Shown: positions 1 to 64,000, numbered from the stretch's first letter. The stretch: 64,000 nt of DNA from an uncultured Chloroflexia bacterium (GCA_963764785.1 CAVXTU010000001.1:930643-994642), one strand, 5' to 3'. Numbers and translations: made by a program. The notes: generated by a model from the letters alone, not told the origin.

Positions 1-687
1 GGTCATCAACTCAAGGTCATCGGAGCGGACGCGCCGGACCATGTTGTTGAGGGCTTGCTCGAAGGGCAGGCCCAGGTTGACCTCGCGGATGACACGATTG
101 AACTCCGTCGAGATCGGCGGCTGTGTCTCCCGCACGACCAGCTCGATGGCCTGCAGGAACGAAGCACCGGCGCGCAGCGCGTTGGCGATCAGCATGATGG
201 TGTCGGCCAGGTGGTCGTTGAAGGCCTGGAGCCGCTTGGCCTTTCGACGATTCACATAGAAACGAGGGACCCACCAGCCGACGATCACCGCGACCAACAG
301 GGCGATGCCATTGTCAAGCCCCGGCAGGACGGTGTTGCCGAGCAGGAAGACGACGATGGGCGCCCCCACGACGAGCGCTGCGCGCAAGGCAAGGTACTCA
401 GAGGGGCGCAGCTGCAGGTCAGCCCGAGCCAGCTCGCGGGCCATGTTGGAGCCCCAGTCGCGGCCCTCCACAGCTCGATCCACGCCGACGGCAGCGCGGC
501 CGCTGAACAGGCGCGAGCGCAAGGACTTCTTTCTGGCTGCCGCTTCTGGGTCGCGAGCCTCGGTGGCCGCGATGGCGACCTGTTCGATCCGCTCGGTGGG
601 CGAGACCCGTCGACCCCCGAACAGGCCGAAGAACAGGAGCATGACCGCAGCGGCAGCCATGAGAGCAACGAGGACGGCAGGATCCAT
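1..687 (-). CDS. tadB: Flp pilus assembly protein TadB (type II secretion system F family), 5' part only; gene runs off window start
   Basis: Manual minus-strand translation from ATG at 687-685: MDPAVLVALMAAAAVMLLFFGL... is a polytopic membrane protein with TadB/GspF-like hydrophobic segments. It lies 10 bp downstream of the cpaF stop. Not in ORF track because there is no stop inside the window. Confidence 0.6.
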   Translation of the reverse strand, partial: MDPAVLVALMAAAAVMLLFFGLFGGRRVSPTERIEQVAIAATEARDPEAAARKKSLRSRLFSGRAAVGVDRAVEGRDWGSNMARELARADLQLRPSEYLALRAALVVGAPIVVFLLGNTVLPGLDNGIALLVAVIVGWWVPRFYVNRRKAKRLQAFNDHLADTIMLIANALRAGASFLQAIELVVRETQPPISTEFNRVIREVNLGLPFEQALNNMVRRVRSDDLELMT

Positions 688-696
688 GCTGAGCTC

Positions 697-2118
697 CTAG
701 GATCGATACCCGAAGAGTGCCGGGGGCAGGCTGATGCCCATCACCTCGAACTTCTCGGTGAACTTGGGACGGATGCCGGTAGGCCGGAGTTTGCCCTGGA
801 TCTGCCCGTCGACGATGCCGGTCTGCTCGAAGGTGAAGACCTCCTGCATCACGATGACATCACCCTCCATGCCCTGCACCTCGGTGATGCTGGTCACGCG
901 GCGGGTGCCGTCCTTGAGGCGTGATTGGTGGACGATGAGGTCGACCGCTGATGCGATCTGCTCGCGGATCGCGCGCAGTGGCAGGTCGACGCCGGCCATC
1001 AGGACCATCGTCTCGACTCGCGAAAGCATGTCGCGCGGACTGTTGGAGTGACCGGTGGACATGGATCCGTCATGACCCGTATTCATGGCCTGCAGCATGT
1101 CGAGGGCTTCAGCCGAACGGACCTCGCCGACGATGATGCGGTCAGGCCGCATACGCAGCGAGTTGCGAACCAGCTCGCGGATGGGGATGGCACCCTTGCC
1201 CTCGATGTTGGGGGGGCGTGACTCCAGCGTGATGACGTGCTCCTGGCGGAGCTGCAGCTCCGCGGCATCCTCGATGGTCACGATGCGCTCGTCGTTGGGG
1301 ATGAACGACGACAACACGTTCAAGGTGGTGGTCTTGCCGGAGCCGGTACCGCCGGACACGAAGACGTTGAGCCTCGCTTCCACACAGGCCTTGAGGAAGT
1401 CGAACATCTCCGGTGTGGCAGTGCCAAAGCGAATCAGGTCGTCGACCGTGAATGGCGAGGCCGCGAACTTTCGGATGGTGATGACCGGTCCGACCAGGCT
1501 CAGCGGCGGGATGATGGCGTTGACGCGGGAACCATCGGTCAGGCGCGCATCCACCATCGGGCTGGACTCATCGACACGGCGGCCGATGGGGCTGATGATG
1601 CGATCGATGATGCGCATCACGTGGTCGTCGTTCTGGAACGACAGGTTGGTCAGCTCCAGTTTGCCGGCACGCTCGATGTAAACCTGTCGTGGGCCGTTGA
1701 CCATGACCTCGGTTATGGACTCGTCACGCAGCAGGGGCTCGAGCGGACCCAGGCCGACGATCTCGTCGGTGATCTGCTCGAGCATCCGCACGCGCTCCGC
1801 GCGAGTGAGAGCAAGACCCTCCTCGTCCACGGCGATGCTGAAGATCTCTTCGATCTGACGCCGCACTTCGACCTGGTTGGTGAGGTCGAGCTTGGGGTCA
1901 AGGTCCGAGATGACGCGTTGCTGGATTCGGTACTTCGTATCGCGGAACGATTCGCGCACCGGCACCTGGGAGATGACGCGCTGGGGTGCCTGGGGTGGCG
2001 GCATGGGCTGACCAGGTGGCGGCATGCCGCCGGGCTGGGGTGGCGGCATCGGTGAACCACCGATGGGCCCGCCCTCGCCGGCTGGCCTGGCACTTTCGAT
2101 CCGCTTCAGCAGTGACAT
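697..2118 (-). CDS. cpaF: CpaF/TadA-type pilus assembly ATPase (type II/IV secretion NTPase)
   Basis: Walker A VSGGTGSGKTTTLNVL, Asp/His boxes and a Pro-rich N-terminus typical of CpaF; TAG stop at 697-699. Confidence 0.9.
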   Translation of the reverse strand: MSLLKRIESARPAGEGGPIGGSPMPPPQPGGMPPPGQPMPPPQAPQRVISQVPVRESFRDTKYRIQQRVISDLDPKLDLTNQVEVRRQIEEIFSIAVDEEGLALTRAERVRMLEQITDEIVGLGPLEPLLRDESITEVMVNGPRQVYIERAGKLELTNLSFQNDDHVMRIIDRIISPIGRRVDESSPMVDARLTDGSRVNAIIPPLSLVGPVITIRKFAASPFTVDDLIRFGTATPEMFDFLKACVEARLNVFVSGGTGSGKTTTLNVLSSFIPNDERIVTIEDAAELQLRQEHVITLESRPPNIEGKGAIPIRELVRNSLRMRPDRIIVGEVRSAEALDMLQAMNTGHDGSMSTGHSNSPRDMLSRVETMVLMAGVDLPLRAIREQIASAVDLIVHQSRLKDGTRRVTSITEVQGMEGDVIVMQEVFTFEQTGIVDGQIQGKLRPTGIRPKFTEKFEVMGISLPPALFGYRS

Positions 2119-2152
2119 TTCGACATCTCCCTAACGAGGATCCATGACGACT

Positions 2153-3385
2153 TCACCGCCGTCCAAAGAGTTTGCGTGAGGCGTCCTTTTCCTCTTCGCT
2201 TTCGGAGTCGCCCTGTTCGGCGACCAGCGCACGCGAGATCTTGAGGATGTCTTCACTGACCGGAGCCTGACTGTTGCTCCATACGAACGGGACGCCACGA
2301 TTGAGGGCATAGACGACGGTGCGACCGTCGGAGACGACCTGGTGATCGATCTTGCGTCCGACCGAGTTCTCGACGTCAGCAACACGGATGCCGAAGGCAG
2401 AGTCAGCCCGGTTCAGGACCAGCTTCAGCCGGTCCCCGTAACCGAGTTGCTCGGCGACCTCCAGGAAGAGACGGATGTTCTTGATGTTGGTGATCTCCAG
2501 CGTGAGGACCGTGAGGATCACATCCGACATGTCCAGGAGGGCCAGGGAGACGTCGTTGAAATGGGGCCACAGGTCCACGATGGTGAAGTCGTTGGTCTGG
2601 CGCAGCCTGTCCATCATGCGTCGGATCTGGTCGACGGTGATGAGCTCAGCCATCTCCGGGCTGGGCGGTGCCAGCAGCACCTTGATGCCGGTGCTGTGGT
2701 TGATCAGCGACGTGTCAACCATGTCCTCATCGGTCGAGGCGGGGTCAGCGACGACATCGATGATGGACTTGTTCTTGGGGTTCAGGTTCAGCAGGACCCC
2801 GACATCACCGAATTGGAACGAGCCGTCCACGAGGGTGACCCGCTGACGCTGCTCGCCGGCCATGGCCACGGCGAGGTTCACGGCAAGGGTCGTGCGACCA
2901 ACGCCGCCCTTCGGGGCGAAGAGGGTAACGATCTTGCCGTTCTTCCGGTCTGTATCACCCGAGCCCCCGGCGCCCGGCGCGGGCACCATCATGCGGCCCC
3001 GCTTCTGCTTCTCGCGGATGAAGACCTGGCGGATCGATGCGGTCAGCTCGTCGGAGCTGAACGGCTTGACCAGGAACTCGCGTGCACCTGCCAGCATGGA
3101 GCGTCGCAGGTAATCGGCTTCACCCTGAACGCTCATCATGATGATGGAGGTCATCGGGAACGTCGCTGAGACGCGCTCGGTGGTGGCGATGCCATCCATG
3201 CCCGGCATGTTGATGTCCATGAGCAGGATGTCGGGCTGCACCTTGCCGGTGATCTCGACAGCTTCTTCGCCCGAGGCGGCCGTGCCGACCACCTCGATGT
3301 CCGATTCGAATGACAGCAGCTTGGTCAGATGCTCTCGGGTCTCGGCGATGTCATCGACGATGACGACACGGATCTGTTCGCTCAT
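2153..3385 (-). CDS. cpaE: Response-regulator receiver domain fused to CpaE/MinD-like ParA ATPase (TadZ-like)
   Basis: N-term REC (VVIVDDIAETRE...DILLMDINMPGMDG) followed by a deviant Walker A FAPKGGVGRTTLAVNLA. Confidence 0.85.
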   Translation of the reverse strand: MSEQIRVVIVDDIAETREHLTKLLSFESDIEVVGTAASGEEAVEITGKVQPDILLMDINMPGMDGIATTERVSATFPMTSIIMMSVQGEADYLRRSMLAGAREFLVKPFSSDELTASIRQVFIREKQKRGRMMVPAPGAGGSGDTDRKNGKIVTLFAPKGGVGRTTLAVNLAVAMAGEQRQRVTLVDGSFQFGDVGVLLNLNPKNKSIIDVVADPASTDEDMVDTSLINHSTGIKVLLAPPSPEMAELITVDQIRRMMDRLRQTNDFTIVDLWPHFNDVSLALLDMSDVILTVLTLEITNIKNIRLFLEVAEQLGYGDRLKLVLNRADSAFGIRVADVENSVGRKIDHQVVSDGRTVVYALNRGVPFVWSNSQAPVSEDILKISRALVAEQGDSESEEEKDASRKLFGRR

Positions 3386-3725
3386 GCTCGGTTCCTCTGG
3401 GCCGCGATGGGCAGGTCGGCCACGGCGGGTGCTACAGGGTAGTCCGCTGTCCAGAAAACGACCAGCCAGTGGCTGGTGTGGCGAACGGCTGGCCCGGGCA
3501 CGAACTCACCGGAGGTAGACAACAAGAGCAGGACTCCAACTGGTGTGACAGGTGTCACCGGAATCCTATGCAGGCCACCCTGTGCAATCGACATGACCAT
3601 CGGGCTATACGGCATAGGAGCCCTGTGTGGGGTGCGGAGCGGTTTCGTTGGGCCTGGATCGGCCGCGCGAGGTCGCGGCGGCTATCATTGCCCCGACATA
3701 CCCCGATCCCCTCAGAGGTTCCTGC

Positions 3726-4637
3726 ATGCGTCAGATCCGGCTGCGCAGATTGCGCAGGCGACTGGGTCTCTACCAGCCACCGACCCCGACACTCAAGGCC
3801 ATGGATCCGGCGAGCGTCCGTCAACGTCGGCGTGTCTTCGAGACGCTGCCGGACTACCCCGAGTGTCCCGAGGGTTGGCACACCGGAGCGCCCGACTTCG
3901 TCATCTTCGGTGCCCAGAAGTCGGGCACTACGTGGTGGTTTCGCCTGATCGAGCAGCATCCTGATGTGGTCCAACCCGTCAACCAACGGCCGGAACTGCA
4001 TTTCTTCGATCGTCTCTGGGCGGAATGGCCGGATGACGAGGCTATCGCCAGCTATCACCGCTACTTCCCTCGTCCTGGGGGCAAAATCGTCGGTGAGAAG
4101 ACGCCCGAATACCTCTCCTGTCCCTGGGCTCCGCCCATGGTCAAGCTGGCTGCCCCTGATACCAAGGTCATCGTGCTGCTCCGCGACCCGGTGGAGCGCT
4201 ACATCTCCGGCATGAGCCACATGGACCGCGGTGGACTGCTTGATGAGTCCGAGGCCGAGGGGGTCGTGCGGGTGCTGGGTGATCGGATGCGCGTCGTGTC
4301 CGATGCCATCTCTCGCGGGCTGTACGCTGGACAGCTGCAGTGGCTCCTGGAGTCGTACCCGGCCGAGAACGTGCTGGTCTTGCCCTACGAGGCCTGCGCT
4401 GCCGATGCGGCTGGGCAGCTGTCCAGGACCTTCGAGTTCCTGGGCCTGGCGCCGTTCCAGCTCCCCACCGAAGAATTGGCTCGAGCGCGCAACAAGGCGA
4501 AGCTTGAGAAGGTGGCAGTGCCTGACGAGCATATCGAGCTGCTGCGTCGGTACTACCGATCGGACGTCGAGCGGTTGCATTCCATGATGCCGGAGCTCGA
4601 CCTGTCCCTGTGGCCACATTTCAAGGAGTTGGCCTGA
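3726..4637 (+). CDS. PAPS-dependent sulfotransferase family protein (start uncertain: GTG 3627, ATG 3726 or ATG 3801)
   Basis: 5'-PSB loop FGAQKSGTTWW and 3'-PB motif LLRDPVERYISGMSH, the two sulfotransferase signature motifs. Confidence 0.75.
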   Translation: MRQIRLRRLRRRLGLYQPPTPTLKAMDPASVRQRRRVFETLPDYPECPEGWHTGAPDFVIFGAQKSGTTWWFRLIEQHPDVVQPVNQRPELHFFDRLWAEWPDDEAIASYHRYFPRPGGKIVGEKTPEYLSCPWAPPMVKLAAPDTKVIVLLRDPVERYISGMSHMDRGGLLDESEAEGVVRVLGDRMRVVSDAISRGLYAGQLQWLLESYPAENVLVLPYEACAADAAGQLSRTFEFLGLAPFQLPTEELARARNKAKLEKVAVPDEHIELLRRYYRSDVERLHSMMPELDLSLWPHFKELA

Positions 4638-4668
4638 CCATCCGCGTCCGACTTCGCGGAGCGTGAAG

Positions 4669-4698
4669 CGGCGCCGGCCGTTGTGGCCGACGCCGTTT
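4669..4698. terminator. GC-rich hairpin (cggcgccggcc-gttgt-ggccgacgccg) followed by TTT, between convergent sulfotransferase and Flp pilin genes
   Basis: Inverted repeat with one mismatch read directly from the sequence; T-run follows on + strand. Confidence 0.45.
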
Positions 4699-4722
4699 CG
4701 TCATTCGGATCGAGACCTTCGG

Positions 4723-4887
4723 TTAGATCTGCACGCCGATGGTCGAAAGGATGTTCGAGATCTCGCCGCCGAGGAAGATGAGGGCGGCGATCGCGATGAT
4801 GGCGATCAAGGCAAGGATCAGAGCGTACTCAGCAAGGCCCTGTCCGTCCTCGTCCCTGGTGTTGAGCCAGTCGTTGAAAACAGTCAC
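4723..4887 (-). CDS. flp: Flp/Fap family type IVb pilin (54 aa, GTG start); missed by ORF track (<60 aa)
   Basis: Revcomp translation VTVFNDWLNTRDEDGQGLAEYALILALIAIIAIAALIFLGGEISNILSTIGVQI*. The G/xxxxEY prepilin peptidase motif plus hydrophobic helix is the canonical Flp pilin signature. RBS GGAAGGAGG sits 9 nt upstream; TAA stop at 4723-4725. Confidence 0.85.
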   Translation of the reverse strand: MTVFNDWLNTRDEDGQGLAEYALILALIAIIAIAALIFLGGEISNILSTIGVQI

Positions 4888-5024
4888 GTGGTACTACCTC
4901 CTTCCCGTCTGGATTCGCGCTCTCGGCAGCGCTGACCCAGACACTGCATGCTCGGCAGGAGTCTCGAAATGGGTGGTCGGTACACCACCCCTGGGACCAC
5001 CGGTCCGGGTAGATCTTGCTGGTC

Positions 5025-5762
5025 CTACCGGGAGAGCGGCGCCACCAGCTCCATGACTTGACCCTCATCACGCATGGTCAGCTTCATGCCCAGGGCTCGC
5101 GCCCGAGCAGCGATCTCGTTGACCCGATCGGGCGCCAGGGCCCTGGACGCGATGTGCGCCTCACGCTCTGCGGACCGCTTCTCCTCCATCATCGCGAGGA
5201 GGGCTGGAGGAGTGTCCGCGGTGCGAGCCGCGGCGGCTGCACTGGACTCGGATTGACCCTCGGCGCTAACACGGGGCCAGGTGCCTTCGACGGTCGCCAC
5301 CAGTTCGTGGGCCGACCAATCCAGCCGCACCAGCACCGAGGGTGGCGTGAGCGCAAGGTAGCCCACGATGGCTTCATCGACGCTGCGGTAGACCGCACTC
5401 TCGATGTCCGTATCGATGCGCTCCTCGATGCCATGTGAACCGAAATCGACGTTGATGCCAGACCGGCGCCCACGGTCGCTGGCGATACGGCGGATGGTCG
5501 GACCAAGGCCCAGGTCGTCCAGCACCATCGGCCGGATCTCGAAGATGAAGGACTTGGTCGTGTCGAGGGCCTGCTGGACGAGCTGTCGCAAGACCTCGAC
5601 CTCGTCCCCGGCGCGTGCATCGCCCTTCTGCATGAGGCGCTCGACGATCTCCGCCTGAAGTCCGATATTGGCGATCGACTGCGCGGGGCCGTCGTGGAGC
5701 CGTCGCACGATATCGCGTCGCAGGTCCTCCTGGCCTCGGAGTACCGCGGCAGGCTGATTCAT
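5025..5762 (-). CDS. HisKA_3-type (NarL-family) histidine kinase core with apparently degenerate ATP-binding motifs
   Basis: H-box RRLHDGPAQ and the RPMVLDDLGLGPTIRR helix are present. The expected N-box Asn and DxGxG/GxGL motifs are not recognisable (VDEAIVGYLAL, TVEGTW). There is no TM/sensor domain. Confidence 0.55.
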   Translation of the reverse strand: MNQPAAVLRGQEDLRRDIVRRLHDGPAQSIANIGLQAEIVERLMQKGDARAGDEVEVLRQLVQQALDTTKSFIFEIRPMVLDDLGLGPTIRRIASDRGRRSGINVDFGSHGIEERIDTDIESAVYRSVDEAIVGYLALTPPSVLVRLDWSAHELVATVEGTWPRVSAEGQSESSAAAAARTADTPPALLAMMEEKRSAEREAHIASRALAPDRVNEIAARARALGMKLTMRDEGQVMELVAPLSR

Positions 5763-6364
5763 GCCGGGCGCACCGCTCCCCCGGCCGCGGCCGCGAGCGC
5801 CCGGAGTCCGGACGTGGCGGTTGGCGCTGGACGACTGGCGCCTCCAGCCATCGAAGCCAGGCTGTTGTCGATCTCGACGAGACGTTGGAGGAAGCGCGCC
5901 AGGATGCGCTGCTTTCCTTCGAGCACCTGTCGCTGGGCGTCGAACAGGAGCTCGCGACGCGTCAATGCCAGCAGGCTATCGCGAAGCTCGGATAGCTCAT
6001 CGGCATCTGGAGCGGCACCCGTTTCCAGCGCCGAGAGACGCTGCTCCATCTTGGCGCGCCGCGTTTCGTGGCGCTCGATCTCGACAAGGACCTGCTCCGT
6101 GAGCATGTCGATCTCGCCGTTCTCGCCATCGATCCGACGGATGTCATCCTCTAGCTCGGCGCGCAGGCTCTGGACGCTGGAGCCGCCGAGTTGCGCCGCG
6201 GAGCGGACCGCAGGCGACCCGGCAGCTGTGGCTGAGCCCGCTGCCGGCGGAGCCGAGGGCACCGATGGGTTCGGACCGCCCCTGTCAGCTGGCCCGGGGT
6301 TGGCTGCTTGATCGCCCCCTGTCCCTGGAGGACCGGGAGCGCCGGGACGCTCCGGGTTGCTCAA
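5759..6364 (-). CDS. Pro/Gly-rich + coiled-coil protein, translationally coupled (ATGA overlaps) between the RR and kinase-core genes
   Basis: Heptad-like LRAELEDDIRRIDGENGEIDMLTEQVLVEIERHETRRAKMEQRLSALE; 4-nt overlaps at both ends. Confidence 0.5.
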   Translation of the reverse strand: MSNPERPGAPGPPGTGGDQAANPGPADRGGPNPSVPSAPPAAGSATAAGSPAVRSAAQLGGSSVQSLRAELEDDIRRIDGENGEIDMLTEQVLVEIERHETRRAKMEQRLSALETGAAPDADELSELRDSLLALTRRELLFDAQRQVLEGKQRILARFLQRLVEIDNSLASMAGGASRPAPTATSGLRALAAAAGGAVRPA

Positions 6365-7107
6365 TCTTCGGGGATCCTGATCCAGCCCTGCTTCATGGCG
6401 TAGACCACAGCCTGGGTGCGGTCGTTGACGGAGAGCTTGCGGAGGATCGAGCTCATGTGGTTCTTGACGGTCTGCTCGCTGATCGACAAGGCATAGGCGA
6501 CCTGCTTGTTGGTCATACCTTTGGCGATGTTGTCAAGGATCTCGACCTCGCGGGGTGAGAGCGGCGCGAAGATCGGAGCCGCCTCCTGCCCATACACGGC
6601 CAGCTCACGGAATTCCTTGAGCACCCGATTGGCGACCGACGGTCGGGCGAATACCTTGTCGTTGATGAGGTACTCGCCGGCATTGACGCGACGGATGATG
6701 GTCACCAGGTCCTCAGGTCCGATGTCCTTGAGCAGGAACGCCGCCGCACCCGCCTTGATAGCTTCGAACAGCTGATCCTCGTCTTCATTCGTGGCCAGGG
6801 CGATGATCCCGGCACTGGGGACCTCGCGCTTGACACGCTGCGTCGTCTCGATCCCTCCCGGCGCGGGCAACGATAGGTCGAGCAGCACGATGTCCGGCGT
6901 GCTGGCACTCGCAGCATCGATCGCGCTTCGTGAATCATCCGCCTCGGCGACGACTTCGAAGTCGTCTTCGGCCTCAAGGGTCTGCCGCATGCCCACGCGG
7001 TACAGAGCGTGGTCATCGACGAGCAGGATCTTGACGCGCATGCCGGGCTCTCGCCGGTCCGGCCCTCCACGGCGCCGATCAGGTCCCTTGTACTCGCCCG
7101 GAGTCAT
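6361..7107 (-). CDS. NarL/LuxR-family response regulator (likely real start at MRVKILLVDDH, ~7044)
   Basis: REC domain VKILLVDDHALYRVG...DIVLLDLSLP and a C-terminal LuxR HTH LSPREVEILDNIAKGMTNKQVAYALSISEQTVKNH. Confidence 0.85.
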   Translation of the reverse strand: MTPGEYKGPDRRRGGPDRREPGMRVKILLVDDHALYRVGMRQTLEAEDDFEVVAEADDSRSAIDAASASTPDIVLLDLSLPAPGGIETTQRVKREVPSAGIIALATNEDEDQLFEAIKAGAAAFLLKDIGPEDLVTIIRRVNAGEYLINDKVFARPSVANRVLKEFRELAVYGQEAAPIFAPLSPREVEILDNIAKGMTNKQVAYALSISEQTVKNHMSSILRKLSVNDRTQAVVYAMKQGWIRIPED

Positions 7108-7312
7108 ACCACGCTCCTCTCCCTGGGGTCAGGCCCGAGCCAGGTGGTCGTGCCTGCATCTGCTTGGCTGACGATAACCGTCCGTGCGTTCCGGGTTTGC
7201 ACCACGACACACACGAGAGGCCTCCCCATCCGTTGCCGCCGCGTGTGCAGCGTCCCGTCGTTCATGTGGCTCGGAGTATAGGCGTTAAGGCGGGCGTCTC
7301 TTGCGCGTCTGC

Positions 7313-8962
7313 TCATCGGGTGACACAGCCGGTGTCGAGCCTGAACAGCCACGCCGGCTCCGGCTCATCGGTCAACCACTCCGGCGGGGTGGACAGGCAA
7401 CCAGCCGCGGCCTCGGTGAGCAACGCCTCGGGGTAGCGGCCTCGTTCGCCCGCCACGACGACCCACGGTGCGTCGAATGTGCGACTCAAGGCGAGCAGGC
7501 TGTCGAGATCCTCGTTGGGCAGGGCTACGGCATTGGTACCGAGTGCATCGGCGATCCACATGGGATGGTCGCTGATGACGGTGTCGGGTACGGATACTTC
7601 GTCGCGGGTCGCCACGGCCTCGACAGCTCTTGCCACCGCTTCGTACCGCTCCTGCGTGGCCTGAGACTGCGTCGAGAAGACCTGTACCTGGAATGCCGTC
7701 AGTAGCCCAGCCATGGTGACCAACGCGATCGGGGCCAGGATGACGTTGGGCTTCTCCCACTTTCGCTTGGCGGAAACGCGGGCCAGCAGGGCATCTCCAC
7801 CGAGGGCGGAAAGGACGATCAGGGCGACCAGCAGTGGCCCTGAGGAGTGCATGAACGTGCCCCACAGCGTGGCCACCGGAAAGAGCAGCATGGTGGTGAT
7901 GAAGGTCAGGCCACTGCTGATGAGCAAGGTCAAGAGCGCGGTCGGTCGATGCAGGGCTGGCGATCGTCTCATGCCCAGCAGGGCCAGCAGGCCGACGATG
8001 CCGACCGGGAATGCCGTGAAGGCGATGACGTTGAGGAAACTGTCCCAGGTCGCCGCCAGTGGGTTCCCCAGGACCGTGACGAGGCCCTGGCCAAAGTAGC
8101 TGGCCGCATCGGCGTGGTCGCGGAACGCGAAGATGTCCTCGTTGTCGATGAGGAACATGTTCTCGACGGCCTGTCCGGGAAAGGGGCTTCCAAGGTCGAC
8201 GAGGTTTCGGAGCAGCCACGGGACGACCACGATGATGCCCCCGGCTGCCACTGGCCAGAGTCGCCCTGCTACATCGCGCAAGCGTCCTGTCGGCATCGCG
8301 CGCGCCACCCACCAGCTCATCAGCACGACCGTGAGCCCAAGCCAGATGACCTCCTGGCGCGACAGGTAGGCGCAACCCAGTACGAGGCCCAGTCCCAGCC
8401 CGGCCAGCCGATGACGGCCGCCAGCGTCGCGGACACCATGCCGGAACCCCAGCACGCGTGGCACGAGCAGTGCCGCGACGCCCATGAAGACGGTGAACGG
8501 CGTGAACGAGTCTGGCACCGCCGCGCCCAGTACCAGCGGGCTCAGCACGGCCGCCAGCACGCCGGAGGCGATGGCTACGGCACCGCCCCGACGACGATCG
8601 AGCGCCTGCGTGGTGGCTGCCTCGCGGCCCACCGCCCAGGCCAGGGGTGCCACGAGCGATCCCAGCAACGCTCCGCCCAGCTGGGCCACGCCGTAGCCCG
8701 TACCCAGCACCGCCATGGGTAGGGACGAGACGAATGTGCTCATCGGTAGCCACAGTTCGAACGCCGGCTTCGGCGCCACCAGTGGCAGAGTGGCGAAGCT
8801 CCAGACGCCGTGGCTGACCAGTCCCTGACCGGCGATGAGATTGCGCGCGACATCGGCGTAGTACGCGCTTGGCTCGGTCGTCGGGAAAGGGATCTGCTCG
8901 GCAGCGATGATGCGGATGGCCAGGGCCAGCAGATACAGGCCTACCGGGACGAGCACCGTCAT
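7313..8962 (-). CDS. GT-C fold membrane glycosyltransferase (PMT_2 / ArnT-like, polyprenyl-phosphate-sugar dependent)
   Basis: Multi-TM protein with the first-loop motif EPSAYYADVARNLIAGQG (D/E-x-x-YY-A-x-x-AR-x-L-x-x-G), characteristic of GT39/GT83. Start chosen at internal MTVLV, giving an ATGA overlap with the upstream paralog. Confidence 0.7.
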   Translation of the reverse strand: MTVLVPVGLYLLALAIRIIAAEQIPFPTTEPSAYYADVARNLIAGQGLVSHGVWSFATLPLVAPKPAFELWLPMSTFVSSLPMAVLGTGYGVAQLGGALLGSLVAPLAWAVGREAATTQALDRRRGGAVAIASGVLAAVLSPLVLGAAVPDSFTPFTVFMGVAALLVPRVLGFRHGVRDAGGRHRLAGLGLGLVLGCAYLSRQEVIWLGLTVVLMSWWVARAMPTGRLRDVAGRLWPVAAGGIIVVVPWLLRNLVDLGSPFPGQAVENMFLIDNEDIFAFRDHADAASYFGQGLVTVLGNPLAATWDSFLNVIAFTAFPVGIVGLLALLGMRRSPALHRPTALLTLLISSGLTFITTMLLFPVATLWGTFMHSSGPLLVALIVLSALGGDALLARVSAKRKWEKPNVILAPIALVTMAGLLTAFQVQVFSTQSQATQERYEAVARAVEAVATRDEVSVPDTVISDHPMWIADALGTNAVALPNEDLDSLLALSRTFDAPWVVVAGERGRYPEALLTEAAAGCLSTPPEWLTDEPEPAWLFRLDTGCVTR

Positions 8963-10698
8963 GGCAGGCACCGGGGGTCGTCGGGCTCCAGGCACACGGC
9001 ATAGAGCGCAGCGCTCGGTCGTGGCACCTGATCGGCCGCATCTCCGTCGAGTGGCAGCGGTGGGCCCAGCACGATCGGCTCGGAAAGCCAGGGCGGCCGT
9101 GTCTCACCAGTCAGGACGGGAAGGAGCGCACTGGTGATGTGATTGCCCTCAAGGGCCAGCCACCGAACGCCGTAGAGTCGCAGAGCCTCTTCAACGACGG
9201 GCAGGGGATCGTCAGGTGTCACGATCCCGGACCACCCGCCGTGGTAGCGATACGCTCCGGCATCGGGGCTCATGATGACGTCGCCGGGCGTTGCCTCCTC
9301 CTGGAGGGCAGCCAGGATGTCGAGCCGATTGTCACGCTCCTCGCGCCAGGCGGTGGCGGTGGTCAGGCTGGCAACGACGGACACCACGGCGATGACGCCG
9401 ACGGCGATGAAGCTGATGTTGCGAGTCGCGCGGGGAGGATCCCACGAGGGGCGGCGCGCCGCCACGGCACGAACCACGATCGCCAGGCCCAGCAGAGACA
9501 GCAGGTAGGCATGCGGTATCAGCGCGACCGCAGAATGGATGAAGGTCCCGAAGGGTACGTGGACAGCGGAGACCAGCGCCGTGAACGCGAACAGGGCGAA
9601 GGCGTAGATGATCCAGGGCGTGAAGTTGGGGTCGCGTCGGGATCGCCACCCCCCGACGAGCAACAGGGGCACGAGGACCACAAGCAGCGGCAGCGCGATG
9701 AAGATCAGCAGCGCATCCCAAAGTCCGCCGAGCCTGCTTTCGATGATCGCTGGGAGGCCTTGCCCGAGAAACGAGTCAAGCGTGGTCTCGGTGGAGACGC
9801 TATACAGCTCACGGTACTCGGTGATGAAAAGGATCCGGCCACCGACCGAAGAGGGCGACAGGGACCCGAAGACGTCGAGCTGGCGCAGCAGCCATGGTAC
9901 GGAGACCAGCGCGAAGCCGGCCAGGCACAGGATGGCCGGCCACCAGCCGATACGGGCAGCTCGTGGTGCCCGGAGCAGGTCGTACAGGAACGCCACAGCG
10001 AATGGAACGCCCAGCAAGATCCCGTCGTTGCGGGACAGGAATGCGACGCCGACCATCAGGCCCCCAAGTGCGAACGAGCGCCGGTCGCCCCGCAGTCCCC
10101 GTGCGCAGAGCCATAGCGCGAGCGCGCCGAGCAGCATGAATAGGGCGAAGTTGTCCGGTTGTCCGAGGTACGGCGAGACAGCGGCCGGCATGGCCACCAG
10201 GAGACCCGCCGCAGCCGCCTGCCAGACCGGCATGCCAGCGTCCCGGCCGATGAACCAGGTGAGTGGCGCTACCGCGGCGGCGGCCAGCCAGAATGGCAGG
10301 CTGGCCGCGAGCGCTGTCGGACCCAGGATCCAGATGAAGGGCACTTGTACGAGCGCCGCCAATGGCATCCAGTGAGCGTTCGACGGGATCGGCAGCACAC
10401 CGTGGGCCGGGAGCACCCCGCCGACCTCGACGAAGTTCCAGATGTAGTCCACATTGAATCCCCCGCCGGAGGCGAGCTCCCGCGCTACATTGGCGTAGTA
10501 GTAGGCGTCGGGATAGGCCGGCTCCATGAAGAGAGCCGCGGTAGCTGCGCGCACGACGAGGGCGATCGCGAAGAGCAGGATGGGGATCGCCATGGCCAGG
10601 ACACCGTAGCAACGCACGACCGTGCTCCCCGGGGGTACGAATGGGCCATGACCGGGGGCCATGATGTTCGGCCTGGTGCGGTGCTGTGGGCTCGGCAT
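8959..10698 (-). CDS. GT-C fold membrane glycosyltransferase, paralog of 7313-8962
   Basis: Motif EPAYPDAYYYANVARELASGGG and many TM helices; tandem with its paralog. The overlapping ORF 7365..9107 is an Arg-rich wrong frame. Confidence 0.7.
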   Translation of the reverse strand: MPSPQHRTRPNIMAPGHGPFVPPGSTVVRCYGVLAMAIPILLFAIALVVRAATAALFMEPAYPDAYYYANVARELASGGGFNVDYIWNFVEVGGVLPAHGVLPIPSNAHWMPLAALVQVPFIWILGPTALAASLPFWLAAAAVAPLTWFIGRDAGMPVWQAAAAGLLVAMPAAVSPYLGQPDNFALFMLLGALALWLCARGLRGDRRSFALGGLMVGVAFLSRNDGILLGVPFAVAFLYDLLRAPRAARIGWWPAILCLAGFALVSVPWLLRQLDVFGSLSPSSVGGRILFITEYRELYSVSTETTLDSFLGQGLPAIIESRLGGLWDALLIFIALPLLVVLVPLLLVGGWRSRRDPNFTPWIIYAFALFAFTALVSAVHVPFGTFIHSAVALIPHAYLLSLLGLAIVVRAVAARRPSWDPPRATRNISFIAVGVIAVVSVVASLTTATAWREERDNRLDILAALQEEATPGDVIMSPDAGAYRYHGGWSGIVTPDDPLPVVEEALRLYGVRWLALEGNHITSALLPVLTGETRPPWLSEPIVLGPPLPLDGDAADQVPRPSAALYAVCLEPDDPRCLP

Positions 10699-10804
10699 GG
10701 GACCATGGGGCCATCCTGGATCGCACCTGCGCCCGCTAGCCTGTCAGCGTGATGGACTATCGCCAGCCTCGAGCTGCGCTGCCGCCTCGCCTGCTGTCAC
10801 GACC

Positions 10805-11632
10805 ATGACGGCTGAACCCGGTCGCCCCAGTCTGACCATCGTGCTGCCGGCCTACAACGAGGCAGAGCGGATCGGGCCTGCCCTCGACGAGCTGTTCGGA
10901 TGGCTTCAGCGCGGGGGTCCGGCACGCTCGCGCGGCTACTCGGCCGACGAGCTTGGAAGCTGGGATGTCCTCGTCGTCGACGACGGCTCTGAGGATGCGA
11001 CGGTTGCGATCGTCGAGGCTCGACCAGAAGCCCAGCAGGTGGAACCCGGCACACCGCCTCGCCTCCGCGTGCTGCGGCGGCCACATGCGGGCAAGGGTGC
11101 GGCTGTGGAAGCCGGAGTCCTTGCCGCTGATGGTGACCTCGTCCTCTTCGCCGATGCCGACATGGCCACGCCACCTGACCAGATCCCGCTGCTGACCCGT
11201 GCCTTGGCCTCGCATGACGTCGCATTGGGCAGCCGCATCCAACCGGACGGGTCCGACCGGCGATCCAGTCAGCCCGGTTATCGACGCCTGCTTGGCCGTG
11301 TCTACCGCCTCATCGCTGGCGCCTGGGTCACCGGAGACGTGCCTGACACGCAATGCGGGTTCAAGGGCTTCCGCCGTGCTGCCGGCCAGGAAATCTTCGG
11401 CCGACTCAAGACAGATGGCATCGCCTTCGATGCAGAGGTCATCTACCTGGTGCGTCGACTTGGCTACCAGTACGCCATCGTGCCGGTCATGTGGCACGAC
11501 ATCCACGGCTCACGCATGCGCGTGCGGCCTGGCCTGGCCTTGAGTGTGTTGTGGGACCTGCTGCGCATCCCCTTCATCCATCGAGACGTCCGGGCCCGGC
11601 AGGCGACTCCGTCGCCCAGCGATCCGGGCTAG
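10805..11632 (+). CDS. GT2 polyprenol-phosphate hexosyltransferase (Ppm1/GtrB/DPM1-like)
   Basis: LTIVLPAYNEAERIGPALDEL...VLVVDDGSEDAT...FADADMATPP (DXD) ...QCGFKGFRR. Start at ATG 10805. Confidence 0.8.
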   Translation: MTAEPGRPSLTIVLPAYNEAERIGPALDELFGWLQRGGPARSRGYSADELGSWDVLVVDDGSEDATVAIVEARPEAQQVEPGTPPRLRVLRRPHAGKGAAVEAGVLAADGDLVLFADADMATPPDQIPLLTRALASHDVALGSRIQPDGSDRRSSQPGYRRLLGRVYRLIAGAWVTGDVPDTQCGFKGFRRAAGQEIFGRLKTDGIAFDAEVIYLVRRLGYQYAIVPVMWHDIHGSRMRVRPGLALSVLWDLLRIPFIHRDVRARQATPSPSDPG

Positions 11633-11672
11633 CGCGAGTTCGAGCACGGCGCTCGTGGGCGATCTCTGACCG

Positions 11673-12746
11673 TCAGGGGCGGAGGACGCTCCAGTAGCGC
11701 TCGGCCGCGCCCGTATCGACCCCTCCAGCCTCGGCCACGCGCGCCGCGTAGCCTGTCACGGCATCGAGCATGCCCTGCTCACTCTCGAACAGCCGCTGGA
11801 CCTGGCTGGCATACATGAGCAATCCCGCATTCTTGCGCTCCAGCTGGTCGCTGATGTCCGAATAGCGAGCCTCCAGAGCCATGCCGGGCGGTATCGCGGC
11901 ACCCAGCGTCGCCAGGTCGGCGGCACCCGCGAACCCCGACCACCAGGCATAGGGAAAGTCCTCATAGAAGGAGATGCTGCCGGCCAGGTCCGGGACGGGC
12001 ATGACCCAGGCTTCCTCGTCGGCGCCTATCGCCAAGCCGGCATCCCGGACCAGCCGATGGTCCACATGACCGCCGACACCCAGCGGGAAGTACACGCGCT
12101 GCGGCTCGAGCCTGAGGATCTCCCGCCGAAGGATGTCCGTCGGTGGCTCGTCATCCTCGAATGGCTGGCCCAGGCGGGCGTCGTCATCCTCATATCCGCG
12201 ATGGATAGCGTCGGGCAGGTCGAGATCGACGATCGCCGCCTCGATGAAGTACGCGTATCGTTCGTCTTCTGCCTTGCGCATGGCTGTCGCATCGCCTGCC
12301 GCCAGATCACGGACTGCGAGCGTGCCCTGGGTGGAGACGTCGTCGCGCAAGGGCCGATCTTCATGGCTGTCGTTGGTGATGTTGGCGCTCCGCGTCCACG
12401 CGGCTCGCTGCCAGAACTGGCGCGCCTGGGTGTTGGCGCGGTCTTGCGTCACGGCCATGCGCTCAGGATCAGCCTGCCACGGCGCCGCCACGGCGGTCGA
12501 TCCCGAGACCGGGTATTCGGCGGCGATATTGGAGCGATCGAAGGCCTGGGTGTTGGGGTGGAGTGCCTTGGTACCGAACCCAAGGGCGACACGTCGATAG
12601 TCGTCGAACTCGACGCCAGCGTCAGGTCCGCCGGAATAGACCGTCAGGATGGTAACGGTCTGACCGAGCTCGCGAAGGCTGGCGATGAGGCCGCCACAGG
12701 AAAGGGCGACATCGTCTGGATGTGGTGCCACGAAGACATGTGTCAT
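11673..12746 (-). CDS. PIG-L/LmbE family N-acetylglucosaminyl deacetylase with ~200-aa C-terminal extension
   Basis: MTHVFVAPHPDDVALSCGGLIASL matches the LmbE/PIG-L signature (HPDDE + GG). Confidence 0.7.
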   Translation of the reverse strand: MTHVFVAPHPDDVALSCGGLIASLRELGQTVTILTVYSGGPDAGVEFDDYRRVALGFGTKALHPNTQAFDRSNIAAEYPVSGSTAVAAPWQADPERMAVTQDRANTQARQFWQRAAWTRSANITNDSHEDRPLRDDVSTQGTLAVRDLAAGDATAMRKAEDERYAYFIEAAIVDLDLPDAIHRGYEDDDARLGQPFEDDEPPTDILRREILRLEPQRVYFPLGVGGHVDHRLVRDAGLAIGADEEAWVMPVPDLAGSISFYEDFPYAWWSGFAGAADLATLGAAIPPGMALEARYSDISDQLERKNAGLLMYASQVQRLFESEQGMLDAVTGYAARVAEAGGVDTGAAERYWSVLRP

Positions 12747-12781
12747 CGCTCGCGAGGATAGCATCGGGCCATCGGGTTGGA

Positions 12782-13414
12782 TCAGTCGGGGTGGCCATAC
12801 TGCCCGACTAGGGGCACGAAGACGCACGACTCACTCGTCCGCGTGGTCACATCTCGGCCCCGTCGGTGGACCACGGTGATGCGTTGCGACGAGCGAGTCC
12901 CGATCGGGATGACCAGGCGTCCGCCGTCCGCCAGTTGAGCGACCAGGGGCCCTGGGACGCTCGGCGCGCCAGCACCGACCACGATGCCGGCATACGGCGC
13001 GTGATCCGACACGCCCAGGCTGCCGTCCGCCACCACGATGTCGACGTCGTAGCCGAGACCTGCGAGTCGGTCTCGTGCTGCCTCGGCGAGCTCAGCATCC
13101 CGCTCGACCGAGACGACGCGACCGCCGAGCTGCGCGAGCACGGCAGCCTGATAGCCCGAGCCCGTCCCAACGTCAAGGAACGTGGGGCCATCGCCCGGCC
13201 ACGGCCAGCCAAGTTCGACCAATCCCAGGGCCTGCGTCATCAGCGCGACCATGAACGGCTGCGAGATCGTCTGGCTCCGGCCGATGGCGAGCGCGCCATC
13301 CGAATACGCCTGACCCCGCTGGCCGGGTGGCACGAAGGCTTCCCGCGGGACCACGCCCAGTGCGGCGAGTGTCGCCGGGTCATGGATGCCGCGAGCCTGC
13401 AGCTGGGAGCGCAC
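12782..13414 (-). CDS. pcm: Protein-L-isoaspartate O-methyltransferase
   Basis: MVRSQLQARGIHDPATLAALGVVPREAFVP...LDVGTGSGYQAAVLAQL...VVSVERDAELAE. The upstream RPRPLL portion of the track ORF is an alternate-frame read-through. Confidence 0.8.
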   Translation of the reverse strand: MRSQLQARGIHDPATLAALGVVPREAFVPPGQRGQAYSDGALAIGRSQTISQPFMVALMTQALGLVELGWPWPGDGPTFLDVGTGSGYQAAVLAQLGGRVVSVERDAELAEAARDRLAGLGYDVDIVVADGSLGVSDHAPYAGIVVGAGAPSVPGPLVAQLADGGRLVIPIGTRSSQRITVVHRRGRDVTTRTSESCVFVPLVGQYGHPD

Positions 13415-13502
13415 CATCTGTCTGCGCGCAACTGCGAACTCGTCGTGCCTGGATCCGACGTCGTTTTGGTTCACCCCATGTCGACGAGGCCCGTGTGCGG
13501 GT

Positions 13503-14171
13503 TCATGGCTGAGGCGTGAAGCACGGGACCGGAGATGGCGCGTCGGAAGCCCCGGGCGACGGGTCGGGCGATGGGCACGGTCCGATGGATGGTGTTCGCG
13601 ACGCGGAGGGCTGCGACGTCGGTGTGGCCGTGGGTTCGGGCGTCGGGGACGCGGTCGGCTCAGGAGTGGGCGAGGCCGTCGGCTCAGGAGTGGGCGTGGC
13701 CGTCGGCTCAGGAGTGGGCGTGGCCGTCGGCTCAGGAGTTGGCGACGCGGTCGGTCCCGAAGTGGGCGTGGCCGTGGGCTTGGGCGTTGGTGAGGCAGTT
13801 GGCTCGAGTGTCGGCGATGCCGAGGGCGAGACACTGGGCCCAGCGCTAGCAGAGGCCAGCGGGCTCGCGCTCAGGCTTGGCTCGGGCGATGGGGAAGATC
13901 CGCTGGAGAAGATATCTGCGAGCAAGCCGCCGCGTCCGAGCAGGATGGCGTACGCGAAGATCAGGGCGAACACCGCGATGATGATCGCCACCCACCACTT
14001 GCTGACGGGGTCGTCGATGTACGGGATCTCGTCGCCGCCTCTTGCCACGGGCGTCCTTGGGGGAACAGTCGTGGTACCGGATGCAGGTTCCAGTTCTCCC
14101 GGGGCTTCGACCGGCGATTCCGGCATCTCCCCTTCGGAGATAGCGTCTTCAGGCTTGTTCTGGTCGGTCAT
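13503..14171 (-). CDS. Single-pass membrane protein with Pro/Thr-rich TPEPTA(T/S)P repeat linker
   Basis: One TM helix (WWVAIIIAVFALIFAYAILL) followed by ~12 PTxPE octapeptide repeats. Confidence 0.55.
   Translation of the reverse strand: MTDQNKPEDAISEGEMPESPVEAPGELEPASGTTTVPPRTPVARGGDEIPYIDDPVSKWWVAIIIAVFALIFAYAILLGRGGLLADIFSSGSSPSPEPSLSASPLASASAGPSVSPSASPTLEPTASPTPKPTATPTSGPTASPTPEPTATPTPEPTATPTPEPTASPTPEPTASPTPEPTATPTSQPSASRTPSIGPCPSPDPSPGASDAPSPVPCFTPQP
13650..13820. repeat. Degenerate 24-bp tandem repeat (~7 copies) encoding the TPEPTATP linker
   Basis: gccgtcggctcaggagtgggcgtg repeated head-to-tail on + strand. Confidence 0.7.
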
Positions 14172-14281
14172 GCAGCGGAGCTCTCCCTGGTCGGTCTTCA
14201 GGCCTGTTGCGGGCTGTCGAAGCCCTCACCGGAGGAAACGGATCCCCTCGATTATCGCGGGGACGCGTTCGACGTGCCGAA

Positions 14282-16270
14282 CTATGCGTCACGAACCGCC
14301 GGAAGCCAAGCTGCCAGGACTGCGGCGATGACGGTCAGGACGCCGGTCGCCGCGATGATGGCTCCGGCATCGACAAGGTCCGCCAGGCCAGCGCTCACGG
14401 CCATGGCACCGGTCAAGGCGCCCATCACGATGCTCGAACGGATGGCGACGACGCGGCCCATCATGCCAGGAGGCGTACGTTCTGCGAAGAGGGTCTGACT
14501 GGGGATGACGTATACCAGGTTGAAGATCCCGATGACGACGGCGGCACCGATGGCCAGCAGCTCGTTGGACGTCAGGCCGAGCACGATAGTGGCCAGGCCC
14601 ATAACGGCAAATCCGGTGATGACCAGCCAGCCCTTGCGTAGTCGCGCCCCGATGGCTCCGATCACGAAGCCCCCGACGAGGTTCCCGAGGCCGATAGCAG
14701 CCTCAAGGATGGCGTAGTTCTCGGGGTACGCGATGGCGTCGCCGGCCAGCGACTGTTGCGCGTAAACCACCATCAGCGCGAGCGTCGCCCCGATGGACAG
14801 CTGGGCGACAACGCTCACCAGGGTGTTCTGGAAGAGTGCGGCCTCGTTGCGAAGGAACTGCCAGCCCTCGCGCAGCTCAATCACAAAGCCGCTGAGTGCT
14901 CCGCGCACCTGGAGCGCCGCCGCATGCGCCACTGGCGGGATGATCAGTCCTGCCAGGAGGACAGCGCTCACGACATAGGTCACCGCGTCCACCCAGAAGG
15001 CGAGCGCCAGGTTGACACCCAGGAACGCCACGAATACACCGGCCAGTGGATAGCCCGCGATATCGGCTATGGTCTCGCCGGTCCAGATGGCGCCATTGGC
15101 CGGCGTCAGATCTTCTCGCCGGACGATGCGCGGGATGATGGCCGCCTTGGCTGGACGGAAGAACAGGCTGATGGTGGTGACCACGAAGACGACTGGGTAG
15201 ACCAGCCAGACGTTGAATTCGACGATGAAAGGCAGCGTGAGGACGAGGCCCGCGCGTAGCAAGTCGCTGACGATCATCACCCGCTTCTGGTCCCAACGAT
15301 CGACGAAGGTGCCTGCGATAGGCCCCAGGAACAGGTTCGGGAGCGAGGCGGCCAGAAAGACGAGGCCGGTCAGCGTCGCCGAGTCGGTCAGGGACAAGAC
15401 CATGACGCCAAGGGCGACCTGGTGGAGCCGATCGCCGAATAGGCTGATGGTTCCGGCAAGCCAGAAGGTGGAGAAGCGCGCGTCCCGCGCCAGACGGACA
15501 TAGGGGTGCTCTCTGATCCGCTGACCGAGCGTGGTCGGGACGGCAGCGGGGACGGTCGGAGTCGTGACAGCAGCGGGCCCGTCCATGGATGCCGGTGGGG
15601 CGGCGCCCATGCCGCTACCAAGGATCGCCGGTCTGGTGACTACGATCGGCCTTGCCATAGGCGTCACCTTCTCGGCCTCTGGCCGATCGCTCCACAGGGT
15701 CACCACGCCCTCGTCGGGATCGGAAGTGCCACGTGCGATGGCCGAGAACAGGAACCACGCCACACCAGCGGCCAGCAGGACATCGCCGATGCTGATGACA
15801 TTGGCGAGGAACGGAAGCATCACAGGCAGGACGTCGCCGATCGGCCCACCCCGGAGCAGGAACTCGACACCTAGTTGCGTCGGCAGAAGGACGTGGAAGG
15901 TGGGGGACAAGTCGGTCGTGGAGAGACCCGTCATCTCGACCGCCGGAAGATAGACCGGCATGAACCCGTCATTGAGGACGATGGCGAGACCGTTGGCGCT
16001 AACGCCCACCATCGCGAGCAGGAGCCCTGGCTGGGAGCGGTTCAGCCACAGCGAGAACGCGAGCAGACCAAAGGAGATCGCGAACAATGGCAGCCGCAGC
16101 TGGTCGATGACCTCGACACCCTGGTCGATCAGCCACTGGGTAGCGATCCTCAGCAGCAGTGCCGCCACGATGAGCGCGCCATACCGCAGCCGCGCCGACA
16201 GCAGGTTGCTGAGGCGACCACCGGCCAACAAGCCGGCGATGACGCCAAGGATGACTGCGATCAGGAGCAT
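14282..16270 (-). CDS. Fusion: ~250-aa N-terminal polytopic membrane domain of unknown function + C-terminal MFS transporter
   Basis: N-terminal hydrophobic segments, an Ala/Pro/Thr linker, then MFS helices (FWLAGTISLFGDRLHQVALGVMVL... FVDRWDQKRVMIVSDLLRA). Confidence 0.6.
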   Translation of the reverse strand: MLLIAVILGVIAGLLAGGRLSNLLSARLRYGALIVAALLLRIATQWLIDQGVEVIDQLRLPLFAISFGLLAFSLWLNRSQPGLLLAMVGVSANGLAIVLNDGFMPVYLPAVEMTGLSTTDLSPTFHVLLPTQLGVEFLLRGGPIGDVLPVMLPFLANVISIGDVLLAAGVAWFLFSAIARGTSDPDEGVVTLWSDRPEAEKVTPMARPIVVTRPAILGSGMGAAPPASMDGPAAVTTPTVPAAVPTTLGQRIREHPYVRLARDARFSTFWLAGTISLFGDRLHQVALGVMVLSLTDSATLTGLVFLAASLPNLFLGPIAGTFVDRWDQKRVMIVSDLLRAGLVLTLPFIVEFNVWLVYPVVFVVTTISLFFRPAKAAIIPRIVRREDLTPANGAIWTGETIADIAGYPLAGVFVAFLGVNLALAFWVDAVTYVVSAVLLAGLIIPPVAHAAALQVRGALSGFVIELREGWQFLRNEAALFQNTLVSVVAQLSIGATLALMVVYAQQSLAGDAIAYPENYAILEAAIGLGNLVGGFVIGAIGARLRKGWLVITGFAVMGLATIVLGLTSNELLAIGAAVVIGIFNLVYVIPSQTLFAERTPPGMMGRVVAIRSSIVMGALTGAMAVSAGLADLVDAGAIIAATGVLTVIAAVLAAWLPAVRDA

Positions 16271-16371
16271 GCGGGCGAATTCATCCGCTGATCGGCGTCA
16301 CGCACATGGCTCGGACAGGCATGATCCTTCGGTCGCGAGCGACGGCCCGCCGTCTGCTCGGAAAGTCCCGA

Positions 16372-17784
16372 CTAGGGTTCTGCCGGAGCCGAATTCGACG
16401 AAAGCGCACCCTTGGTCCGTGATGACGCGACCTGCCCCAGCGTCGGCACGGCAGTGGGTTTGCGTTCAGGCGCCCCCGGCTCATCGCCGTCCTCGTCGAT
16501 GGCCGTCGCTGTCTTCGTCCTGGCGAACGCTTCGACCACGTTCGGGTCGAACTGGATACCGGCGTACCGATGCAATTCCTCGAGGGCTTCGGCGGGTGTC
16601 AGCGGGATCGGTCGGTATGGGCGGGCAGCTGTCATGGCTTCGAAGGCATCGGCTACGTGAAGCACACGCGCCAGGAGCGGGATCTCCTCGCCGATGAGGC
16701 GATCTGGATAGCCGGAGCCGTTGTACCACTCGTGATGATGGCGGATCAGCGGCCGTTCATTGGCGAGTTGATCGACGTCCTTGAGAATCTCCTCGCCCTT
16801 GGCTGGATGCTCGTTCATGAGCATCCGTTCCTCGCGAGTAAGTCGTTCAGGCTTCAGCAGAACATCGTCGCGAATGCCGATCTTGCCGATGTCATGGAGG
16901 AGTCCTGCCCATTCCAGCTGCTCCAGCTGGGACTCGCTCAGGCTCATGGCATGGCCGATCTCGACGGCGATGCCGGAGACGTGCTCAGAGTGCCTCTTCG
17001 TGGACGGATCCCGAGCGTCGATGGCCGACGCGAGAGCGCGGACCGTCTGCGTGAACATGTTGCGGATGTCGACGACTGCCTTGTACGCCGCGCGCGTGGT
17101 GTAGAGCGGCAAGGCGAACACGAAGGCTACCAACGGGCCAACGAACAAGTACGCGAGGGCCATGAGCCAAGCGATAGGGGTCAACCCCACCATTGCGAGG
17201 CCGACGGAGCGCAGGTCCGACTCCAAGACTGCTCGATAAGGCCGCCCTTCTCGGATGGCGACCGCCAAGGACGACAGCGCCGTACTCGATATCACATAGA
17301 CGACACCGGCAGCTACCGCACCAGCTAGGCCGAGCGGCGTGGCGATACCCGCTCCCGAACTCACCACAATGAAGACAATTCCGGTGATCACGGCCGGAAT
17401 CACAATAAACGTGTGGTTGTAGACCAACCCGTACCACGGCACGTTCCCCCGGACCTCGCGCCACTCCAGGGTCCCAATCGCCGCCACGACAGCGGCGGCC
17501 GTTGGACCGCCAAGGAGTGCGGCAGCGATGACAGGGGCAGCCGAAACGCTCACCAGCGAGCCACGTGGGACATGGACAGGGGCCCCGGACGCAATCAGGG
17601 CAACCGAGATCCAGAAAGCTGGCGCCAGGAATCCTGAAATGGGCCCGTCAAAGTCGTTAACGGGCCAAATCAGCCAACTGCCAACAAGCAGTGCCGTTGC
17701 CACTACTGGGATGGCGGCCAGCAGGATTCGGAGGTCTCTCGTCAAGTCTGGTCGACTCCTGATTACCGACAGGAAGGTCGCCAA
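16372..17784 (-). CDS. Membrane-anchored HD-GYP domain c-di-GMP phosphodiesterase
   Basis: N-terminal multi-TM region, then HD (LLHDIGKIGI) and HHEWYNGSGYP (GYP) motifs. Confidence 0.8.
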   Translation of the reverse strand: MATFLSVIRSRPDLTRDLRILLAAIPVVATALLVGSWLIWPVNDFDGPISGFLAPAFWISVALIASGAPVHVPRGSLVSVSAAPVIAAALLGGPTAAAVVAAIGTLEWREVRGNVPWYGLVYNHTFIVIPAVITGIVFIVVSSGAGIATPLGLAGAVAAGVVYVISSTALSSLAVAIREGRPYRAVLESDLRSVGLAMVGLTPIAWLMALAYLFVGPLVAFVFALPLYTTRAAYKAVVDIRNMFTQTVRALASAIDARDPSTKRHSEHVSGIAVEIGHAMSLSESQLEQLEWAGLLHDIGKIGIRDDVLLKPERLTREERMLMNEHPAKGEEILKDVDQLANERPLIRHHHEWYNGSGYPDRLIGEEIPLLARVLHVADAFEAMTAARPYRPIPLTPAEALEELHRYAGIQFDPNVVEAFARTKTATAIDEDGDEPGAPERKPTAVPTLGQVASSRTKGALSSNSAPAEP

Positions 17785-18210
17785 GTATCGCGGACGTCCT
17801 TGCTAACTCCCCATCCATCCTTGGTACCAGGACTGCCATGACCCAATCAGATTGGTCGAATGCTTGCGCTGCCAGCGATTACAAGAGTTGCCACAAGTGT
17901 CGTAAGCAGCGCAAGCCTCGTAAGCATGTTGCGAGGCATTGTGGCTACCAGGGCTTGATGCCAGCGTTGGGACCCATTTGGTTTTCCCCTTCCAAACCCG
18001 AGGCCCACAAGCAAGCGTGCCTCAAGGTGTTGAGGAACGTACCTCGCACTCGTGAGTAGATCCCCTCTCTCGAGCTCTACGCAACTTGCGACGTAGCGTT
18101 CCATGAACCGTTGCAGCCAAGTCGGCTACGTCAACCAAGATAGGTACGAGTCGAATGAGCACCTATAGGTACTAGTACGTACAGTCCGTTGCGCAGCCGC
18201 CTGAGTTGGG

Positions 18211-21200
18211 TCACGGACTGAGTTCGCCCACGATTGCTGCGTACGCGGGAGCGGGTACACCAAGATCTCTTGAATGCAACGCAGCTAGGTTCTTGTAGTG
18301 TGTTATTGCCGCATCGTGCGAACCTAGTGCCGCTAGACAAGCGACCAGGGAGGCGCGGAGGTCAAACGCCGACGGGTCAATCGCTACCACGGGCACCAGT
18401 ACGTCCACCACTTCGGAGTACCGGCGTTGGTTGACAAGGTCGTCGACCGTACAACGCGCAAGGTGTAGGTAGGTTCCGTGGAGGTGAGACCTCCAATCGT
18501 TCGCCCATTCTTCGTACTCGAACTCGGGGGCGAACCCGCCCCTATAGAGTCGCAGCATTTCTGGGCCTTGGACACCGGCCTTGCCAGACGTCGCAATTCC
18601 AGCAGCCTGCCTACTGAAAGCCACGCTGTCCACCTGGAATAGGTCGGTATCGAGGAAGACCATATCGGATTCCAGCCGTACATAGTCTGCGCTCGTTCCA
18701 TCCTCATACCAAGGCTCGATGTCGCGTCGCAAGAAGAACAGAGTCTGATGGAGGCTGTTCACGGCAGACTTGGGAGATTGATCTGGCCACAGGTTTTCCA
18801 TGACCTGTTCCTTGGCGGCACTGAGTTCTGGTCGCGTCACTAGATACAACATCAGTGCAGCAGCCTTGCGCCTAGTCTCAGTCAAAGGAACATGACGCGT
18901 ACCAACTTCATAGCTAGTTGGGCCGAGGTCATGAATGCGAACAGTGGGGCTTACCCGCCTGACGAGCCGAGTCGTGAGGCCTCGGCGCTTGCGATTTCCT
19001 TCGTTGGCGCTGTCGAAGTGTCGCAGGATGGCCGCGTCTTCCATCGTGCCGAATTGTGCAAGTAGTGTGGCTGCCACGCTCACGTTCTCGCGCGGTTGCG
19101 CCTGGACTTGTCGCCTGAGCGCTGGAACCCACCGGTTCGGTGCTTGAAGTATTGACCGCTCGAGGGCCTTGGGGACGGGAATCAAGATCCCGCATGCGAG
19201 CGAGATGACATCGGCGAGTTCCAAGAGCGCAAGCGCCGATTCGGCTTCTGATTCATTGATCCAAAGACCCAAGGAGTCCGCGTCATCACTGGCTACAGCA
19301 TCGAGGATTCTCGCCCGTGCCATCCATCTCCATGCCCCTTGGCTTGCGGCCGCTTCAACCGCTTCACTCGCAAGCTCCTTGCTGTTGGGCGACCGTTCGA
19401 GGGTCGCGAGCGTCGCCTTGACGACTGCGAGGCGCGACTTGGAGTCAACGTCTGGTGCCTCGATTGATTCCAACGCCGCAAGCGCACTGCCCGCCGCTCC
19501 CACCTTTCCCTCGCTCAGGTTGAGCGCGACTCGAGCACAACATGCCAGTGCTCGAGAGCTGAGTTCGCGTGACCACGTCGATTCTCCCTTGTCGAACTTT
19601 GCAAGCAGTGATCTGGTCTCGCGCGTGTTGCCAATGATGGCGTTCAGGTATGCCGCTTCGGCGATGGCGTCAGCCGTGGAATCTGACTCGGTGGCGGCAG
19701 CGTAGGCTGCCTCAAGTCCCTCCGACAGATTCCCTAGCTCCGCCATGGATATCGCAGAAATTGACTTGGAGGACGCCACAATAGGAGTTCCTGCGTCGGT
19801 CTGTTGCAGCTCTGAGATGGCTTGAGCCGCTAGCCGATTGGCATCTGAATACCGACCCCGGGCAAGTTCGCCATTCGCCGTGTTGTGCAATGAAACCCCA
19901 GCAAAGTAGTGAAGCTGGGCCCTGCGCTGATCGGCTGCGAGTCTGGCAAGTGACCTGACGGCGTCAGTGATGCTCCCACCATCGTTTGCTCGAAGCATCT
20001 GGCGCCACGCCAGCGCCACTTCGCGCAGGGGCGAGGGAACATCCGGCAATGTCGCGATTTCGTGTATCTGCTTCGCAAGCAGAGCACCTTCTCCATCGAT
20101 GTGAAAAGCAGCAGCCCGTGTGAGAGCTATCAGCCCCTGTTCTTCTGGGGTGAGAGCCTTCGCATCCAATGTCGCGAGCAAGCTCAGAGCAGCTGAGGTC
20201 TGCCCATCGCTGACCAATGCTCGCGCTTTGATGACCTCGACTGATGGGGGTGGCGCAGTGTCAGGCATCAGATCCACGATTTGCACCGCGGCACCCCACG
20301 CTCCAGTTCCGAGTGCCTCACTCGCGGCTGAGCCCATCACCCTCATGGCTTCATCCGGCTCTTGAGCCAATGCGAAGTGCTTCGCTGACACCAGCCAATC
20401 GATGGCCTCGGCATCGATGGCGATCGCCAAGTGCATCCGCCTAATCTCCGTGGCCGATGCGACGAGCTCCAGGTGGTGTGCCAGGAACTGCCTGAATAGT
20501 GGATGGATGCGTCCGCCAGTCTCGGCACCTCGATCAGCGAAGAGCCCCAAAGTCTCAGCATCTTCGAGGGCGGCCCCGACCGCCTCGGCGTCAGGCGGAT
20601 CTGGAACGACCGACAGCGCAGCACTGACAAGCTCAGGCCGAACGCGGTCGATCAGCGATGCATGGATAAGGATGCGCTGTGTCCTTGCCGACAAACGTGT
20701 CAGGACCTCTTCTGCCAGGAAGTCGTAGATGGGCCCCTTGGCTCCGTCGAGAGCCTCGATGAACGCTGCAACTTCGCTGGGGCGGCTGACAGCGATCGAG
20801 GCTGACACCAGTTGCAGGCTTGCAGCCCATCCCTCGGTTCGCTCCGCGATAACGTCGCAAGCATCTTGGTCCAGGGGTTGGCGATAGGTGACTGAGAACA
20901 GTTCGTTGATCTCAGGTTTGGTGAAACGCAGGTCATCGATGGTCAGCTCTGAGACCTGGCCCTGAGCCAGTAGTCGACCCAGGGCCAGATTGGGTCTGCC
21001 CCGGCCGGACAGGATGATGCGCAAATCTTGGGGACCGCGCTCAAGAAGCCTGCCAAGGATCATGCGCACATCCCCAGACCGCTCGATCAGGTGGTAATCA
21101 TCAAGGATGATGTCAGTCGGACCCAGGTCGAGAGTGCCAAGGTCAGCCAGGAACTGGCTGAGCACGACCTCGCGCGACGAGCCCATGGCTGCGACGTGCC

Positions 21201-21639
21201 GCAATAGCGCCTCAGTCGATCGGCCGAAGTCCGGAGCGACCTCGCGCATGGCGGCCACCATGTAGCTCAGGAACGTTATCCAGTCGCCATCCGAAGTCTC
21301 GATGCGGTACCAGACGCACTTCGCGTTCGAGTTCAGGGCGTGCTCATTGAGAAGTGTGGACTTCCCGTATCCAGCTTCAGCCGAGACGAGGATGAGGCGC
21401 GCCCTGGTCTGACGTTCGAACCACCCTGCGAGTCGCGGGCGGGTCATGACCGAGCGTCCGCGGGTGGCAGCGGCGATCTTGCTCGCGATGATCGCCAGCC
21501 CCGAGGTGTGGGCGCCGACCGCCCCCGAGCCTGCGTCACTGGCCTGGTCATGGTCAGTGGGCTGGAGCGGCAAGCCAGTCGGGTGCTCTTTGGTCACCAT
21601 CTGTCTTGACATGCGGGCATCTTCAGGGTGAGCACTCAA
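18211..21639 (-). CDS. Large STAND/MalT-like ATPase with C-terminal SARP module (OmpR-type wHTH + BTAD); domain order reversed relative to AfsR
   Basis: Walker A LVSAEAGYGKSTLLNE and Walker B IILDDYH, then a long helical repeat region. The C-term LMLYLVTRPELSAAKEQVMENLWPDQSPKSAVNSLHQTLFFLRRDIEP matches the SARP wHTH, and a BTAD-like tail follows. Local GC is lower than the flanks. Confidence 0.65.
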   Translation of the reverse strand: MSAHPEDARMSRQMVTKEHPTGLPLQPTDHDQASDAGSGAVGAHTSGLAIIASKIAAATRGRSVMTRPRLAGWFERQTRARLILVSAEAGYGKSTLLNEHALNSNAKCVWYRIETSDGDWITFLSYMVAAMREVAPDFGRSTEALLRHVAAMGSSREVVLSQFLADLGTLDLGPTDIILDDYHLIERSGDVRMILGRLLERGPQDLRIILSGRGRPNLALGRLLAQGQVSELTIDDLRFTKPEINELFSVTYRQPLDQDACDVIAERTEGWAASLQLVSASIAVSRPSEVAAFIEALDGAKGPIYDFLAEEVLTRLSARTQRILIHASLIDRVRPELVSAALSVVPDPPDAEAVGAALEDAETLGLFADRGAETGGRIHPLFRQFLAHHLELVASATEIRRMHLAIAIDAEAIDWLVSAKHFALAQEPDEAMRVMGSAASEALGTGAWGAAVQIVDLMPDTAPPPSVEVIKARALVSDGQTSAALSLLATLDAKALTPEEQGLIALTRAAAFHIDGEGALLAKQIHEIATLPDVPSPLREVALAWRQMLRANDGGSITDAVRSLARLAADQRRAQLHYFAGVSLHNTANGELARGRYSDANRLAAQAISELQQTDAGTPIVASSKSISAISMAELGNLSEGLEAAYAAATESDSTADAIAEAAYLNAIIGNTRETRSLLAKFDKGESTWSRELSSRALACCARVALNLSEGKVGAAGSALAALESIEAPDVDSKSRLAVVKATLATLERSPNSKELASEAVEAAASQGAWRWMARARILDAVASDDADSLGLWINESEAESALALLELADVISLACGILIPVPKALERSILQAPNRWVPALRRQVQAQPRENVSVAATLLAQFGTMEDAAILRHFDSANEGNRKRRGLTTRLVRRVSPTVRIHDLGPTSYEVGTRHVPLTETRRKAAALMLYLVTRPELSAAKEQVMENLWPDQSPKSAVNSLHQTLFFLRRDIEPWYEDGTSADYVRLESDMVFLDTDLFQVDSVAFSRQAAGIATSGKAGVQGPEMLRLYRGGFAPEFEYEEWANDWRSHLHGTYLHLARCTVDDLVNQRRYSEVVDVLVPVVAIDPSAFDLRASLVACLAALGSHDAAITHYKNLAALHSRDLGVPAPAYAAIVGELSP

Positions 21640-21670
21640 CGCCCACTTAGACCGATGTGGATAAGTCGGG

Positions 21671-21877
21671 CTATGTGCCCTCGTAGTCGAAGAAGATCTT
21701 CAATTCCACGTGGTACTCGACCACCTCACCGTCATCCACCTTCGCCGTGTGCCGAACGACCTCCACTTGTCGGATGTTGCGGACGGTCTGAGATGCCCGA
21801 GCAACCGCATCAGCCGCCGCAGCGCTCCAGGACTCGGGGCTGCTACCGACCATCTCGCGGATGATGATGACTCCCAT
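21671..21877 (-). CDS. Dodecin family flavin-binding protein
   Basis: 68 aa, VGSSPESWSAAAADAVARASQTVRNIRQVEVV...HVELKIFF; matches dodecin length and conserved pattern. Confidence 0.7.
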   Translation of the reverse strand: MGVIIIREMVGSSPESWSAAAADAVARASQTVRNIRQVEVVRHTAKVDDGEVVEYHVELKIFFDYEGT

Positions 21878-21961
21878 GGCGCGTTTCTCCTCTCCTTCTC
21901 GATCGCCCCGCCGCCGTCCACGAAGTGTAGGCAGTCGCGCATGGCCCGCGGCTATCGGTGA

Positions 21962-23404
21962 CTATGCGTACGCACTCTCCGCATAGTGATCCTCGGCGAC
22001 GTATGACACGAAGCGCGTCTGGCGCTTCCTGAACCACAGCTTGGTTTCGCCGGTGGGACCATTGCGGTGCTTGGCCAGCTTGAGGTTGATGACCTCGCCT
22101 TCCTGTCCATGATCGTCAGGTCCACGTTCCTGCTCACGCCACAGGAACATCACCATGTCCGCGTCCTGCTCAAGCGCTCCTGACTCGCGCAGGTCGGACA
22201 GCCTGGGCTCGCCCTTTTCGCCGCGGTTCTCAGTCTGCCGGGAGAGCTGCGACAGCGCCACGAGCGGTACCTGCAACTCGCGGGCCAACGCCTTGAGGCT
22301 GCGCGAGATGTCGCTGACCTCCTGGACACGGTTGGAGTCACGCGACGTGACGCTCGACTGCATCAGTTGCAGGTAGTCGACGACGATGAGGTCGAGACCG
22401 GACTCCGCCTGCAATCGCCGCGCCTTGGTTCGCAGTTCCATGGCGCTGATATTGGGTGTGTCATCGATGAAGATCGGCGCCTCGGCCAGCTTGTTCATGG
22501 CAGGCGCGAGTCGCGTGAAATCCATCTCCTCGAGAAACCCGGTACGGAGGCGCTGAGAATCGATGTTGGCGACCGACGAGAGCAGCCGCAGCACCAACTG
22601 CTCCTTGCTCATCTCCAGGCTGAAGACACCGACCACCTTGCCCTCGTTCACCGATGCGTGCTCAGTGAAATTCAGTGCCAGGCTGGTCTTGCCGATGGAC
22701 GGTCGCGCCGCGACGAGGACCAGATCGGACTTCTGCAGGCCCGTCGTCAGCGTGTCCAGGTCGGCGAAGCCCGTTCGGATGCCGCTGATCTCACCCTTGT
22801 GCTGGTGCAGGTAGTCGAGCCTGTCGTAGGCGCTGTGAAGCAGGGACTTCAACGGCGAGAAGCCCAATTCAACTCGCTTCTCCGATACCGCGAAGAGCTC
22901 GGACTCGGCCTGATCGATGACGTGCCCGATATCCCCGTCTTCCTCGTAGCCCAGCCCCGCGATCTTGCCGGCGGCTCTGATGAGGTTCCGTAGCACGCTC
23001 TTGCGCTCGACGATCCGGGCGTAGTGAACCGCGTTGACCGCCGTTGGCGTGAGGTTGATGAGGCTGGTCAGATAGGCCGAGCCGCCGATCTCATCCAGGC
23101 GCTCCTGGCGCTCGAGCACCTCGCTGACCGTGACGATGTCTACTGGCTCGCGATGCTCGTAGAGTTCGATGACCGCCGCATAGATGGTGCCGTGATGCTG
23201 GCGATAGAAGTCGTCAGGCTGGAGCAGCTCCGCGACTTCGATGACGGCATCCTTGTCGATCAGCAGCGCGCCCAGGACCGACTGCTCGGCTTCGATGGAT
23301 TGGGGCGGTAGGCGATCGATGGACACGAGGTACTCCGGGAAGGATCTGGTGGACGTACAAAGCCGAACGGTGGAACGTCGACCGATGTTCGCTGCTGAAT
23401 CCAT
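21962..23404 (-). CDS. dnaB: Replicative DNA helicase DnaB (no intein)
   Basis: LPPQSIEAEQSVLGALL N-term, Walker A ARPSIGKTSLALN, and the RecA-like C-term. Confidence 0.9.
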   Translation of the reverse strand: MDSAANIGRRSTVRLCTSTRSFPEYLVSIDRLPPQSIEAEQSVLGALLIDKDAVIEVAELLQPDDFYRQHHGTIYAAVIELYEHREPVDIVTVSEVLERQERLDEIGGSAYLTSLINLTPTAVNAVHYARIVERKSVLRNLIRAAGKIAGLGYEEDGDIGHVIDQAESELFAVSEKRVELGFSPLKSLLHSAYDRLDYLHQHKGEISGIRTGFADLDTLTTGLQKSDLVLVAARPSIGKTSLALNFTEHASVNEGKVVGVFSLEMSKEQLVLRLLSSVANIDSQRLRTGFLEEMDFTRLAPAMNKLAEAPIFIDDTPNISAMELRTKARRLQAESGLDLIVVDYLQLMQSSVTSRDSNRVQEVSDISRSLKALARELQVPLVALSQLSRQTENRGEKGEPRLSDLRESGALEQDADMVMFLWREQERGPDDHGQEGEVINLKLAKHRNGPTGETKLWFRKRQTRFVSYVAEDHYAESAYA

Positions 23405-23499
23405 GCTCTCGCAAGGTGCTACTCCACGAACTGACGCAAAACTCTCCACCAAACGTGTGGATAACCCGTGGAAAAGCCGCGATCGGCCAGCGTGACGAG

Positions 23500-24150
23500 T
23501 CAGTCGACCCTGCGAATGACCCCAACGACCTTGCCCTGGATGCGTACGTTCGGATAGAACTGTGGCTCGTACGCGTCATTGGCCGGCTGCAGTCGAACGC
23601 GATCGCGCTCCTTGAAGAATCGTTTGAGCGTGACGGCATTCTCCTCGACCTGGGCAACGATGATGTCCCCGTCGAGAGCGGTCTGCTGCTCGCGAATGAC
23701 CACCAGGTCGCCATCCATGATGTGTGCGTCCACCATGGAGTCGCCTCGAACACGTAGTACATAGGTGTCCGAGCTGGTATTGATGATGTCGGGCACGGCA
23801 ACGGTCTCCGTTGCCTCCTGGTACGCCTCGATGGGCCCACCAGCGGCGATCTCGCCGATCACGGGGATGGTGTTGGCGCTCCGCTCAGTCTTGCTGGTCA
23901 GTACGTCGCTGCCTACACGATTGGACAGCATCGCCGCCGGCTTGAGGCGCAACGCGCGCGACTGTGTGGCGTCGCGCTCCAGCAGGCCTTCCTTCTCCAG
24001 GCCCGACAGATGGTGGTGCACCGCTGACGTCGAGGCCAGGCCCACGGCGGCGGCGATCTCGCGAACGGACGGCGGGTAGCCGCTTTCACGGACGGTGGCG
24101 GCGATATAGTCGATGATTCGCTGCTTGCGAAGTGCGTCGTGCTTGGTCAA
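23500..24150 (-). CDS. lexA: LexA repressor
   Basis: N-term wHTH, cleavage site and Ser/Lys dyad context (VRGDSMVDAHIMDGDLVV ... TLKRF). Confidence 0.9.
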   Translation of the reverse strand: MTKHDALRKQRIIDYIAATVRESGYPPSVREIAAAVGLASTSAVHHHLSGLEKEGLLERDATQSRALRLKPAAMLSNRVGSDVLTSKTERSANTIPVIGEIAAGGPIEAYQEATETVAVPDIINTSSDTYVLRVRGDSMVDAHIMDGDLVVIREQQTALDGDIIVAQVEENAVTLKRFFKERDRVRLQPANDAYEPQFYPNVRIQGKVVGVIRRVD

Positions 24151-24174
24151 GGGGCCTCCTTGATGGAACAGTAC

Positions 24175-24188
24175 CGAACAGGTGTTCC
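24175..24188. promoter_or_regulatory. Cheo-type SOS box CGAACAGGTGTTCC (GAAC-N4-GTTC) upstream of lexA
   Basis: Direct read; palindromic half-sites GAAC/GTTC with a 4-bp spacer, ~25 bp upstream of the lexA start. Confidence 0.6.
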
Positions 24189-24397
24189 AATGTCAAGCGG
24201 CGCGAACGCACCGGGACGGAACGGTGCGATGGACCGACTCGCAGGGGATCTGGTGTCGGCACCACCATCCCATGCCCAAGTGAGAACGACGCCCCAAGGG
24301 TCATGACCATCGTGCTGGTCCGACCTACCGATGGCTTCGCTAACCTATGTCAGCAGGGAACGTTCCCCGAAGTGAGGGTGATAGACTCTCGCTCCCG

Positions 24398-24895
24398 ATG
24401 GCCCTCCGAAATACCTTCAAGCTGGGGCTGACCGCGTTCAGTTTCTGGCCCTTCCTCCCGGTCGCCGCGCGCGCTCCGATCTATGGCCGGCTCATCTTCG
24501 AGCTTGCGATCGACTCCAGGGTGCCCTGGTCGAGGAAGGCGATCCTGGGGATCGCTGCGGCATACGTCATGTCGCCGATCGACTTCATCCCAGACTTCAT
24601 CCCCTTCATCAGCCGGGTCGACGACGTCATGGTTACGATCATCGCGCTCGATCTCTTCCTTGAAGGGATCCCGCGCGAGCTCATGATCGAGAAGATGTAT
24701 ACCCTTGGTATCGACGGCCGTGAGCTGGAGCGCGATATGGAGGCAGCTCGTCGCTTCCTCCCGCTGCCCATCCGCACCATCGCACGACGACTGCCGGCAC
24801 TCATCGAGGCCAGCGCCGATGTCGTCCGGGCCGAGCTGGAGTCTCGCGGCTACATCCACATACAAGACAAGGACATGGAGGCTATCGAAGCGTGA
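24398..24895 (+). CDS. DUF1232/YkvA-like small membrane protein
   Basis: AILGIAAAYVMSPIDFIPDFIPFISRVDDVMV is the DUF1232 signature. Confidence 0.6.
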   Translation: MALRNTFKLGLTAFSFWPFLPVAARAPIYGRLIFELAIDSRVPWSRKAILGIAAAYVMSPIDFIPDFIPFISRVDDVMVTIIALDLFLEGIPRELMIEKMYTLGIDGRELERDMEAARRFLPLPIRTIARRLPALIEASADVVRAELESRGYIHIQDKDMEAIEA

Positions 24896-25338
24896 AGGTC
24901 ATCCTCACCGAAGACGTTAACCCACTCGGCAAGAGTGGTGAGCTCAAGGACGTCGCCAACGGCTATGCCAGGAACTACCTCATACCTCACAACCTCGCCG
25001 TGCCGGCCTCGGGCGGGACGTATCGGGCCTGGCAGCATGACATCGCCAGCCGCGAGGAGCAGCGCAAGAAGGAACGCGCGGAGGCTGAGATCGCCGCGAC
25101 CCGGATCGCCAGTACCACGCTCACCCTGGGCGTCAAGGTCGGTGAAGGCGGCAAGCTCTACGGTTCCATCACTGCGAAGGACATCGCCGACGCCCTGGCG
25201 CGACGTGGCATCGCCATCGATCGCCACCGCATCGACCTCGACGAACCGCTGCGGCAGCTGGGTACCTACAAAGTGGCCATCCGCGTGACGAGTGGCATGA
25301 CGCCCGAGGTCACCGTCGCTGTCGAGCCCAAGGGCTAG
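24892..25338 (+). CDS. rplI: 50S ribosomal protein L9
   Basis: MKVILTEDVNPLGKSGELKDVANGYARNYLIP. Confidence 0.9.
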   Translation: MKVILTEDVNPLGKSGELKDVANGYARNYLIPHNLAVPASGGTYRAWQHDIASREEQRKKERAEAEIAATRIASTTLTLGVKVGEGGKLYGSITAKDIADALARRGIAIDRHRIDLDEPLRQLGTYKVAIRVTSGMTPEVTVAVEPKG

Positions 25339-25374
25339 CCGCAGCGGGCTTGCCCGCCAAGACATCATGGAGCG

Positions 25375-26622
25375 GTGAACCGCGCCACCAAGCTTCACGT
25401 CGACCTGGACGCTTTCTTCGCCGCCATCGAGCAGCGTGATCGGCCAGAGTTGCGCGGCAAGCCGGTGGTCGTGGGAGTGGGCGGTCGCAATGACCGGGGC
25501 GTGGTCTCCGCGGCCTCCTACGAAGCGCGTCGCTTCGGCATCCGTTCGGCGATGCCACTTCGTACCGCGGCCAGACTTTGCCGGGACACCGTCTTCGTCC
25601 CCGTCGACGGTCGCAAGTACAGCGCGGTCAGTCGCGAGGTCATGGCCATCCTGCGTCGCTTCACGCCTGTCGTGGAGCCCATCTCCATCGATGAGGCGTT
25701 CCTCGACGTTGCCGGCTCAGAGGCCCTTCTGGGAACGCCGGTCGAGATCGCCCAGTCGATCAAGGCCACCATCCACTCGGAGTTGAAGCTGATCGCTTCG
25801 GTCGGGGTCGCTTCCACGAAGCTCGTGGCCAAGGTCGCCTCCGACCTCGAGAAGCCTGACGGACTCGTGGTCGTCCCCTTCGGCACTGAGGCCGCATTCC
25901 TGGCGCCGCTGCCGATCTCGCGCTTGTGGGGCGTCGGCGAGAAGACCGCTGGTGTGTTGACCGAGTTCGGCGTCCGGACCATCGGTGACCTTGCTGCACT
26001 GCCTGACGATCTGTTGACCCGTCGGTTTGGGAAACAGGGGCCCGTGCTCGCGCAGCGGGCACGTGGCATCGATCCCTCACCCGTGACCGCGAGCGACCCC
26101 GCACGTTCGGTCAGCCACGAGCACACCTTCGATATCGACACATCGGACACCGAGGTCCTGGAGCGTACGTTGCTTGCGCTTTCGGAGGGTGTGGCTGGCC
26201 GATTGCGCGCTGGTGGGGTCAAGGCGCGGACGATCACAGTGAAGGTCCGCGACTCATCCTTCGCAACCATTTCGCGGCAGCGAACGTTGCAGGCACCGAC
26301 GGACCAGACCGAGACGATCTTCGCCACCGCCGTCGACTTGGCGCGGCCACACCTCAAGGGCATCCGCGTTCGCCTGCTCGGCGTGGCGGCATCGCACCTT
26401 GCCGACGGTCAGCAGTTGTCTCTCTTCGTGGAAGATGAGCGCAAGCGGCGAGCCGCTGAAGCTGCCGATGCCATCCGGCGGCGCTACGGATCGAGTGCGA
26501 TCCGCCGCGCCCGACTCCTGGACAGCGGCGTCGCCGAGCCATTCGAGCGAGATCCCATGACGGCCCCTGATGGTGGCAGTGTCGGCCGCGCCACTCCGGA
26601 TCGACTCGACGACCAGGACTGA
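25375..26622 (+). CDS. dinB: DNA polymerase IV (Y-family)
   Basis: LHVDLDAFFAAIEQRDRPELRGKPVVVG ... SIDEAFLDV. Confidence 0.9.
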   Translation: MNRATKLHVDLDAFFAAIEQRDRPELRGKPVVVGVGGRNDRGVVSAASYEARRFGIRSAMPLRTAARLCRDTVFVPVDGRKYSAVSREVMAILRRFTPVVEPISIDEAFLDVAGSEALLGTPVEIAQSIKATIHSELKLIASVGVASTKLVAKVASDLEKPDGLVVVPFGTEAAFLAPLPISRLWGVGEKTAGVLTEFGVRTIGDLAALPDDLLTRRFGKQGPVLAQRARGIDPSPVTASDPARSVSHEHTFDIDTSDTEVLERTLLALSEGVAGRLRAGGVKARTITVKVRDSSFATISRQRTLQAPTDQTETIFATAVDLARPHLKGIRVRLLGVAASHLADGQQLSLFVEDERKRRAAEAADAIRRRYGSSAIRRARLLDSGVAEPFERDPMTAPDGGSVGRATPDRLDDQD

Positions 26623-26746
26623 TCCACGGCCGTGGCTCGTGACAGGGGAGCTGGCACGGCGCCGCGAGAAGGTCGTGCTCGATCCCGGCGAAGGGTTGAC
26701 ATTCGAACGCATGTTCGGATAGCATCGCGCAGCCGTAACAGAACAG

Positions 26747-27085
26747 ATGTTCGACAGGCTGGCCCGAAACGTGCCCCTCGGCGCCGTCTTCCGCACAGAG
26801 GAGCAAGCCATGTTCAATCTCAGCATCAGCAACTCTCACGTCAGCGTCGATGGTGCATCCGGCCGTCCTCGGGCGATCCGCTCGAATGGCGAGCAGATCG
26901 TCTTGACCTCGCTGGACGCGGTCCGGGATGAGACAGCCGCATATCCGCTCGAGACCGGGCCGCGCACCGTGTTCATCGTGCGCGCCCAGGAGCGCCGCTA
27001 TCGGCTCGTCCACCTGCTCCGCGACGGAAGCTGGACGGTAGAGGAGTTGGCCCCCCCGACCGTGGGACTCGCCGACGCCGCCTAA
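26747..27085 (+). CDS. Hypothetical small protein (start may be 26810)
   Basis: ORF with coding-like composition; no recognisable motif. Confidence 0.3.
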   Translation: MFDRLARNVPLGAVFRTEEQAMFNLSISNSHVSVDGASGRPRAIRSNGEQIVLTSLDAVRDETAAYPLETGPRTVFIVRAQERRYRLVHLLRDGSWTVEELAPPTVGLADAA

Positions 27086-27105
27086 CGTGGCCCACGCTCG
27101 GGCCT

Positions 27106-27813
27106 ATGACCTCCGGAAGCACCGGCGCAGTGCATGCGAGAATGCGGTTGATGACCGATTCGATCGAGCGCACTGCAGATTCGACCGTCGGTGCCTTCGG
27201 TGAGGCACTAGCGTCAGCCCGGCCCACGCCGGGGGGCGGTGCGGCGGCGGCGGTGACCGCGGGCCTCGCCGCCAGCCTGAGCTCGATGGTGGTCCGCCTA
27301 TCGCGTGAGCGTCCCCGCTATGAGCAGCATGCCGACCTGCATGCTCATGCGCTGGCTGCCTCGGAAGCGGCACGACAACGGTTCCTCGACCTGGCTGATG
27401 ACGATGCAACTGCATATGCCTCGTACCGTTCAGCTCGGGAGCTGCCAAGCGGCACTCCGGTTCAGGTCGCCCAACGTTCCGCAGCTATCCGGGATGCGGC
27501 GCGCCAGGCCACGGTCGTACCGCTGGACGTCGTCAAGGCCTGTCACGCGCAGATCGAACTCGTTGACCGACTCGTGGGCCGGACCAACGTCAACGTAGCC
27601 AGTGACCTCGAGGTCGCGGCCCTGTTGTGCGAGAGCGCCGCACGCAGCGCAGCATCAAATGTCAGAGCCAATCTGCGTTCCATCGGTGATGAGGGCTATG
27701 CCCATGCCGTGGTGGCTGAGCTGGACCAGCGCTTGCAGCAGATCCAGGCTGCTGCAGATCGGGCAAGGGAACGGATCGCCAACGGCGGCGAACGTCAGCC
27801 AGAGGCCACATGA
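27106..27813 (+). CDS. Formiminotransferase-cyclodeaminase C-domain family protein (formimino-THF cyclodeaminase / methenyl-THF cyclohydrolase FchA-like)
   Basis: TPGGGAAAAVTAGLAASLSSMVVRLS is the cyclodeaminase/cyclohydrolase signature; translationally coupled to folD. Confidence 0.7.
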   Translation: MTSGSTGAVHARMRLMTDSIERTADSTVGAFGEALASARPTPGGGAAAAVTAGLAASLSSMVVRLSRERPRYEQHADLHAHALAASEAARQRFLDLADDDATAYASYRSARELPSGTPVQVAQRSAAIRDAARQATVVPLDVVKACHAQIELVDRLVGRTNVNVASDLEVAALLCESAARSAASNVRANLRSIGDEGYAHAVVAELDQRLQQIQAAADRARERIANGGERQPEAT

Positions 27814-28724
27814 CGGAACGGGGGGAGCCACGTAGCGCCCGGATCCTGGACGGCCGGGCGGTGGCTGCTGACATCGATCTCGAGACCACACGCGAGCTCC
27901 GCGACATCGCTGCGGAGCGTGGTTCGATGCCGCAGGTCCGTGTGGTCATGTGCGGCGACGATGCTGCCTCCGCCGTCTACGCACGACGCATCCTGAAGTC
28001 CGCCCAGCGCGTGGGTACCTCAGGAGAGCTTGTCGAGTTGAGTGCCGGTTCTGGCGCTGACCGCATCCGGGCTACCCTCCGAAACGCGAGTCGCGACCCT
28101 GACGTCGGAGGTGTCATCCTGCAGTTGCCGTTGCCAGGCGGACTGCAGGCGTCTGATGTCATCGGAGCGCTTGACCCCGGCAAGGATCTGGATGGTATCC
28201 ATCCTGTGAATGCGGGCCTCGTCTCGCGGGGCCACGGTGGCTTCGCGCCATCCTGTGCGGAGGCGGCCGTGCAGATACTCAGGCGATCGGACATCCCCAT
28301 CGCTGGCCGGCCCGCCGTGGTGATCGGGCGGAGCAACGTGGTCGGAAAGCCGGCGCAACTCTTGCTCATCGATGAGAGTGCCACCGTGACCGTCTGCCAC
28401 CGACAAACACGGGACGTCGCGTCGATCTTGCGCCAGGCGGAGATCATCGTGGTCGCAGCTGGCTCCCCCGGCCTGATCCGCGGTGGGGTCATCGCCCCTG
28501 GTGCAGTGGTCATCGACTGCGGCATCAATGTCGACGACGATGGCCGCGTGGTCGGAGACGTCGATCTAGACTCGGTGTTGCCGGTCGCTGGAGCGGTCAC
28601 ACCTGTCCCCGGGGGCGTCGGTCCGGTCACCAACGCCGTCCTGATGAACCACCTCGCAAGGGCTGCCCGTGCCCAGCTTGACGGCATGCCCGGCAACCAG
28701 CCCGCGGAGACAAACGTCACATGA
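27810..28724 (+). CDS. folD: Bifunctional methylene-THF dehydrogenase / methenyl-THF cyclohydrolase
   Basis: ILDGRAVAADI..., GRSNVVGKPAQLLL, PVPGGVGPVTNAVLM. Confidence 0.9.
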   Translation: MTERGEPRSARILDGRAVAADIDLETTRELRDIAAERGSMPQVRVVMCGDDAASAVYARRILKSAQRVGTSGELVELSAGSGADRIRATLRNASRDPDVGGVILQLPLPGGLQASDVIGALDPGKDLDGIHPVNAGLVSRGHGGFAPSCAEAAVQILRRSDIPIAGRPAVVIGRSNVVGKPAQLLLIDESATVTVCHRQTRDVASILRQAEIIVVAAGSPGLIRGGVIAPGAVVIDCGINVDDDGRVVGDVDLDSVLPVAGAVTPVPGGVGPVTNAVLMNHLARAARAQLDGMPGNQPAETNVT

Positions 28725-30421
28725 CCATGCCCAGCAGCCTTGAGATCGCACAGGAGGCGGCACTCCGCCCGATCGCGGACATCGCCGATGCGATGGGGCT
28801 GCTGCCGGATGAGGTCGAGCTCTACGGGCGGTACAAGGCCAAGATCAGCCTCGCCGCGCTCGACCGTCTGGAGGACCGGCCGGACGGCAAGGAGATCATC
28901 GTCACCGCAGTCACGCCCACGCCTCTCGGCGAGGGCAAGACCACCACTACGGTCGGGCTTGCCGAGGGCCTCAATCGCATCGGCGTCAAGACGGCGGTGG
29001 TGATCCGGCAGCCCTCACTGGGTCCGGTCTTCGGCATCAAGGGCGGTGGCGCCGGTGGCGGCTACAGTCAGGTCTTGCCCATGGAGGACATCAACCTCCA
29101 TTTCACTGGTGACATCCATGCCATCAGCGCCGCCCATGACCTGGGTGCCGCGTTCCTCGATAACCATCTCGCTCGAGGCAATGCGCTGGAGATCGATCTC
29201 GACACGATCCGTTGGCCCCGCGTCATCGACGTCAACGACCGCGCCCTCCGGAGTGTTCGCCTCAGCGTCGGCGAGAAGGTCGGGGTCGAGCGAGATAGCG
29301 AGTTCCATATCACCGCTGCGTCGGAGGTGATGGCCATCCTGGCCCTGGCGGGCGATCTGCAGGACATGCGGGCCCGCATGGGCCGGGTGATCGTGGCCAT
29401 GAACCGGAGCGGTGGCGCTGTCACGCTGGAGGACCTCAAGGTGGCTGGCTCCATGACCGTGCTCATGCGGGAAGCCATCAAGCCCAACCTCGTCCAGACG
29501 GTCGAAGGCGGTCCAGCCTTCGTTCACGCGGGGCCATTCGCGAATATCGCCCACGGGAATTCGTCGGTCGTAGCCGACCGTGTCGCGCTCAAGCTCAACG
29601 ACGCCATCTGCACGGAAGGCGGATTCGCTGCGGACATGGGGTTCCAGAAGTTCGTCGACATCAAGTGCCGACTGTCTGGACTGCGCCCTTCGGTAGCCGT
29701 GATCGTCGCTACCATCCGGGCGCTCAAGATGCACGGTGGCGTCGGTGACGTCGTGGCCGGGCAGCCGCTGGACCCGGCGCTGCTGCAGGAAGATCCCGAT
29801 GCGGTCCGGCGCGGCGCGGAGAACCTGCGTCAGCACCTGGCCATCGTGGCCAACTACGGCATCCCTGCCGTCGTGGCCATCAACAGCTTTCCCAGCGATT
29901 TCAGCTCGGAGTTCGAGGCTGTGCGCCAGGTGGCGGGCGAAGCCGGAGCCGAGGACGCAGTCGTCTCTGACCACTTCGCCCGTGGCGGCGAGGGCGCCGA
30001 AGACCTGGCCCGCGCGGTGTGGGCGGCCGCGCAGCAGGGTGCGCCGGACTTCCGCTTCCTTTCGGGCGAGGAAGTCACGCTACGTCAGCGCATCGAGCAC
30101 ATCGCAACGCGCGTCTACGGAGCCGATGGTGTGGACCTCGCCCCAGAGGCAGAACGGGCTATCGAGTCCATCGAACGTCTGGGCTTCGCCACGGTCCCGG
30201 TCTGTATGGCCAAGACGCAGTCGTCATTGAGCCACGATCCGACGCTCAAGGGACGGCCCACGGGCTGGCGGCTGCCGGTCCGCGACCTGCGACTGTTCGC
30301 CGGTGCCGGCTTCGCGACTGCCTATTGCGGGAACATGATGACCATGCCCGGCCTGCCTACGCGGCCCGCCGGCGAGGACGTCGACATCGACGCCGACGGC
30401 AGGATCGTAGGGCTCTACTAG
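28721..30421 (+). CDS. fhs: Formate--tetrahydrofolate ligase
   Basis: VTAVTPTPLGEGKTTTTVGL, EGGFAADMGFQKF. Confidence 0.9.
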   Translation: MTMPSSLEIAQEAALRPIADIADAMGLLPDEVELYGRYKAKISLAALDRLEDRPDGKEIIVTAVTPTPLGEGKTTTTVGLAEGLNRIGVKTAVVIRQPSLGPVFGIKGGGAGGGYSQVLPMEDINLHFTGDIHAISAAHDLGAAFLDNHLARGNALEIDLDTIRWPRVIDVNDRALRSVRLSVGEKVGVERDSEFHITAASEVMAILALAGDLQDMRARMGRVIVAMNRSGGAVTLEDLKVAGSMTVLMREAIKPNLVQTVEGGPAFVHAGPFANIAHGNSSVVADRVALKLNDAICTEGGFAADMGFQKFVDIKCRLSGLRPSVAVIVATIRALKMHGGVGDVVAGQPLDPALLQEDPDAVRRGAENLRQHLAIVANYGIPAVVAINSFPSDFSSEFEAVRQVAGEAGAEDAVVSDHFARGGEGAEDLARAVWAAAQQGAPDFRFLSGEEVTLRQRIEHIATRVYGADGVDLAPEAERAIESIERLGFATVPVCMAKTQSSLSHDPTLKGRPTGWRLPVRDLRLFAGAGFATAYCGNMMTMPGLPTRPAGEDVDIDADGRIVGLY

Positions 30422-30424
30422 CGG

Positions 30425-30631
30425 TCAGTGGCCCCCGGCCACAAGGAGCGCCAGCACCAGGATCACACCGATGGCAGCGCCAGCCACGGCATAGCCCCAC
30501 GTGGCCGTGTCGATCGGCCCGAGCGGCTCAGCAGGGGACTCGTGCCCATGGCTGGCATCGTGCGTGTCCTGGGCGTCGTGCGGTGCCGCGGATGGGCTAT
30601 GGGCGTCGGACATGCCCACAGTATCGGTCAT
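30425..30631 (-). CDS. Small His/Asp-rich protein with C-terminal TM helix (hypothetical)
   Basis: HDAQDTHDASHGHESP then WGYAVAGAAIGVILVLALLVAGG. Confidence 0.3.
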   Translation of the reverse strand: MTDTVGMSDAHSPSAAPHDAQDTHDASHGHESPAEPLGPIDTATWGYAVAGAAIGVILVLALLVAGGH

Positions 30632-30661
30632 CGTTGCGGTTGAAGGGCGTCGGTGACGACG

Positions 30662-31669
30662 TCATCGACCGTCAGCGGCGACGCCACTACGGATTCGGGC
30701 AGGGCCGCCATGATGTCGATGCCCGACTGCCACGCAGCGCGATCGATGGCTGCCCACGCCATGTGCGTCGGTGTACGCATCGGTCCACGTGCCGATGGTT
30801 GCCTCCAGGATCGCCGATTGCGTCTCCGGGTCGCCGGCCAGTTCGGGAACAAGCGCAAAGGTGGCGTCCAGTCCGAGCTGCGGATCGGCCACGATGTCCT
30901 CCATCGCGCGCACCGTCGCGGCCGTGAACGCCCGCAGCGCATCACCCTTTGAATCCAGCGTGTCTCGGCCGACAACGAGACCCGGACCAGGAAGCTGTGC
31001 ATCGTCGGGCGCCTGCAGCTCGTTGACATCGCGACCCTGGAGGCGGAGCTGTACGGGTTCATTCGTGGCGAAGCCCGTAGCCGCGTCGACCTGGCCCTCG
31101 GCAACGGCGACGCCCTGCCCGAAGTCGGGGTAGGTCACGATCTCGAGGTCGTCAGGGGTGAGACCGGCACTCGCGAGCATCGCCTGGAGCGCGATCCAGG
31201 ATGAACCGTAGCGGCCCGGGATTCCCACCGACTTGCCCGCCAGGTCTGAGACGGACTCGATGCCGCTCTCCGCGAGTGAGAACACGACGTTGGGGTTGCG
31301 CGCATAGATGGTCGCCCCATACAGCACGGGAATGCCCTGGCTGACCGCAGGGATGACACTCGTGCCGTCGCCTATGCCGACGTCCACGCTGCCTTGTGCC
31401 AGGAGCGTGATCAGCTCCGGGTCGATCTTGTTCTGAAAGGTCACATCAAGACCCGCCTCGTCGTAGTAGCCGGCTTCGTCAGCCAGATAGAACTGGGCGA
31501 ACTGGACGCTGGGGATGTAGCCCAGTCCGACGGTGAGCGGGACACGCTCGGCCGGAGCTGGTGTGTCTGACTGGGCCAACGCTGAACTCACCGATGCCAT
31601 CGCCAACACGGCAGCTGCGACGGTGGCGAAGGTGGCTTGGGATCGAGTCGGCGACGGAGTTTGATCCAT
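30662..31669 (-). CDS. ABC transporter substrate-binding protein, NMT1/THI5 (SsuA/TauA-like) family
   Basis: Signal peptide, then LTVGLGYIPSVQFAQFYLADEAGYY. Confidence 0.75.
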   Translation of the reverse strand: MDQTPSPTRSQATFATVAAAVLAMASVSSALAQSDTPAPAERVPLTVGLGYIPSVQFAQFYLADEAGYYDEAGLDVTFQNKIDPELITLLAQGSVDVGIGDGTSVIPAVSQGIPVLYGATIYARNPNVVFSLAESGIESVSDLAGKSVGIPGRYGSSWIALQAMLASAGLTPDDLEIVTYPDFGQGVAVAEGQVDAATGFATNEPVQLRLQGRDVNELQAPDDAQLPGPGLVVGRDTLDSKGDALRAFTAATVRAMEDIVADPQLGLDATFALVPELAGDPETQSAILEATIGTWTDAYTDAHGVGSHRSRCVAVGHRHHGGPARIRSGVAADGR

Positions 31670-31695
31670 GGTCGCGTGCGGTTCCTTTCCGGGGA

Positions 31696-32517
31696 CTATG
31701 TGAGGCTGCGGATGAGGCGTCGCTCGACAGCCACGACGATGAGATAGAGGACGATGCCGAGCAGAGCGATGGTCATGAGGGTAGCGAACATCAGAGGGAT
31801 GTCGAACATGCTGCCCCGCGACAGGTTGATGAGTACACCCAGTCCGCGATCACCACCGGCCCATTCGGCCACGATCGCGCCGACGACCGCCAGCGTCACT
31901 CCGATTCGCAGACTGCCCATGATCTGTGGCAGCGCAGAAGGCACTTCGATGTGCATCAGGCGCTGCCAGCGTGTCGCACGCAGGCTCCTTCCCAACTCCT
32001 CCAGTCGTGGGTCGACCGAACGGATGCCCACCATCGTGCCGACCGCGATGGGGAAGAAGCAGATGAGTGCACAGATGAAGAGGCGGCTGCTGAGCCCGGT
32101 GCCGAACCACAGTGCGATGAGCGGAGCCAGCGCCAGGATGGGTGTCGCCTGGGCGGCCACGATGTAGGGGGACAGCATCCTCGCCGCGAGCCGGGACCGA
32201 GCCAGAAGGATCCCGGTCAGGATTCCCGCGGTTGCTCCCACGAGCAGGCCCAGCAGCACCTCGGACAACGTGGTCATGAAGTGCGGCCCGATGATGCCGT
32301 CGGTCCAGCCGCTGACGAAGCGCTCTGCCACCGACCCCGGTCCGGGCAGGATGTACGGCTGGTATCGCCCCAGCACCACGACGAGTTGCCAGACCACCGC
32401 GAAGATGACGGCTGCCGCGACGACCGGGGCGGCATCATGGAACAGCTGTCGAGGCCAGCCGCGCCGTCCCCGCCGCACCAGTCGCGCCGTCGCAGCCGGT
32501 TCGTTCGATCGGCTCAT
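31696..32517 (-). CDS. ABC transporter permease (SsuC/TauC family)
   Basis: EAA-loop context ARSRLAARMLSPYIVAAQATPILALAPL; 6 TM. Confidence 0.8.
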   Translation of the reverse strand: MSRSNEPAATARLVRRGRRGWPRQLFHDAAPVVAAAVIFAVVWQLVVVLGRYQPYILPGPGSVAERFVSGWTDGIIGPHFMTTLSEVLLGLLVGATAGILTGILLARSRLAARMLSPYIVAAQATPILALAPLIALWFGTGLSSRLFICALICFFPIAVGTMVGIRSVDPRLEELGRSLRATRWQRLMHIEVPSALPQIMGSLRIGVTLAVVGAIVAEWAGGDRGLGVLINLSRGSMFDIPLMFATLMTIALLGIVLYLIVVAVERRLIRSLT

Positions 32518-33332
32518 GCTGCTATCTCCCCGGCGTCGCGCGCGGTGGCTGCCAAGACCCTGCGAACCTCATCGCCGGCAGCGTTCAGGGGCGCCGCATC
32601 GGCACCGGCTCGGCGTCGCGGTCGCGCGGCGGTCACAGGCACCTCCGCGACGACGCTCCCCGGTCGCGGCGACATGACGAGCACCCGGTCCGAGAGGAAG
32701 ACCGCCTCGGCGATGCTATGGGTGACCAGCACGATGGTCGATCCGGTCTTGCTCCATAGCGCCACCAGTTCGTCGTCGAGTCGCTCACGCGTCATGGCGT
32801 CCAGCGCGCTGAACGGCTCATCGAGCAGCAGCACCTTGGGCTCGGGTGCCAGCGTGCGCGCCAGGGCCGCTCGCTGTGCCATGCCGCCGGAGAGCTGATC
32901 GGGATAGGCGTGGGTGAAGGCACTGAGGCCCGTCAAGGCCAGTACTTCCTGCGACCGCGACTCCCTCGTTGCGCCATCAACGCCAGCCAGCTCCAGTGGA
33001 AAGCCGACGTTGGCGAGCACGTCTCGCCACGGCAGCAATCGCGGTTCCTGGAAGACGAGGCCCACTCGTGGGTCGACTCCTTCGACCTCGGCCCCGAAGG
33101 TGCGCACGATCCCGCTATCGGCTGGCAGCAGCCCGCCGATGACGCGCAACAGCGTCGACTTGCCACAACCATTGGGCCCGACGATGGCCACGATCTCGCG
33201 TTCGGCCACCCGCAGGCTGACGTCCTCGAGCGCGATGAGCCGAGTGTCCCTGATGTCATAGCCGCGGGATACCCCGCGCAGCTCGATGGCGTCCAAAGTG
33301 GTGCGACCTCCGGCCGGGCCTTCGGACCTCAT
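32514..33332 (-). CDS. ABC transporter ATP-binding protein (SsuB-like); track ORF extends further upstream in-frame
   Basis: Walker A GPNGCGKSTLL, signature LSGGMAQRAALARTL, Walker B LLLDEP. Confidence 0.8.
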   Translation of the reverse strand: MRSEGPAGGRTTLDAIELRGVSRGYDIRDTRLIALEDVSLRVAEREIVAIVGPNGCGKSTLLRVIGGLLPADSGIVRTFGAEVEGVDPRVGLVFQEPRLLPWRDVLANVGFPLELAGVDGATRESRSQEVLALTGLSAFTHAYPDQLSGGMAQRAALARTLAPEPKVLLLDEPFSALDAMTRERLDDELVALWSKTGSTIVLVTHSIAEAVFLSDRVLVMSPRPGSVVAEVPVTAARPRRRAGADAAPLNAAGDEVRRVLAATARDAGEIAA

Positions 33333-33678
33333 GAGTCTGGAGATCGAAACGAACACACCGACATGACGTCGGCTGCTCGGGACGCGAGCGGCCATGCGCC
33401 GACCGGACGGGCCGACGGCCACCTCTCTCCTTCTCTCATCCGGACTATGACCGTCGGCTCCCTGCAAGGGATCCACCGCCACCGTGAGGTGGACGGGTCG
33501 TGGGCTGGCGGCCGGACCCTTGTCCTGAACCACCGACCACCGGTAGGGGATTTCACCCGACCCCGAAGGCGAGGCGTGCTATTGCGATGTTGTGACCTGA
33601 CTATACCAGCGCCGCAGGCCCATTCCTTGGACGCGATTCGTCCTGCTTGCCATCGGCCTATCGGCTACTGCACGTTCC

Positions 33679-34413
33679 GTGGTTCTGGTGCATCCTTGCG
33701 CCTCAATGACGAGCCGGACTACCCCAGTCGGCATCTTCGTCATCGCCATAGCCGGACTGTTCGCCGCCGGCTGTAGTGCGCAGACGAGTGCCGTGTTCGA
33801 AGCTCTAGTGGACTCCGCGAGGGCGCCAGCGTCCGCGTCGGTGGACGGCACGACCGGTGATGCTGCCCAGGGCAGTAGCTCGGGCACGTGGTGGTCCAGC
33901 CCCGACGGGTACCGCATGGATCTGCCCGCGGGGTGGTTCGGCGTGAGCGTCGATGGTGCCAAGGCGGAACAGTTGATCGCCGCCGTATCCGCCACCCAAC
34001 CGGGCCTGGCACAGCGCATGGACTCCGTGTTGGGTAGCACCTCGTCGCGCGTCAGCGGCATCGCCGGTGACCCGGCTGGAGTGGAGCCTGGACCCTTGCT
34101 CCTGGTGCTCGCACAGCCTGGTGGCGGCCGCAGCAAACACGAGATGAAGTTGTTCGTCAAGCGTCAGATCGGCCAGCTGCCCGGACTTGCGGCCGGCCCA
34201 TTCCTGAAGGATGCCGAGCTGCCGAGCGTGCGAGGATGGCGCTTCGACTACAGCGTGGACGACCCGGACACCGGAGTGTTGCGGGTGCGTTCCTACCTGC
34301 TCCTCTATGGCAGTGAAGCCTACCTCGTCAGTTTCGTGGCTCCGGAAGAGATCGCAGACGAACAGGACACCCTCTTCGATGCCATCGCAGCCAGCCTCCG
34401 TGTCGGGGTCTGA
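33679..34413 (+). CDS. Putative lipoprotein (hypothetical)
   Basis: Lipobox-like IAGLFAAGCSAQ after a hydrophobic signal. Confidence 0.5.
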   Translation: MVLVHPCASMTSRTTPVGIFVIAIAGLFAAGCSAQTSAVFEALVDSARAPASASVDGTTGDAAQGSSSGTWWSSPDGYRMDLPAGWFGVSVDGAKAEQLIAAVSATQPGLAQRMDSVLGSTSSRVSGIAGDPAGVEPGPLLLVLAQPGGGRSKHEMKLFVKRQIGQLPGLAAGPFLKDAELPSVRGWRFDYSVDDPDTGVLRVRSYLLLYGSEAYLVSFVAPEEIADEQDTLFDAIAASLRVGV

Positions 34414-34439
34414 GCCGCCGCCTGAACGCTTGAGCAGAC

Positions 34440-35222
34440 GCCCTGGCGTCGAGATCCGCGATGTCACAGATGCGACGACATTCGCGCTCCTGCCTCCTTG
34501 TGCCGATGCCCGGTTCGACCACCGTAGCTGCGACTATTGGGAGGACGACGTTCGCGGTGCCAAGACCGCCCGACCTGGCTGGTGGCAGGACAGGCCGAGC
34601 AAACCCAGACCGGCATCTCCTCCGCTCCGGTCGGCCAATCCCTTCGCACCGCCGCCTCGCGATCCCGCTGAGATCAACCCGTTCGCTCGATCCGAGGGCG
34701 CAGCCGGCGACGTACAGGCCCGGGAGGATCTCTTCGCGGTGCCCGAGTTCAATCCGTTCGCGCCGGCGCCGGCCGTCGATCCCGATGCGGTGACCCAGGA
34801 CGCACCGAGCAAGCTCCGTCTGCTCGATCGTGGGCGTGCGGTCTTCGGTTCCTATGCCAAGGTCCTGTTGCTTCCAGGGTGAGCCCGTGGGGTTCGCCCA
34901 GTTCGGCCCTGTGTCGGCCTACCCCCGAGCGCAGCATATCCGTGAGCTTTACCCGCGCTTGCCGTCGTCGCCATTGCCAGCCGTCATCACGTGCATCGCC
35001 ATCGGCCCTGCTGCCCGCGGCATGGGTTTGGCCAAGGATCTGGTCGGCGCAGTGGCGGATGACCTCGGGGACCGCGGGTTCGCGGCCGTCGAGGCCTATC
35101 CCGACCTGACACTCGGGCCAGACGAAGCTTCTGCCGCTGATCCGGCGTTCTGGATCGAATGCGGTTTCCTGCTTGTCGCTGAGGACGAGCGCTACCCGGT
35201 CATGCGTCTCGAGCTTTCCTGA
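34440..35222 (+). pseudogene. GNAT-family N-acetyltransferase split by an apparent 1-nt frameshift near 34870-34885
   Basis: Frame 2 reads ...VEIRDVTDATTFALLPPCADARFDHRSCDYWEDD...GSYAKVLLLPG*. Frame 0 continues ...GEPVGFAQFGP...ITCIAIGPAARGMGLAKDLVGAV (GNAT motif A, acetyl-CoA binding). Confidence 0.5.
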
Positions 35223-35258
35223 CGGGCTGTCGCGTGTAGCTGCGCTAGCCTCTGGGCC

Positions 35259-36221
35259 ATGGAGCGCCTCCTTGAATGTGTGCCCAACTTCAGCGAAGGC
35301 CAGGACGTCCCGACCCTGGACGCCATCGCCTCGGCTTTCGGAGGGCATCCCGAGACGTGGTTGCTCGACCGAACATCGGATCAAGACCACGGGCGTAGCG
35401 TCTACACGCTGGTCGGACACCCCAGTCGGGTCTTGGCGGCGATGGCGGACGCCGTCGGGATGGCGATCGAATCGATCGACATGCGTTCCCAGGATGGTCA
35501 GCACCCCCGCATCGGGTCGGTCGATGTCATCCCCTTCATCCCGTTCGCTGGAATGACCATGGAGGATTGTGTCCGTGACGCTCGCGAGTTCGCGGCCGGT
35601 ATCGCCGAGCGCTTCGCGTTGCCTGTCTACCTGTATGCCATGGCCGCCCGACGCGAGGACCGACGTGTGCTCGCCGGTATCCGTCGCCCAGGGATCGAGG
35701 GCCTGAGCGCGGCCATGCTTGATCCCGGCGGCGCACCGGACCTCGGTCCTCGACGGCCGCACCCGAGCGCAGGAGCGGTGTCGGTCGGAGCACGACGCTC
35801 CCTCATCGCGTTCAACGTCCAGCTTGGCACTGCGGACGTCGCCCCGGCGCGGCGCCTGGCCCGTCGCATCCGTGAGCGGGATGGCGGGCTTCCAGCAGTG
35901 CAAGCGCTCGGTCTGGAGCTGGCCTCACTTGGTCAGGCGCAACTCTCCATGAACATCCTCGACCACGAGCGGACTCCGCTGTGGAGGGTCTGGGAGGAGG
36001 CTCAGCGGCTGGCCGCCGCGGAGGACGTGCCGGTGCTTGATGCCGAGCTCATCGGACTGGCACCCTTGGCCGCGCTCATCGACGTCGCGGATCATCTCGG
36101 CGTTTCGCCGTCCGACTCCGTCGAGGACCGCCTTGCCCAAGCTGGTTCCTGGCTGCGCATCCGCGATTTCGACCCCAGCATGGCCCTGGAGCTTCGGCTG
36201 GCCAGGATCCGCGCCGTCTGA
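35259..36221 (+). CDS. ftcD: Glutamate formimidoyltransferase (FtcD N-terminal transferase domain only)
   Basis: MERLLECVPNFSEGQD...GRSVYTLVG is the FTCD_N signature. Confidence 0.8.
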   Translation: MERLLECVPNFSEGQDVPTLDAIASAFGGHPETWLLDRTSDQDHGRSVYTLVGHPSRVLAAMADAVGMAIESIDMRSQDGQHPRIGSVDVIPFIPFAGMTMEDCVRDAREFAAGIAERFALPVYLYAMAARREDRRVLAGIRRPGIEGLSAAMLDPGGAPDLGPRRPHPSAGAVSVGARRSLIAFNVQLGTADVAPARRLARRIRERDGGLPAVQALGLELASLGQAQLSMNILDHERTPLWRVWEEAQRLAAAEDVPVLDAELIGLAPLAALIDVADHLGVSPSDSVEDRLAQAGSWLRIRDFDPSMALELRLARIRAV

Positions 36222-36911
36222 TCAGGTTCGGCCGCGTGACTCCAGCATGACGACCGCCGTCTCATTGGGGATCGATGAGATGGTGGCCTTGAGGCTGGCC
36301 ACGGGTTTGCGGTCTGACACGCTCATCTCCTTGAGGAACTTGTCAAGGTCCGCCTCTGGCTCGGCCGCGGCGTCGGTGATGGGCAGCGGTATGACCATAC
36401 GGGCGTCGAGTTGGTTCACGAGCTCCGCTGCGTGTGCGGCGCTCAGCTGAGGTCCGATCCCCAGGCAGATGATGTCCACGTGGCCGATCTCCCGGATGGT
36501 GTCCTGGTCGAGTAGATGACCCACCTCACCCAGGTGGGCGGCAAAGATGCCGTCCAGCTCGTACACGAACGCCGTGCTCATGCCCCGGGCTGCTCCCTGC
36601 TCCTGGTCGCGGAAGGTGCGGACACCGGTGACCATGACGTCGTGCACTTCGTATTCGCCCGGAGAGTCGAGCACGAACGCACTCTCGAGACTGGTCGGGA
36701 CCGGAACCCCCAACTGGCGTGACATGACACCCGCCTTCGCCTTGCTTCCCGGGCCATCTGCGACCGCTTCATCAGGCCGTCCATACGAGACGATGTCGGC
36801 GCTGAGGCCACGGCCGGTCGGCCCGGCGATGGACCGGAACGGGTCTGCGGCAACGACCCCCTCACGCCCCTTGAGTCGAACGCAGGTGCCGCCGTACCAA
36901 GTGATCTCCAT
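36222..36911 (-). CDS. MBL-fold metallo-hydrolase (UlaG-like)
   Basis: Start MEITWYGGTCVRL, IICLGIGPQLSAAHAAE. Confidence 0.6.
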   Translation of the reverse strand: MEITWYGGTCVRLKGREGVVAADPFRSIAGPTGRGLSADIVSYGRPDEAVADGPGSKAKAGVMSRQLGVPVPTSLESAFVLDSPGEYEVHDVMVTGVRTFRDQEQGAARGMSTAFVYELDGIFAAHLGEVGHLLDQDTIREIGHVDIICLGIGPQLSAAHAAELVNQLDARMVIPLPITDAAAEPEADLDKFLKEMSVSDRKPVASLKATISSIPNETAVVMLESRGRT

Positions 36912-37133
36912 ACACATGGATGGTGCCACACGCAGGACAAAGAAAAGGAACGAGGGGTGCCTGCCCAATCAGCACCCCTCGTTCCAAGAGGGAGGGAGAG
37001 GGAACTGTGAAGCATGTACTTCGCGGTTCCGTGGTGAGAACAGTAGCCGCGAAGCGTGAAGGCTCCAGACCTCGAACGGTGAAGAAACCCACATTCGCCC
37101 GAACTTTGCGCTTGCTGCACCGCTTGTCCCATA

Positions 37134-38549
37134 GTGTTCTGGCGCAAGGCTGGCAGAATGCGGACTATGGCAATCATCGATGGTCGTGTCCACGACCCAC
37201 GTCGCAAGCGACTGTTCACGCTGGCCCTGTCAGCCCTGCTGCTCGCCGCGTTCGGCGCATCGGCCCCTGTTGTCGCCCAGGATGAGTCGCCGCCGCCCGC
37301 CCCCTCCGCCGCTTCGACGCCCCTGCCCACGGGTTTCACGCAGAAGATGGCGAACAAGATCGCTGCGGTCATCAAGGCGGTACATCCGGTTCGTGGACTT
37401 CCCGCCGCTGACGACGTCACCTATCGGGTCATCGATCCCGCCGAGTTCCTCTCCGAGGTCGATTCCCTCTTCCATGAGCAGTACAGCGACGCATACATGG
37501 TCGCCGAGGATGCGGCGTTCACCAGGCTGGGACTACTGAAGCCAGACGACGACCTCGAGCAGCTCACCCTTGACCTGTACGACAGTCAGGTGCTGGCCTA
37601 CTACGATCCTCGGACCACGACTTTCTCGCTTGTCGGCCCAGTGGACAACATCGGTTCCCTGGAGTCCATCGTGGTGGCGCATGAATACGAGCATGCACTG
37701 CAGGACGCAGCCTGGGGACTAGAGGACATACGGGTGAAGGATCTCGATCGTTCGGATGCCATCCTTGCCCAGCAGGCACTCATCGAGGGTGACGCCACCG
37801 CCGTCATGTATGACTGGGCCGCGCGTGAGTTGAAGCTATCGGACCTTTTGAAGGTCTCGGCCCAAGCGCTGACCAAGCAGGACCAGCGCCAGCTCAACCG
37901 AACGCCTGACATCCTGCAGCGTCAGCTGGAGTTCCCGTACATCGACGGCTACGCCTTCGTGAACGCCATCCGGGGGCGCGGTGACTGGGATGCCGTGAAT
38001 GCGGTTTGGGACGCCCAACCCGTCTCGACCGAACAGATCCTCCATCCCGAGCTCTATCCCGACGAGCTACCGGTGGACATCACCCTCCCTGACGTCGCTG
38101 CCGCTCTGGGACCGGGTTGGGTCACCTCGTATCAGCAGACCCTCGGTGAGATGCAGACGCATGTCTGGGTCGCCGACGGAGGCAAGGCTCGATCGCTATT
38201 TCCCGCGCTACCCGCCATGTTGCCCAACGCTGAGGCCGCCGCCGGTTGGGGCGGCGACCGATTGGTCAGTCTTGACGGTCCAGCCGGTGCCTGGGCTGTG
38301 GTGTGGCAGACCGATTGGGATAGCAAAGCTGACCAGAAGGAATTCTCCAAGGCGGCCCGCGCAGCCATGAAGGACCTACCCGGCGCTCACTCGGCGACGA
38401 ATACGGACATCGCTGGAGGGCTATCCTCTCCGGTACTCGTCATGGTGGCCGATAGCGAAGGGACGCTTGACGCCGTCAATGCGACCCTAAGCCTCGAATT
38501 CCTGACGCACACGTCGCCGACGAGTGAAGCGAGGAGCGGCGGACGATGA
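37134..38549 (+). CDS. Secreted HEXXH-containing protein (putative zincin-like metalloprotease); paralogous to the C-terminal domain of the giant PASTA protein
   Basis: Signal peptide; VVAHEYEHALQD (HEXXH). The C-terminal ~250 aa align to the 38638..48306 C-term (NAEAAAGWGGDRLVSLDGPAGAWAVVWQTDWDS vs ANAAAGWGGDRLVSLDGPDGSWAIVWQTKWDT). Confidence 0.55.
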   Translation: MFWRKAGRMRTMAIIDGRVHDPRRKRLFTLALSALLLAAFGASAPVVAQDESPPPAPSAASTPLPTGFTQKMANKIAAVIKAVHPVRGLPAADDVTYRVIDPAEFLSEVDSLFHEQYSDAYMVAEDAAFTRLGLLKPDDDLEQLTLDLYDSQVLAYYDPRTTTFSLVGPVDNIGSLESIVVAHEYEHALQDAAWGLEDIRVKDLDRSDAILAQQALIEGDATAVMYDWAARELKLSDLLKVSAQALTKQDQRQLNRTPDILQRQLEFPYIDGYAFVNAIRGRGDWDAVNAVWDAQPVSTEQILHPELYPDELPVDITLPDVAAALGPGWVTSYQQTLGEMQTHVWVADGGKARSLFPALPAMLPNAEAAAGWGGDRLVSLDGPAGAWAVVWQTDWDSKADQKEFSKAARAAMKDLPGAHSATNTDIAGGLSSPVLVMVADSEGTLDAVNATLSLEFLTHTSPTSEARSGGR

Positions 38550-38637
38550 AGAAACGGACACTTGTGTCGGGAACGGCCCAGAAGGGTAGGCCGCATCGCT
38601 CGCACGACCGCGCTGAGTCCCGTAAGGTCCGACTGCC

Positions 38638-41600
38638 ATGACTGATGAGAAGCCGGATACCGGCGACCCGACCGAGTCCACTGACCTCTCGCCCGCTCCA
38701 CCAGACCCGCAGACGCCCGACGCTGCCGCGGAGGAAGTGACTGGCGAGCCTGATGCGGACGCGGTCGATCCAGGCTCGGACTCTGTCCCGGAAGGCGCTA
38801 CTGAACCTGACGCTGACACCCCTGCGACGGATTCTGCTGCAGACCTCGATCCCGCTGCTGAGAGTAGTGCCGGGCCGGCCGCCGAAGTAGGTGCCGAGGC
38901 CGATGCCGATGCCGAGACCGATGCCGAGACCGATGCGGATCTCGAGGCCGATGCCGAGACCGATGCGGACCCCGAGGCCGATGCCGACGGTGGTAACGAG
39001 TCGGATGCCGCCCAGTCGATCGAAGCAGCTGATACCGATGTCGCGGCAGTGGCTGGTGCGGGAGTCGCAGGTGCGGCTTGGACCACCACGCCAGTCGCGC
39101 CTGATCCCGAGGCCACCGAAGCAGCGCTGGCAGCCCTGGCGGCCGGGCCTGAAGTCACGCTCGAGCCGCCCGATGGCCCGCCACCACCGCCTCCGCCCGG
39201 CGACGAGCCCCAGGACGAAGGTACGCCCATCCTGCTGGTGGGTGGCATCCTGGTGGGTGCCTTCATCGTCGCGCTTGCCATCGTCCTGATCCTGTTCCGG
39301 CCATTCGACTCGGGTGGGAACGCGATCCCGTCGCCGTCGCCGATCACGACCGAGGCTCCCAGCGCCAGTCCCAGCGCGATCACCTTCGTGGACACGCCCG
39401 AGTTCATCGGCGGGACCCTGGAAGAAGCGGAACTCAAGGCCGGGGACTACGGCCTCGTGGTGCGCGCCAATCCCGTGGAGGACGATAAGGTAAGTCCGAA
39501 CACAGTGATCGACCAGGATCCAGGTCCTGGAGAGTCTGTCGAGGTCGGTACGACCATCGAACTCTCGGTCGCCGTCCCCGTTCCTACGCATCCCGTCCCG
39601 GATGTCGTGAACATGTCCCAGGCAGACGCGATCGACGCGATCGAAGAGGCCGGCCTTGCGGTCGGCGACATCTCGAACGAGACCAGCGACAAGATCGTGG
39701 CCGGCAACGTCATCGACACCGACCCCGCGGTAGCGACCGAACTGCCGCTTGGAAGCAGCATCGATCTGGTCGTCTCCACCGGCCCGGCCCAGGTGGCCGT
39801 GCCCGACCTCGTCGACAGCCCCGAGGCCGACGTGGCCGCGGCCCTCGATGCCGTCGGCCTGGTCGCGGGTGACCGCACCGAGGCCGCCGACGAGAGCATC
39901 GTCGCGGGCAACGTCATCAGCACCGATCCGAGCGCCGCCAGCGAGGTCGACCCCGGTTCGGCCGTCGCCTACGTCGTCTCCACCGGCCCGGCCCAGGTGG
40001 CCGTGCCCGACCTCGTCGACAGCCCCGAGGCCGACGTGGCCGCGGCCCTCGATGCCGTCGGCCTGGTCGCGGGTGACCGCACCGAGGCCGCCGACGAGAG
40101 CATCGTCGCGGGCAACGTCATCAGCACCGATCCGAGCGCCGCCAGCGAGGTCGACCCCGGTTCGGCCGTCGCCTACGTCGTCTCCACCGGCCCGGCCCAG
40201 GTGGCCGTGCCCGACCTCGTCGACAGCCCCGAGGCCGACGTGGCCGCGGCCCTCGATGCCGTCGGCCTGGTCGCGGGTGACCGCACCGAGGCCGCCGACG
40301 AGAGCATCGTCGCGGGCAACGTCATCAGCACCGATCCGAGCGCCGCCAGCGAGGTCGACCCCGGTTCGGCCGTCGCCTACGTCGTCTCCACCGGCCCGGC
40401 CCAGGTGGCCGTGCCCGACCTCGTCGACAGCCCCGAGGCCGACGTGGCCGCGGCCCTCGATGCCGTCGGCCTGGTCGCGGGTGACCGCACCGAGGCCGCC
40501 GACGAGAGCATCGTCGCGGGCAACGTCATCAGCACCGATCCGAGCGCCGCCAGCGAGGTCGACCCCGGTTCGGCCGTCGCCTACGTCGTCTCCACCGGCC
40601 CGGCCCAGGTGGCCGTGCCCGACCTCGTCGACAGCCCCGAGGCCGACGTGGCCGCGGCCCTCGATGCCGTCGGCCTGGTCGCGGGTGACCGCACCGAGGC
40701 CGCCGACGAGAGCATCGTCGCGGGCAACGTCATCAGCACCGATCCGAGCGCCGCCAGCGAGGTCGACCCCGGTTCGGCCGTCGCCTACGTCGTCTCCACC
40801 GGCCCGGCCCAGGTGGCCGTGCCCGACCTCGTCGACAGCCCCGAGGCCGACGTGGCCGCGGCCCTCGATGCCGTCGGCCTGGTCGCGGGTGACCGCACCG
40901 AGGCCGCCGACGAGAGCATCGTCGCGGGCAACGTCATCAGCACCGATCCGAGCGCCGCCAGCGAGGTCGACCCCGGTTCGGCCGTCGCCTACGTCGTCTC
41001 CACCGGCCCGGCCCAGGTGGCCGTGCCCGACCTCGTCGACAGCCCCGAGGCCGACGTGGCCGCGGCCCTCGATGCCGTCGGCCTGGTCGCGGGTGACCGC
41101 ACCGAGGCCGCCGACGAGAGCATCGTCGCGGGCAACGTCATCAGCACCGATCCGAGCGCCGCCAGCGAGGTCGACCCCGGTTCGGCCGTCGCCTACGTCG
41201 TCTCCACCGGCCCGGCCCAGGTGGCCGTGCCCGACCTCGTCGACAGCCCCGAGGCCGACGTGGCCGCGGCCCTCGATGCCGTCGGCCTGGTCGCGGGTGA
41301 CCGCACCGAGGCCGCCGACGAGAGCATCGTCGCGGGCAACGTCATCAGCACCGATCCGAGCGCCGCCAGCGAGGTCGACCCCGGTTCGGCCGTCGCCTAC
41401 GTCGTCTCCACCGGCCCGGCCCAGGTGGCCGTGCCCGACCTCGTCGACAGCCCCGAGGCCGACGTGGCCGCGGCCCTCGATGCCGTCGGCCTGGTCGCGG
41501 GTGACCGCACCGAGGCCGCCGACGAGAGCATCGTCGCGGGCAACGTCATCAGCACCGATCCGAGCGCCGCCAGCGAGGTCGACCCCGGTTCGGCCGTCGC

Positions 41601-44600
41601 CTACGTCGTCTCCACCGGCCCGGCCCAGGTGGCCGTGCCCGACCTCGTCGACAGCCCCGAGGCCGACGTGGCCGCGGCCCTCGATGCCGTCGGCCTGGTC
41701 GCGGGTGACCGCACCGAGGCCGCCGACGAGAGCATCGTCGCGGGCAACGTCATCAGCACCGATCCGAGCGCCGCCAGCGAGGTCGACCCCGGTTCGGCCG
41801 TCGCCTACGTCGTCTCCACCGGCCCGGCCCAGGTGGCCGTGCCCGACCTCGTCGACAGCCCCGAGGCCGACGTGGCCGCGGCCCTCGATGCCGTCGGCCT
41901 GGTCGCGGGTGACCGCACCGAGGCCGCCGACGAGAGCATCGTCGCGGGCAACGTCATCAGCACCGATCCGAGCGCCGCCAGCGAGGTCGACCCCGGTTCG
42001 GCCGTCGCCTACGTCGTCTCCACCGGCCCGGCCCAGGTGGCCGTGCCCGACCTCGTCGACAGCCCCGAGGCCGACGTGGCCGCGGCCCTCGATGCCGTCG
42101 GCCTGGTCGCGGGTGACCGCACCGAGGCCGCCGACGAGAGCATCGTCGCGGGCAACGTCATCAGCACCGATCCGAGCGCCGCCAGCGAGGTCGACCCCGG
42201 TTCGGCCGTCGCCTACGTCGTCTCCACCGGCCCGGCCCAGGTGGCCGTGCCCGACCTCGTCGACAGCCCCGAGGCCGACGTGGCCGCGGCCCTCGATGCC
42301 GTCGGCCTGGTCGCGGGTGACCGCACCGAGGCCGCCGACGAGAGCATCGTCGCGGGCAACGTCATCAGCACCGATCCGAGCGCCGCCAGCGAGGTCGACC
42401 CCGGTTCGGCCGTCGCCTACGTCGTCTCCACCGGCCCGGCCCAGGTGGCCGTGCCCGACCTCGTCGACAGCCCCGAGGCCGACGTGGCCGCGGCCCTCGA
42501 TGCCGTCGGCCTGGTCGCGGGTGACCGCACCGAGGCCGCCGACGAGAGCATCGTCGCGGGCAACGTCATCAGCACCGATCCGAGCGCCGCCAGCGAGGTC
42601 GACCCCGGTTCGGCCGTCGCCTACGTCGTCTCCACCGGCCCGGCCCAGGTGGCCGTGCCCGACCTCGTCGACAGCCCCGAGGCCGACGTGGCCGCGGCCC
42701 TCGATGCCGTCGGCCTGGTCGCGGGTGACCGCACCGAGGCCGCCGACGAGAGCATCGTCGCGGGCAACGTCATCAGCACCGATCCGAGCGCCGCCAGCGA
42801 GGTCGACCCCGGTTCGGCCGTCGCCTACGTCGTCTCCACCGGCCCGGCCCAGGTGGCCGTGCCCGACCTCGTCGACAGCCCCGAGGCCGACGTGGCCGCG
42901 GCCCTCGATGCCGTCGGCCTGGTCGCGGGTGACCGCACCGAGGCCGCCGACGAGAGCATCGTCGCGGGCAACGTCATCAGCACCGATCCGAGCGCCGCCA
43001 GCGAGGTCGACCCCGGTTCGGCCGTCGCCTACGTCGTCTCCACCGGCCCGGCCCAGGTGGCCGTGCCCGACCTCGTCGACAGCCCCGAGGCCGACGTGGC
43101 CGCGGCCCTCGATGCCGTCGGCCTGGTCGCGGGTGACCGCACCGAGGCCGCCGACGAGAGCATCGTCGCGGGCAACGTCATCAGCACCGATCCGAGCGCC
43201 GCCAGCGAGGTCGACCCCGGTTCGGCCGTCGCCTACGTCGTCTCCACCGGCCCGGCCCAGGTGGCCGTGCCCGACCTCGTCGACAGCCCCGAGGCCGACG
43301 TGGCCGCGGCCCTCGATGCCGTCGGCCTGGTCGCGGGTGACCGCACCGAGGCCGCCGACGAGAGCATCGTCGCGGGCAACGTCATCAGCACCGATCCGAG
43401 CGCCGCCAGCGAGGTCGACCCCGGTTCGGCCGTCGCCTACGTCGTCTCCACCGGCCCGGCCCAGGTGGCCGTGCCCGACCTCGTCGACAGCCCCGAGGCC
43501 GACGTGGCCGCGGCCCTCGATGCCGTCGGCCTGGTCGCGGGTGACCGCACCGAGGCCGCCGACGAGAGCATCGTCGCGGGCAACGTCATCAGCACCGATC
43601 CGAGCGCCGCCAGCGAGGTCGACCCCGGTTCGGCCGTCGCCTACGTCGTCTCCACCGGCCCGGCCCAGGTGGCCGTGCCCGACCTCGTCGACAGCCCCGA
43701 GGCCGACGTGGCCGCGGCCCTCGATGCCGTCGGCCTGGTCGCGGGTGACCGCACCGAGGCCGCCGACGAGAGCATCGTCGCGGGCAACGTCATCAGCACC
43801 GATCCGAGCGCCGCCAGCGAGGTCGACCCCGGTTCGGCCGTCGCCTACGTCGTCTCCACCGGCCCGGCCCAGGTGGCCGTGCCCGACCTCGTCGACAGCC
43901 CCGAGGCCGACGTGGCCGCGGCCCTCGATGCCGTCGGCCTGGTCGCGGGTGACCGCACCGAGGCCGCCGACGAGAGCATCGTCGCGGGCAACGTCATCAG
44001 CACCGATCCGAGCGCCGCCAGCGAGGTCGACCCCGGTTCGGCCGTCGCCTACGTCGTCTCCACCGGCCCGGCCCAGGTGGCCGTGCCCGACCTCGTCGAC
44101 AGCCCCGAGGCCGACGTGGCCGCGGCCCTCGATGCCGTCGGCCTGGTCGCGGGTGACCGCACCGAGGCCGCCGACGAGAGCATCGTCGCGGGCAACGTCA
44201 TCAGCACCGATCCGAGCGCCGCCAGCGAGGTCGACCCCGGTTCGGCCGTCGCCTACGTCGTCTCCACCGGCCCGGCCCAGGTGGAGACACCTGACGTGCG
44301 CGGCATGTCACTCGAGGACGCACAGGCCGAAGCGGAGCTTTCTCGCCTCATCATGCAGACCACCGATGTCGAGACGAATGATGTCCCACCCGACACGATC
44401 GTTTCGCAGGATCCGGTCGGTGGAACACTCGTTGACGTCGGTTCGACCATCGTCGTCTCCGTTGCTGTGGCCATTCCTCCTGTCGCGGTGCCCGACGTTC
44501 GAAATCTCGCCGAGACGGACGCGATCGGTGCCATCCAATCCGCCGGTCTCAGCGTGGAACAGGTCGACGAACGTACCAATGCCACGGTCCCGGCTGGCGA

Positions 44601-47600
44601 GGCGGTCAGGACCGAGCCTGCGGCAGGCGAGATGCTCGAGGTCGGCTCATCGGTCGTCCTGGTCATGAGCAAGGGTCCCAAGCAGGTCGAAGTCCCAGAT
44701 ATCACGGGACTTTCGGAGGACGACGCGATCGGCGCCCTCCAGGGCGCCGAGTTGACTGCGGGCGAGGCCACGCAGCAGTTCAGCGACGCCGTAGCGGCAG
44801 GTGACGTCATCAGCTCCGATCCGGCGGCCGGCGCCACCGTCGACGCCGCCAGCACCGTCGACTATGTCGTCAGCCAGGGGGTCGAGCAGGTCGAGGTCCC
44901 CGATCTTTCCGGCCCCGCGGCCGACGCAGATCAGACTCTCATCGATGCCGGGCTCGTCGGGAGCAGCAGTGCCGACTTCAGCGGCAGCGTGCCCGTGGGT
45001 GAAGTCATCAGCCAGACTCCTGCCGCCGGCGACATCGTCGACATCGGTTCCTCCGTCGACTATGTCGTCAGCCAGGGCGTCGAACAGGTCAACGTTCCCG
45101 ATCTTTCCGGCCCCGCGGCCGACGCAGATCAGACTCTCATCGATGCCGGGCTCGTCGGGAGCAGCACTGCCGACTTCAGTGAAACCGTGCCTGATGGTGA
45201 CGTCATCAGCCAGGACCCCGCAGCCGGCGAGCCGGTCGACATCGGGTCCACGGTCGACTACGTGGTCAGCCAGGGACCCACGCCGATCGTCACGGTCCCG
45301 AACGTCCGCGATGTGCCTCAAGGCGATGCGGTCGCCTCCATCGAGGCCGAGGGCCTGGTGGTTGGTGAGACCGTCGAACAGTTCCATGAAAAGGTCGCAG
45401 CCGGCAACGCCATCAAGACCGATCCAGCCGCTGACTCCGAGGTCCCCATCGGATCGGCGGTTACGTTGTACGTCTCTAGTGGTCCGGCCACGGTCACCAT
45501 CCCCGAGGTCAAGGACACCCCTGCGGCCGATGCCCAGGCCACGCTCGAGGCCGAGGGCCTCGTGGTCAGCACCGAGGAACGCACCAACAGCAAGATCGCC
45601 GCGGGCAACGCGGTCAAGACCGATCCCGCCGCCGGCACCGACGTCGAGGCCGGTGCCACGGTCAGCCTCATCGTCAGCAAGGGCCCCAAGCCTGCCACGG
45701 TCCCCGACATCGTCGGTCTCCCCAGGGGCCAGGCCACCTCGGCCATCACCGATGCCAAGCTGAGCGTCGGCGCCGAGACCGTCGTGGCTGACCCGTCACC
45801 CAAGAACACCGTGCTGTCCCAGGATCCCCCGGCCGCTGCCGAGGTCCCCGAGGGCACCGCGGTCGATTACAGCATCAGCTCCGGTCCGGCCACGGTCACC
45901 ATCCCCGAGGTCAAGGACACCCCTGCGGCCGATGCCCAGGCCACGCTCGAGGCCGAGGGCCTCGTGGTCAGCACCGAGGAACGCACCAACAGCAAGATCG
46001 CCGCGGGCAACGCGGTCAAGACCGATCCCGCCGCCGGCACCGACGTCGAGGCCGGTGCCACGGTCAGCCTCATCGTCAGCAAGGGCCCCAAGCCTGCCAC
46101 GGTCCCCGACATCGTCGGTCTCCCCAGGGGCCAGGCCACCTCGGCCATCACCGATGCCAAGCTGAGCGTCGGCGCCGAGACCGTCGTGGCTGACCCGTCA
46201 CCCAAGAACACCGTGCTGTCCCAGGATCCCCCGGCCGCTGCCGAGGTCCCCGAGGGCACCGCGGTCGATTACAGCATCAGCTCCGGTCCGGCCACGGTCA
46301 CCATCCCCGAGGTCAAGGACACCCCTGCGGCCGATGCCCAGGCCACGCTCGAGGCCGAGGGCCTCGTGGTCAGCACCGAGGAACGCACCAACAGCAAGAT
46401 CGCCGCGGGCAACGCGGTCAAGACCGATCCCGCCGCCGGCACCGACGTCGAGGCCGGTGCCACGGTCAGCCTCATCGTCAGCAAGGGCCCCAAGCCTGCC
46501 ACGGTCCCCGACATCGTCGGTCTCCCCAGGGGCCAGGCCACCTCGGCCATCACCGATGCCAAGCTGAGCGTCGGCGCCGAGACCGTCGTGGCTGACCCGT
46601 CACCCAAGAACACCGTGCTGTCCCAGGATCCCCCGGCCGCTGCCGAGGTCCCCGAGGGCACCGCGGTCGATTACAGCATCAGCTCCGGTCCGGCCACGGT
46701 CACCATCCCCGAGGTCAAGGACACCCCTGCGGCCGATGCCCAGGCCACGCTCGAGGCCGAGGGCCTCGTGGTCAGCACCGAGGAACGCACCAACAGCAAG
46801 ATCGCCGCGGGCAACGCGGTCAAGACCGATCCCGCCGCCGGCACCGACGTCGAGGCCGGTGCCACGGTCAGCCTCATCGTCAGCAAGGGCCCCAAGCCTG
46901 CCACGGTCCCCGACATCGTCGGCATGCCCGAGGCTGATGCCATCAGCGCACTCCAGGCAGCCAACCTGGTGCCCGGCACTCCCACCGAGGTGATCGATGA
47001 GAGCGTCCCGGCCGGTCAGGTGATCGCTCAGGATCCGAATAGCGGAACCTCAGTACCGCAAGGGACGACTGTCGACTACACCATCTCCGCTGGAGCATCC
47101 GTCGAACCTCGCGGCGCGGGTGGTTCGCTCGACAACCCGACCCTCAGTGCCCAGCTCGATGAGGTCGCTTCCACGGTTCCGGACATCCGCCAGCTAGCGC
47201 TTGGGAACACGCCGTATGACGGTGCCAACCGGGCGGCGCAGGAGTCGCTGCTGTCAGAACGCTCGGCGGTCATGTATGACCCGTCGACTCTGGGCCAGGA
47301 ACAGGAAGCGCTGGCTCGCATGGGCCTGCTCGGTTCCGGTGATGATCTTGCGGCTCTGCTCGACGAGCTCTATGGCCAGAGCCTGCCGATCGCTTACATC
47401 GAGCAACGTGGCCGCCAGTCGATCCTTCAATCCATCGACAAATTCAGTGTCGCCCAACGGGCGGAAGCGGCACGGGAATTCGGTCGCGCCGCCACATCCC
47501 AGGCATTCGGGAGTGACGCGATCGGTGTTGGCGATGCCACCAACGGTGACCAGGCATTGGCCGGCGTCGCGCTCCAGCAGGGCGACGGCACCGTGGTCAT

Positions 47601-48306
47601 GCTGGACTGGTCAGCGGCGAACGTGGGCTCCAACAACCAGGCCAAGGTGGACGACGTCGTGGTGCCCGGCAGCGACAGCATCCTGTCATCGATGCCACAG
47701 CTGCTCCAGCGGGAGTACACCTTCCCGTTCCTTGAGGGTCGCAATTTTGTCGATCAGGTCAAGGGTGGGGACTGGGCGAATGTCGACGACGCCTGGAGCC
47801 AGCCACCGGAATCGACCGAGCAGGTCATGCACCCGAACAAGTACCGAAGCGATCGACCGACCTCGATCGACCTGGATGGCGTCGCCGGCCAGCTGGGTGG
47901 TGGCTGGTCGGAGCGATGGCAGCAGACCATGGGCGAGCTCCGCATCGGCGTCTGGCTGGCTGACGGTCAGCCCGGATCCCAGCAAGGTCCCAAGGCACCG
48001 GTGAAGCTGCCCAAGGCTAACGCGGCAGCTGGATGGGGAGGCGACCGACTTGTCAGCCTCGATGGCCCCGACGGCTCATGGGCCATCGTGTGGCAGACCA
48101 AGTGGGACACATCCGAAGACGTCGGCCAGTTCATCAAGGCTGCCAACGCCGCGGTCGCGGATCTATCGGGTGCACACGCTGTCGTACAGGCCGACGTCTC
48201 TGGCGGGCTGTCGGATCCGGCGCTGGTGCTCCTGGCCAGTGACGATGCCTCGCTCTCGCAGGTCGCTGCTGCACTGGGTGTGGATGTCGGCGCCGGCGGC
48301 TCGTAG
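38638..48306 (+). CDS. Giant (3222 aa) single-pass membrane protein: acidic low-complexity N-terminus, one TM helix, ~38-40 tandem PASTA domains, C-terminal domain homologous to the 37134 protein
   Basis: TM PILLVGGILVGAFIVALAIVLILF. The repeated 68-aa unit VPDLVDSPEADVAAALDAVGLVAGDRTEAADESIVAGNVISTDPSAASEVDPGSAVAYVVSTGPAQ fits the PASTA consensus (vPdvvG...A...L...Gl.v....e.s...gkVisq.P.aG..v..gs.v.l.vS.Gp). The single frame is uninterrupted. Confidence 0.8.
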   Translation: MTDEKPDTGDPTESTDLSPAPPDPQTPDAAAEEVTGEPDADAVDPGSDSVPEGATEPDADTPATDSAADLDPAAESSAGPAAEVGAEADADAETDAETDADLEADAETDADPEADADGGNESDAAQSIEAADTDVAAVAGAGVAGAAWTTTPVAPDPEATEAALAALAAGPEVTLEPPDGPPPPPPPGDEPQDEGTPILLVGGILVGAFIVALAIVLILFRPFDSGGNAIPSPSPITTEAPSASPSAITFVDTPEFIGGTLEEAELKAGDYGLVVRANPVEDDKVSPNTVIDQDPGPGESVEVGTTIELSVAVPVPTHPVPDVVNMSQADAIDAIEEAGLAVGDISNETSDKIVAGNVIDTDPAVATELPLGSSIDLVVSTGPAQVAVPDLVDSPEADVAAALDAVGLVAGDRTEAADESIVAGNVISTDPSAASEVDPGSAVAYVVSTGPAQVAVPDLVDSPEADVAAALDAVGLVAGDRTEAADESIVAGNVISTDPSAASEVDPGSAVAYVVSTGPAQVAVPDLVDSPEADVAAALDAVGLVAGDRTEAADESIVAGNVISTDPSAASEVDPGSAVAYVVSTGPAQVAVPDLVDSPEADVAAALDAVGLVAGDRTEAADESIVAGNVISTDPSAASEVDPGSAVAYVVSTGPAQVAVPDLVDSPEADVAAALDAVGLVAGDRTEAADESIVAGNVISTDPSAASEVDPGSAVAYVVSTGPAQVAVPDLVDSPEADVAAALDAVGLVAGDRTEAADESIVAGNVISTDPSAASEVDPGSAVAYVVSTGPAQVAVPDLVDSPEADVAAALDAVGLVAGDRTEAADESIVAGNVISTDPSAASEVDPGSAVAYVVSTGPAQVAVPDLVDSPEADVAAALDAVGLVAGDRTEAADESIVAGNVISTDPSAASEVDPGSAVAYVVSTGPAQVAVPDLVDSPEADVAAALDAVGLVAGDRTEAADESIVAGNVISTDPSAASEVDPGSAVAYVVSTGPAQVAVPDLVDSPEADVAAALDAVGLVAGDRTEAADESIVAGNVISTDPSAASEVDPGSAVAYVVSTGPAQVAVPDLVDSPEADVAAALDAVGLVAGDRTEAADESIVAGNVISTDPSAASEVDPGSAVAYVVSTGPAQVAVPDLVDSPEADVAAALDAVGLVAGDRTEAADESIVAGNVISTDPSAASEVDPGSAVAYVVSTGPAQVAVPDLVDSPEADVAAALDAVGLVAGDRTEAADESIVAGNVISTDPSAASEVDPGSAVAYVVSTGPAQVAVPDLVDSPEADVAAALDAVGLVAGDRTEAADESIVAGNVISTDPSAASEVDPGSAVAYVVSTGPAQVAVPDLVDSPEADVAAALDAVGLVAGDRTEAADESIVAGNVISTDPSAASEVDPGSAVAYVVSTGPAQVAVPDLVDSPEADVAAALDAVGLVAGDRTEAADESIVAGNVISTDPSAASEVDPGSAVAYVVSTGPAQVAVPDLVDSPEADVAAALDAVGLVAGDRTEAADESIVAGNVISTDPSAASEVDPGSAVAYVVSTGPAQVAVPDLVDSPEADVAAALDAVGLVAGDRTEAADESIVAGNVISTDPSAASEVDPGSAVAYVVSTGPAQVAVPDLVDSPEADVAAALDAVGLVAGDRTEAADESIVAGNVISTDPSAASEVDPGSAVAYVVSTGPAQVAVPDLVDSPEADVAAALDAVGLVAGDRTEAADESIVAGNVISTDPSAASEVDPGSAVAYVVSTGPAQVAVPDLVDSPEADVAAALDAVGLVAGDRTEAADESIVAGNVISTDPSAASEVDPGSAVAYVVSTGPAQVAVPDLVDSPEADVAAALDAVGLVAGDRTEAADESIVAGNVISTDPSAASEVDPGSAVAYVVSTGPAQVETPDVRGMSLEDAQAEAELSRLIMQTTDVETNDVPPDTIVSQDPVGGTLVDVGSTIVVSVAVAIPPVAVPDVRNLAETDAIGAIQSAGLSVEQVDERTNATVPAGEAVRTEPAAGEMLEVGSSVVLVMSKGPKQVEVPDITGLSEDDAIGALQGAELTAGEATQQFSDAVAAGDVISSDPAAGATVDAASTVDYVVSQGVEQVEVPDLSGPAADADQTLIDAGLVGSSSADFSGSVPVGEVISQTPAAGDIVDIGSSVDYVVSQGVEQVNVPDLSGPAADADQTLIDAGLVGSSTADFSETVPDGDVISQDPAAGEPVDIGSTVDYVVSQGPTPIVTVPNVRDVPQGDAVASIEAEGLVVGETVEQFHEKVAAGNAIKTDPAADSEVPIGSAVTLYVSSGPATVTIPEVKDTPAADAQATLEAEGLVVSTEERTNSKIAAGNAVKTDPAAGTDVEAGATVSLIVSKGPKPATVPDIVGLPRGQATSAITDAKLSVGAETVVADPSPKNTVLSQDPPAAAEVPEGTAVDYSISSGPATVTIPEVKDTPAADAQATLEAEGLVVSTEERTNSKIAAGNAVKTDPAAGTDVEAGATVSLIVSKGPKPATVPDIVGLPRGQATSAITDAKLSVGAETVVADPSPKNTVLSQDPPAAAEVPEGTAVDYSISSGPATVTIPEVKDTPAADAQATLEAEGLVVSTEERTNSKIAAGNAVKTDPAAGTDVEAGATVSLIVSKGPKPATVPDIVGLPRGQATSAITDAKLSVGAETVVADPSPKNTVLSQDPPAAAEVPEGTAVDYSISSGPATVTIPEVKDTPAADAQATLEAEGLVVSTEERTNSKIAAGNAVKTDPAAGTDVEAGATVSLIVSKGPKPATVPDIVGMPEADAISALQAANLVPGTPTEVIDESVPAGQVIAQDPNSGTSVPQGTTVDYTISAGASVEPRGAGGSLDNPTLSAQLDEVASTVPDIRQLALGNTPYDGANRAAQESLLSERSAVMYDPSTLGQEQEALARMGLLGSGDDLAALLDELYGQSLPIAYIEQRGRQSILQSIDKFSVAQRAEAAREFGRAATSQAFGSDAIGVGDATNGDQALAGVALQQGDGTVVMLDWSAANVGSNNQAKVDDVVVPGSDSILSSMPQLLQREYTFPFLEGRNFVDQVKGGDWANVDDAWSQPPESTEQVMHPNKYRSDRPTSIDLDGVAGQLGGGWSERWQQTMGELRIGVWLADGQPGSQQGPKAPVKLPKANAAAGWGGDRLVSLDGPDGSWAIVWQTKWDTSEDVGQFIKAANAAVADLSGAHAVVQADVSGGLSDPALVLLASDDASLSQVAAALGVDVGAGGS
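39777..44265 (+). repeat. 22 head-to-tail copies of a 204-bp unit (one PASTA domain each), apparently 100% identical at nucleotide level
   Basis: The junction 20-mer caccggcccggcccaggtgg recurs at exactly 39777+204n for n=0..22 (checked position by position). Confidence 0.85.
45481..46920 (+). repeat. ~3.6 copies of a 402-bp unit (two PASTA domains per unit), near-identical
   Basis: tccggtccggccacggtcaccatccccgaggtcaaggac recurs at 45481, 45883, 46285 and 46687; the protein unit is 134 aa. Confidence 0.8.
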
Positions 48307-48329
48307 GGCCGGCAACGCTCTTCGTTTGG

Positions 48330-50024
48330 TTACATCGACTCAGGGGCCGAGATCCCGAGCAATGCCAGAGCGTTTCGGAGGGTCGATCGTGTCACTGCCA
48401 CCAGCGCGAGGCGGCTGGCACTCGTAGTCGGATCGTCCGGGTCGATGACGCGGCGGTCGCGATAGTAGGCATGGAAGGTGGTGGCCAGCTCCATGGCGTA
48501 GGTGGTCACACCTTGTGTCTCCTCGGAGTGGGCGGCATCCTCCACGACTTCTGGCAATCGCAGGACCTCGCGGGCCAGTCCCGCTGCGACGTCGTCGCCG
48601 TCGAGTGCACCCGCGAAGCTCGCTGCGGGCATCAGCCCCGACACCTCGGCCTTGGCCAGGATGGAGCTGATTCGAGCGTGCGCATACTGCACGTAATACA
48701 CCGGGTTCTCAGACGACTGCTTGCGGGCAAGCTCGATATCCACATCGATCGGCGAGCTGGCGCCGCGTGATGCGAATGACCAGCGTGCCCCGTCCACCCC
48801 GACCTCTTCGAGCAGCTCATCAAGCGTCAGGAATTCCCCCGAGCGTTTGCTCATGGGGATCTCTTTGCCGTCGCGGATGAAGCGCACCCACGCGACCATC
48901 AGCATCTCGACCGCCTCCTGGTCGAAGCCCATGGCCTGAGCGGCATTGCGAACGCGGGCCACGGTGCCGTGGTGGTCGGCCCCCCACACATAGATGAGCT
49001 TGTCGTACCCGCGACTGAACTTCTCGGCGACGTACCCGATATCGGACGCGAAGTAGGTCGGCTCGCCCGTTGACCGGTAGATGACGCGGTCCTTGTCGTC
49101 ACCGAACGTCGTAGAGCGAAACCACGTCGCGTCCTCATGCTCGAAGATATGGCCGCCCGCACGCAGCTTGTCCACGCCTCGGCTCACCCACCCCTCATCG
49201 TGGAGACTGGCTTCGCTCTTCCAGATATCGAAGTGAACGCCGAGGCGTTCCAGGCTGGCTTCGATCCCATCGCGGATGCGCGCACCAGCCCACTCGCCGA
49301 CCACACGGTCGCGGTCGGCTCCCGGGGCGCTGGCGACGTCCCAGACCTCGGCCGGCATGTCGGCAACCAGATCATCGACATATTCGCCGCGGTAAGCCTC
49401 CTCCGGCAGGTCCTCGCCGAGCTTCCGCGCGGCCACTGAGCTGCCCAGGATGCGCACCTGGCGCCCCGAGTCGTTGAAGTAGTACTCCCGTGTGACGCGG
49501 TGCCCGCCACCCTCGAGAACTCGGCACAGGAGATCGCCCACGAAGGCTCCACGCGCGTTGCCGACCGTCAGCGGACCAGTCGGATTGGCCGACACGAATT
49601 CGACGTTCACATGGAGCGGGTCTTCAGGCGTGACTTGACCGAAGTCACTGCCAGCAGCTCGCGCCTCGTCGAGGATACCTTCGAGCCAAGTGGGCGAGAG
49701 GCGCATATTGAGAAAGCCCGGCGGAGCGACGCTGACGTCCGAGAGCGTCGTTCCAGCCGACACCGCCTGCAGCGATGTCGCGAGTGCTTCCGCGATCTGC
49801 AGTGGTGATCGCCGCATCGGGCGGGCCAGCTTCATGGCCAGGTTCGTTGCCACGTCGCCGTGATCCGGATTCCCCGGTCGCTCCACTTCGATCTTGGGGC
49901 GATCGACCGCATCGACTTGCGGAACCGAACCTTCTCGTGTCGCCTCTTCCCATGCGTCCTGGATGGTCGATCGCACTCGGGACCGGACCGAGAGTACCGC
50001 CGGAGCCTCGTGGTCGAGGGTCAC
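48330..50024 (-). CDS. argS: Arginine--tRNA ligase
   Basis: Class I HIGH context PNPTGPLTVGNARGAFVGD and the KMSKS-like MSKRSG motif. Confidence 0.9.
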   Translation of the reverse strand: MTLDHEAPAVLSVRSRVRSTIQDAWEEATREGSVPQVDAVDRPKIEVERPGNPDHGDVATNLAMKLARPMRRSPLQIAEALATSLQAVSAGTTLSDVSVAPPGFLNMRLSPTWLEGILDEARAAGSDFGQVTPEDPLHVNVEFVSANPTGPLTVGNARGAFVGDLLCRVLEGGGHRVTREYYFNDSGRQVRILGSSVAARKLGEDLPEEAYRGEYVDDLVADMPAEVWDVASAPGADRDRVVGEWAGARIRDGIEASLERLGVHFDIWKSEASLHDEGWVSRGVDKLRAGGHIFEHEDATWFRSTTFGDDKDRVIYRSTGEPTYFASDIGYVAEKFSRGYDKLIYVWGADHHGTVARVRNAAQAMGFDQEAVEMLMVAWVRFIRDGKEIPMSKRSGEFLTLDELLEEVGVDGARWSFASRGASSPIDVDIELARKQSSENPVYYVQYAHARISSILAKAEVSGLMPAASFAGALDGDDVAAGLAREVLRLPEVVEDAAHSEETQGVTTYAMELATTFHAYYRDRRVIDPDDPTTSASRLALVAVTRSTLRNALALLGISAPESM

Positions 50025-50788
50025 CGCGGCTCGCCGATCTGGACGACCAGCTCCGGCACTGCTAGTTGCACTGACCCCGGGAAGATCCTGGATGCGGCCT
50101 CGAGCGCCGCCCCGGGATCGTGTGCTTCAAGGATATGGGTCAGGATCAGGTGATCAGCTCCACCTCTTCGCGCGACATCGGCCGCCTGCTCGGCGCTGAG
50201 ATGATTGGCGCTGGCGATGGGCTCCTGCGTGGACCAAAACGCCTCACAGAGGACCGTGTCGCCCGCATGGATGAGCGGAAGCAGGTCGTCGGCCCGCCCG
50301 CAGTCGCCGCTGTACACGAGCCCCGGGCCATCTGGCTCCTCGCGGTCCGTGACCCTGAACGCATAGCTGTGCAGCGAGTGCGTGACCGGGTGTGCCTGGA
50401 GGATGAACGGCCCGATGACGCGAACGCCTTCGACTAGCTCCGGTCCCACGAGGATATCGAGGAAACCAGGTTCGCCAAGGAAGGCATCGTAGCGGCGGCG
50501 AAGCTCGTCGGGCACGTGCAGGCCAACGCTCCGTGGTTCCCCATAGTGGTAGTACAGCAGGTTGCGCAACGGAATGAGGTCGACGTGGTGATCGCCGTGC
50601 ATGTGGCTGACGACGATGGCTGTGATGGTCGAGGAATCCCGGTGGGGGAACACCGATCCAAGTGATCCCTGACCCAGGTCGAGCAGGATGGCTTCGTCGC
50701 CATGCTCGACCATGTATGACGAGGATGGCCGTCCGGGGTGTTCCGACCAGGCGGCCGATGAGCCCAGGACGGTGAGCTTCAGGCCCAC
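50021..50788 (-). CDS. MBL-fold metallo-hydrolase (RNase Z/ElaC-like)
   Basis: VVSHMHGDHHVDLIPL (HxHxDH). Confidence 0.65.
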   Translation of the reverse strand: MGLKLTVLGSSAAWSEHPGRPSSSYMVEHGDEAILLDLGQGSLGSVFPHRDSSTITAIVVSHMHGDHHVDLIPLRNLLYYHYGEPRSVGLHVPDELRRRYDAFLGEPGFLDILVGPELVEGVRVIGPFILQAHPVTHSLHSYAFRVTDREEPDGPGLVYSGDCGRADDLLPLIHAGDTVLCEAFWSTQEPIASANHLSAEQAADVARRGGADHLILTHILEAHDPGAALEAASRIFPGSVQLAVPELVVQIGEPR

Positions 50789-50829
50789 GACGATACAGGG
50801 TCAAGACTCCGGATCACGTTCCTGCTCCC

Positions 50830-51747
50830 CTATGTGCTAGCCATCGTCCCGTTCGCCAGTCTGACCGCGACGCCGGCCGCTTCGGTGATGCGATCCGGTA
50901 GCACCACGATACCGGCTTCGTGCGCATCCGCCCAGTGTGCATGCTTGCCGCCGACAGCAAGGACCGGGCTATGGCCAAGGCCCCGCAGCGCATGCGCGAC
51001 TGCGAGTGCAGCGGTCTGGTCCTCGCGCTGAACGACGGCGATGATGGCGACACGCGCACGGTTCTGCTCGATGACGTGAACCCAGCTGTTGACCGGTACG
51101 TCAGGGCCCAGATACAGCACGCCCACGCCCTGGCGGCGCACCGCCACTGAGAATGCCAGGGCACCCAATTCGTGCCGCGCCTTCGGCGGAAGGCCCACCA
51201 CCACGAGTGGTTCGCGCACCGCACCGGCAGCCTCGTAGAGGGCCGACAAGCGGCGGTGTACTGCCGCGCTCGCGGCATGCTCGGCGGCCACGTCGAGCTC
51301 TCCCGCGATCCATGCCTGGCCAAGCGCCACGAGAGCGGGCATCAACAGGTCGTCGACGATGGCTTCGAAACTGCCCTGGGCGAAGATCTCGTCGAGCGCC
51401 GCCCCGGTCGCCGCGATGTCCATGGCCTTGGCGGCTTCGGTGAAGCGGCCGATCAGCTCGGCTTGCCGTGCGTGTGCGGCGTCACCGCTCAGCGGCACCG
51501 AAGTGAGGTCAGGCGTGGGCGCGAGTTCCACCTCTCCGGCGAGTACGGCGCGACTGGCTTCGCTCGCAGTCCAGCCCGACTCGGTCAGTTCCCGGACACG
51601 GACAAGGGTCGCGATGGCGTCGTCGTCGTAGAGCCGGTAGCCCGACGGGGTTCGCTGCGGACTGACGACGCCGTAGCGCCGCTCCCACGCGCGGATCAGG
51701 GGAACGCTGACGCCGGACCGGATGGAGGCCTGCTTAATGCTGTACAT
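50830..51747 (-). CDS. litR: MerR-family regulator with C-terminal cobalamin-binding domain (LitR/CarH-type light-responsive regulator); probable start MYSIKQ at 51747
   Basis: N-term MYSIKQASIRSGVSVPLIRAWERRYGVVSP (MerR HTH). The C-term LVVVGLPPKARHELGALAFSVAVRRQGVGVLYLG...AIIAVV...LAVGG is a B12-binding Rossmann-like domain carrying the cobalamin His-ligand (DxHxxG-like) segment PKARHELGA. Confidence 0.7.
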   Translation of the reverse strand: MYSIKQASIRSGVSVPLIRAWERRYGVVSPQRTPSGYRLYDDDAIATLVRVRELTESGWTASEASRAVLAGEVELAPTPDLTSVPLSGDAAHARQAELIGRFTEAAKAMDIAATGAALDEIFAQGSFEAIVDDLLMPALVALGQAWIAGELDVAAEHAASAAVHRRLSALYEAAGAVREPLVVVGLPPKARHELGALAFSVAVRRQGVGVLYLGPDVPVNSWVHVIEQNRARVAIIAVVQREDQTAALAVAHALRGLGHSPVLAVGGKHAHWADAHEAGIVVLPDRITEAAGVAVRLANGTMAST

Positions 51748-51850
51748 CGTTTGTGCAATATAGCACGGCTTCGTTCCGTGACAAACACTTGACAATCATT
51801 GTACATATGCCCTATCCTCCGGGCATCAGGTACTACAAAGCCTGTACATA
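51739..51850. promoter_or_regulatory. Divergent promoter region with TGTACA-containing direct repeats (candidate LitR/CarH operator)
   Basis: TGTACA at 51740, 51800 and 51844, and ttgacaatcat-tgtacatatgc at 11-bp register; it lies between litR (-) and the DUF4397 genes (+). Confidence 0.5.
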
Positions 51851-52012
51851 GGACGAGTGAATGAGAGGAGAGTCGAACGAATGACCCATCGGTGGCCCGC
51901 TTAGGGACACACAACGCGGGGCGCAGAGCGCCTCATCCAGCTACACGGGGACCCTTGGGCGCCTCGACGTACCTACCAACCCCACATCCCTCCCGAAAGG
52001 ACACCACGCTTC

Positions 52013-52639
52013 ATGCGCAAGAACAAGGTTCAGATCCTCGCCACGACGGCTGCTCTCGCCGCCCTCATGGCCATCCCTGTCGCGACGACCGCTCAGGACG
52101 AGTCCATGGCTCCGACCGACGAGAACGCGATGGTGCGCGTCGGCCACTTCAGCCCTGACGCACCCGCCGTCGACATCTACGCCAACGGTGCCATCCTCGC
52201 GGGCCTCGAGGGCGTCGAGTTCGGCACACTCTCCGGTTACATCGAAGTGCCTGCGGACACCTACTCGATCGCGGTCGTGGTCGCCGGTCAGGACCCGGCT
52301 GACGCCACCGTGATCGGCCCCGCGGACATCCCTCTCGAGGCTGGTTCGAAGTCCACCATCGCCGCGACCGGTTTCGTCGCTGACATCGCTCCGGTCATCC
52401 TGAACGACAACGTCGACCTCACGGAGGGCCAGGCCCAGGTGCGCATCGTGCACTTCAGCCCGGACGCCCCTGCCGTCGACGTGGCGCCTGATGGCGCTGA
52501 CGCCCTCCTGACCGACCTGGCCTTCCCGAACGACACCGGCTATGTCGCGCTTGACGCTGGTGAATACGATCTCGAGGTCCGTGTCGCGGGTACCGAGGAC
52601 GTCGCCATCCAGCTGGACTCCCCTCGCGCTCGACGGTGA
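52013..52639 (+). CDS. DUF4397 secreted repeat protein, copy 1 of 3; C-terminal part frameshifted (1-nt insertion near 52615, ctggactcccc vs ctggatcccc in copies 2/3)
   Basis: Signal peptide MRKNKVQILATTAALAALMA; repeated VRVGHFSPDAPAVDIYANG / VRIVHFSPDAPAVDVAPDG motifs (DUF4397). The alternate frame 52542..52766 encodes the expected C-terminus. Confidence 0.6.
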   Translation: MRKNKVQILATTAALAALMAIPVATTAQDESMAPTDENAMVRVGHFSPDAPAVDIYANGAILAGLEGVEFGTLSGYIEVPADTYSIAVVVAGQDPADATVIGPADIPLEAGSKSTIAATGFVADIAPVILNDNVDLTEGQAQVRIVHFSPDAPAVDVAPDGADALLTDLAFPNDTGYVALDAGEYDLEVRVAGTEDVAIQLDSPRARR

Positions 52640-52802
52640 TACCGCCTACAGCGTCTTCGCCATCGGCTCGCTCGCCGACGGCACACTCACCGCTCTGCCG
52701 GTCGTCGATGCGACCGCCATCATGGGCGACGAGATGGCCGCTGAGTCCCCTGAGGCCAGCGAATAGCCAAGCATCCAACCCCCTTGATCCTGCCTGGTGG
52801 TC

Positions 52803-52831
52803 CGGTTTTGCCGGACCGCCAGGCTCCTTCA
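52803..52831 (+). terminator. Stem-loop cctggtggtccggttttgccggaccgccagg after copy 1 (repeated after copy 2 at ~53666..53694)
   Basis: Perfect 12-bp inverted repeat with a tttt loop. Confidence 0.45.
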
Positions 52832-52855
52832 TACCAATAGGGAACACACGACTCA

Positions 52856-53629
52856 TGACAAAGCAAGGTTCGGTCGGTCGCAAGAACAAGGTTCGAGATC
52901 CTCGCCACGACGGCTGCTCTCGCCGCCCTCATGGCCATCCCTGTCGCGACGACCGCTCAGGACGAGTCCATGGCTCCGACCGACGAGAACGCGATGGTGC
53001 GCGTCGGCCACTTCAGCCCTGACGCACCCGCCGTCGACATCTACGCCAACGGTGCCATCCTCGCGGGCCTCGAGGGCGTCGAGTTCGGCACACTCTCCGG
53101 TTACATCGAAGTGCCTGCGGACACCTACTCGATCGCGGTCGTGGTCGCCGGTCAGGACCCGGCTGACGCCACCGTCATCGGCCCCGCGGACATCCCTCTC
53201 GAGGCTGGTTCGAAGTCCACCATCGCCGCGACCGGTTTCGTCGCTGACATCGCTCCGGTCATCCTGAACGACAACGTCGACCTCACGGAGGGCCAGGCCC
53301 AGGTGCGCATCGTGCACTTCAGCCCGGACGCCCCTGCCGTCGACGTGGCGCCTGATGGCGCTGACGCCCTCCTGACCGACCTGGCCTTCCCGAACGACAC
53401 CGGCTATGTCGCGCTTGACGCTGGTGAATACGATCTCGAGGTCCGTGTCGCGGGTACCGAGGACGTCGCCATCCAGCTGGATCCCCTCGCGCTCGACGGT
53501 GATACCGCCTACAGCGTCTTCGCCATCGGCTCGCTCGCCGACGGCACACTCACCGCTCTGCCGGTCGTCGATGCGACCGCCATCATGGGCGACGAGATGG
53601 CCGCTGAGTCCCCTGAGGCCAGCGAATAG
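52856..53629 (+). pseudogene. DUF4397 protein copy 2; 1-nt insertion (aaggttcGagatcc) disrupts the signal-peptide region relative to copy 3
   Basis: ATG 52856 MTKQGSVGRKNKV then a frame change. Track ORF 52931..53629 starts at the internal Met and lacks a signal peptide. Confidence 0.5.
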
Positions 53630-53717
53630 CCAAGCATCCAACCCCCTTGATCCTGCCTGGTGGTCCGGTTTTGCCGGACCGCCAGGCTCCTTCATACCAA
53701 TAGGGAACACACGACTC

Positions 53718-55061
53718 ATGACAAAGCAAGGTTCGGTCGGTCGCAAGAACAAGGTTCAGATCCTCGCCACGACGGCTGCTCTCGCCGCCCTCATGGCCAT
53801 CCCTGTCGCGACGACCGCTCAGGACGAGTCCATGGCTCCGACCGACGAGAACGCGATGGTGCGCGTCGGCCACTTCAGCCCTGACGCACCCGCCGTCGAC
53901 ATCTACGCCAACGGTGCCATCCTCGCGGGCCTCGAGGGCGTCGAGTTCGGCACACTCTCCGGTTACATCGAAGTGCCTGCGGACACCTACTCGATCGCGG
54001 TCGTGGTCGCCGGTCAGGACCCGGCTGACGCCACCGTGATCGGCCCCGCGGACATCCCTCTCGAGGCTGGTTCGAAGTCCACCATCGCCGCGACCGGTTT
54101 CGTCGCTGACATCGCTCCGGTCATCCTGAACGACAACGTCGACCTCACGGAGGGCCAGGCCCAGGTGCGCATCGTGCACTTCAGCCCGGACGCCCCTGCC
54201 GTCGACGTGGCGCCTGATGGCGCTGACGCCCTCCTGACCGACCTGGCCTTCCCGAACGACACCGGCTATGTCGCGCTTGACGCTGGTGAATACGATCTCG
54301 AGGTCCGTGTCGCGGGTACCGAGGACGTCGCCATCCAGCTGGATCCCCTCGCGCTCGACGGTGATACCGCCTACAGCGTCTTCGCCATCGGCTCGCTCGC
54401 CGACGGCACACTCACCGCTCTGCCGGTCGTCGATGCGACCGCCATCATGGGCGACGAGATGGCCCGGGTTCGCGTGGGTCACTTCAGCGCTGACGCCCCC
54501 AACGTGGACGTCTATGCCAATGGTGGCCTGGCTCTGTCGGATGTCCCGTTCGGAGCGCTCTCCGGGTACCTTGAGGTCCCAGCTGGCACATATCGGTTCC
54601 AGGTGGTCCCGGCCGGTAACGCTCTTGAAGATGGCCCTGTGGTCATCGATGCCGAGGTCGACCTTGAAGGTGGCACGTCCACCACGGTGGCGGCGACCAA
54701 CGACCTCGCCAACATCGCCCCGGTCGTGATCAACGACCAGGCGGTCGCGTCAGGCCTCGAGGGTGCCAAGGTCCGAGTCGTCCACTTGAGCGCCAACGCG
54801 CCCAAGGTCGACATCGCCCCCGACGGTTCCGGCAAGGCGGGTGCGATCTTCAAGAACCTGAAGTTCGGTAAGGCCAAGGGCTACGCCGACGTTCCCGCTG
54901 GCGAGGTGGACCTGGAGGTCCGACCCGCTGGCAAGAAGAAGGCCGCTTTCGACATCCCGGCGCTCAGCCTGGAAGACGGCAAGGCCTACTCGGCGTTCGC
55001 CATCGGCCAGTTTCCCGACTCCTTCGACGTGATCCTGGTCGAGGAGGCCCTGGCCAGCTAG
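53718..55061 (+). CDS. DUF4397 secreted repeat protein, copy 3 (intact, longer; extra C-terminal DUF4397 repeats)
   Basis: MTKQGSVGRKNKVQILATTAALAALMAIPVATTAQDE..., then unique repeats ARVRVGHFSADAPNVDVYANG and AKVRVVHLSANAPKVDIAPDG. The track ORF starts earlier, in an alternate frame of copy 2. Confidence 0.7.
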   Translation: MTKQGSVGRKNKVQILATTAALAALMAIPVATTAQDESMAPTDENAMVRVGHFSPDAPAVDIYANGAILAGLEGVEFGTLSGYIEVPADTYSIAVVVAGQDPADATVIGPADIPLEAGSKSTIAATGFVADIAPVILNDNVDLTEGQAQVRIVHFSPDAPAVDVAPDGADALLTDLAFPNDTGYVALDAGEYDLEVRVAGTEDVAIQLDPLALDGDTAYSVFAIGSLADGTLTALPVVDATAIMGDEMARVRVGHFSADAPNVDVYANGGLALSDVPFGALSGYLEVPAGTYRFQVVPAGNALEDGPVVIDAEVDLEGGTSTTVAATNDLANIAPVVINDQAVASGLEGAKVRVVHLSANAPKVDIAPDGSGKAGAIFKNLKFGKAKGYADVPAGEVDLEVRPAGKKKAAFDIPALSLEDGKAYSAFAIGQFPDSFDVILVEEALAS

Positions 55062-55154
55062 CGATCCATCCCTCGTGTAGGACCCAGTGGCCCCCCATTC
55101 GGGTCCTACACGAAGCACTGCGACGACTCCCACGACCTTCCGAGGAGGGATCCG

Positions 55155-55679
55155 ATGATCAAGAAGCTCCTTGCCGGCGTCCTGCTGGCGACCCTGGCCG
55201 CCACCGCGGTTGCCCCAGTGGCCAGCGCCCACCACACCATGGGTAAGAACATCGTCGAGCGCGCCATCCAGGTCAACAACTACACCGGCGCTTTCGACAC
55301 ACTCCTCGCAGCCGCCCAGTGCGACTACTTCGGTACATCCGTGGTCGATGCACTGTCGCAACCCAGCACCACGCTCTTCGCTCCGACGGACCGGGCATTT
55401 CGAAAGCTTGGGCTGAACAAGAAGAATATCTGTTCAACCTACCAAGCTGACCAGGCTGCCCTGCTGGACATCCTGACCTACCACGTCCATGACGGTGCCG
55501 TCACCTACCGCGATGCCCGACGCGCCATCGGCACGTCCCTGACGATGCTCAACGGCGAGCCTGCCGCGATCACCGGTCGATGGTGGCGCGTCAAGATCGA
55601 CGGCGCCCGTATCGTCCTTCCGAACGTTCGTGCCAGCAACGGCTTCATCCACGTGGTCAACGACGTGTTGTTCCCCTAG
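55155..55679 (+). CDS. Secreted fasciclin (FAS1) domain protein
   Basis: Signal peptide; TLFAPTDRAF and NGFIHVVNDVL, the FAS1 H1/H2 motifs. Confidence 0.8.
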   Translation: MIKKLLAGVLLATLAATAVAPVASAHHTMGKNIVERAIQVNNYTGAFDTLLAAAQCDYFGTSVVDALSQPSTTLFAPTDRAFRKLGLNKKNICSTYQADQAALLDILTYHVHDGAVTYRDARRAIGTSLTMLNGEPAAITGRWWRVKIDGARIVLPNVRASNGFIHVVNDVLFP

Positions 55680-55700
55680 CTCATCACCCTCCCCCCTCTC

Positions 55701-55737
55701 CCGAGTCGGGCCGGTCCTTCGGGGCCGGCCCGACTCA
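55701..55737 (+). terminator. GC-rich stem-loop gagtcgggccggtccttcggggccggcccgactc downstream of the fasciclin gene
   Basis: Perfect 15-bp inverted repeat; no T-tract (common in high-GC genomes). Confidence 0.5.
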
Positions 55738-55862
55738 TTCGTGGGACCGCCGGTGGCACGACGTGCGGAGGCGTGGAGGTAGTGAGACGTGAGCAGTCGC
55801 ATCGGGCGGCCGAGCGGAGGCGCCAGAGCGGAGGCGCCAGAGCGTGGTTTGGTCGGGCTCGG

Positions 55863-56795
55863 TCAGCCTCGGGCTGTAGCGTCCCTCGATCGGTCACGCC
55901 GTGCCTCGAGACGCTTGGCAGAGGCGTCCATCTCCGAGAGGTGAGTCGCCAACTCCGAACGTGCCGCCTCGGCTGCGGGTGTCAGACCCTCGAGTTGGAA
56001 GATGCGCAGCTTGCGGACCAGTGGCATCACCACTTCATCGTGATGGATGCGCAAGTCGTAGATCCCGGCCATGGCCAACTGCGCCGCCTTGCGCCGGAAA
56101 TTGGCGATGCCGGCGCCAGGCATCTCGAAGGCCAGGATCTCGGCGACGGTGGCCTCGACCGTTGCCGACGGTAACGCCTGGGACGCCGCGATGAGGATGT
56201 CGCGATAGAACAGGGCGTGGAGGTTCTCGTCCGCCGAGATACGAGCCATGATGGCGTCTGCGACCGGGTCCTCTGAGTACCTCCCCGTGTTGCGATGGGC
56301 AGCTCGTGTCGCGACTTCCTGAAGCGCCACATACGCGAGCCCACGGAGCGGGTCCATCGTCGGCCGCTCGTAGCCCTGCTCGACCATGGTCATGCGCGAC
56401 TGCTCGAGCGCGGTGGGGTCCAGGTTTCGGGTCACCGTCAGGTAGTCACGTAACACGATCGCGTGGCGACCCTCCTCGGCGGTCCACCGACCGACCCAGT
56501 TGAGCCAGGCCCCGTCGCCATCGCCGAACATGCCGTAGATGAGCCGATGATACGAGGGCAGGTTGTCCTCGGTCAGGAGATTGACCTCGAATGCCGTGCG
56601 AGCGATACCGCCCAGGCGAGGTTGATCAGGTGTCCACGGTTCCTTGTCGAAATCGCGACCCTGACTGTACGGGACCATCTCGTGCGGAAACCACTCGACC
56701 GCGACCTTGAGGTGGCGCTCCAGCAGGCGGCCTGCCTCAGGCTCGAGGTCGATCAGTAATTGCCGCGCGTCGTACGGTCTGACCACCCGTTCGCC
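55863..56795 (-). CDS. Acyl-ACP desaturase (soluble di-iron, DesA1/DesA2-like); start approximate (track ORF extends upstream in-frame)
   Basis: LLTEDNLPSYHRLIYGMFG, WTAEEGRHAIVLRDYL, ISADENLHALFYRDI (di-iron EXXH motifs). Confidence 0.75.
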   Translation of the reverse strand, partial: GERVVRPYDARQLLIDLEPEAGRLLERHLKVAVEWFPHEMVPYSQGRDFDKEPWTPDQPRLGGIARTAFEVNLLTEDNLPSYHRLIYGMFGDGDGAWLNWVGRWTAEEGRHAIVLRDYLTVTRNLDPTALEQSRMTMVEQGYERPTMDPLRGLAYVALQEVATRAAHRNTGRYSEDPVADAIMARISADENLHALFYRDILIAASQALPSATVEATVAEILAFEMPGAGIANFRRKAAQLAMAGIYDLRIHHDEVVMPLVRKLRIFQLEGLTPAAEAARSELATHLSEMDASAKRLEARRDRSRDATARG

Positions 56796-56871
56796 TTGTG
56801 GAGGCGGCAACAGTTCGTCGGCTGTGATCGACTGGTCGTGCTCGGGACGACGGGTTTGTGTCAAGACGCCA

Positions 56872-58227
56872 TCAAGGATAGCGGGCCTGCATGGATGCGT
56901 GAGCCACCATCGCTTCCAGGTTCGCGGCCTCACCGAGGCCGGCCATGGCCGCGTACGCCAGTTCCGGCCCGGGCTGGCGTCGGAGCCGCTCACCGATCCG
57001 GGCTGGTGCCGGAGGCACGCAGCGCAACAGGCCTCGCACCGTACCAGCGACCAAAGCTCGTGAAGCCGTGTTGGGATCGAGCGCCAGGCCGACCAGATTG
57101 CGCTCCACAGCGGCAGCGCCATCGAACTGGTCAGTCGAGAATGGCATCGCGAGGATGGGGACTCCGAAGGTCAGCGCCTCGGTGACGCTGTTGTTTCCGC
57201 CGTGCGTGATGAGCAACGCTGCCTTCTTGAGCAAGGCAACCTGCGGCAGCGACGGGCGCACCAACCAGTCGCGGGGCAGCTCGCCGAGCTCGGCCGGATC
57301 GCTAGCTCCGATCGCCATCGCGACGCGGACGTCGATCCGACGCAATGCCACGGCGACCTTGGCCAGCACGTCCGTGCGGGCAGACAAGAACGTCCCGAAC
57401 GAGACGACCACGATCGGGCGGTCGTCATCACGGGCCAGCCACTCCGCGGCTGCGGCGTCGGGAACGTCCGTCCGCACGGCGCTCCCGACGAACGCATGCC
57501 GGGGGAGGCGCACCGTACGACCGGGATCATGGAGCTCTGCGGGATAGTTGTAGATGACGATGTCGCCGTGGGCCTTGAACGCATCCGGGACGGGCTCGTG
57601 TCCCGGACTGATGGTGTGCAGGGCCTCGGTGTAGGCGAAGCTGAATGCCTGGGTCACGCCGCGAGCCGTGGCTCGAAGCGATTCCATCTCCACTTGTTGG
57701 GGCGTGAATGCTGGAGGCCACGCCGACGGAACGCCGTAGATCTCGGGATCGACTGGCAGCGCCGTGGGATGGCCCAGAACGACATCGCCGTAGGGGACGT
57801 CGAGCGCCCGCAGGCCGATCGTCGCTCCGAATGCCAGGTGGTCGGTGAGGATGGCATCCGGAGCGTATGACTCCACGATGCGCATGGTCCGAAGGGCTAC
57901 CTGCCGGGGGTGCCACAGCAGGTCGACCGCGCGCGCCTCTGCCTGGAATCGAAGCGTTCCCACCATCCCGGTGCCAGTCGCTGCATAGAAGGCTTCCAGC
58001 GAGCGCATCTCCTCGCGCGGGGCGCCACCCTTCCGGATGATCCCGTCGTTCGAACCCCGCGACATGATGAGTTCGGCGTGCTCCATCCCGGCCGCGCGAA
58101 CCAGGGGGGCCATCGCCGGTCCGGTCGCGACGATGACGCGGTGGCCGCGGCGCTCCCAGGCGCCGGCAAGCGCCAGCAGGGGCATGGCGTGTGAGGCGTA
58201 GTCAGGACTGATGACCAGCAGCGTCAC
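56872..58227 (-). CDS. GT1-family (UDP-glycosyltransferase/MGT-like) glycosyltransferase; GTG start overlapping the upstream GT4 stop (GTGA)
   Basis: VTLLVISPDYASHAMPLLALAGAWERRGHRVIV N-term and C-terminal LITHGGNNSVTEALTFGVPILAMPFSTDQ (UDPGT signature-like). Confidence 0.7.
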   Translation of the reverse strand: MTLLVISPDYASHAMPLLALAGAWERRGHRVIVATGPAMAPLVRAAGMEHAELIMSRGSNDGIIRKGGAPREEMRSLEAFYAATGTGMVGTLRFQAEARAVDLLWHPRQVALRTMRIVESYAPDAILTDHLAFGATIGLRALDVPYGDVVLGHPTALPVDPEIYGVPSAWPPAFTPQQVEMESLRATARGVTQAFSFAYTEALHTISPGHEPVPDAFKAHGDIVIYNYPAELHDPGRTVRLPRHAFVGSAVRTDVPDAAAAEWLARDDDRPIVVVSFGTFLSARTDVLAKVAVALRRIDVRVAMAIGASDPAELGELPRDWLVRPSLPQVALLKKAALLITHGGNNSVTEALTFGVPILAMPFSTDQFDGAAAVERNLVGLALDPNTASRALVAGTVRGLLRCVPPAPARIGERLRRQPGPELAYAAMAGLGEAANLEAMVAHASMQARYP

Positions 58228-60461
58228 GCCGCGGCCTCGTTTTCGACGGCGAGCGACAACGCGCCTGCCCCCGCCGCGACCCGGTAGATGGCGCCCAGCG
58301 TCCGGGCCATGCGTTCCAGTGTGTATCGCTCCTCGACGGCTGCTCGGGTGCGCGACGCGGTCCTTCGATCGGTAGACAGTCGCAAGACACGTCGCATGCC
58401 CCTGGCGAGATCCGCGACCACCGTCGTATCGACCAGGACGCCGGTGATCCCGTCCTCGACGTAGCTGGCGGGACCACCTGAATCCGGAGCCAGCACGGGC
58501 AGGCCGGCCGCCATGGCTTCCACGATGGCCAGCCCGAATTCCTCCTTGCGGCTGCCGCATACATAGGCGCCGTTGGGTCCGATCTGGCTGCCCCATCCCC
58601 CTCGCGCAGCCGCGAGCACGAGCGCGACCTCGTCATTGGGCCGATGGCCGAGCAGGATGCAGCGGTCACGCACAACGGGATCACGGCCAAGGATCGCCTC
58701 GATCCGTGCGAGCTCGGCCGCTTCCGCCGGACTAGGGTCCTCGAGGTCTCCTCCGATGATCACGAGATTCGCTGATTCGGTCAGCTCGGAATCGAAGGCG
58801 AACGCTTCGACGACTCGCGCCATGCCCTTGATCTCGTGCAATCTCCCTACGCTGACCAGCAGTGGCAGACCGCGGCGATGCGAAGGAAGTGCCGCCACGG
58901 CAGACGCGAGCGATGGCAGGATGGCCGATCTCTCGCTCGATCCGATGCGGCTCGCTGCGACATCGGCTGCCCTCGTGTCCACGCCTTCCGGGACGACCGT
59001 GTACCGCGGCAGGCCCGCAGCGATGTCGATACCGACGAGATGTCGCAGGCGATCACGCATGCCGGGTCGTGGGAAGAGCACGACCTCCTGGGCTCCGGAT
59101 GACAGTCGGTCGACAAGGTCGACCCGGAACGACCACGCGGCGCGCGCGTCCTCGCCCGCGAACGACCGACGATCGAGTTCGCTACGGCGCTCGGCATCGT
59201 CGATGAGCGCGTGCGGGTCCGGGGCCAGAGTGAACACCGTCGGGATACCCAGCTCACGGGCGACGAGTGCGCCGGCCAGACTGCCGGGATCGGCCATGCG
59301 GAGATGGACGACGTCGGGTGCGCCGGTCGCCAGCAGTGCCGACCGGATGCCACGCTGCGCGGCGACCAGCGATGGCCAGGCGGACGTGAAGCTTGTCCCC
59401 TCGCCCTCGACCAGTGAGATGTGCTCGAACCGGTGCCCGCCCCGGATCTTGGTCGTGCTGCCCGCCTCGCCCCGCATGGCGCGACCGAGGGTTATCACCT
59501 CGGCGATCCTGGGTTGGTTCGAGAGGGTCGACCCAAGGCGCGACAGCAGTGTGGCGACGCCTCCGGTATCGCCCATCCCGGCCCGTGACATCTGTTCGTC
59601 GATCACCGCCCCAAGGTGGATCTGTGCGACCCGCAGACCAATCGAACGGTGGTGACTTGAGCGGGGCCCGCGGCGAGCCAATCGTCGCTGGGCACGCACT
59701 GCCTGGACAGCGTCGCCGACCCGGCCGCCATCACGCGAGAGTCCTCCGATGGATGGCGGCAGTCGCTCCGGGATCCGGTCAGCGAAGGCGGCGATGGCTG
59801 CGAGCCTCACGGTCTCATGCTCTTTGACGTCTCCTGCCGTCCGCTCCAGCACTCGACGCGCCTCGCGACCCGGCACCAGCCCGACCGTCTCGATGAGGTG
59901 TCGACGTGATCCCTCGTTCGAGGACCCGGCGAGCACCGCATGGATGGACGACAGCACGGCCTGCGGCTCATCCCTGGCCCAATGTGCCAGCGCCTGCTGG
60001 GCATGCATGCCGATGGTGCCGCCCCGCCTTATCGCCTGGGTCATCGTCGCGATGAGGTCCGTTCCGGCGGTTCGCCCCAGCGACGCCCAGGCCGCATGAG
60101 CGTCGTAGCCCGGTCTTCCACCCAGGACCAGGTCCACCAGCATGGCGTCGGCTCGTGATCCCGGGATGCGCCCCAGCGCGTGGATGGCGGCGAGCCCTAC
60201 GACTCCGTCGCTGTCATCGGCCACGGCCTCTCGGATCGGATCGAGCAGATCGATGGAGTTGGCGCCCGCACGAACGGCATCCTCTACGACCGCCACGAGG
60301 TCCGGCCGCAGACGCATCGCCGCGAGGATGGACGGAGTGCGCCGGATGCGCTCCAGCGCGGACGCCACCTGCAAGGCAGGTCTACCGGGACGCCCGAGCC
60401 ATTCCAGCCCAGTCTCGGCTTCCCATACGAGGTCTGGGGGTGCGAGAGTCTCGAGCGTCAT
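58224..60461 (-). CDS. HEAT-repeat-like N-terminal domain fused to GT4-family glycosyltransferase
   Basis: C-terminal EEFGLAIVEAMAAGLPVLAPDSGGPASYVEDGITGVLVD (GT4 EX7E motif); the N-terminal ~300 aa are helical-repeat-like. Confidence 0.65.
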   Translation of the reverse strand: MTLETLAPPDLVWEAETGLEWLGRPGRPALQVASALERIRRTPSILAAMRLRPDLVAVVEDAVRAGANSIDLLDPIREAVADDSDGVVGLAAIHALGRIPGSRADAMLVDLVLGGRPGYDAHAAWASLGRTAGTDLIATMTQAIRRGGTIGMHAQQALAHWARDEPQAVLSSIHAVLAGSSNEGSRRHLIETVGLVPGREARRVLERTAGDVKEHETVRLAAIAAFADRIPERLPPSIGGLSRDGGRVGDAVQAVRAQRRLARRGPRSSHHRSIGLRVAQIHLGAVIDEQMSRAGMGDTGGVATLLSRLGSTLSNQPRIAEVITLGRAMRGEAGSTTKIRGGHRFEHISLVEGEGTSFTSAWPSLVAAQRGIRSALLATGAPDVVHLRMADPGSLAGALVARELGIPTVFTLAPDPHALIDDAERRSELDRRSFAGEDARAAWSFRVDLVDRLSSGAQEVVLFPRPGMRDRLRHLVGIDIAAGLPRYTVVPEGVDTRAADVAASRIGSSERSAILPSLASAVAALPSHRRGLPLLVSVGRLHEIKGMARVVEAFAFDSELTESANLVIIGGDLEDPSPAEAAELARIEAILGRDPVVRDRCILLGHRPNDEVALVLAAARGGWGSQIGPNGAYVCGSRKEEFGLAIVEAMAAGLPVLAPDSGGPASYVEDGITGVLVDTTVVADLARGMRRVLRLSTDRRTASRTRAAVEERYTLERMARTLGAIYRVAAGAGALSLAVENEAAA

Positions 60462-60482
60462 CAGCTGCGCCAGGGTCCGCCG

Positions 60483-61923
60483 TCAGGCAGCCGAACCGAC
60501 TCCGTCCTCGACATGATCGGCGATGGTCACAGCGGAACGCCCGGGGCCAAGATAGGTACCCAAACCGACGTCAAGACGCGTCAGCACACGCGGCATCGCC
60601 TTGAGCAACGGCGCCACGTCGACGGTGGCGGGCTGGTTGATGAAGTCGACTGCGCCAGGGCTCAAGGGCGGGTTGGGCAGGAAGCGCATGGGCCAGGCTG
60701 CCACCTTGATGAGCGGCGCTGGACCCGGCAGCAGCGGCTTCTGAAGTCCGGCGATGGCCATGGCCCGATGGAGGACCTCACGCATCGAGAGCGTCTCGGG
60801 GCCGCCAACCTCGAAGACCTGATCGGCCGCGGCGTCCTGCTCGAGCGAATTGGCCGCCAGCTTGGCCACATCGGCGACGAATACGGGCGCCAGCTCCTGG
60901 TTGCCGAAGTTGGTCATGGGCACCACCGGGAGCACCCGAGCGAAGCCCAGGAAACGATTCAGTGAGACGTCGCCGGGACCGTAGATCCAAGTCGGACGAA
61001 GGATGGTCCAGGTCATGCCTGAAGCGCGGACGGCGTCCTCGGCCGCGGCCTTGGCGCGGAACCAATGGCGCTCGGCATCGTGGGCAGCGCCAGCGCCAGA
61101 CACGTACACGACTCGGCCTACCCCGGCGCGTTTGGCCGCGCCGACGAGACGCGCGGCACCAACGGCATCGACCTCCGCGAAGGTGTAGCCCTTGCCTGGC
61201 TGCTCGATCGGCAGGCCCGGGAAGGCCAGCGACACGACGAGCTCGTCGACGTCCTGCCAACGCCCCTTCGAGCGTCCCTTCCTGGCGCACGTCAGCGATG
61301 CGGATCTCGATGTCGTCGGGGAGCTGGCCGCGAGCGGCCTCGCCGCGGGATGACAGGACGATGACGTGCCTGCCGCGGCGTCGCAGTTCGCGTGCGATCT
61401 CGGAGCCCACGAAGCCGGTCCCGCCAGCGACGGCGATGGTGCCGGGAGTCGCATGCTCGGGATCGCCCGGAGCTTCGAAGATCTCATCGATAGCGGTCGA
61501 GCGGAAGTCGAAGACATGCTCGAGCTGGTTGTGGATGGCCATCCGATGCCCCAGTGAGCCGATGGGGCCGAACGGCATCTCGTAGTCCACGCGATCGTCC
61601 ATCCGAACGCCGCCATCGACCTCCGTGAAGCGGTGCTCGTGCTCCCATGACTTGTAGGGGCCGTGGAGCTGGATATCGCGGAACAGCGTTGGCTCCTCGA
61701 CATCGTCGATGCGAGTCTGCCATCGAGTGGGGATCCCGAAGAGCGGGCGCACGGTGTAGTCGATGACCGCACCGCTTTCGGTCCTGGGGTCGACCGTATG
61801 GATCTCGAAGCTCATGGACCGAGGAGTGATGCGTCCCAGGTTGCTGGCGCTCGAGAAGAAGCGCCACACTTCCCCGATCTTGGCCGGTACGAACTGGGAG
61901 CTGCGGAGTGTGTGCTTGGTCAT
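60483..61923 (-). pseudogene. SRPBCC (START-like) domain fused to TIGR01777-like NAD-binding epimerase/DUF1731; apparent frameshift near 61240-61290
   Basis: Frame A (60778..61923) carries the SRPBCC N-term and Rossmann AVAGGTGFVGSEIARELRRRGRHVIVLSSR, then degenerates after LEGALAG. Frame B (60483..) continues with GRWQDVDELVVSLAFPGLPIEQPGKGYTFAEVDAVGAARLVGAAKRAGVGRVVYVSG... Confidence 0.5.
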
Positions 61924-61937
61924 TGGCCTGCCTTAGA

Positions 61938-62032
61938 TGTACAAGGTTTGTACATCCCAAAGATAGGCGTACCCGGCGGTCTTGTCAAGCGTTGTACAAT
62001 GTTTGCTCAAGGCATCGAGCGGACCATGTACA
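61938..62032. promoter_or_regulatory. TGTACA direct repeats (aTGTACAaggttTGTACAtcc at 11-bp register, plus two more TGTACA) in the divergent promoter between the photolyase and the glycosyltransferase/desaturase operon
   Basis: TGTACA at 61938, 61949, 61993 and 62027; these resemble LitR/CarH operators. Confidence 0.5.
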
Positions 62033-62043
62033 GGCGAGGAGCA

Positions 62044-63453
62044 ATGCCGGCGATGAGCTGGAATACCGTCGTGGTGTGGTTCCGGCGTGACCTGCGGCTC
62101 GCTGATCACCCGGCTCTCAGCGATGCAGTGGCCCACGCCGAGGCCATCGTCCCTCTGTTCGTGCTCGATGAGCGCCTGATCCAGCGATCGCCCGTGCGTG
62201 CCTGGTTACTGGCACGCGCACTTGAGGCGCTCGACGACGCCCTCGCATCGCGCGGCTCGGGTCTGGTGGTTCGATATGGTGACCCCGAGGTGGTCGTCGC
62301 CGAAGTTGCGCGTGAAGTCGGTGCTTCGGCGGTCCTGGCCAGCCGTGACGTCACACCGTTCAGCTACCGGCGCGATCGCCTGGTAGCGAGTGCGCTCCAG
62401 CGCGATGGTCGTGATCTACACCTGCGCCCCGGGCTGCTGCTTGTCGAGCCGGAAGAGATGATGAGCGTCTCGGGAAAGCCATACGCTGTCTTCACGCCAT
62501 TCTGGCGAGCCCTGAGTTCAGTGCCGCGCCGGGAGCAACTTCCCGCGCCAGGGAGCGTCCCGCCTCCGGGCGCCGGGCTGCCTGCGACTCTGACGCCACC
62601 ATTCCTCCCCGAGAGTCCACCGCCAGCGCATGGGCTGCCTGACGCCCGCGAGGCTGCTGCCCAGGATCGTCTCAGGCAGTGGGTCACTGAGGGTCTGGAG
62701 CGGTATGGCGACCGTCGAGACGACCTGGGCGGGGAGTCCACGTCCCACCTGGGAAGCGACCTGCACCTTGGACTGCTGTCGCCCATCCAGGTCGAGGGCG
62801 CTGCGCTCGAGAGGGACGGCGAAGCGACGCCGTTCGTGCGACAGCTCGCCTGGAGGGAGTTCTACCACCACGGGCTCTTCCACCGGCGCACTGAACCGAA
62901 ACGGTTCGCTCACAGTCCGTACATGTCCGCGTTCCGCTCCGAGTCTGACGATCCAGACGCGGTCGCCGCGTGGCGGGCGGGCCGTACCGGCGTCCCCGTC
63001 GTGGACGCTGGCATGCGGCAGCTGGCGGCCACGGGCTGGCTCAGCAATCGGGCACGCCTCGTGGTGGCCTCGTTCCTGACTCGACACTTGTTGATGGACT
63101 ACCGCATCGGGGAGGTCCACTTCCTGCGCCATCTCATCGACGGCGATGTCGCCAACAACCTGGGTGGCTGGCAATGGACCGCCGGCGTCGGAGCTGACGC
63201 GCAGCCATGGTTTCGCATCTTCAATCCGGTGCTGCAGGGTCGCCGCTTCGACGCCGAAGGCGATTGGATCCGGAAGTGGGTTCCCGAGCTGGCCCTGGTG
63301 CCATCGCTCTACATCCACGCCCCGTGGGAGATGCCCGGCGAGGTCGCGGTGGAGTCCGGCGTCCGCCTGGGCTCGACCTACCCAAGCCCCATCGTGGGAC
63401 TTGTGGAGGGGCGTGAGCGAGCCCTTGCTGCCTTCCGCTCGATCAGGTCCTGA
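62044..63453 (+). CDS. phr: Deoxyribodipyrimidine photolyase (CPD photolyase/cryptochrome family)
   Basis: MPAMSWNTVVVWFRRDLRLADHPAL; the FAD-binding C-term WLSNRARLVVASFLTRHLLMDYRIGEVHFLRHLIDGDVANNLGGWQWTAG. Confidence 0.85.
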   Translation: MPAMSWNTVVVWFRRDLRLADHPALSDAVAHAEAIVPLFVLDERLIQRSPVRAWLLARALEALDDALASRGSGLVVRYGDPEVVVAEVAREVGASAVLASRDVTPFSYRRDRLVASALQRDGRDLHLRPGLLLVEPEEMMSVSGKPYAVFTPFWRALSSVPRREQLPAPGSVPPPGAGLPATLTPPFLPESPPPAHGLPDAREAAAQDRLRQWVTEGLERYGDRRDDLGGESTSHLGSDLHLGLLSPIQVEGAALERDGEATPFVRQLAWREFYHHGLFHRRTEPKRFAHSPYMSAFRSESDDPDAVAAWRAGRTGVPVVDAGMRQLAATGWLSNRARLVVASFLTRHLLMDYRIGEVHFLRHLIDGDVANNLGGWQWTAGVGADAQPWFRIFNPVLQGRRFDAEGDWIRKWVPELALVPSLYIHAPWEMPGEVAVESGVRLGSTYPSPIVGLVEGRERALAAFRSIRS

Positions 63454-63919
63454 CCTCGGCCGCGGCATGCCGCTCGGCACGCCGCACCAGTTCGCGGATC
63501 GATCCCCGAAAGATGAAGGCATGTACCGGGAGCAGGAGGTACCAATACGCGATGCCACTGAGGCCCTTGGGTTCGAAGAACGCCGTCTGTGCCACGTAGC
63601 TGCCGTCCGTCCCGTCGCTGACCTCGTATTGGAGCCAGGCACGACCAGGGACCTTCATCTCCGCGCGCAGGCGCAACAGGCGTGGGCGGTCCACCGCCTC
63701 GACACGCCAGAAATCGACGGCGTCACCGACCCGAACATGACTGGGGTCTCGCCGCCCCAATCGCATCCCCGGCCCGCCCACACCTCGGTCGAACAGGCCG
63801 CGCATGGACCACAACAGGTTGGCGAACGGCCAGCCCTCGGTGCCTCCGAGTCGCTCGATCTCGGCGAAGGTCGTCGCGGCAGGGGCGTGCACATGGCGAC
63901 GCTTGCGATCGACGATCAT
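63443..63919 (-). CDS. Hypothetical protein (DUF, possibly SRPBCC-like)
   Basis: ORF with coding-like composition; overlaps the phr stop by 11 nt. Confidence 0.3.
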   Translation of the reverse strand: MIVDRKRRHVHAPAATTFAEIERLGGTEGWPFANLLWSMRGLFDRGVGGPGMRLGRRDPSHVRVGDAVDFWRVEAVDRPRLLRLRAEMKVPGRAWLQYEVSDGTDGSYVAQTAFFEPKGLSGIAYWYLLLPVHAFIFRGSIRELVRRAERHAAAEVRT

Positions 63920-64000
63920 GCCTTCCCGCGAGTCGTCAAGGGCGAGGTCAGGTCGGCCAGGGACACCGAGTGAATCGAACCAGGTAGTCTCGATCTCGGG

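Follow-up and report, generated by a model that had tools for sequence, protein, structure and literature searches.

The Locus and Its Genes

The window (the whole 64-kb stretch of DNA analysed, from an uncultured Chloroflexia bacterium) carries on the minus strand a litR/carH-like gene for a predicted repressor of 305 amino acids (50830..51747; Pfam and PDB alignment). It is divergent from a plus-strand DUF4397 gene block (52013-55061; Pfam, repeat analysis), which is broken by an 863-bp tandem repeat in three copies and is followed by a fasciclin gene (55155-55679, plus strand; Pfam, synteny). The DUF4397 and fasciclin products have signal peptides, as judged by eye from their translations. 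No solved relative of DUF4397 was found in the PDB search, and no connection between DUF4397 and light was found in the DUF4397 literature.

Four minus-strand genes (55863..61923) form an operon, as indicated by gene junctions of +21, −4, and −11 nt and by synteny in orthologs; an internal terminator was sought within this interval and not found. The operon encodes an SRPBCC-SDR (epimerase) fusion (60483-61923; Pfam), a GT4 protein with HEAT repeats (58224-60461; Pfam), a GT1 protein of the UDPGT, small-molecule type (56872-58227; Pfam, PDB relatives), and an acyl-ACP desaturase (FA_desaturase_2, 55863-56864; Pfam). The domains of the SRPBCC/epimerase gene are those given in the original prediction, which is corrected here in that the window copy is frameshifted near 61257. 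The desaturase is present in just ~4 orthologous loci and is therefore a variable cargo gene. On the plus strand, phr (62044..63453), with a GAGGAG Shine-Dalgarno sequence 5 nt before its ATG, encodes the CPD photolyase already named in that prediction, an assignment upheld by the Pfam photolyase domain and by PDB matches (4u63, 1e-93; E. coli 1dnp, 1e-75). NCBIfam returned nothing over its cut-offs for the effector enzymes, and their PDB relatives indicate general classes only (an NDUFA9-like SDR and a YjiC/OleD/CalG-like GT1). Neither the window locus nor its orthologs contain a sigma factor gene, and the conserved 20-kb locus contains no carotenoid genes.

The Regulator

Pfam assigns MerR_1, B12-binding_2, and B12-binding domains to the regulator. 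The MerR HTH (residues 2-66; PF13411, 1.9e-13; PF00376, 7.9e-10) aligns with the CarH DNA-binding domain, the four-helix bundle (PF02607, 4.5e-11) contains the Wx9EH motif as W146-x9-E156-H157, and Thermus thermophilus CarH (5c8d/3whp) aligns over the full length with an E value of 5e-32, including Wx9EH and the His loop. Trp146, Glu156, His157, His192, Gly195, Gly266, and Gly267 are invariant across 33 homologues. The proposed LitR/CarH architecture of a MerR HTH joined to a B12-binding region is thus borne out, and the sequence supports assignment of the protein as a class I CarH/LitR homologue. Its score against the NCBIfam CarH equivalog NF052513 (144 bits; cut-off, 400) marks it as a distant member of the CarH family, and by sequence it is no close ortholog of characterised proteins.

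The classic CarH Rossmann motif is D/E-x-H-x2-G-x41-S-x-T/V-x22-27-GG. The window protein reads A190-x-H192-x2-G195-x41-A237-x-V239-x26-G266-G267, keeping every spacing together with the His, Gly, Val, and GG, whereas the acidic residue and the Ser are replaced by Ala190 and Ala237. In addition, the match to PF02310 (E 5.7e-6) scores 26.6, below the Pfam gathering cut-off of 32.1. Both features favor an alternative in which the sites described below are operators of this regulator, which would itself be no AdoCbl photoreceptor but would depend on a partner protein or on a different signal (singlet oxygen, a LOV protein, or redox state); LitR classes II–V and CarA do regulate without B12 photochemistry (PMC9758184, PMC9304148). 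However, the Wx9EH motif touches the upper axial adenosyl group, and CarH has been distinguished from CarA in the literature by an intact Wx9EH plus the His loop (PMC9304148); both are invariant in the 33 homologues, which also preserve the x41 and x26 spacings, and the conserved locus contains no LOV, CarS-like, or anti-repressor gene. We consider this alternative unlikely and prefer a photoreceptor of the CarH type.

TGTACA Hexamers and 11-bp Direct Repeats in the Window

TGTACA occurs eight times in the window (2.7 expected), and seven of these copies lie within two intergenic stretches, 51741-51848 between litR and DUF4397 (at 51741, 51800, and 51843) and 61938-62032 between the SRPBCC gene and phr (at 61938, 61949, 61993, and 62027). 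The eighth (50311) is inside an MBL-fold gene without an 11-bp partner. Composition-matched shuffles of the two stretches gave expectations of 0.05 and 0.025 copies, compared with three and four observed, and none of 20,000 shuffles reached such counts. The hexamers originally noted at the two promoters are confirmed. Exact TNNACA-N5-TNNACA pairs number four in the window (0.45 expected), all inside the two intergenic regions. With one mismatch allowed, 23 matches are found, 10 of them in the two regions, and the remaining 13 equal the chance expectation. Further operators elsewhere in the window were rejected on this basis, as the one-mismatch matches outside both regions are at chance level and within coding DNA.

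CarH tetramers bind three to four tandem 11-bp repeats (nnnnTnnACAn) over the −35 or −10 element, and repeat pairs suffice for some CarH proteins (PMC9304148). For Pseudomonas LitR, a TGTACA half-site has been footprinted experimentally, and the regulons include phrB (PMC9758184). The CarH-like 11-bp register proposed for the TnnACA half-sites holds, with four exact pairs in the window and the spacing kept in orthologs, and the sequences support the view that these direct repeats correspond to the published CarH operator unit, with TGTACA as the best-conserved copies.

The litR–DUF4397 Intergenic Region

Both intergenic regions are divergent promoters, as predicted, with sigma-70-like elements; the litR, DUF4397, and operon promoters each match 10/12 consensus positions by scan. 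The litR promoter (51757..51784, minus strand) consists of a −35 TTGTCA (51784..51779), a 16-nt spacer, and a −10 TATATT (51762..51757), and is conserved in orthologs. Adjoining its −10 is a predicted autoregulatory pair, TGCACA-N5-TGTACA (51741..51757, minus strand; exact pattern match). The TGTACA at 51741 had been listed as a promoter-region hexamer; it is present, and its placement is corrected in that this second repeat overlaps the litR start codon (ATGTACA). Inspection of the sequence revealed no Shine-Dalgarno sequence ahead of the litR ATG, and the predicted transcript has little or no leader. TnnACA-N5-TGTACA is found at the litR start in 28/29 orthologs with varying middle bases. 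The start-codon box is in part dictated by the protein, whose N-terminus is conserved as Met-Tyr-Ser/Thr/Asn.

The DUF4397 promoter (51789..51818, plus strand), which is likewise conserved, has a −35 TTGACA, an 18-nt spacer, and a −10 TATCCT. Three tandem 11-bp repeats, GTGACA, TTGACA, and TGTACA (51778..51805, plus strand; pattern matches), lie across it: the middle repeat is the −35 itself, and the first also spans the litR −35 on the opposite strand. Across 29 loci, the triplet reads nnn[A/G]CA in 28, TTGACA in all 29, and TnnACA in 27. A downstream pair, ACTACA-N5-TGTACA (51832..51848, plus strand; one-mismatch match), occupies approximately +8 to +24 of the predicted DUF4397 transcript; its position, 41-44 bp from the −35 T, is kept in 29/29 loci, with TnnACA in 22 and 21 loci for its two repeats.

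The DUF4397 leader of ~190 nt contains a 7-codon upstream ORF (MTHRWPA*, 51881..51904, plus strand; from translation) with its own GGAG-rich Shine-Dalgarno sequence, which is conserved in a 21-species alignment and is followed by hairpins with weak covariation. A riboswitch, in particular of the cobalamin type, was considered for this leader and rejected: Rfam gave no match at the gathering threshold (whole window) or at E<=5 (leader), and the folding energies are ordinary (z +0.5 in the window; −1.5 in the orthologous locus L021).

The SRPBCC Operon–phr Intergenic Region

The operon promoter (61960..61988, minus strand) has a −35 TTGACA (61988..61983), a 17-nt spacer, and a −10 TATCTT (61965..61960). 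The −35 hexamer itself fits TnnACA and is TTGACA in 19/19 loci; TAnnnT of the −10 is conserved. An exact TGTACA-N5-TGTACA pair (61938..61954, minus strand) lies 5-6 nt downstream of the −10, over the predicted transcription start; a pair is found here in 19/19 loci, at a distance of 32-36 bp from the −35 T. A further TGTACA (61993-61998), assigned by conservation, is shared by the two promoters: on the plus strand it overlaps the predicted phr −10 TACAAT (61995-62000; together 61993..62000), and on the minus strand it is the repeat adjoining the operon −35. Its flanks are included in the conservation (ACAT-TGTACA-AC, >=90%), and TGTACA is present in 18/19 loci. The spacing between this box and the operon −35 is 10 bp in the window, compared with 11 bp in 18/18 orthologs. 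The fourth TGTACA (62027..62032, plus strand; hexamer match) lies in the predicted phr 5′ UTR, 34 bp from the shared box; in 13/18 orthologs, a TnnACA is found 19-26 bp from that box.

In all, boxes are present at four near-consensus promoters (litR, DUF4397-fasciclin, phr, and the SRPBCC-SDR/GT4/GT1/desaturase operon), where they cover a −35 or −10 element, the transcription start, or the start codon. Only the DUF4397 −35 carries a triplet; elsewhere the repeats form pairs that are separated by ~31-35 bp and do not keep the 11-bp phase. Two of the repeats are −35 hexamers (TTGACA), a sequence that matches TnnACA in its own right.

Conservation in Relatives and Other Readings of the Repeats

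Related genomes were covered as 20-kb stretches, and the orthologous set spans 493 kb in 24 loci of Ca. Limnocylindria. TnnACA-N5-TnnACA occurs 117 times in these loci (~1.1 expected): five shared promoter positions account for all 117 pairs, and the remainder of the 493 kb contains none. The repeat logo over the loci gives T 0.97, A 0.99, C 0.99, and A 0.96, with two variable middle bases. Box columns are 90-100% identical, compared with 30-50% for spacers, and over ~28 species-level genomes the box positions are kept while the flanking spacers drift.

The clustering could be a by-product of AT-richer intergenic DNA, promoter hexamers, and the Met-Tyr N-terminus, with no operator function: TTGACA and TACAAT each hold or make TnnACA or TGTACA, and Met-Tyr followed by a codon starting with A dictates ATG-TAC-A. 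This reading is already disfavored and highly improbable, as the shuffles that match composition never match the observed counts and the best-conserved columns are those of the boxes that follow the −10 elements, though these boxes are no promoter hexamers. Moreover, the partner repeat in the non-coding DNA, 11 bp ahead of the litR start codon, holds T..ACA with varying middle bases, and Ser3 is encoded by AGC in 27/27 of the Met-Tyr-Ser orthologs listed, whereas AGY makes up just 36% of the Ser codons in the genes of the window.

A different transcription factor, such as LexA or one encoded elsewhere, might instead bind the repeats, the neighboring litR being incidental. In favor of this reading, some downstream repeats read GAAC-N7-GAAC, resembling the alphaproteobacterial SOS box. 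However, a repeat pair lies on the regulator's own start in 70/70 Limnocylindria loci, the conserved letters are T..ACA rather than GAAC, and the pair is also present on litR-like genes of unrelated metagenome contigs: a blind metagenome scan for TGTACAAACNNTGTACA gave, among the 120 matches listed, at least six on or beside litR-like genes, the listed matches being mostly unrelated low-GC DNA. LexA/SOS control of phr was rejected in particular, as the SOS boxes of this genome are palindromic, of the Cheo type CGAAC-N4-GTTCG, and lie at 26706-26754 beside dinB rather than phr; neither intergenic region, at phr or at litR, contains such a box. Recognition by another factor is thus very unlikely, and the repeats are best read as operators of the LitR/CarH homologue.

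A second Limnocylindria LitR group (~55% identity) has the same repeat layout, including at the litR start, and its sites precede an SRPBCC/amine oxidase/DUF1365/CFA-synthase cluster. That the two groups are paralogs was rejected, as members of the two groups never come from a single genome in the set, which makes lineage-specific versions more likely. One MAG has two copies of the distant LitR type.

Proposed Regulation by AdoCbl and Light

The locus is likely to be a class I LitR/CarH photoregulon of an uncultured Chloroflexota bacterium from soil (Ca. Limnocylindria), with four promoters under dark repression. Homology makes repression by an AdoCbl-bound oligomer in the dark and release in the light the most likely mode of action; binding by the regulator, its oligomeric state, and the transcript starts are features that we infer. 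In the dark, the AdoCbl-carrying regulator would oligomerize and bind the TnnACA direct repeats in their 11-bp phase, with TGTACA as the predicted strongest version. The oligomer would occupy the transcription start and start codon of litR; the −35 and spacer of DUF4397-fasciclin, and again approximately +8 to +24; the region beside and on the −35 of the SRPBCC-SDR operon, and again its start; and the −10 and 5′ UTR of phr. Light would photolyze the Co–C bond, break the oligomer, and free the four transcription units together. The promoters, with their near-consensus hexamers and spacers of 16, 17, and 18 nt, should be strong unless blocked, which fits repression by occlusion. MerR-style activation, in which the site lies within a 19-20-nt spacer, was rejected on the same spacer lengths.

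Because boxes lie on core elements of four promoters at conserved positions, the sequence data lend good support to the predicted joint control of phr, the DUF4397 block, and the glycosyltransferase operon on the minus strand; light is expected to turn on the photolyase, the sugar-transferase operon, and the two secreted proteins together. The idea that the regulon reaches past photorepair is accordingly supported by sequence for the DUF4397 block and the glycosyltransferase operon, which have conserved promoter boxes; the desaturase is a variable member of the operon (~4 loci). The 'surface/lipid remodelling programme' of the original prediction is speculation, a guess from domain names. More tentatively, B12 light sensing in Limnocylindria might induce exported proteins (a multi-domain DUF4397 protein and a fasciclin) and an SRPBCC-SDR/GT4/GT1/sometimes-desaturase operon in addition to photorepair, with the repressor contacting split pairs that flank each core promoter and the 7-codon leader ORF, once translated, serving as a second control step.

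Comparison with Known Systems

CarH proteins (T. thermophilus, Bacillus megaterium, Myxococcales) are class I LitR proteins that share with the regulator the domain order, Wx9EH, and the His loop, as well as an 11-bp T..ACA direct-repeat operator with one repeat containing the −35 (PMC9304148) and a regulator gene that is autoregulated (here predicted) and linked to light-protection genes. Four differences are apparent. The targets here are phr, the SRPBCC-SDR/glycosyltransferase operon, and DUF4397-fasciclin instead of carotenoid genes; the repeats are mostly pairs on either side of the core promoter, with no single run of three to four; one repeat overlaps the start codon of the regulator, whose mRNA appears to be leaderless; and the classic B12 motif is altered, as described above. 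The kind of system is thus known, and its new features are the genes targeted, the arrangement of repeat pairs around core promoters, and the conserved 7-codon upstream ORF.

CarH/LitR proteins are the model of B12-based light sensing and serve as optogenetic tools. To our knowledge, nearly all characterized CarH/LitR regulons concern carotenoid synthesis in a few cultured phyla. The host class of Chloroflexota is abundant and uncultured in soil and freshwater, and in this class the locus provides a fully conserved, predicted operator set of the CarH type, predicts light-responsive genes in organisms that have so far been ungrowable, and ties a photolyase to an SRPBCC-SDR fusion, fasciclin, DUF4397, and glycosyltransferases. 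Its paired, split repeats are predicted natural operators for how CarH oligomers read DNA. If the wider light response suggested above is true, it would provide the first physiological context for DUF4397 and a new CarH operator geometry; as this type of system is already well understood, the advance is incremental.

Class II LitR proteins of Pseudomonas putida and P. mendocina (PplR1, PmlR2) use the same TGTACA hexamer, with sites over the −35 and between the transcription start and start codon, and their regulon includes photolyase, short-chain dehydrogenase, FAD oxidoreductase, and a fatty-acid-modifying enzyme (PMC9758184). The gene set beside the distant Limnocylindria LitR group resembles this regulon. 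In contrast, the Pseudomonas half-sites are N12-spaced rather than N5-spaced, and these Pseudomonas proteins lack the Rossmann B12 module and are LOV-dependent; in the window, both B12 subdomains are present in the regulator and no LOV gene lies nearby.

In Streptomyces coelicolor, LitR is a class I protein whose gene is divergent from its target, litS, encoding a light-induced ECF sigma factor. The window locus differs in lacking a sigma factor gene, and its regulator appears to act directly on effector promoters. The LitR-LitS arrangement does have a likeness in metagenome contig L106, one of the matches at litR-like genes noted above, where TGTACA-N5-TGTACA pairs accompany a LitR gene and an ECF sigma factor gene in divergent orientation.

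The Regulator and the Genes of the Locus

The gene calls of the original prediction are borne out by Pfam, including a regulator that joins a MerR helix-turn-helix to B12-binding domains in the LitR/CarH architecture. The regulator gene litR (50830-51747, minus strand) encodes a 305-aa product with MerR_1, B12-binding_2 and B12-binding domains. This product aligns end to end with Thermus thermophilus CarH (5c8d, 3whp; E about 5e-32). Divergent from litR on the plus strand are genes for DUF4397 repeats and fasciclin, whose products carry signal peptides, as judged by inspection of the translations. A minus-strand block (55863-61923) encodes an SRPBCC-epimerase (SRPBCC-SDR) fusion, a HEAT-repeat GT4, a GT1 of the UDPGT type and an acyl-ACP desaturase. 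Its four genes are tightly packed (junctions +21, -4 and -11 nt) and no terminator-like site was found between them, so that a single operon (the SRPBCC operon) is the natural reading. The photolyase gene phr runs on the plus strand from 62044, and the best solved relatives of its product are CPD photolyases (4u63, 1e-93; E. coli 1dnp, 1e-75). Going by the names attached to its nearest proteins and genomes, the organism falls within Ca. Limnocylindria/Limnocylindrales (Chloroflexota).

The litR product contains the adenosyl-contacting motif (W146-x9-E156-H157) and a lower-ligand loop (A190-R-H192-E-L-G195), which is followed by exactly 41 residues to A237-x-V239 and 26 more to G266-G267. Trp146, Glu156, His157, His192, Gly195, Gly266 and Gly267 do not vary across 33 aligned homologues (71-83% identity). 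The predicted protein thereby retains the features that the literature uses to separate CarH from B12-independent CarA. Its Rossmann domain scores below the Pfam gathering cut-off and the protein falls far under the cut-off of the NCBIfam CarH equivalog model, which marks it, at the sequence level, as a distant member of the CarH family. In comparison with the classic B12 motif (quoted in PMC9304148), an acidic residue and a serine are replaced. These two substitutions leave a serious residual doubt as to whether the litR product truly relies on AdoCbl photochemistry.

TnnACA Repeats in Two Intergenic Regions

The 64-kb window contains eight copies of the hexamer TGTACA, compared with 2.7 expected from dinucleotide-preserving shuffles. 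Seven of the eight are confined to two short intergenic stretches, one between litR and the DUF4397 gene (51741, 51800, 51843) and the other between the SRPBCC operon and phr (61938, 61949, 61993, 62027). The eighth (50311) is located within a metallo-beta-lactamase (MBL)-fold gene, and no partner was found for it at 11 bp. Both stretches are lower in GC than the remainder of the window; when each is shuffled at its own composition, 0.05 and 0.025 copies are expected against the 3 and 4 seen, and none of 20,000 composition-matched shuffles attains these counts. The spaced pattern TNNACA-N5-TNNACA has four exact matches in the window (0.45 expected), all inside the two regions. If one mismatch is allowed, 23 matches are found, 10 of them in the two regions, and the other 13 equal the chance expectation. 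The presence of TGTACA hexamers at these two regions, on which the proposal of a light-responsive regulon was built, is confirmed as an observation, and the interpretation is supported.

Promoters and Repeat Layout

An independent consensus scan identifies three sigma-70-type promoters with near-perfect matches (10 of 12 positions in each case), upstream of the DUF4397 gene (51789-51818, plus strand; TTGACA-18-TATCCT), litR (51784-51757, minus strand; TTGTCA-16-TATATT) and the SRPBCC operon (61988-61960, minus strand; TTGACA-17-TATCTT). The sole good -10 element for phr is TACAAT (61995-62000), which lies within the box at 61993, and the phr start is the ATG at 62044 with a GAGGAG ribosome-binding site in front. 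Divergent promoters, as originally proposed, are thus found at both regions. The litR -10 element ends 9 nt before the ATG with no Shine-Dalgarno sequence between them, so that litR mRNA is probably leaderless or nearly so.

CarH tetramers bind tandem 11-bp direct repeats (nnnnTnnACAn), three in Thermus or four in Bacillus, that overlap the -35 or -10 element, as summarized from footprinting and structural work, and myxobacterial CarH operators mix full and degenerate repeats across about 55 bp (PMC9304148). DNase footprints of a Pseudomonas LitR cover TGTACA-N12-TGTACA sites, one over the -35 element and another downstream of the transcription start but ahead of the start codon, and photolyase is listed among the LitR targets (PMC9758184). 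The match that had been noted between the 11-bp TnnACA register and published CarH operators is accurate.

Read in 11-bp units, the window contains five arrangements of repeats. A triplet, GTGACA/TTGACA/TGTACA (51778-51805), includes the DUF4397 -35 element as its TTGACA and overlies the litR -35 element on the opposite strand too. ACTACA-N5-TGTACA (51832-51848) is immediately downstream of the DUF4397 -10 element, and TGCACA-N5-TGTACA (51757-51741, minus strand) extends from the final base of the litR -10 element into the start codon (ATG TAC A). At the SRPBCC promoter, a TGTACA that also serves as the phr -10 element adjoins the -35 TTGACA (61998-61983), and TGTACA-N5-TGTACA (61954-61938) lies 5-6 nt downstream of the -10 element. 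The seventh TGTACA (62027) is in the predicted phr 5′ UTR. Outside the DUF4397 -35 triplet, the repeats form pairs that bracket the core promoter with a gap of 31-35 bp, which is no multiple of 11; in this respect the window differs from characterized CarH operators.

Conservation in Related Genomes

Searching species-representative genomes with the alignment of the regulator gave 73 loci, of which Limnocylindria-type MAGs account for 70. In 28 loci, the regulator is 66-86% identical and the neighborhood is the same: phr; divergently SRPBCC-SDR, GT4-HEAT and GT1; on the opposite strand fasciclin and DUF4397; and divergently litR, the MBL-fold gene and argS. The desaturase gene is found in only about four of these 28. 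The boxes occupy the same positions as in the window. The SRPBCC promoter has the form TGTACA-N5-TTGACA-N17/18-TAnnnT-N5/6-TGTACA-AAC-nn-TGTACA in 18 of 19 loci; the DUF4397 promoter has TTGACA in 29/29, TnnACA 11 bp on in 27/29 and another pair at a distance of 41-44 bp from the -35 element; and litR has TnnACA-N5-TGTACA in 28/29. Box and promoter columns are 90-100% identical, compared with 30-50% for the spacers between them. Within the repeat, the letters T, A, C and A are conserved at 0.97, 0.99, 0.99 and 0.96, and the two middle bases vary (e.g., TCGACA, TCAACA, TGGACA, TAGACA).

The 493 kb from 24 such loci contain 117 instances of TnnACA-N5-TnnACA, where base composition predicts about 1.1; as the loci are related, these are not 117 independent events. 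All 117 matches lie at one of the same five promoter positions, and the absence of any match elsewhere in this half megabase is a direct measure of the specificity of the pattern. Chance, or an artefact of promoter hexamers, is excluded as the source of the repeats, both by the shuffle statistics and because boxes that are not promoter hexamers are also conserved. The Met-Tyr N-terminus in part dictates the box at the start codon. Against an artefact at this site, Ser3 is encoded by AGC in every Met-Tyr-Ser ortholog despite AGY accounting for just 36% of serine codons in the window genes, and the non-coding partner repeat retains T..ACA too. Binding of the repeats by a different factor is unlikely, since all 70 Limnocylindria loci have a repeat pair at the start of the regulator gene itself and since the SOS boxes of this genome, beside dinB, are of a different, palindromic type.

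A second Limnocylindria regulator group (about 55% identity) follows the same repeat grammar, with TnnACA-N5-(A/G)TGTACA on the start codon, a repeat pair about 50 bp upstream of it on the opposite strand, and -35-containing pairs followed by a second pair 42-53 bp later. TnnACA pairs in this group precede an SRPBCC gene, an amine oxidase gene, DUF1365 and a cyclopropane-fatty-acid-synthase (CFA-synthase)-type gene, a set resembling the Pseudomonas light-induced genes listed in PMC9758184, and at several loci phr, the SRPBCC-SDR fusion and fasciclin again adjoin litR. The litR loci of this group (L024-L068; e.g., L053, 10001-16635) have a Met-Tyr-Thr start and SDR, SRPBCC, amine oxidase, DUF1365 and CFA-synthase-like neighbors. 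No genome in the set has both LitR types, and one MAG has two distant-type copies. Metagenome contigs, scanned blind for TGTACAAACNNTGTACA, gave at least 120 matches, mostly in unrelated low-GC DNA; among the matches listed, six are on or beside litR-like genes (29-56% identity). Two of these litR-like genes were confirmed to encode MerR and B12-binding domains, and one of the two is transcribed divergently to a gene for an ECF sigma factor.

Predicted Regulation and Target Functions

Repression by occlusion is the best reading, because the promoters are strong by sequence, their spacers are normal and repeats lie on a core element of each. The MerR activator mode is ruled out by the normal promoter spacers. 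By analogy within the family, an AdoCbl-bound oligomer would hold all four promoters (litR, DUF4397-fasciclin, phr and the SRPBCC operon) shut in the dark, including that of its own gene, and light would break up the oligomer. One oligomer could bridge both pairs, or two could bind side by side. The evidence supports a new member of a familiar type of system, from a lineage that has not been cultured, in which the candidate targets and the unusual repeat layout are new.

Light induction is standard for photolyase genes. In the SRPBCC-SDR fusion, the SDR half is closest to NDUFA9-type proteins, and the GT1 is closest to small-molecule glycosyltransferases, e.g., YjiC, OleD and CalG. Searches found no solved-structure relative of DUF4397, and no link between DUF4397 and light was found in the literature. 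Surface/lipid remodelling is a reasonable label for the target genes, not more; a glycosylated lipophilic protectant is equally possible.

Other Features of the Window

The DUF4397 leader (51863-52012, plus strand; roughly 190 nt) contains a strong Shine-Dalgarno sequence and a 7-codon ORF, MTHRWPA* (uORF, 51881-51904), which is kept in 21 species. Its start is ATG in 19 and GTG in two, Arg-Trp is invariant with one synonymous AGG, and the stop (TGA, TAG or TAA) is at the same codon in 20 of 21. A hairpin holds the 3′ half and stop of the uORF, followed by two further hairpins and the main-gene Shine-Dalgarno sequence; the leader has no Rfam match and little covariation. The uORF leader may provide a second, translation-linked control step.

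Downstream (52016-54464, plus strand), an 862-864-bp unit is repeated in tandem as three near-identical copies, each with a DUF4397 5′ end, signal peptide and two domains. As the unit length is no multiple of three, the repeats split the gene into three ORFs; the triplication either arose very recently by amplification or is an artefact of assembly. The SRPBCC-SDR gene (60483-61923, minus strand) is split between two frames near 61257, whereas its ortholog at litR locus L001 (502-1941) is a single 479-aa ORF, and the spacing at 61988-61993 is 1 bp short. The frame split, short spacing and repeat-unit lengths together suggest indel errors, which are typical of long-read assemblies, and not an SRPBCC-SDR pseudogene.

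A 3222-aa ORF (38638-48306, plus strand) carries a unit of about 64 aa (...VPDLVDSPEADVAAALDAVGLVAGDRTEAADESIVAGNVISTDPSAASEVDPGSAVAYVVSTGPAQVA) in more than 20 tandem copies that seem identical; by eye, the unit looks PASTA-like. GC climbs to 0.75 across 40-44 kb, and the identity of the copies may reflect assembly behavior. The genes litR, MBL-fold hydrolase and argS are co-directional (48330-51747, minus strand; gaps 41 and -4 nt), an order kept in all orthologous loci that reach far enough (L001-L025), which would place the essential arginyl-tRNA synthetase gene downstream of the predicted autorepressed litR promoter.

ASdes is an sRNA of mycobacteria that lies antisense to desA; inside the acyl-ACP desaturase gene, an ASdes match (56407-56474, plus strand) at the Rfam threshold is probably conserved coding sequence rather than an sRNA. 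The two Cheo-type LexA boxes CGAACGCATGTTCG and AGAACAGATGTTCG (26697-26755, plus strand) follow closely on a dinB-type polymerase gene (25375-26622) and precede a small ORF from 26810, which looks like an SOS-controlled gene; CGAACGCATGTTCG sits within a TTGACA-N17-TAGCAT promoter. An FMN riboswitch (33424-33574, minus strand; 83 bits, over the gathering score) lies upstream of the ATPase gene of an ABC transporter (32514-33533), which suggests that this transporter is riboflavin-related.
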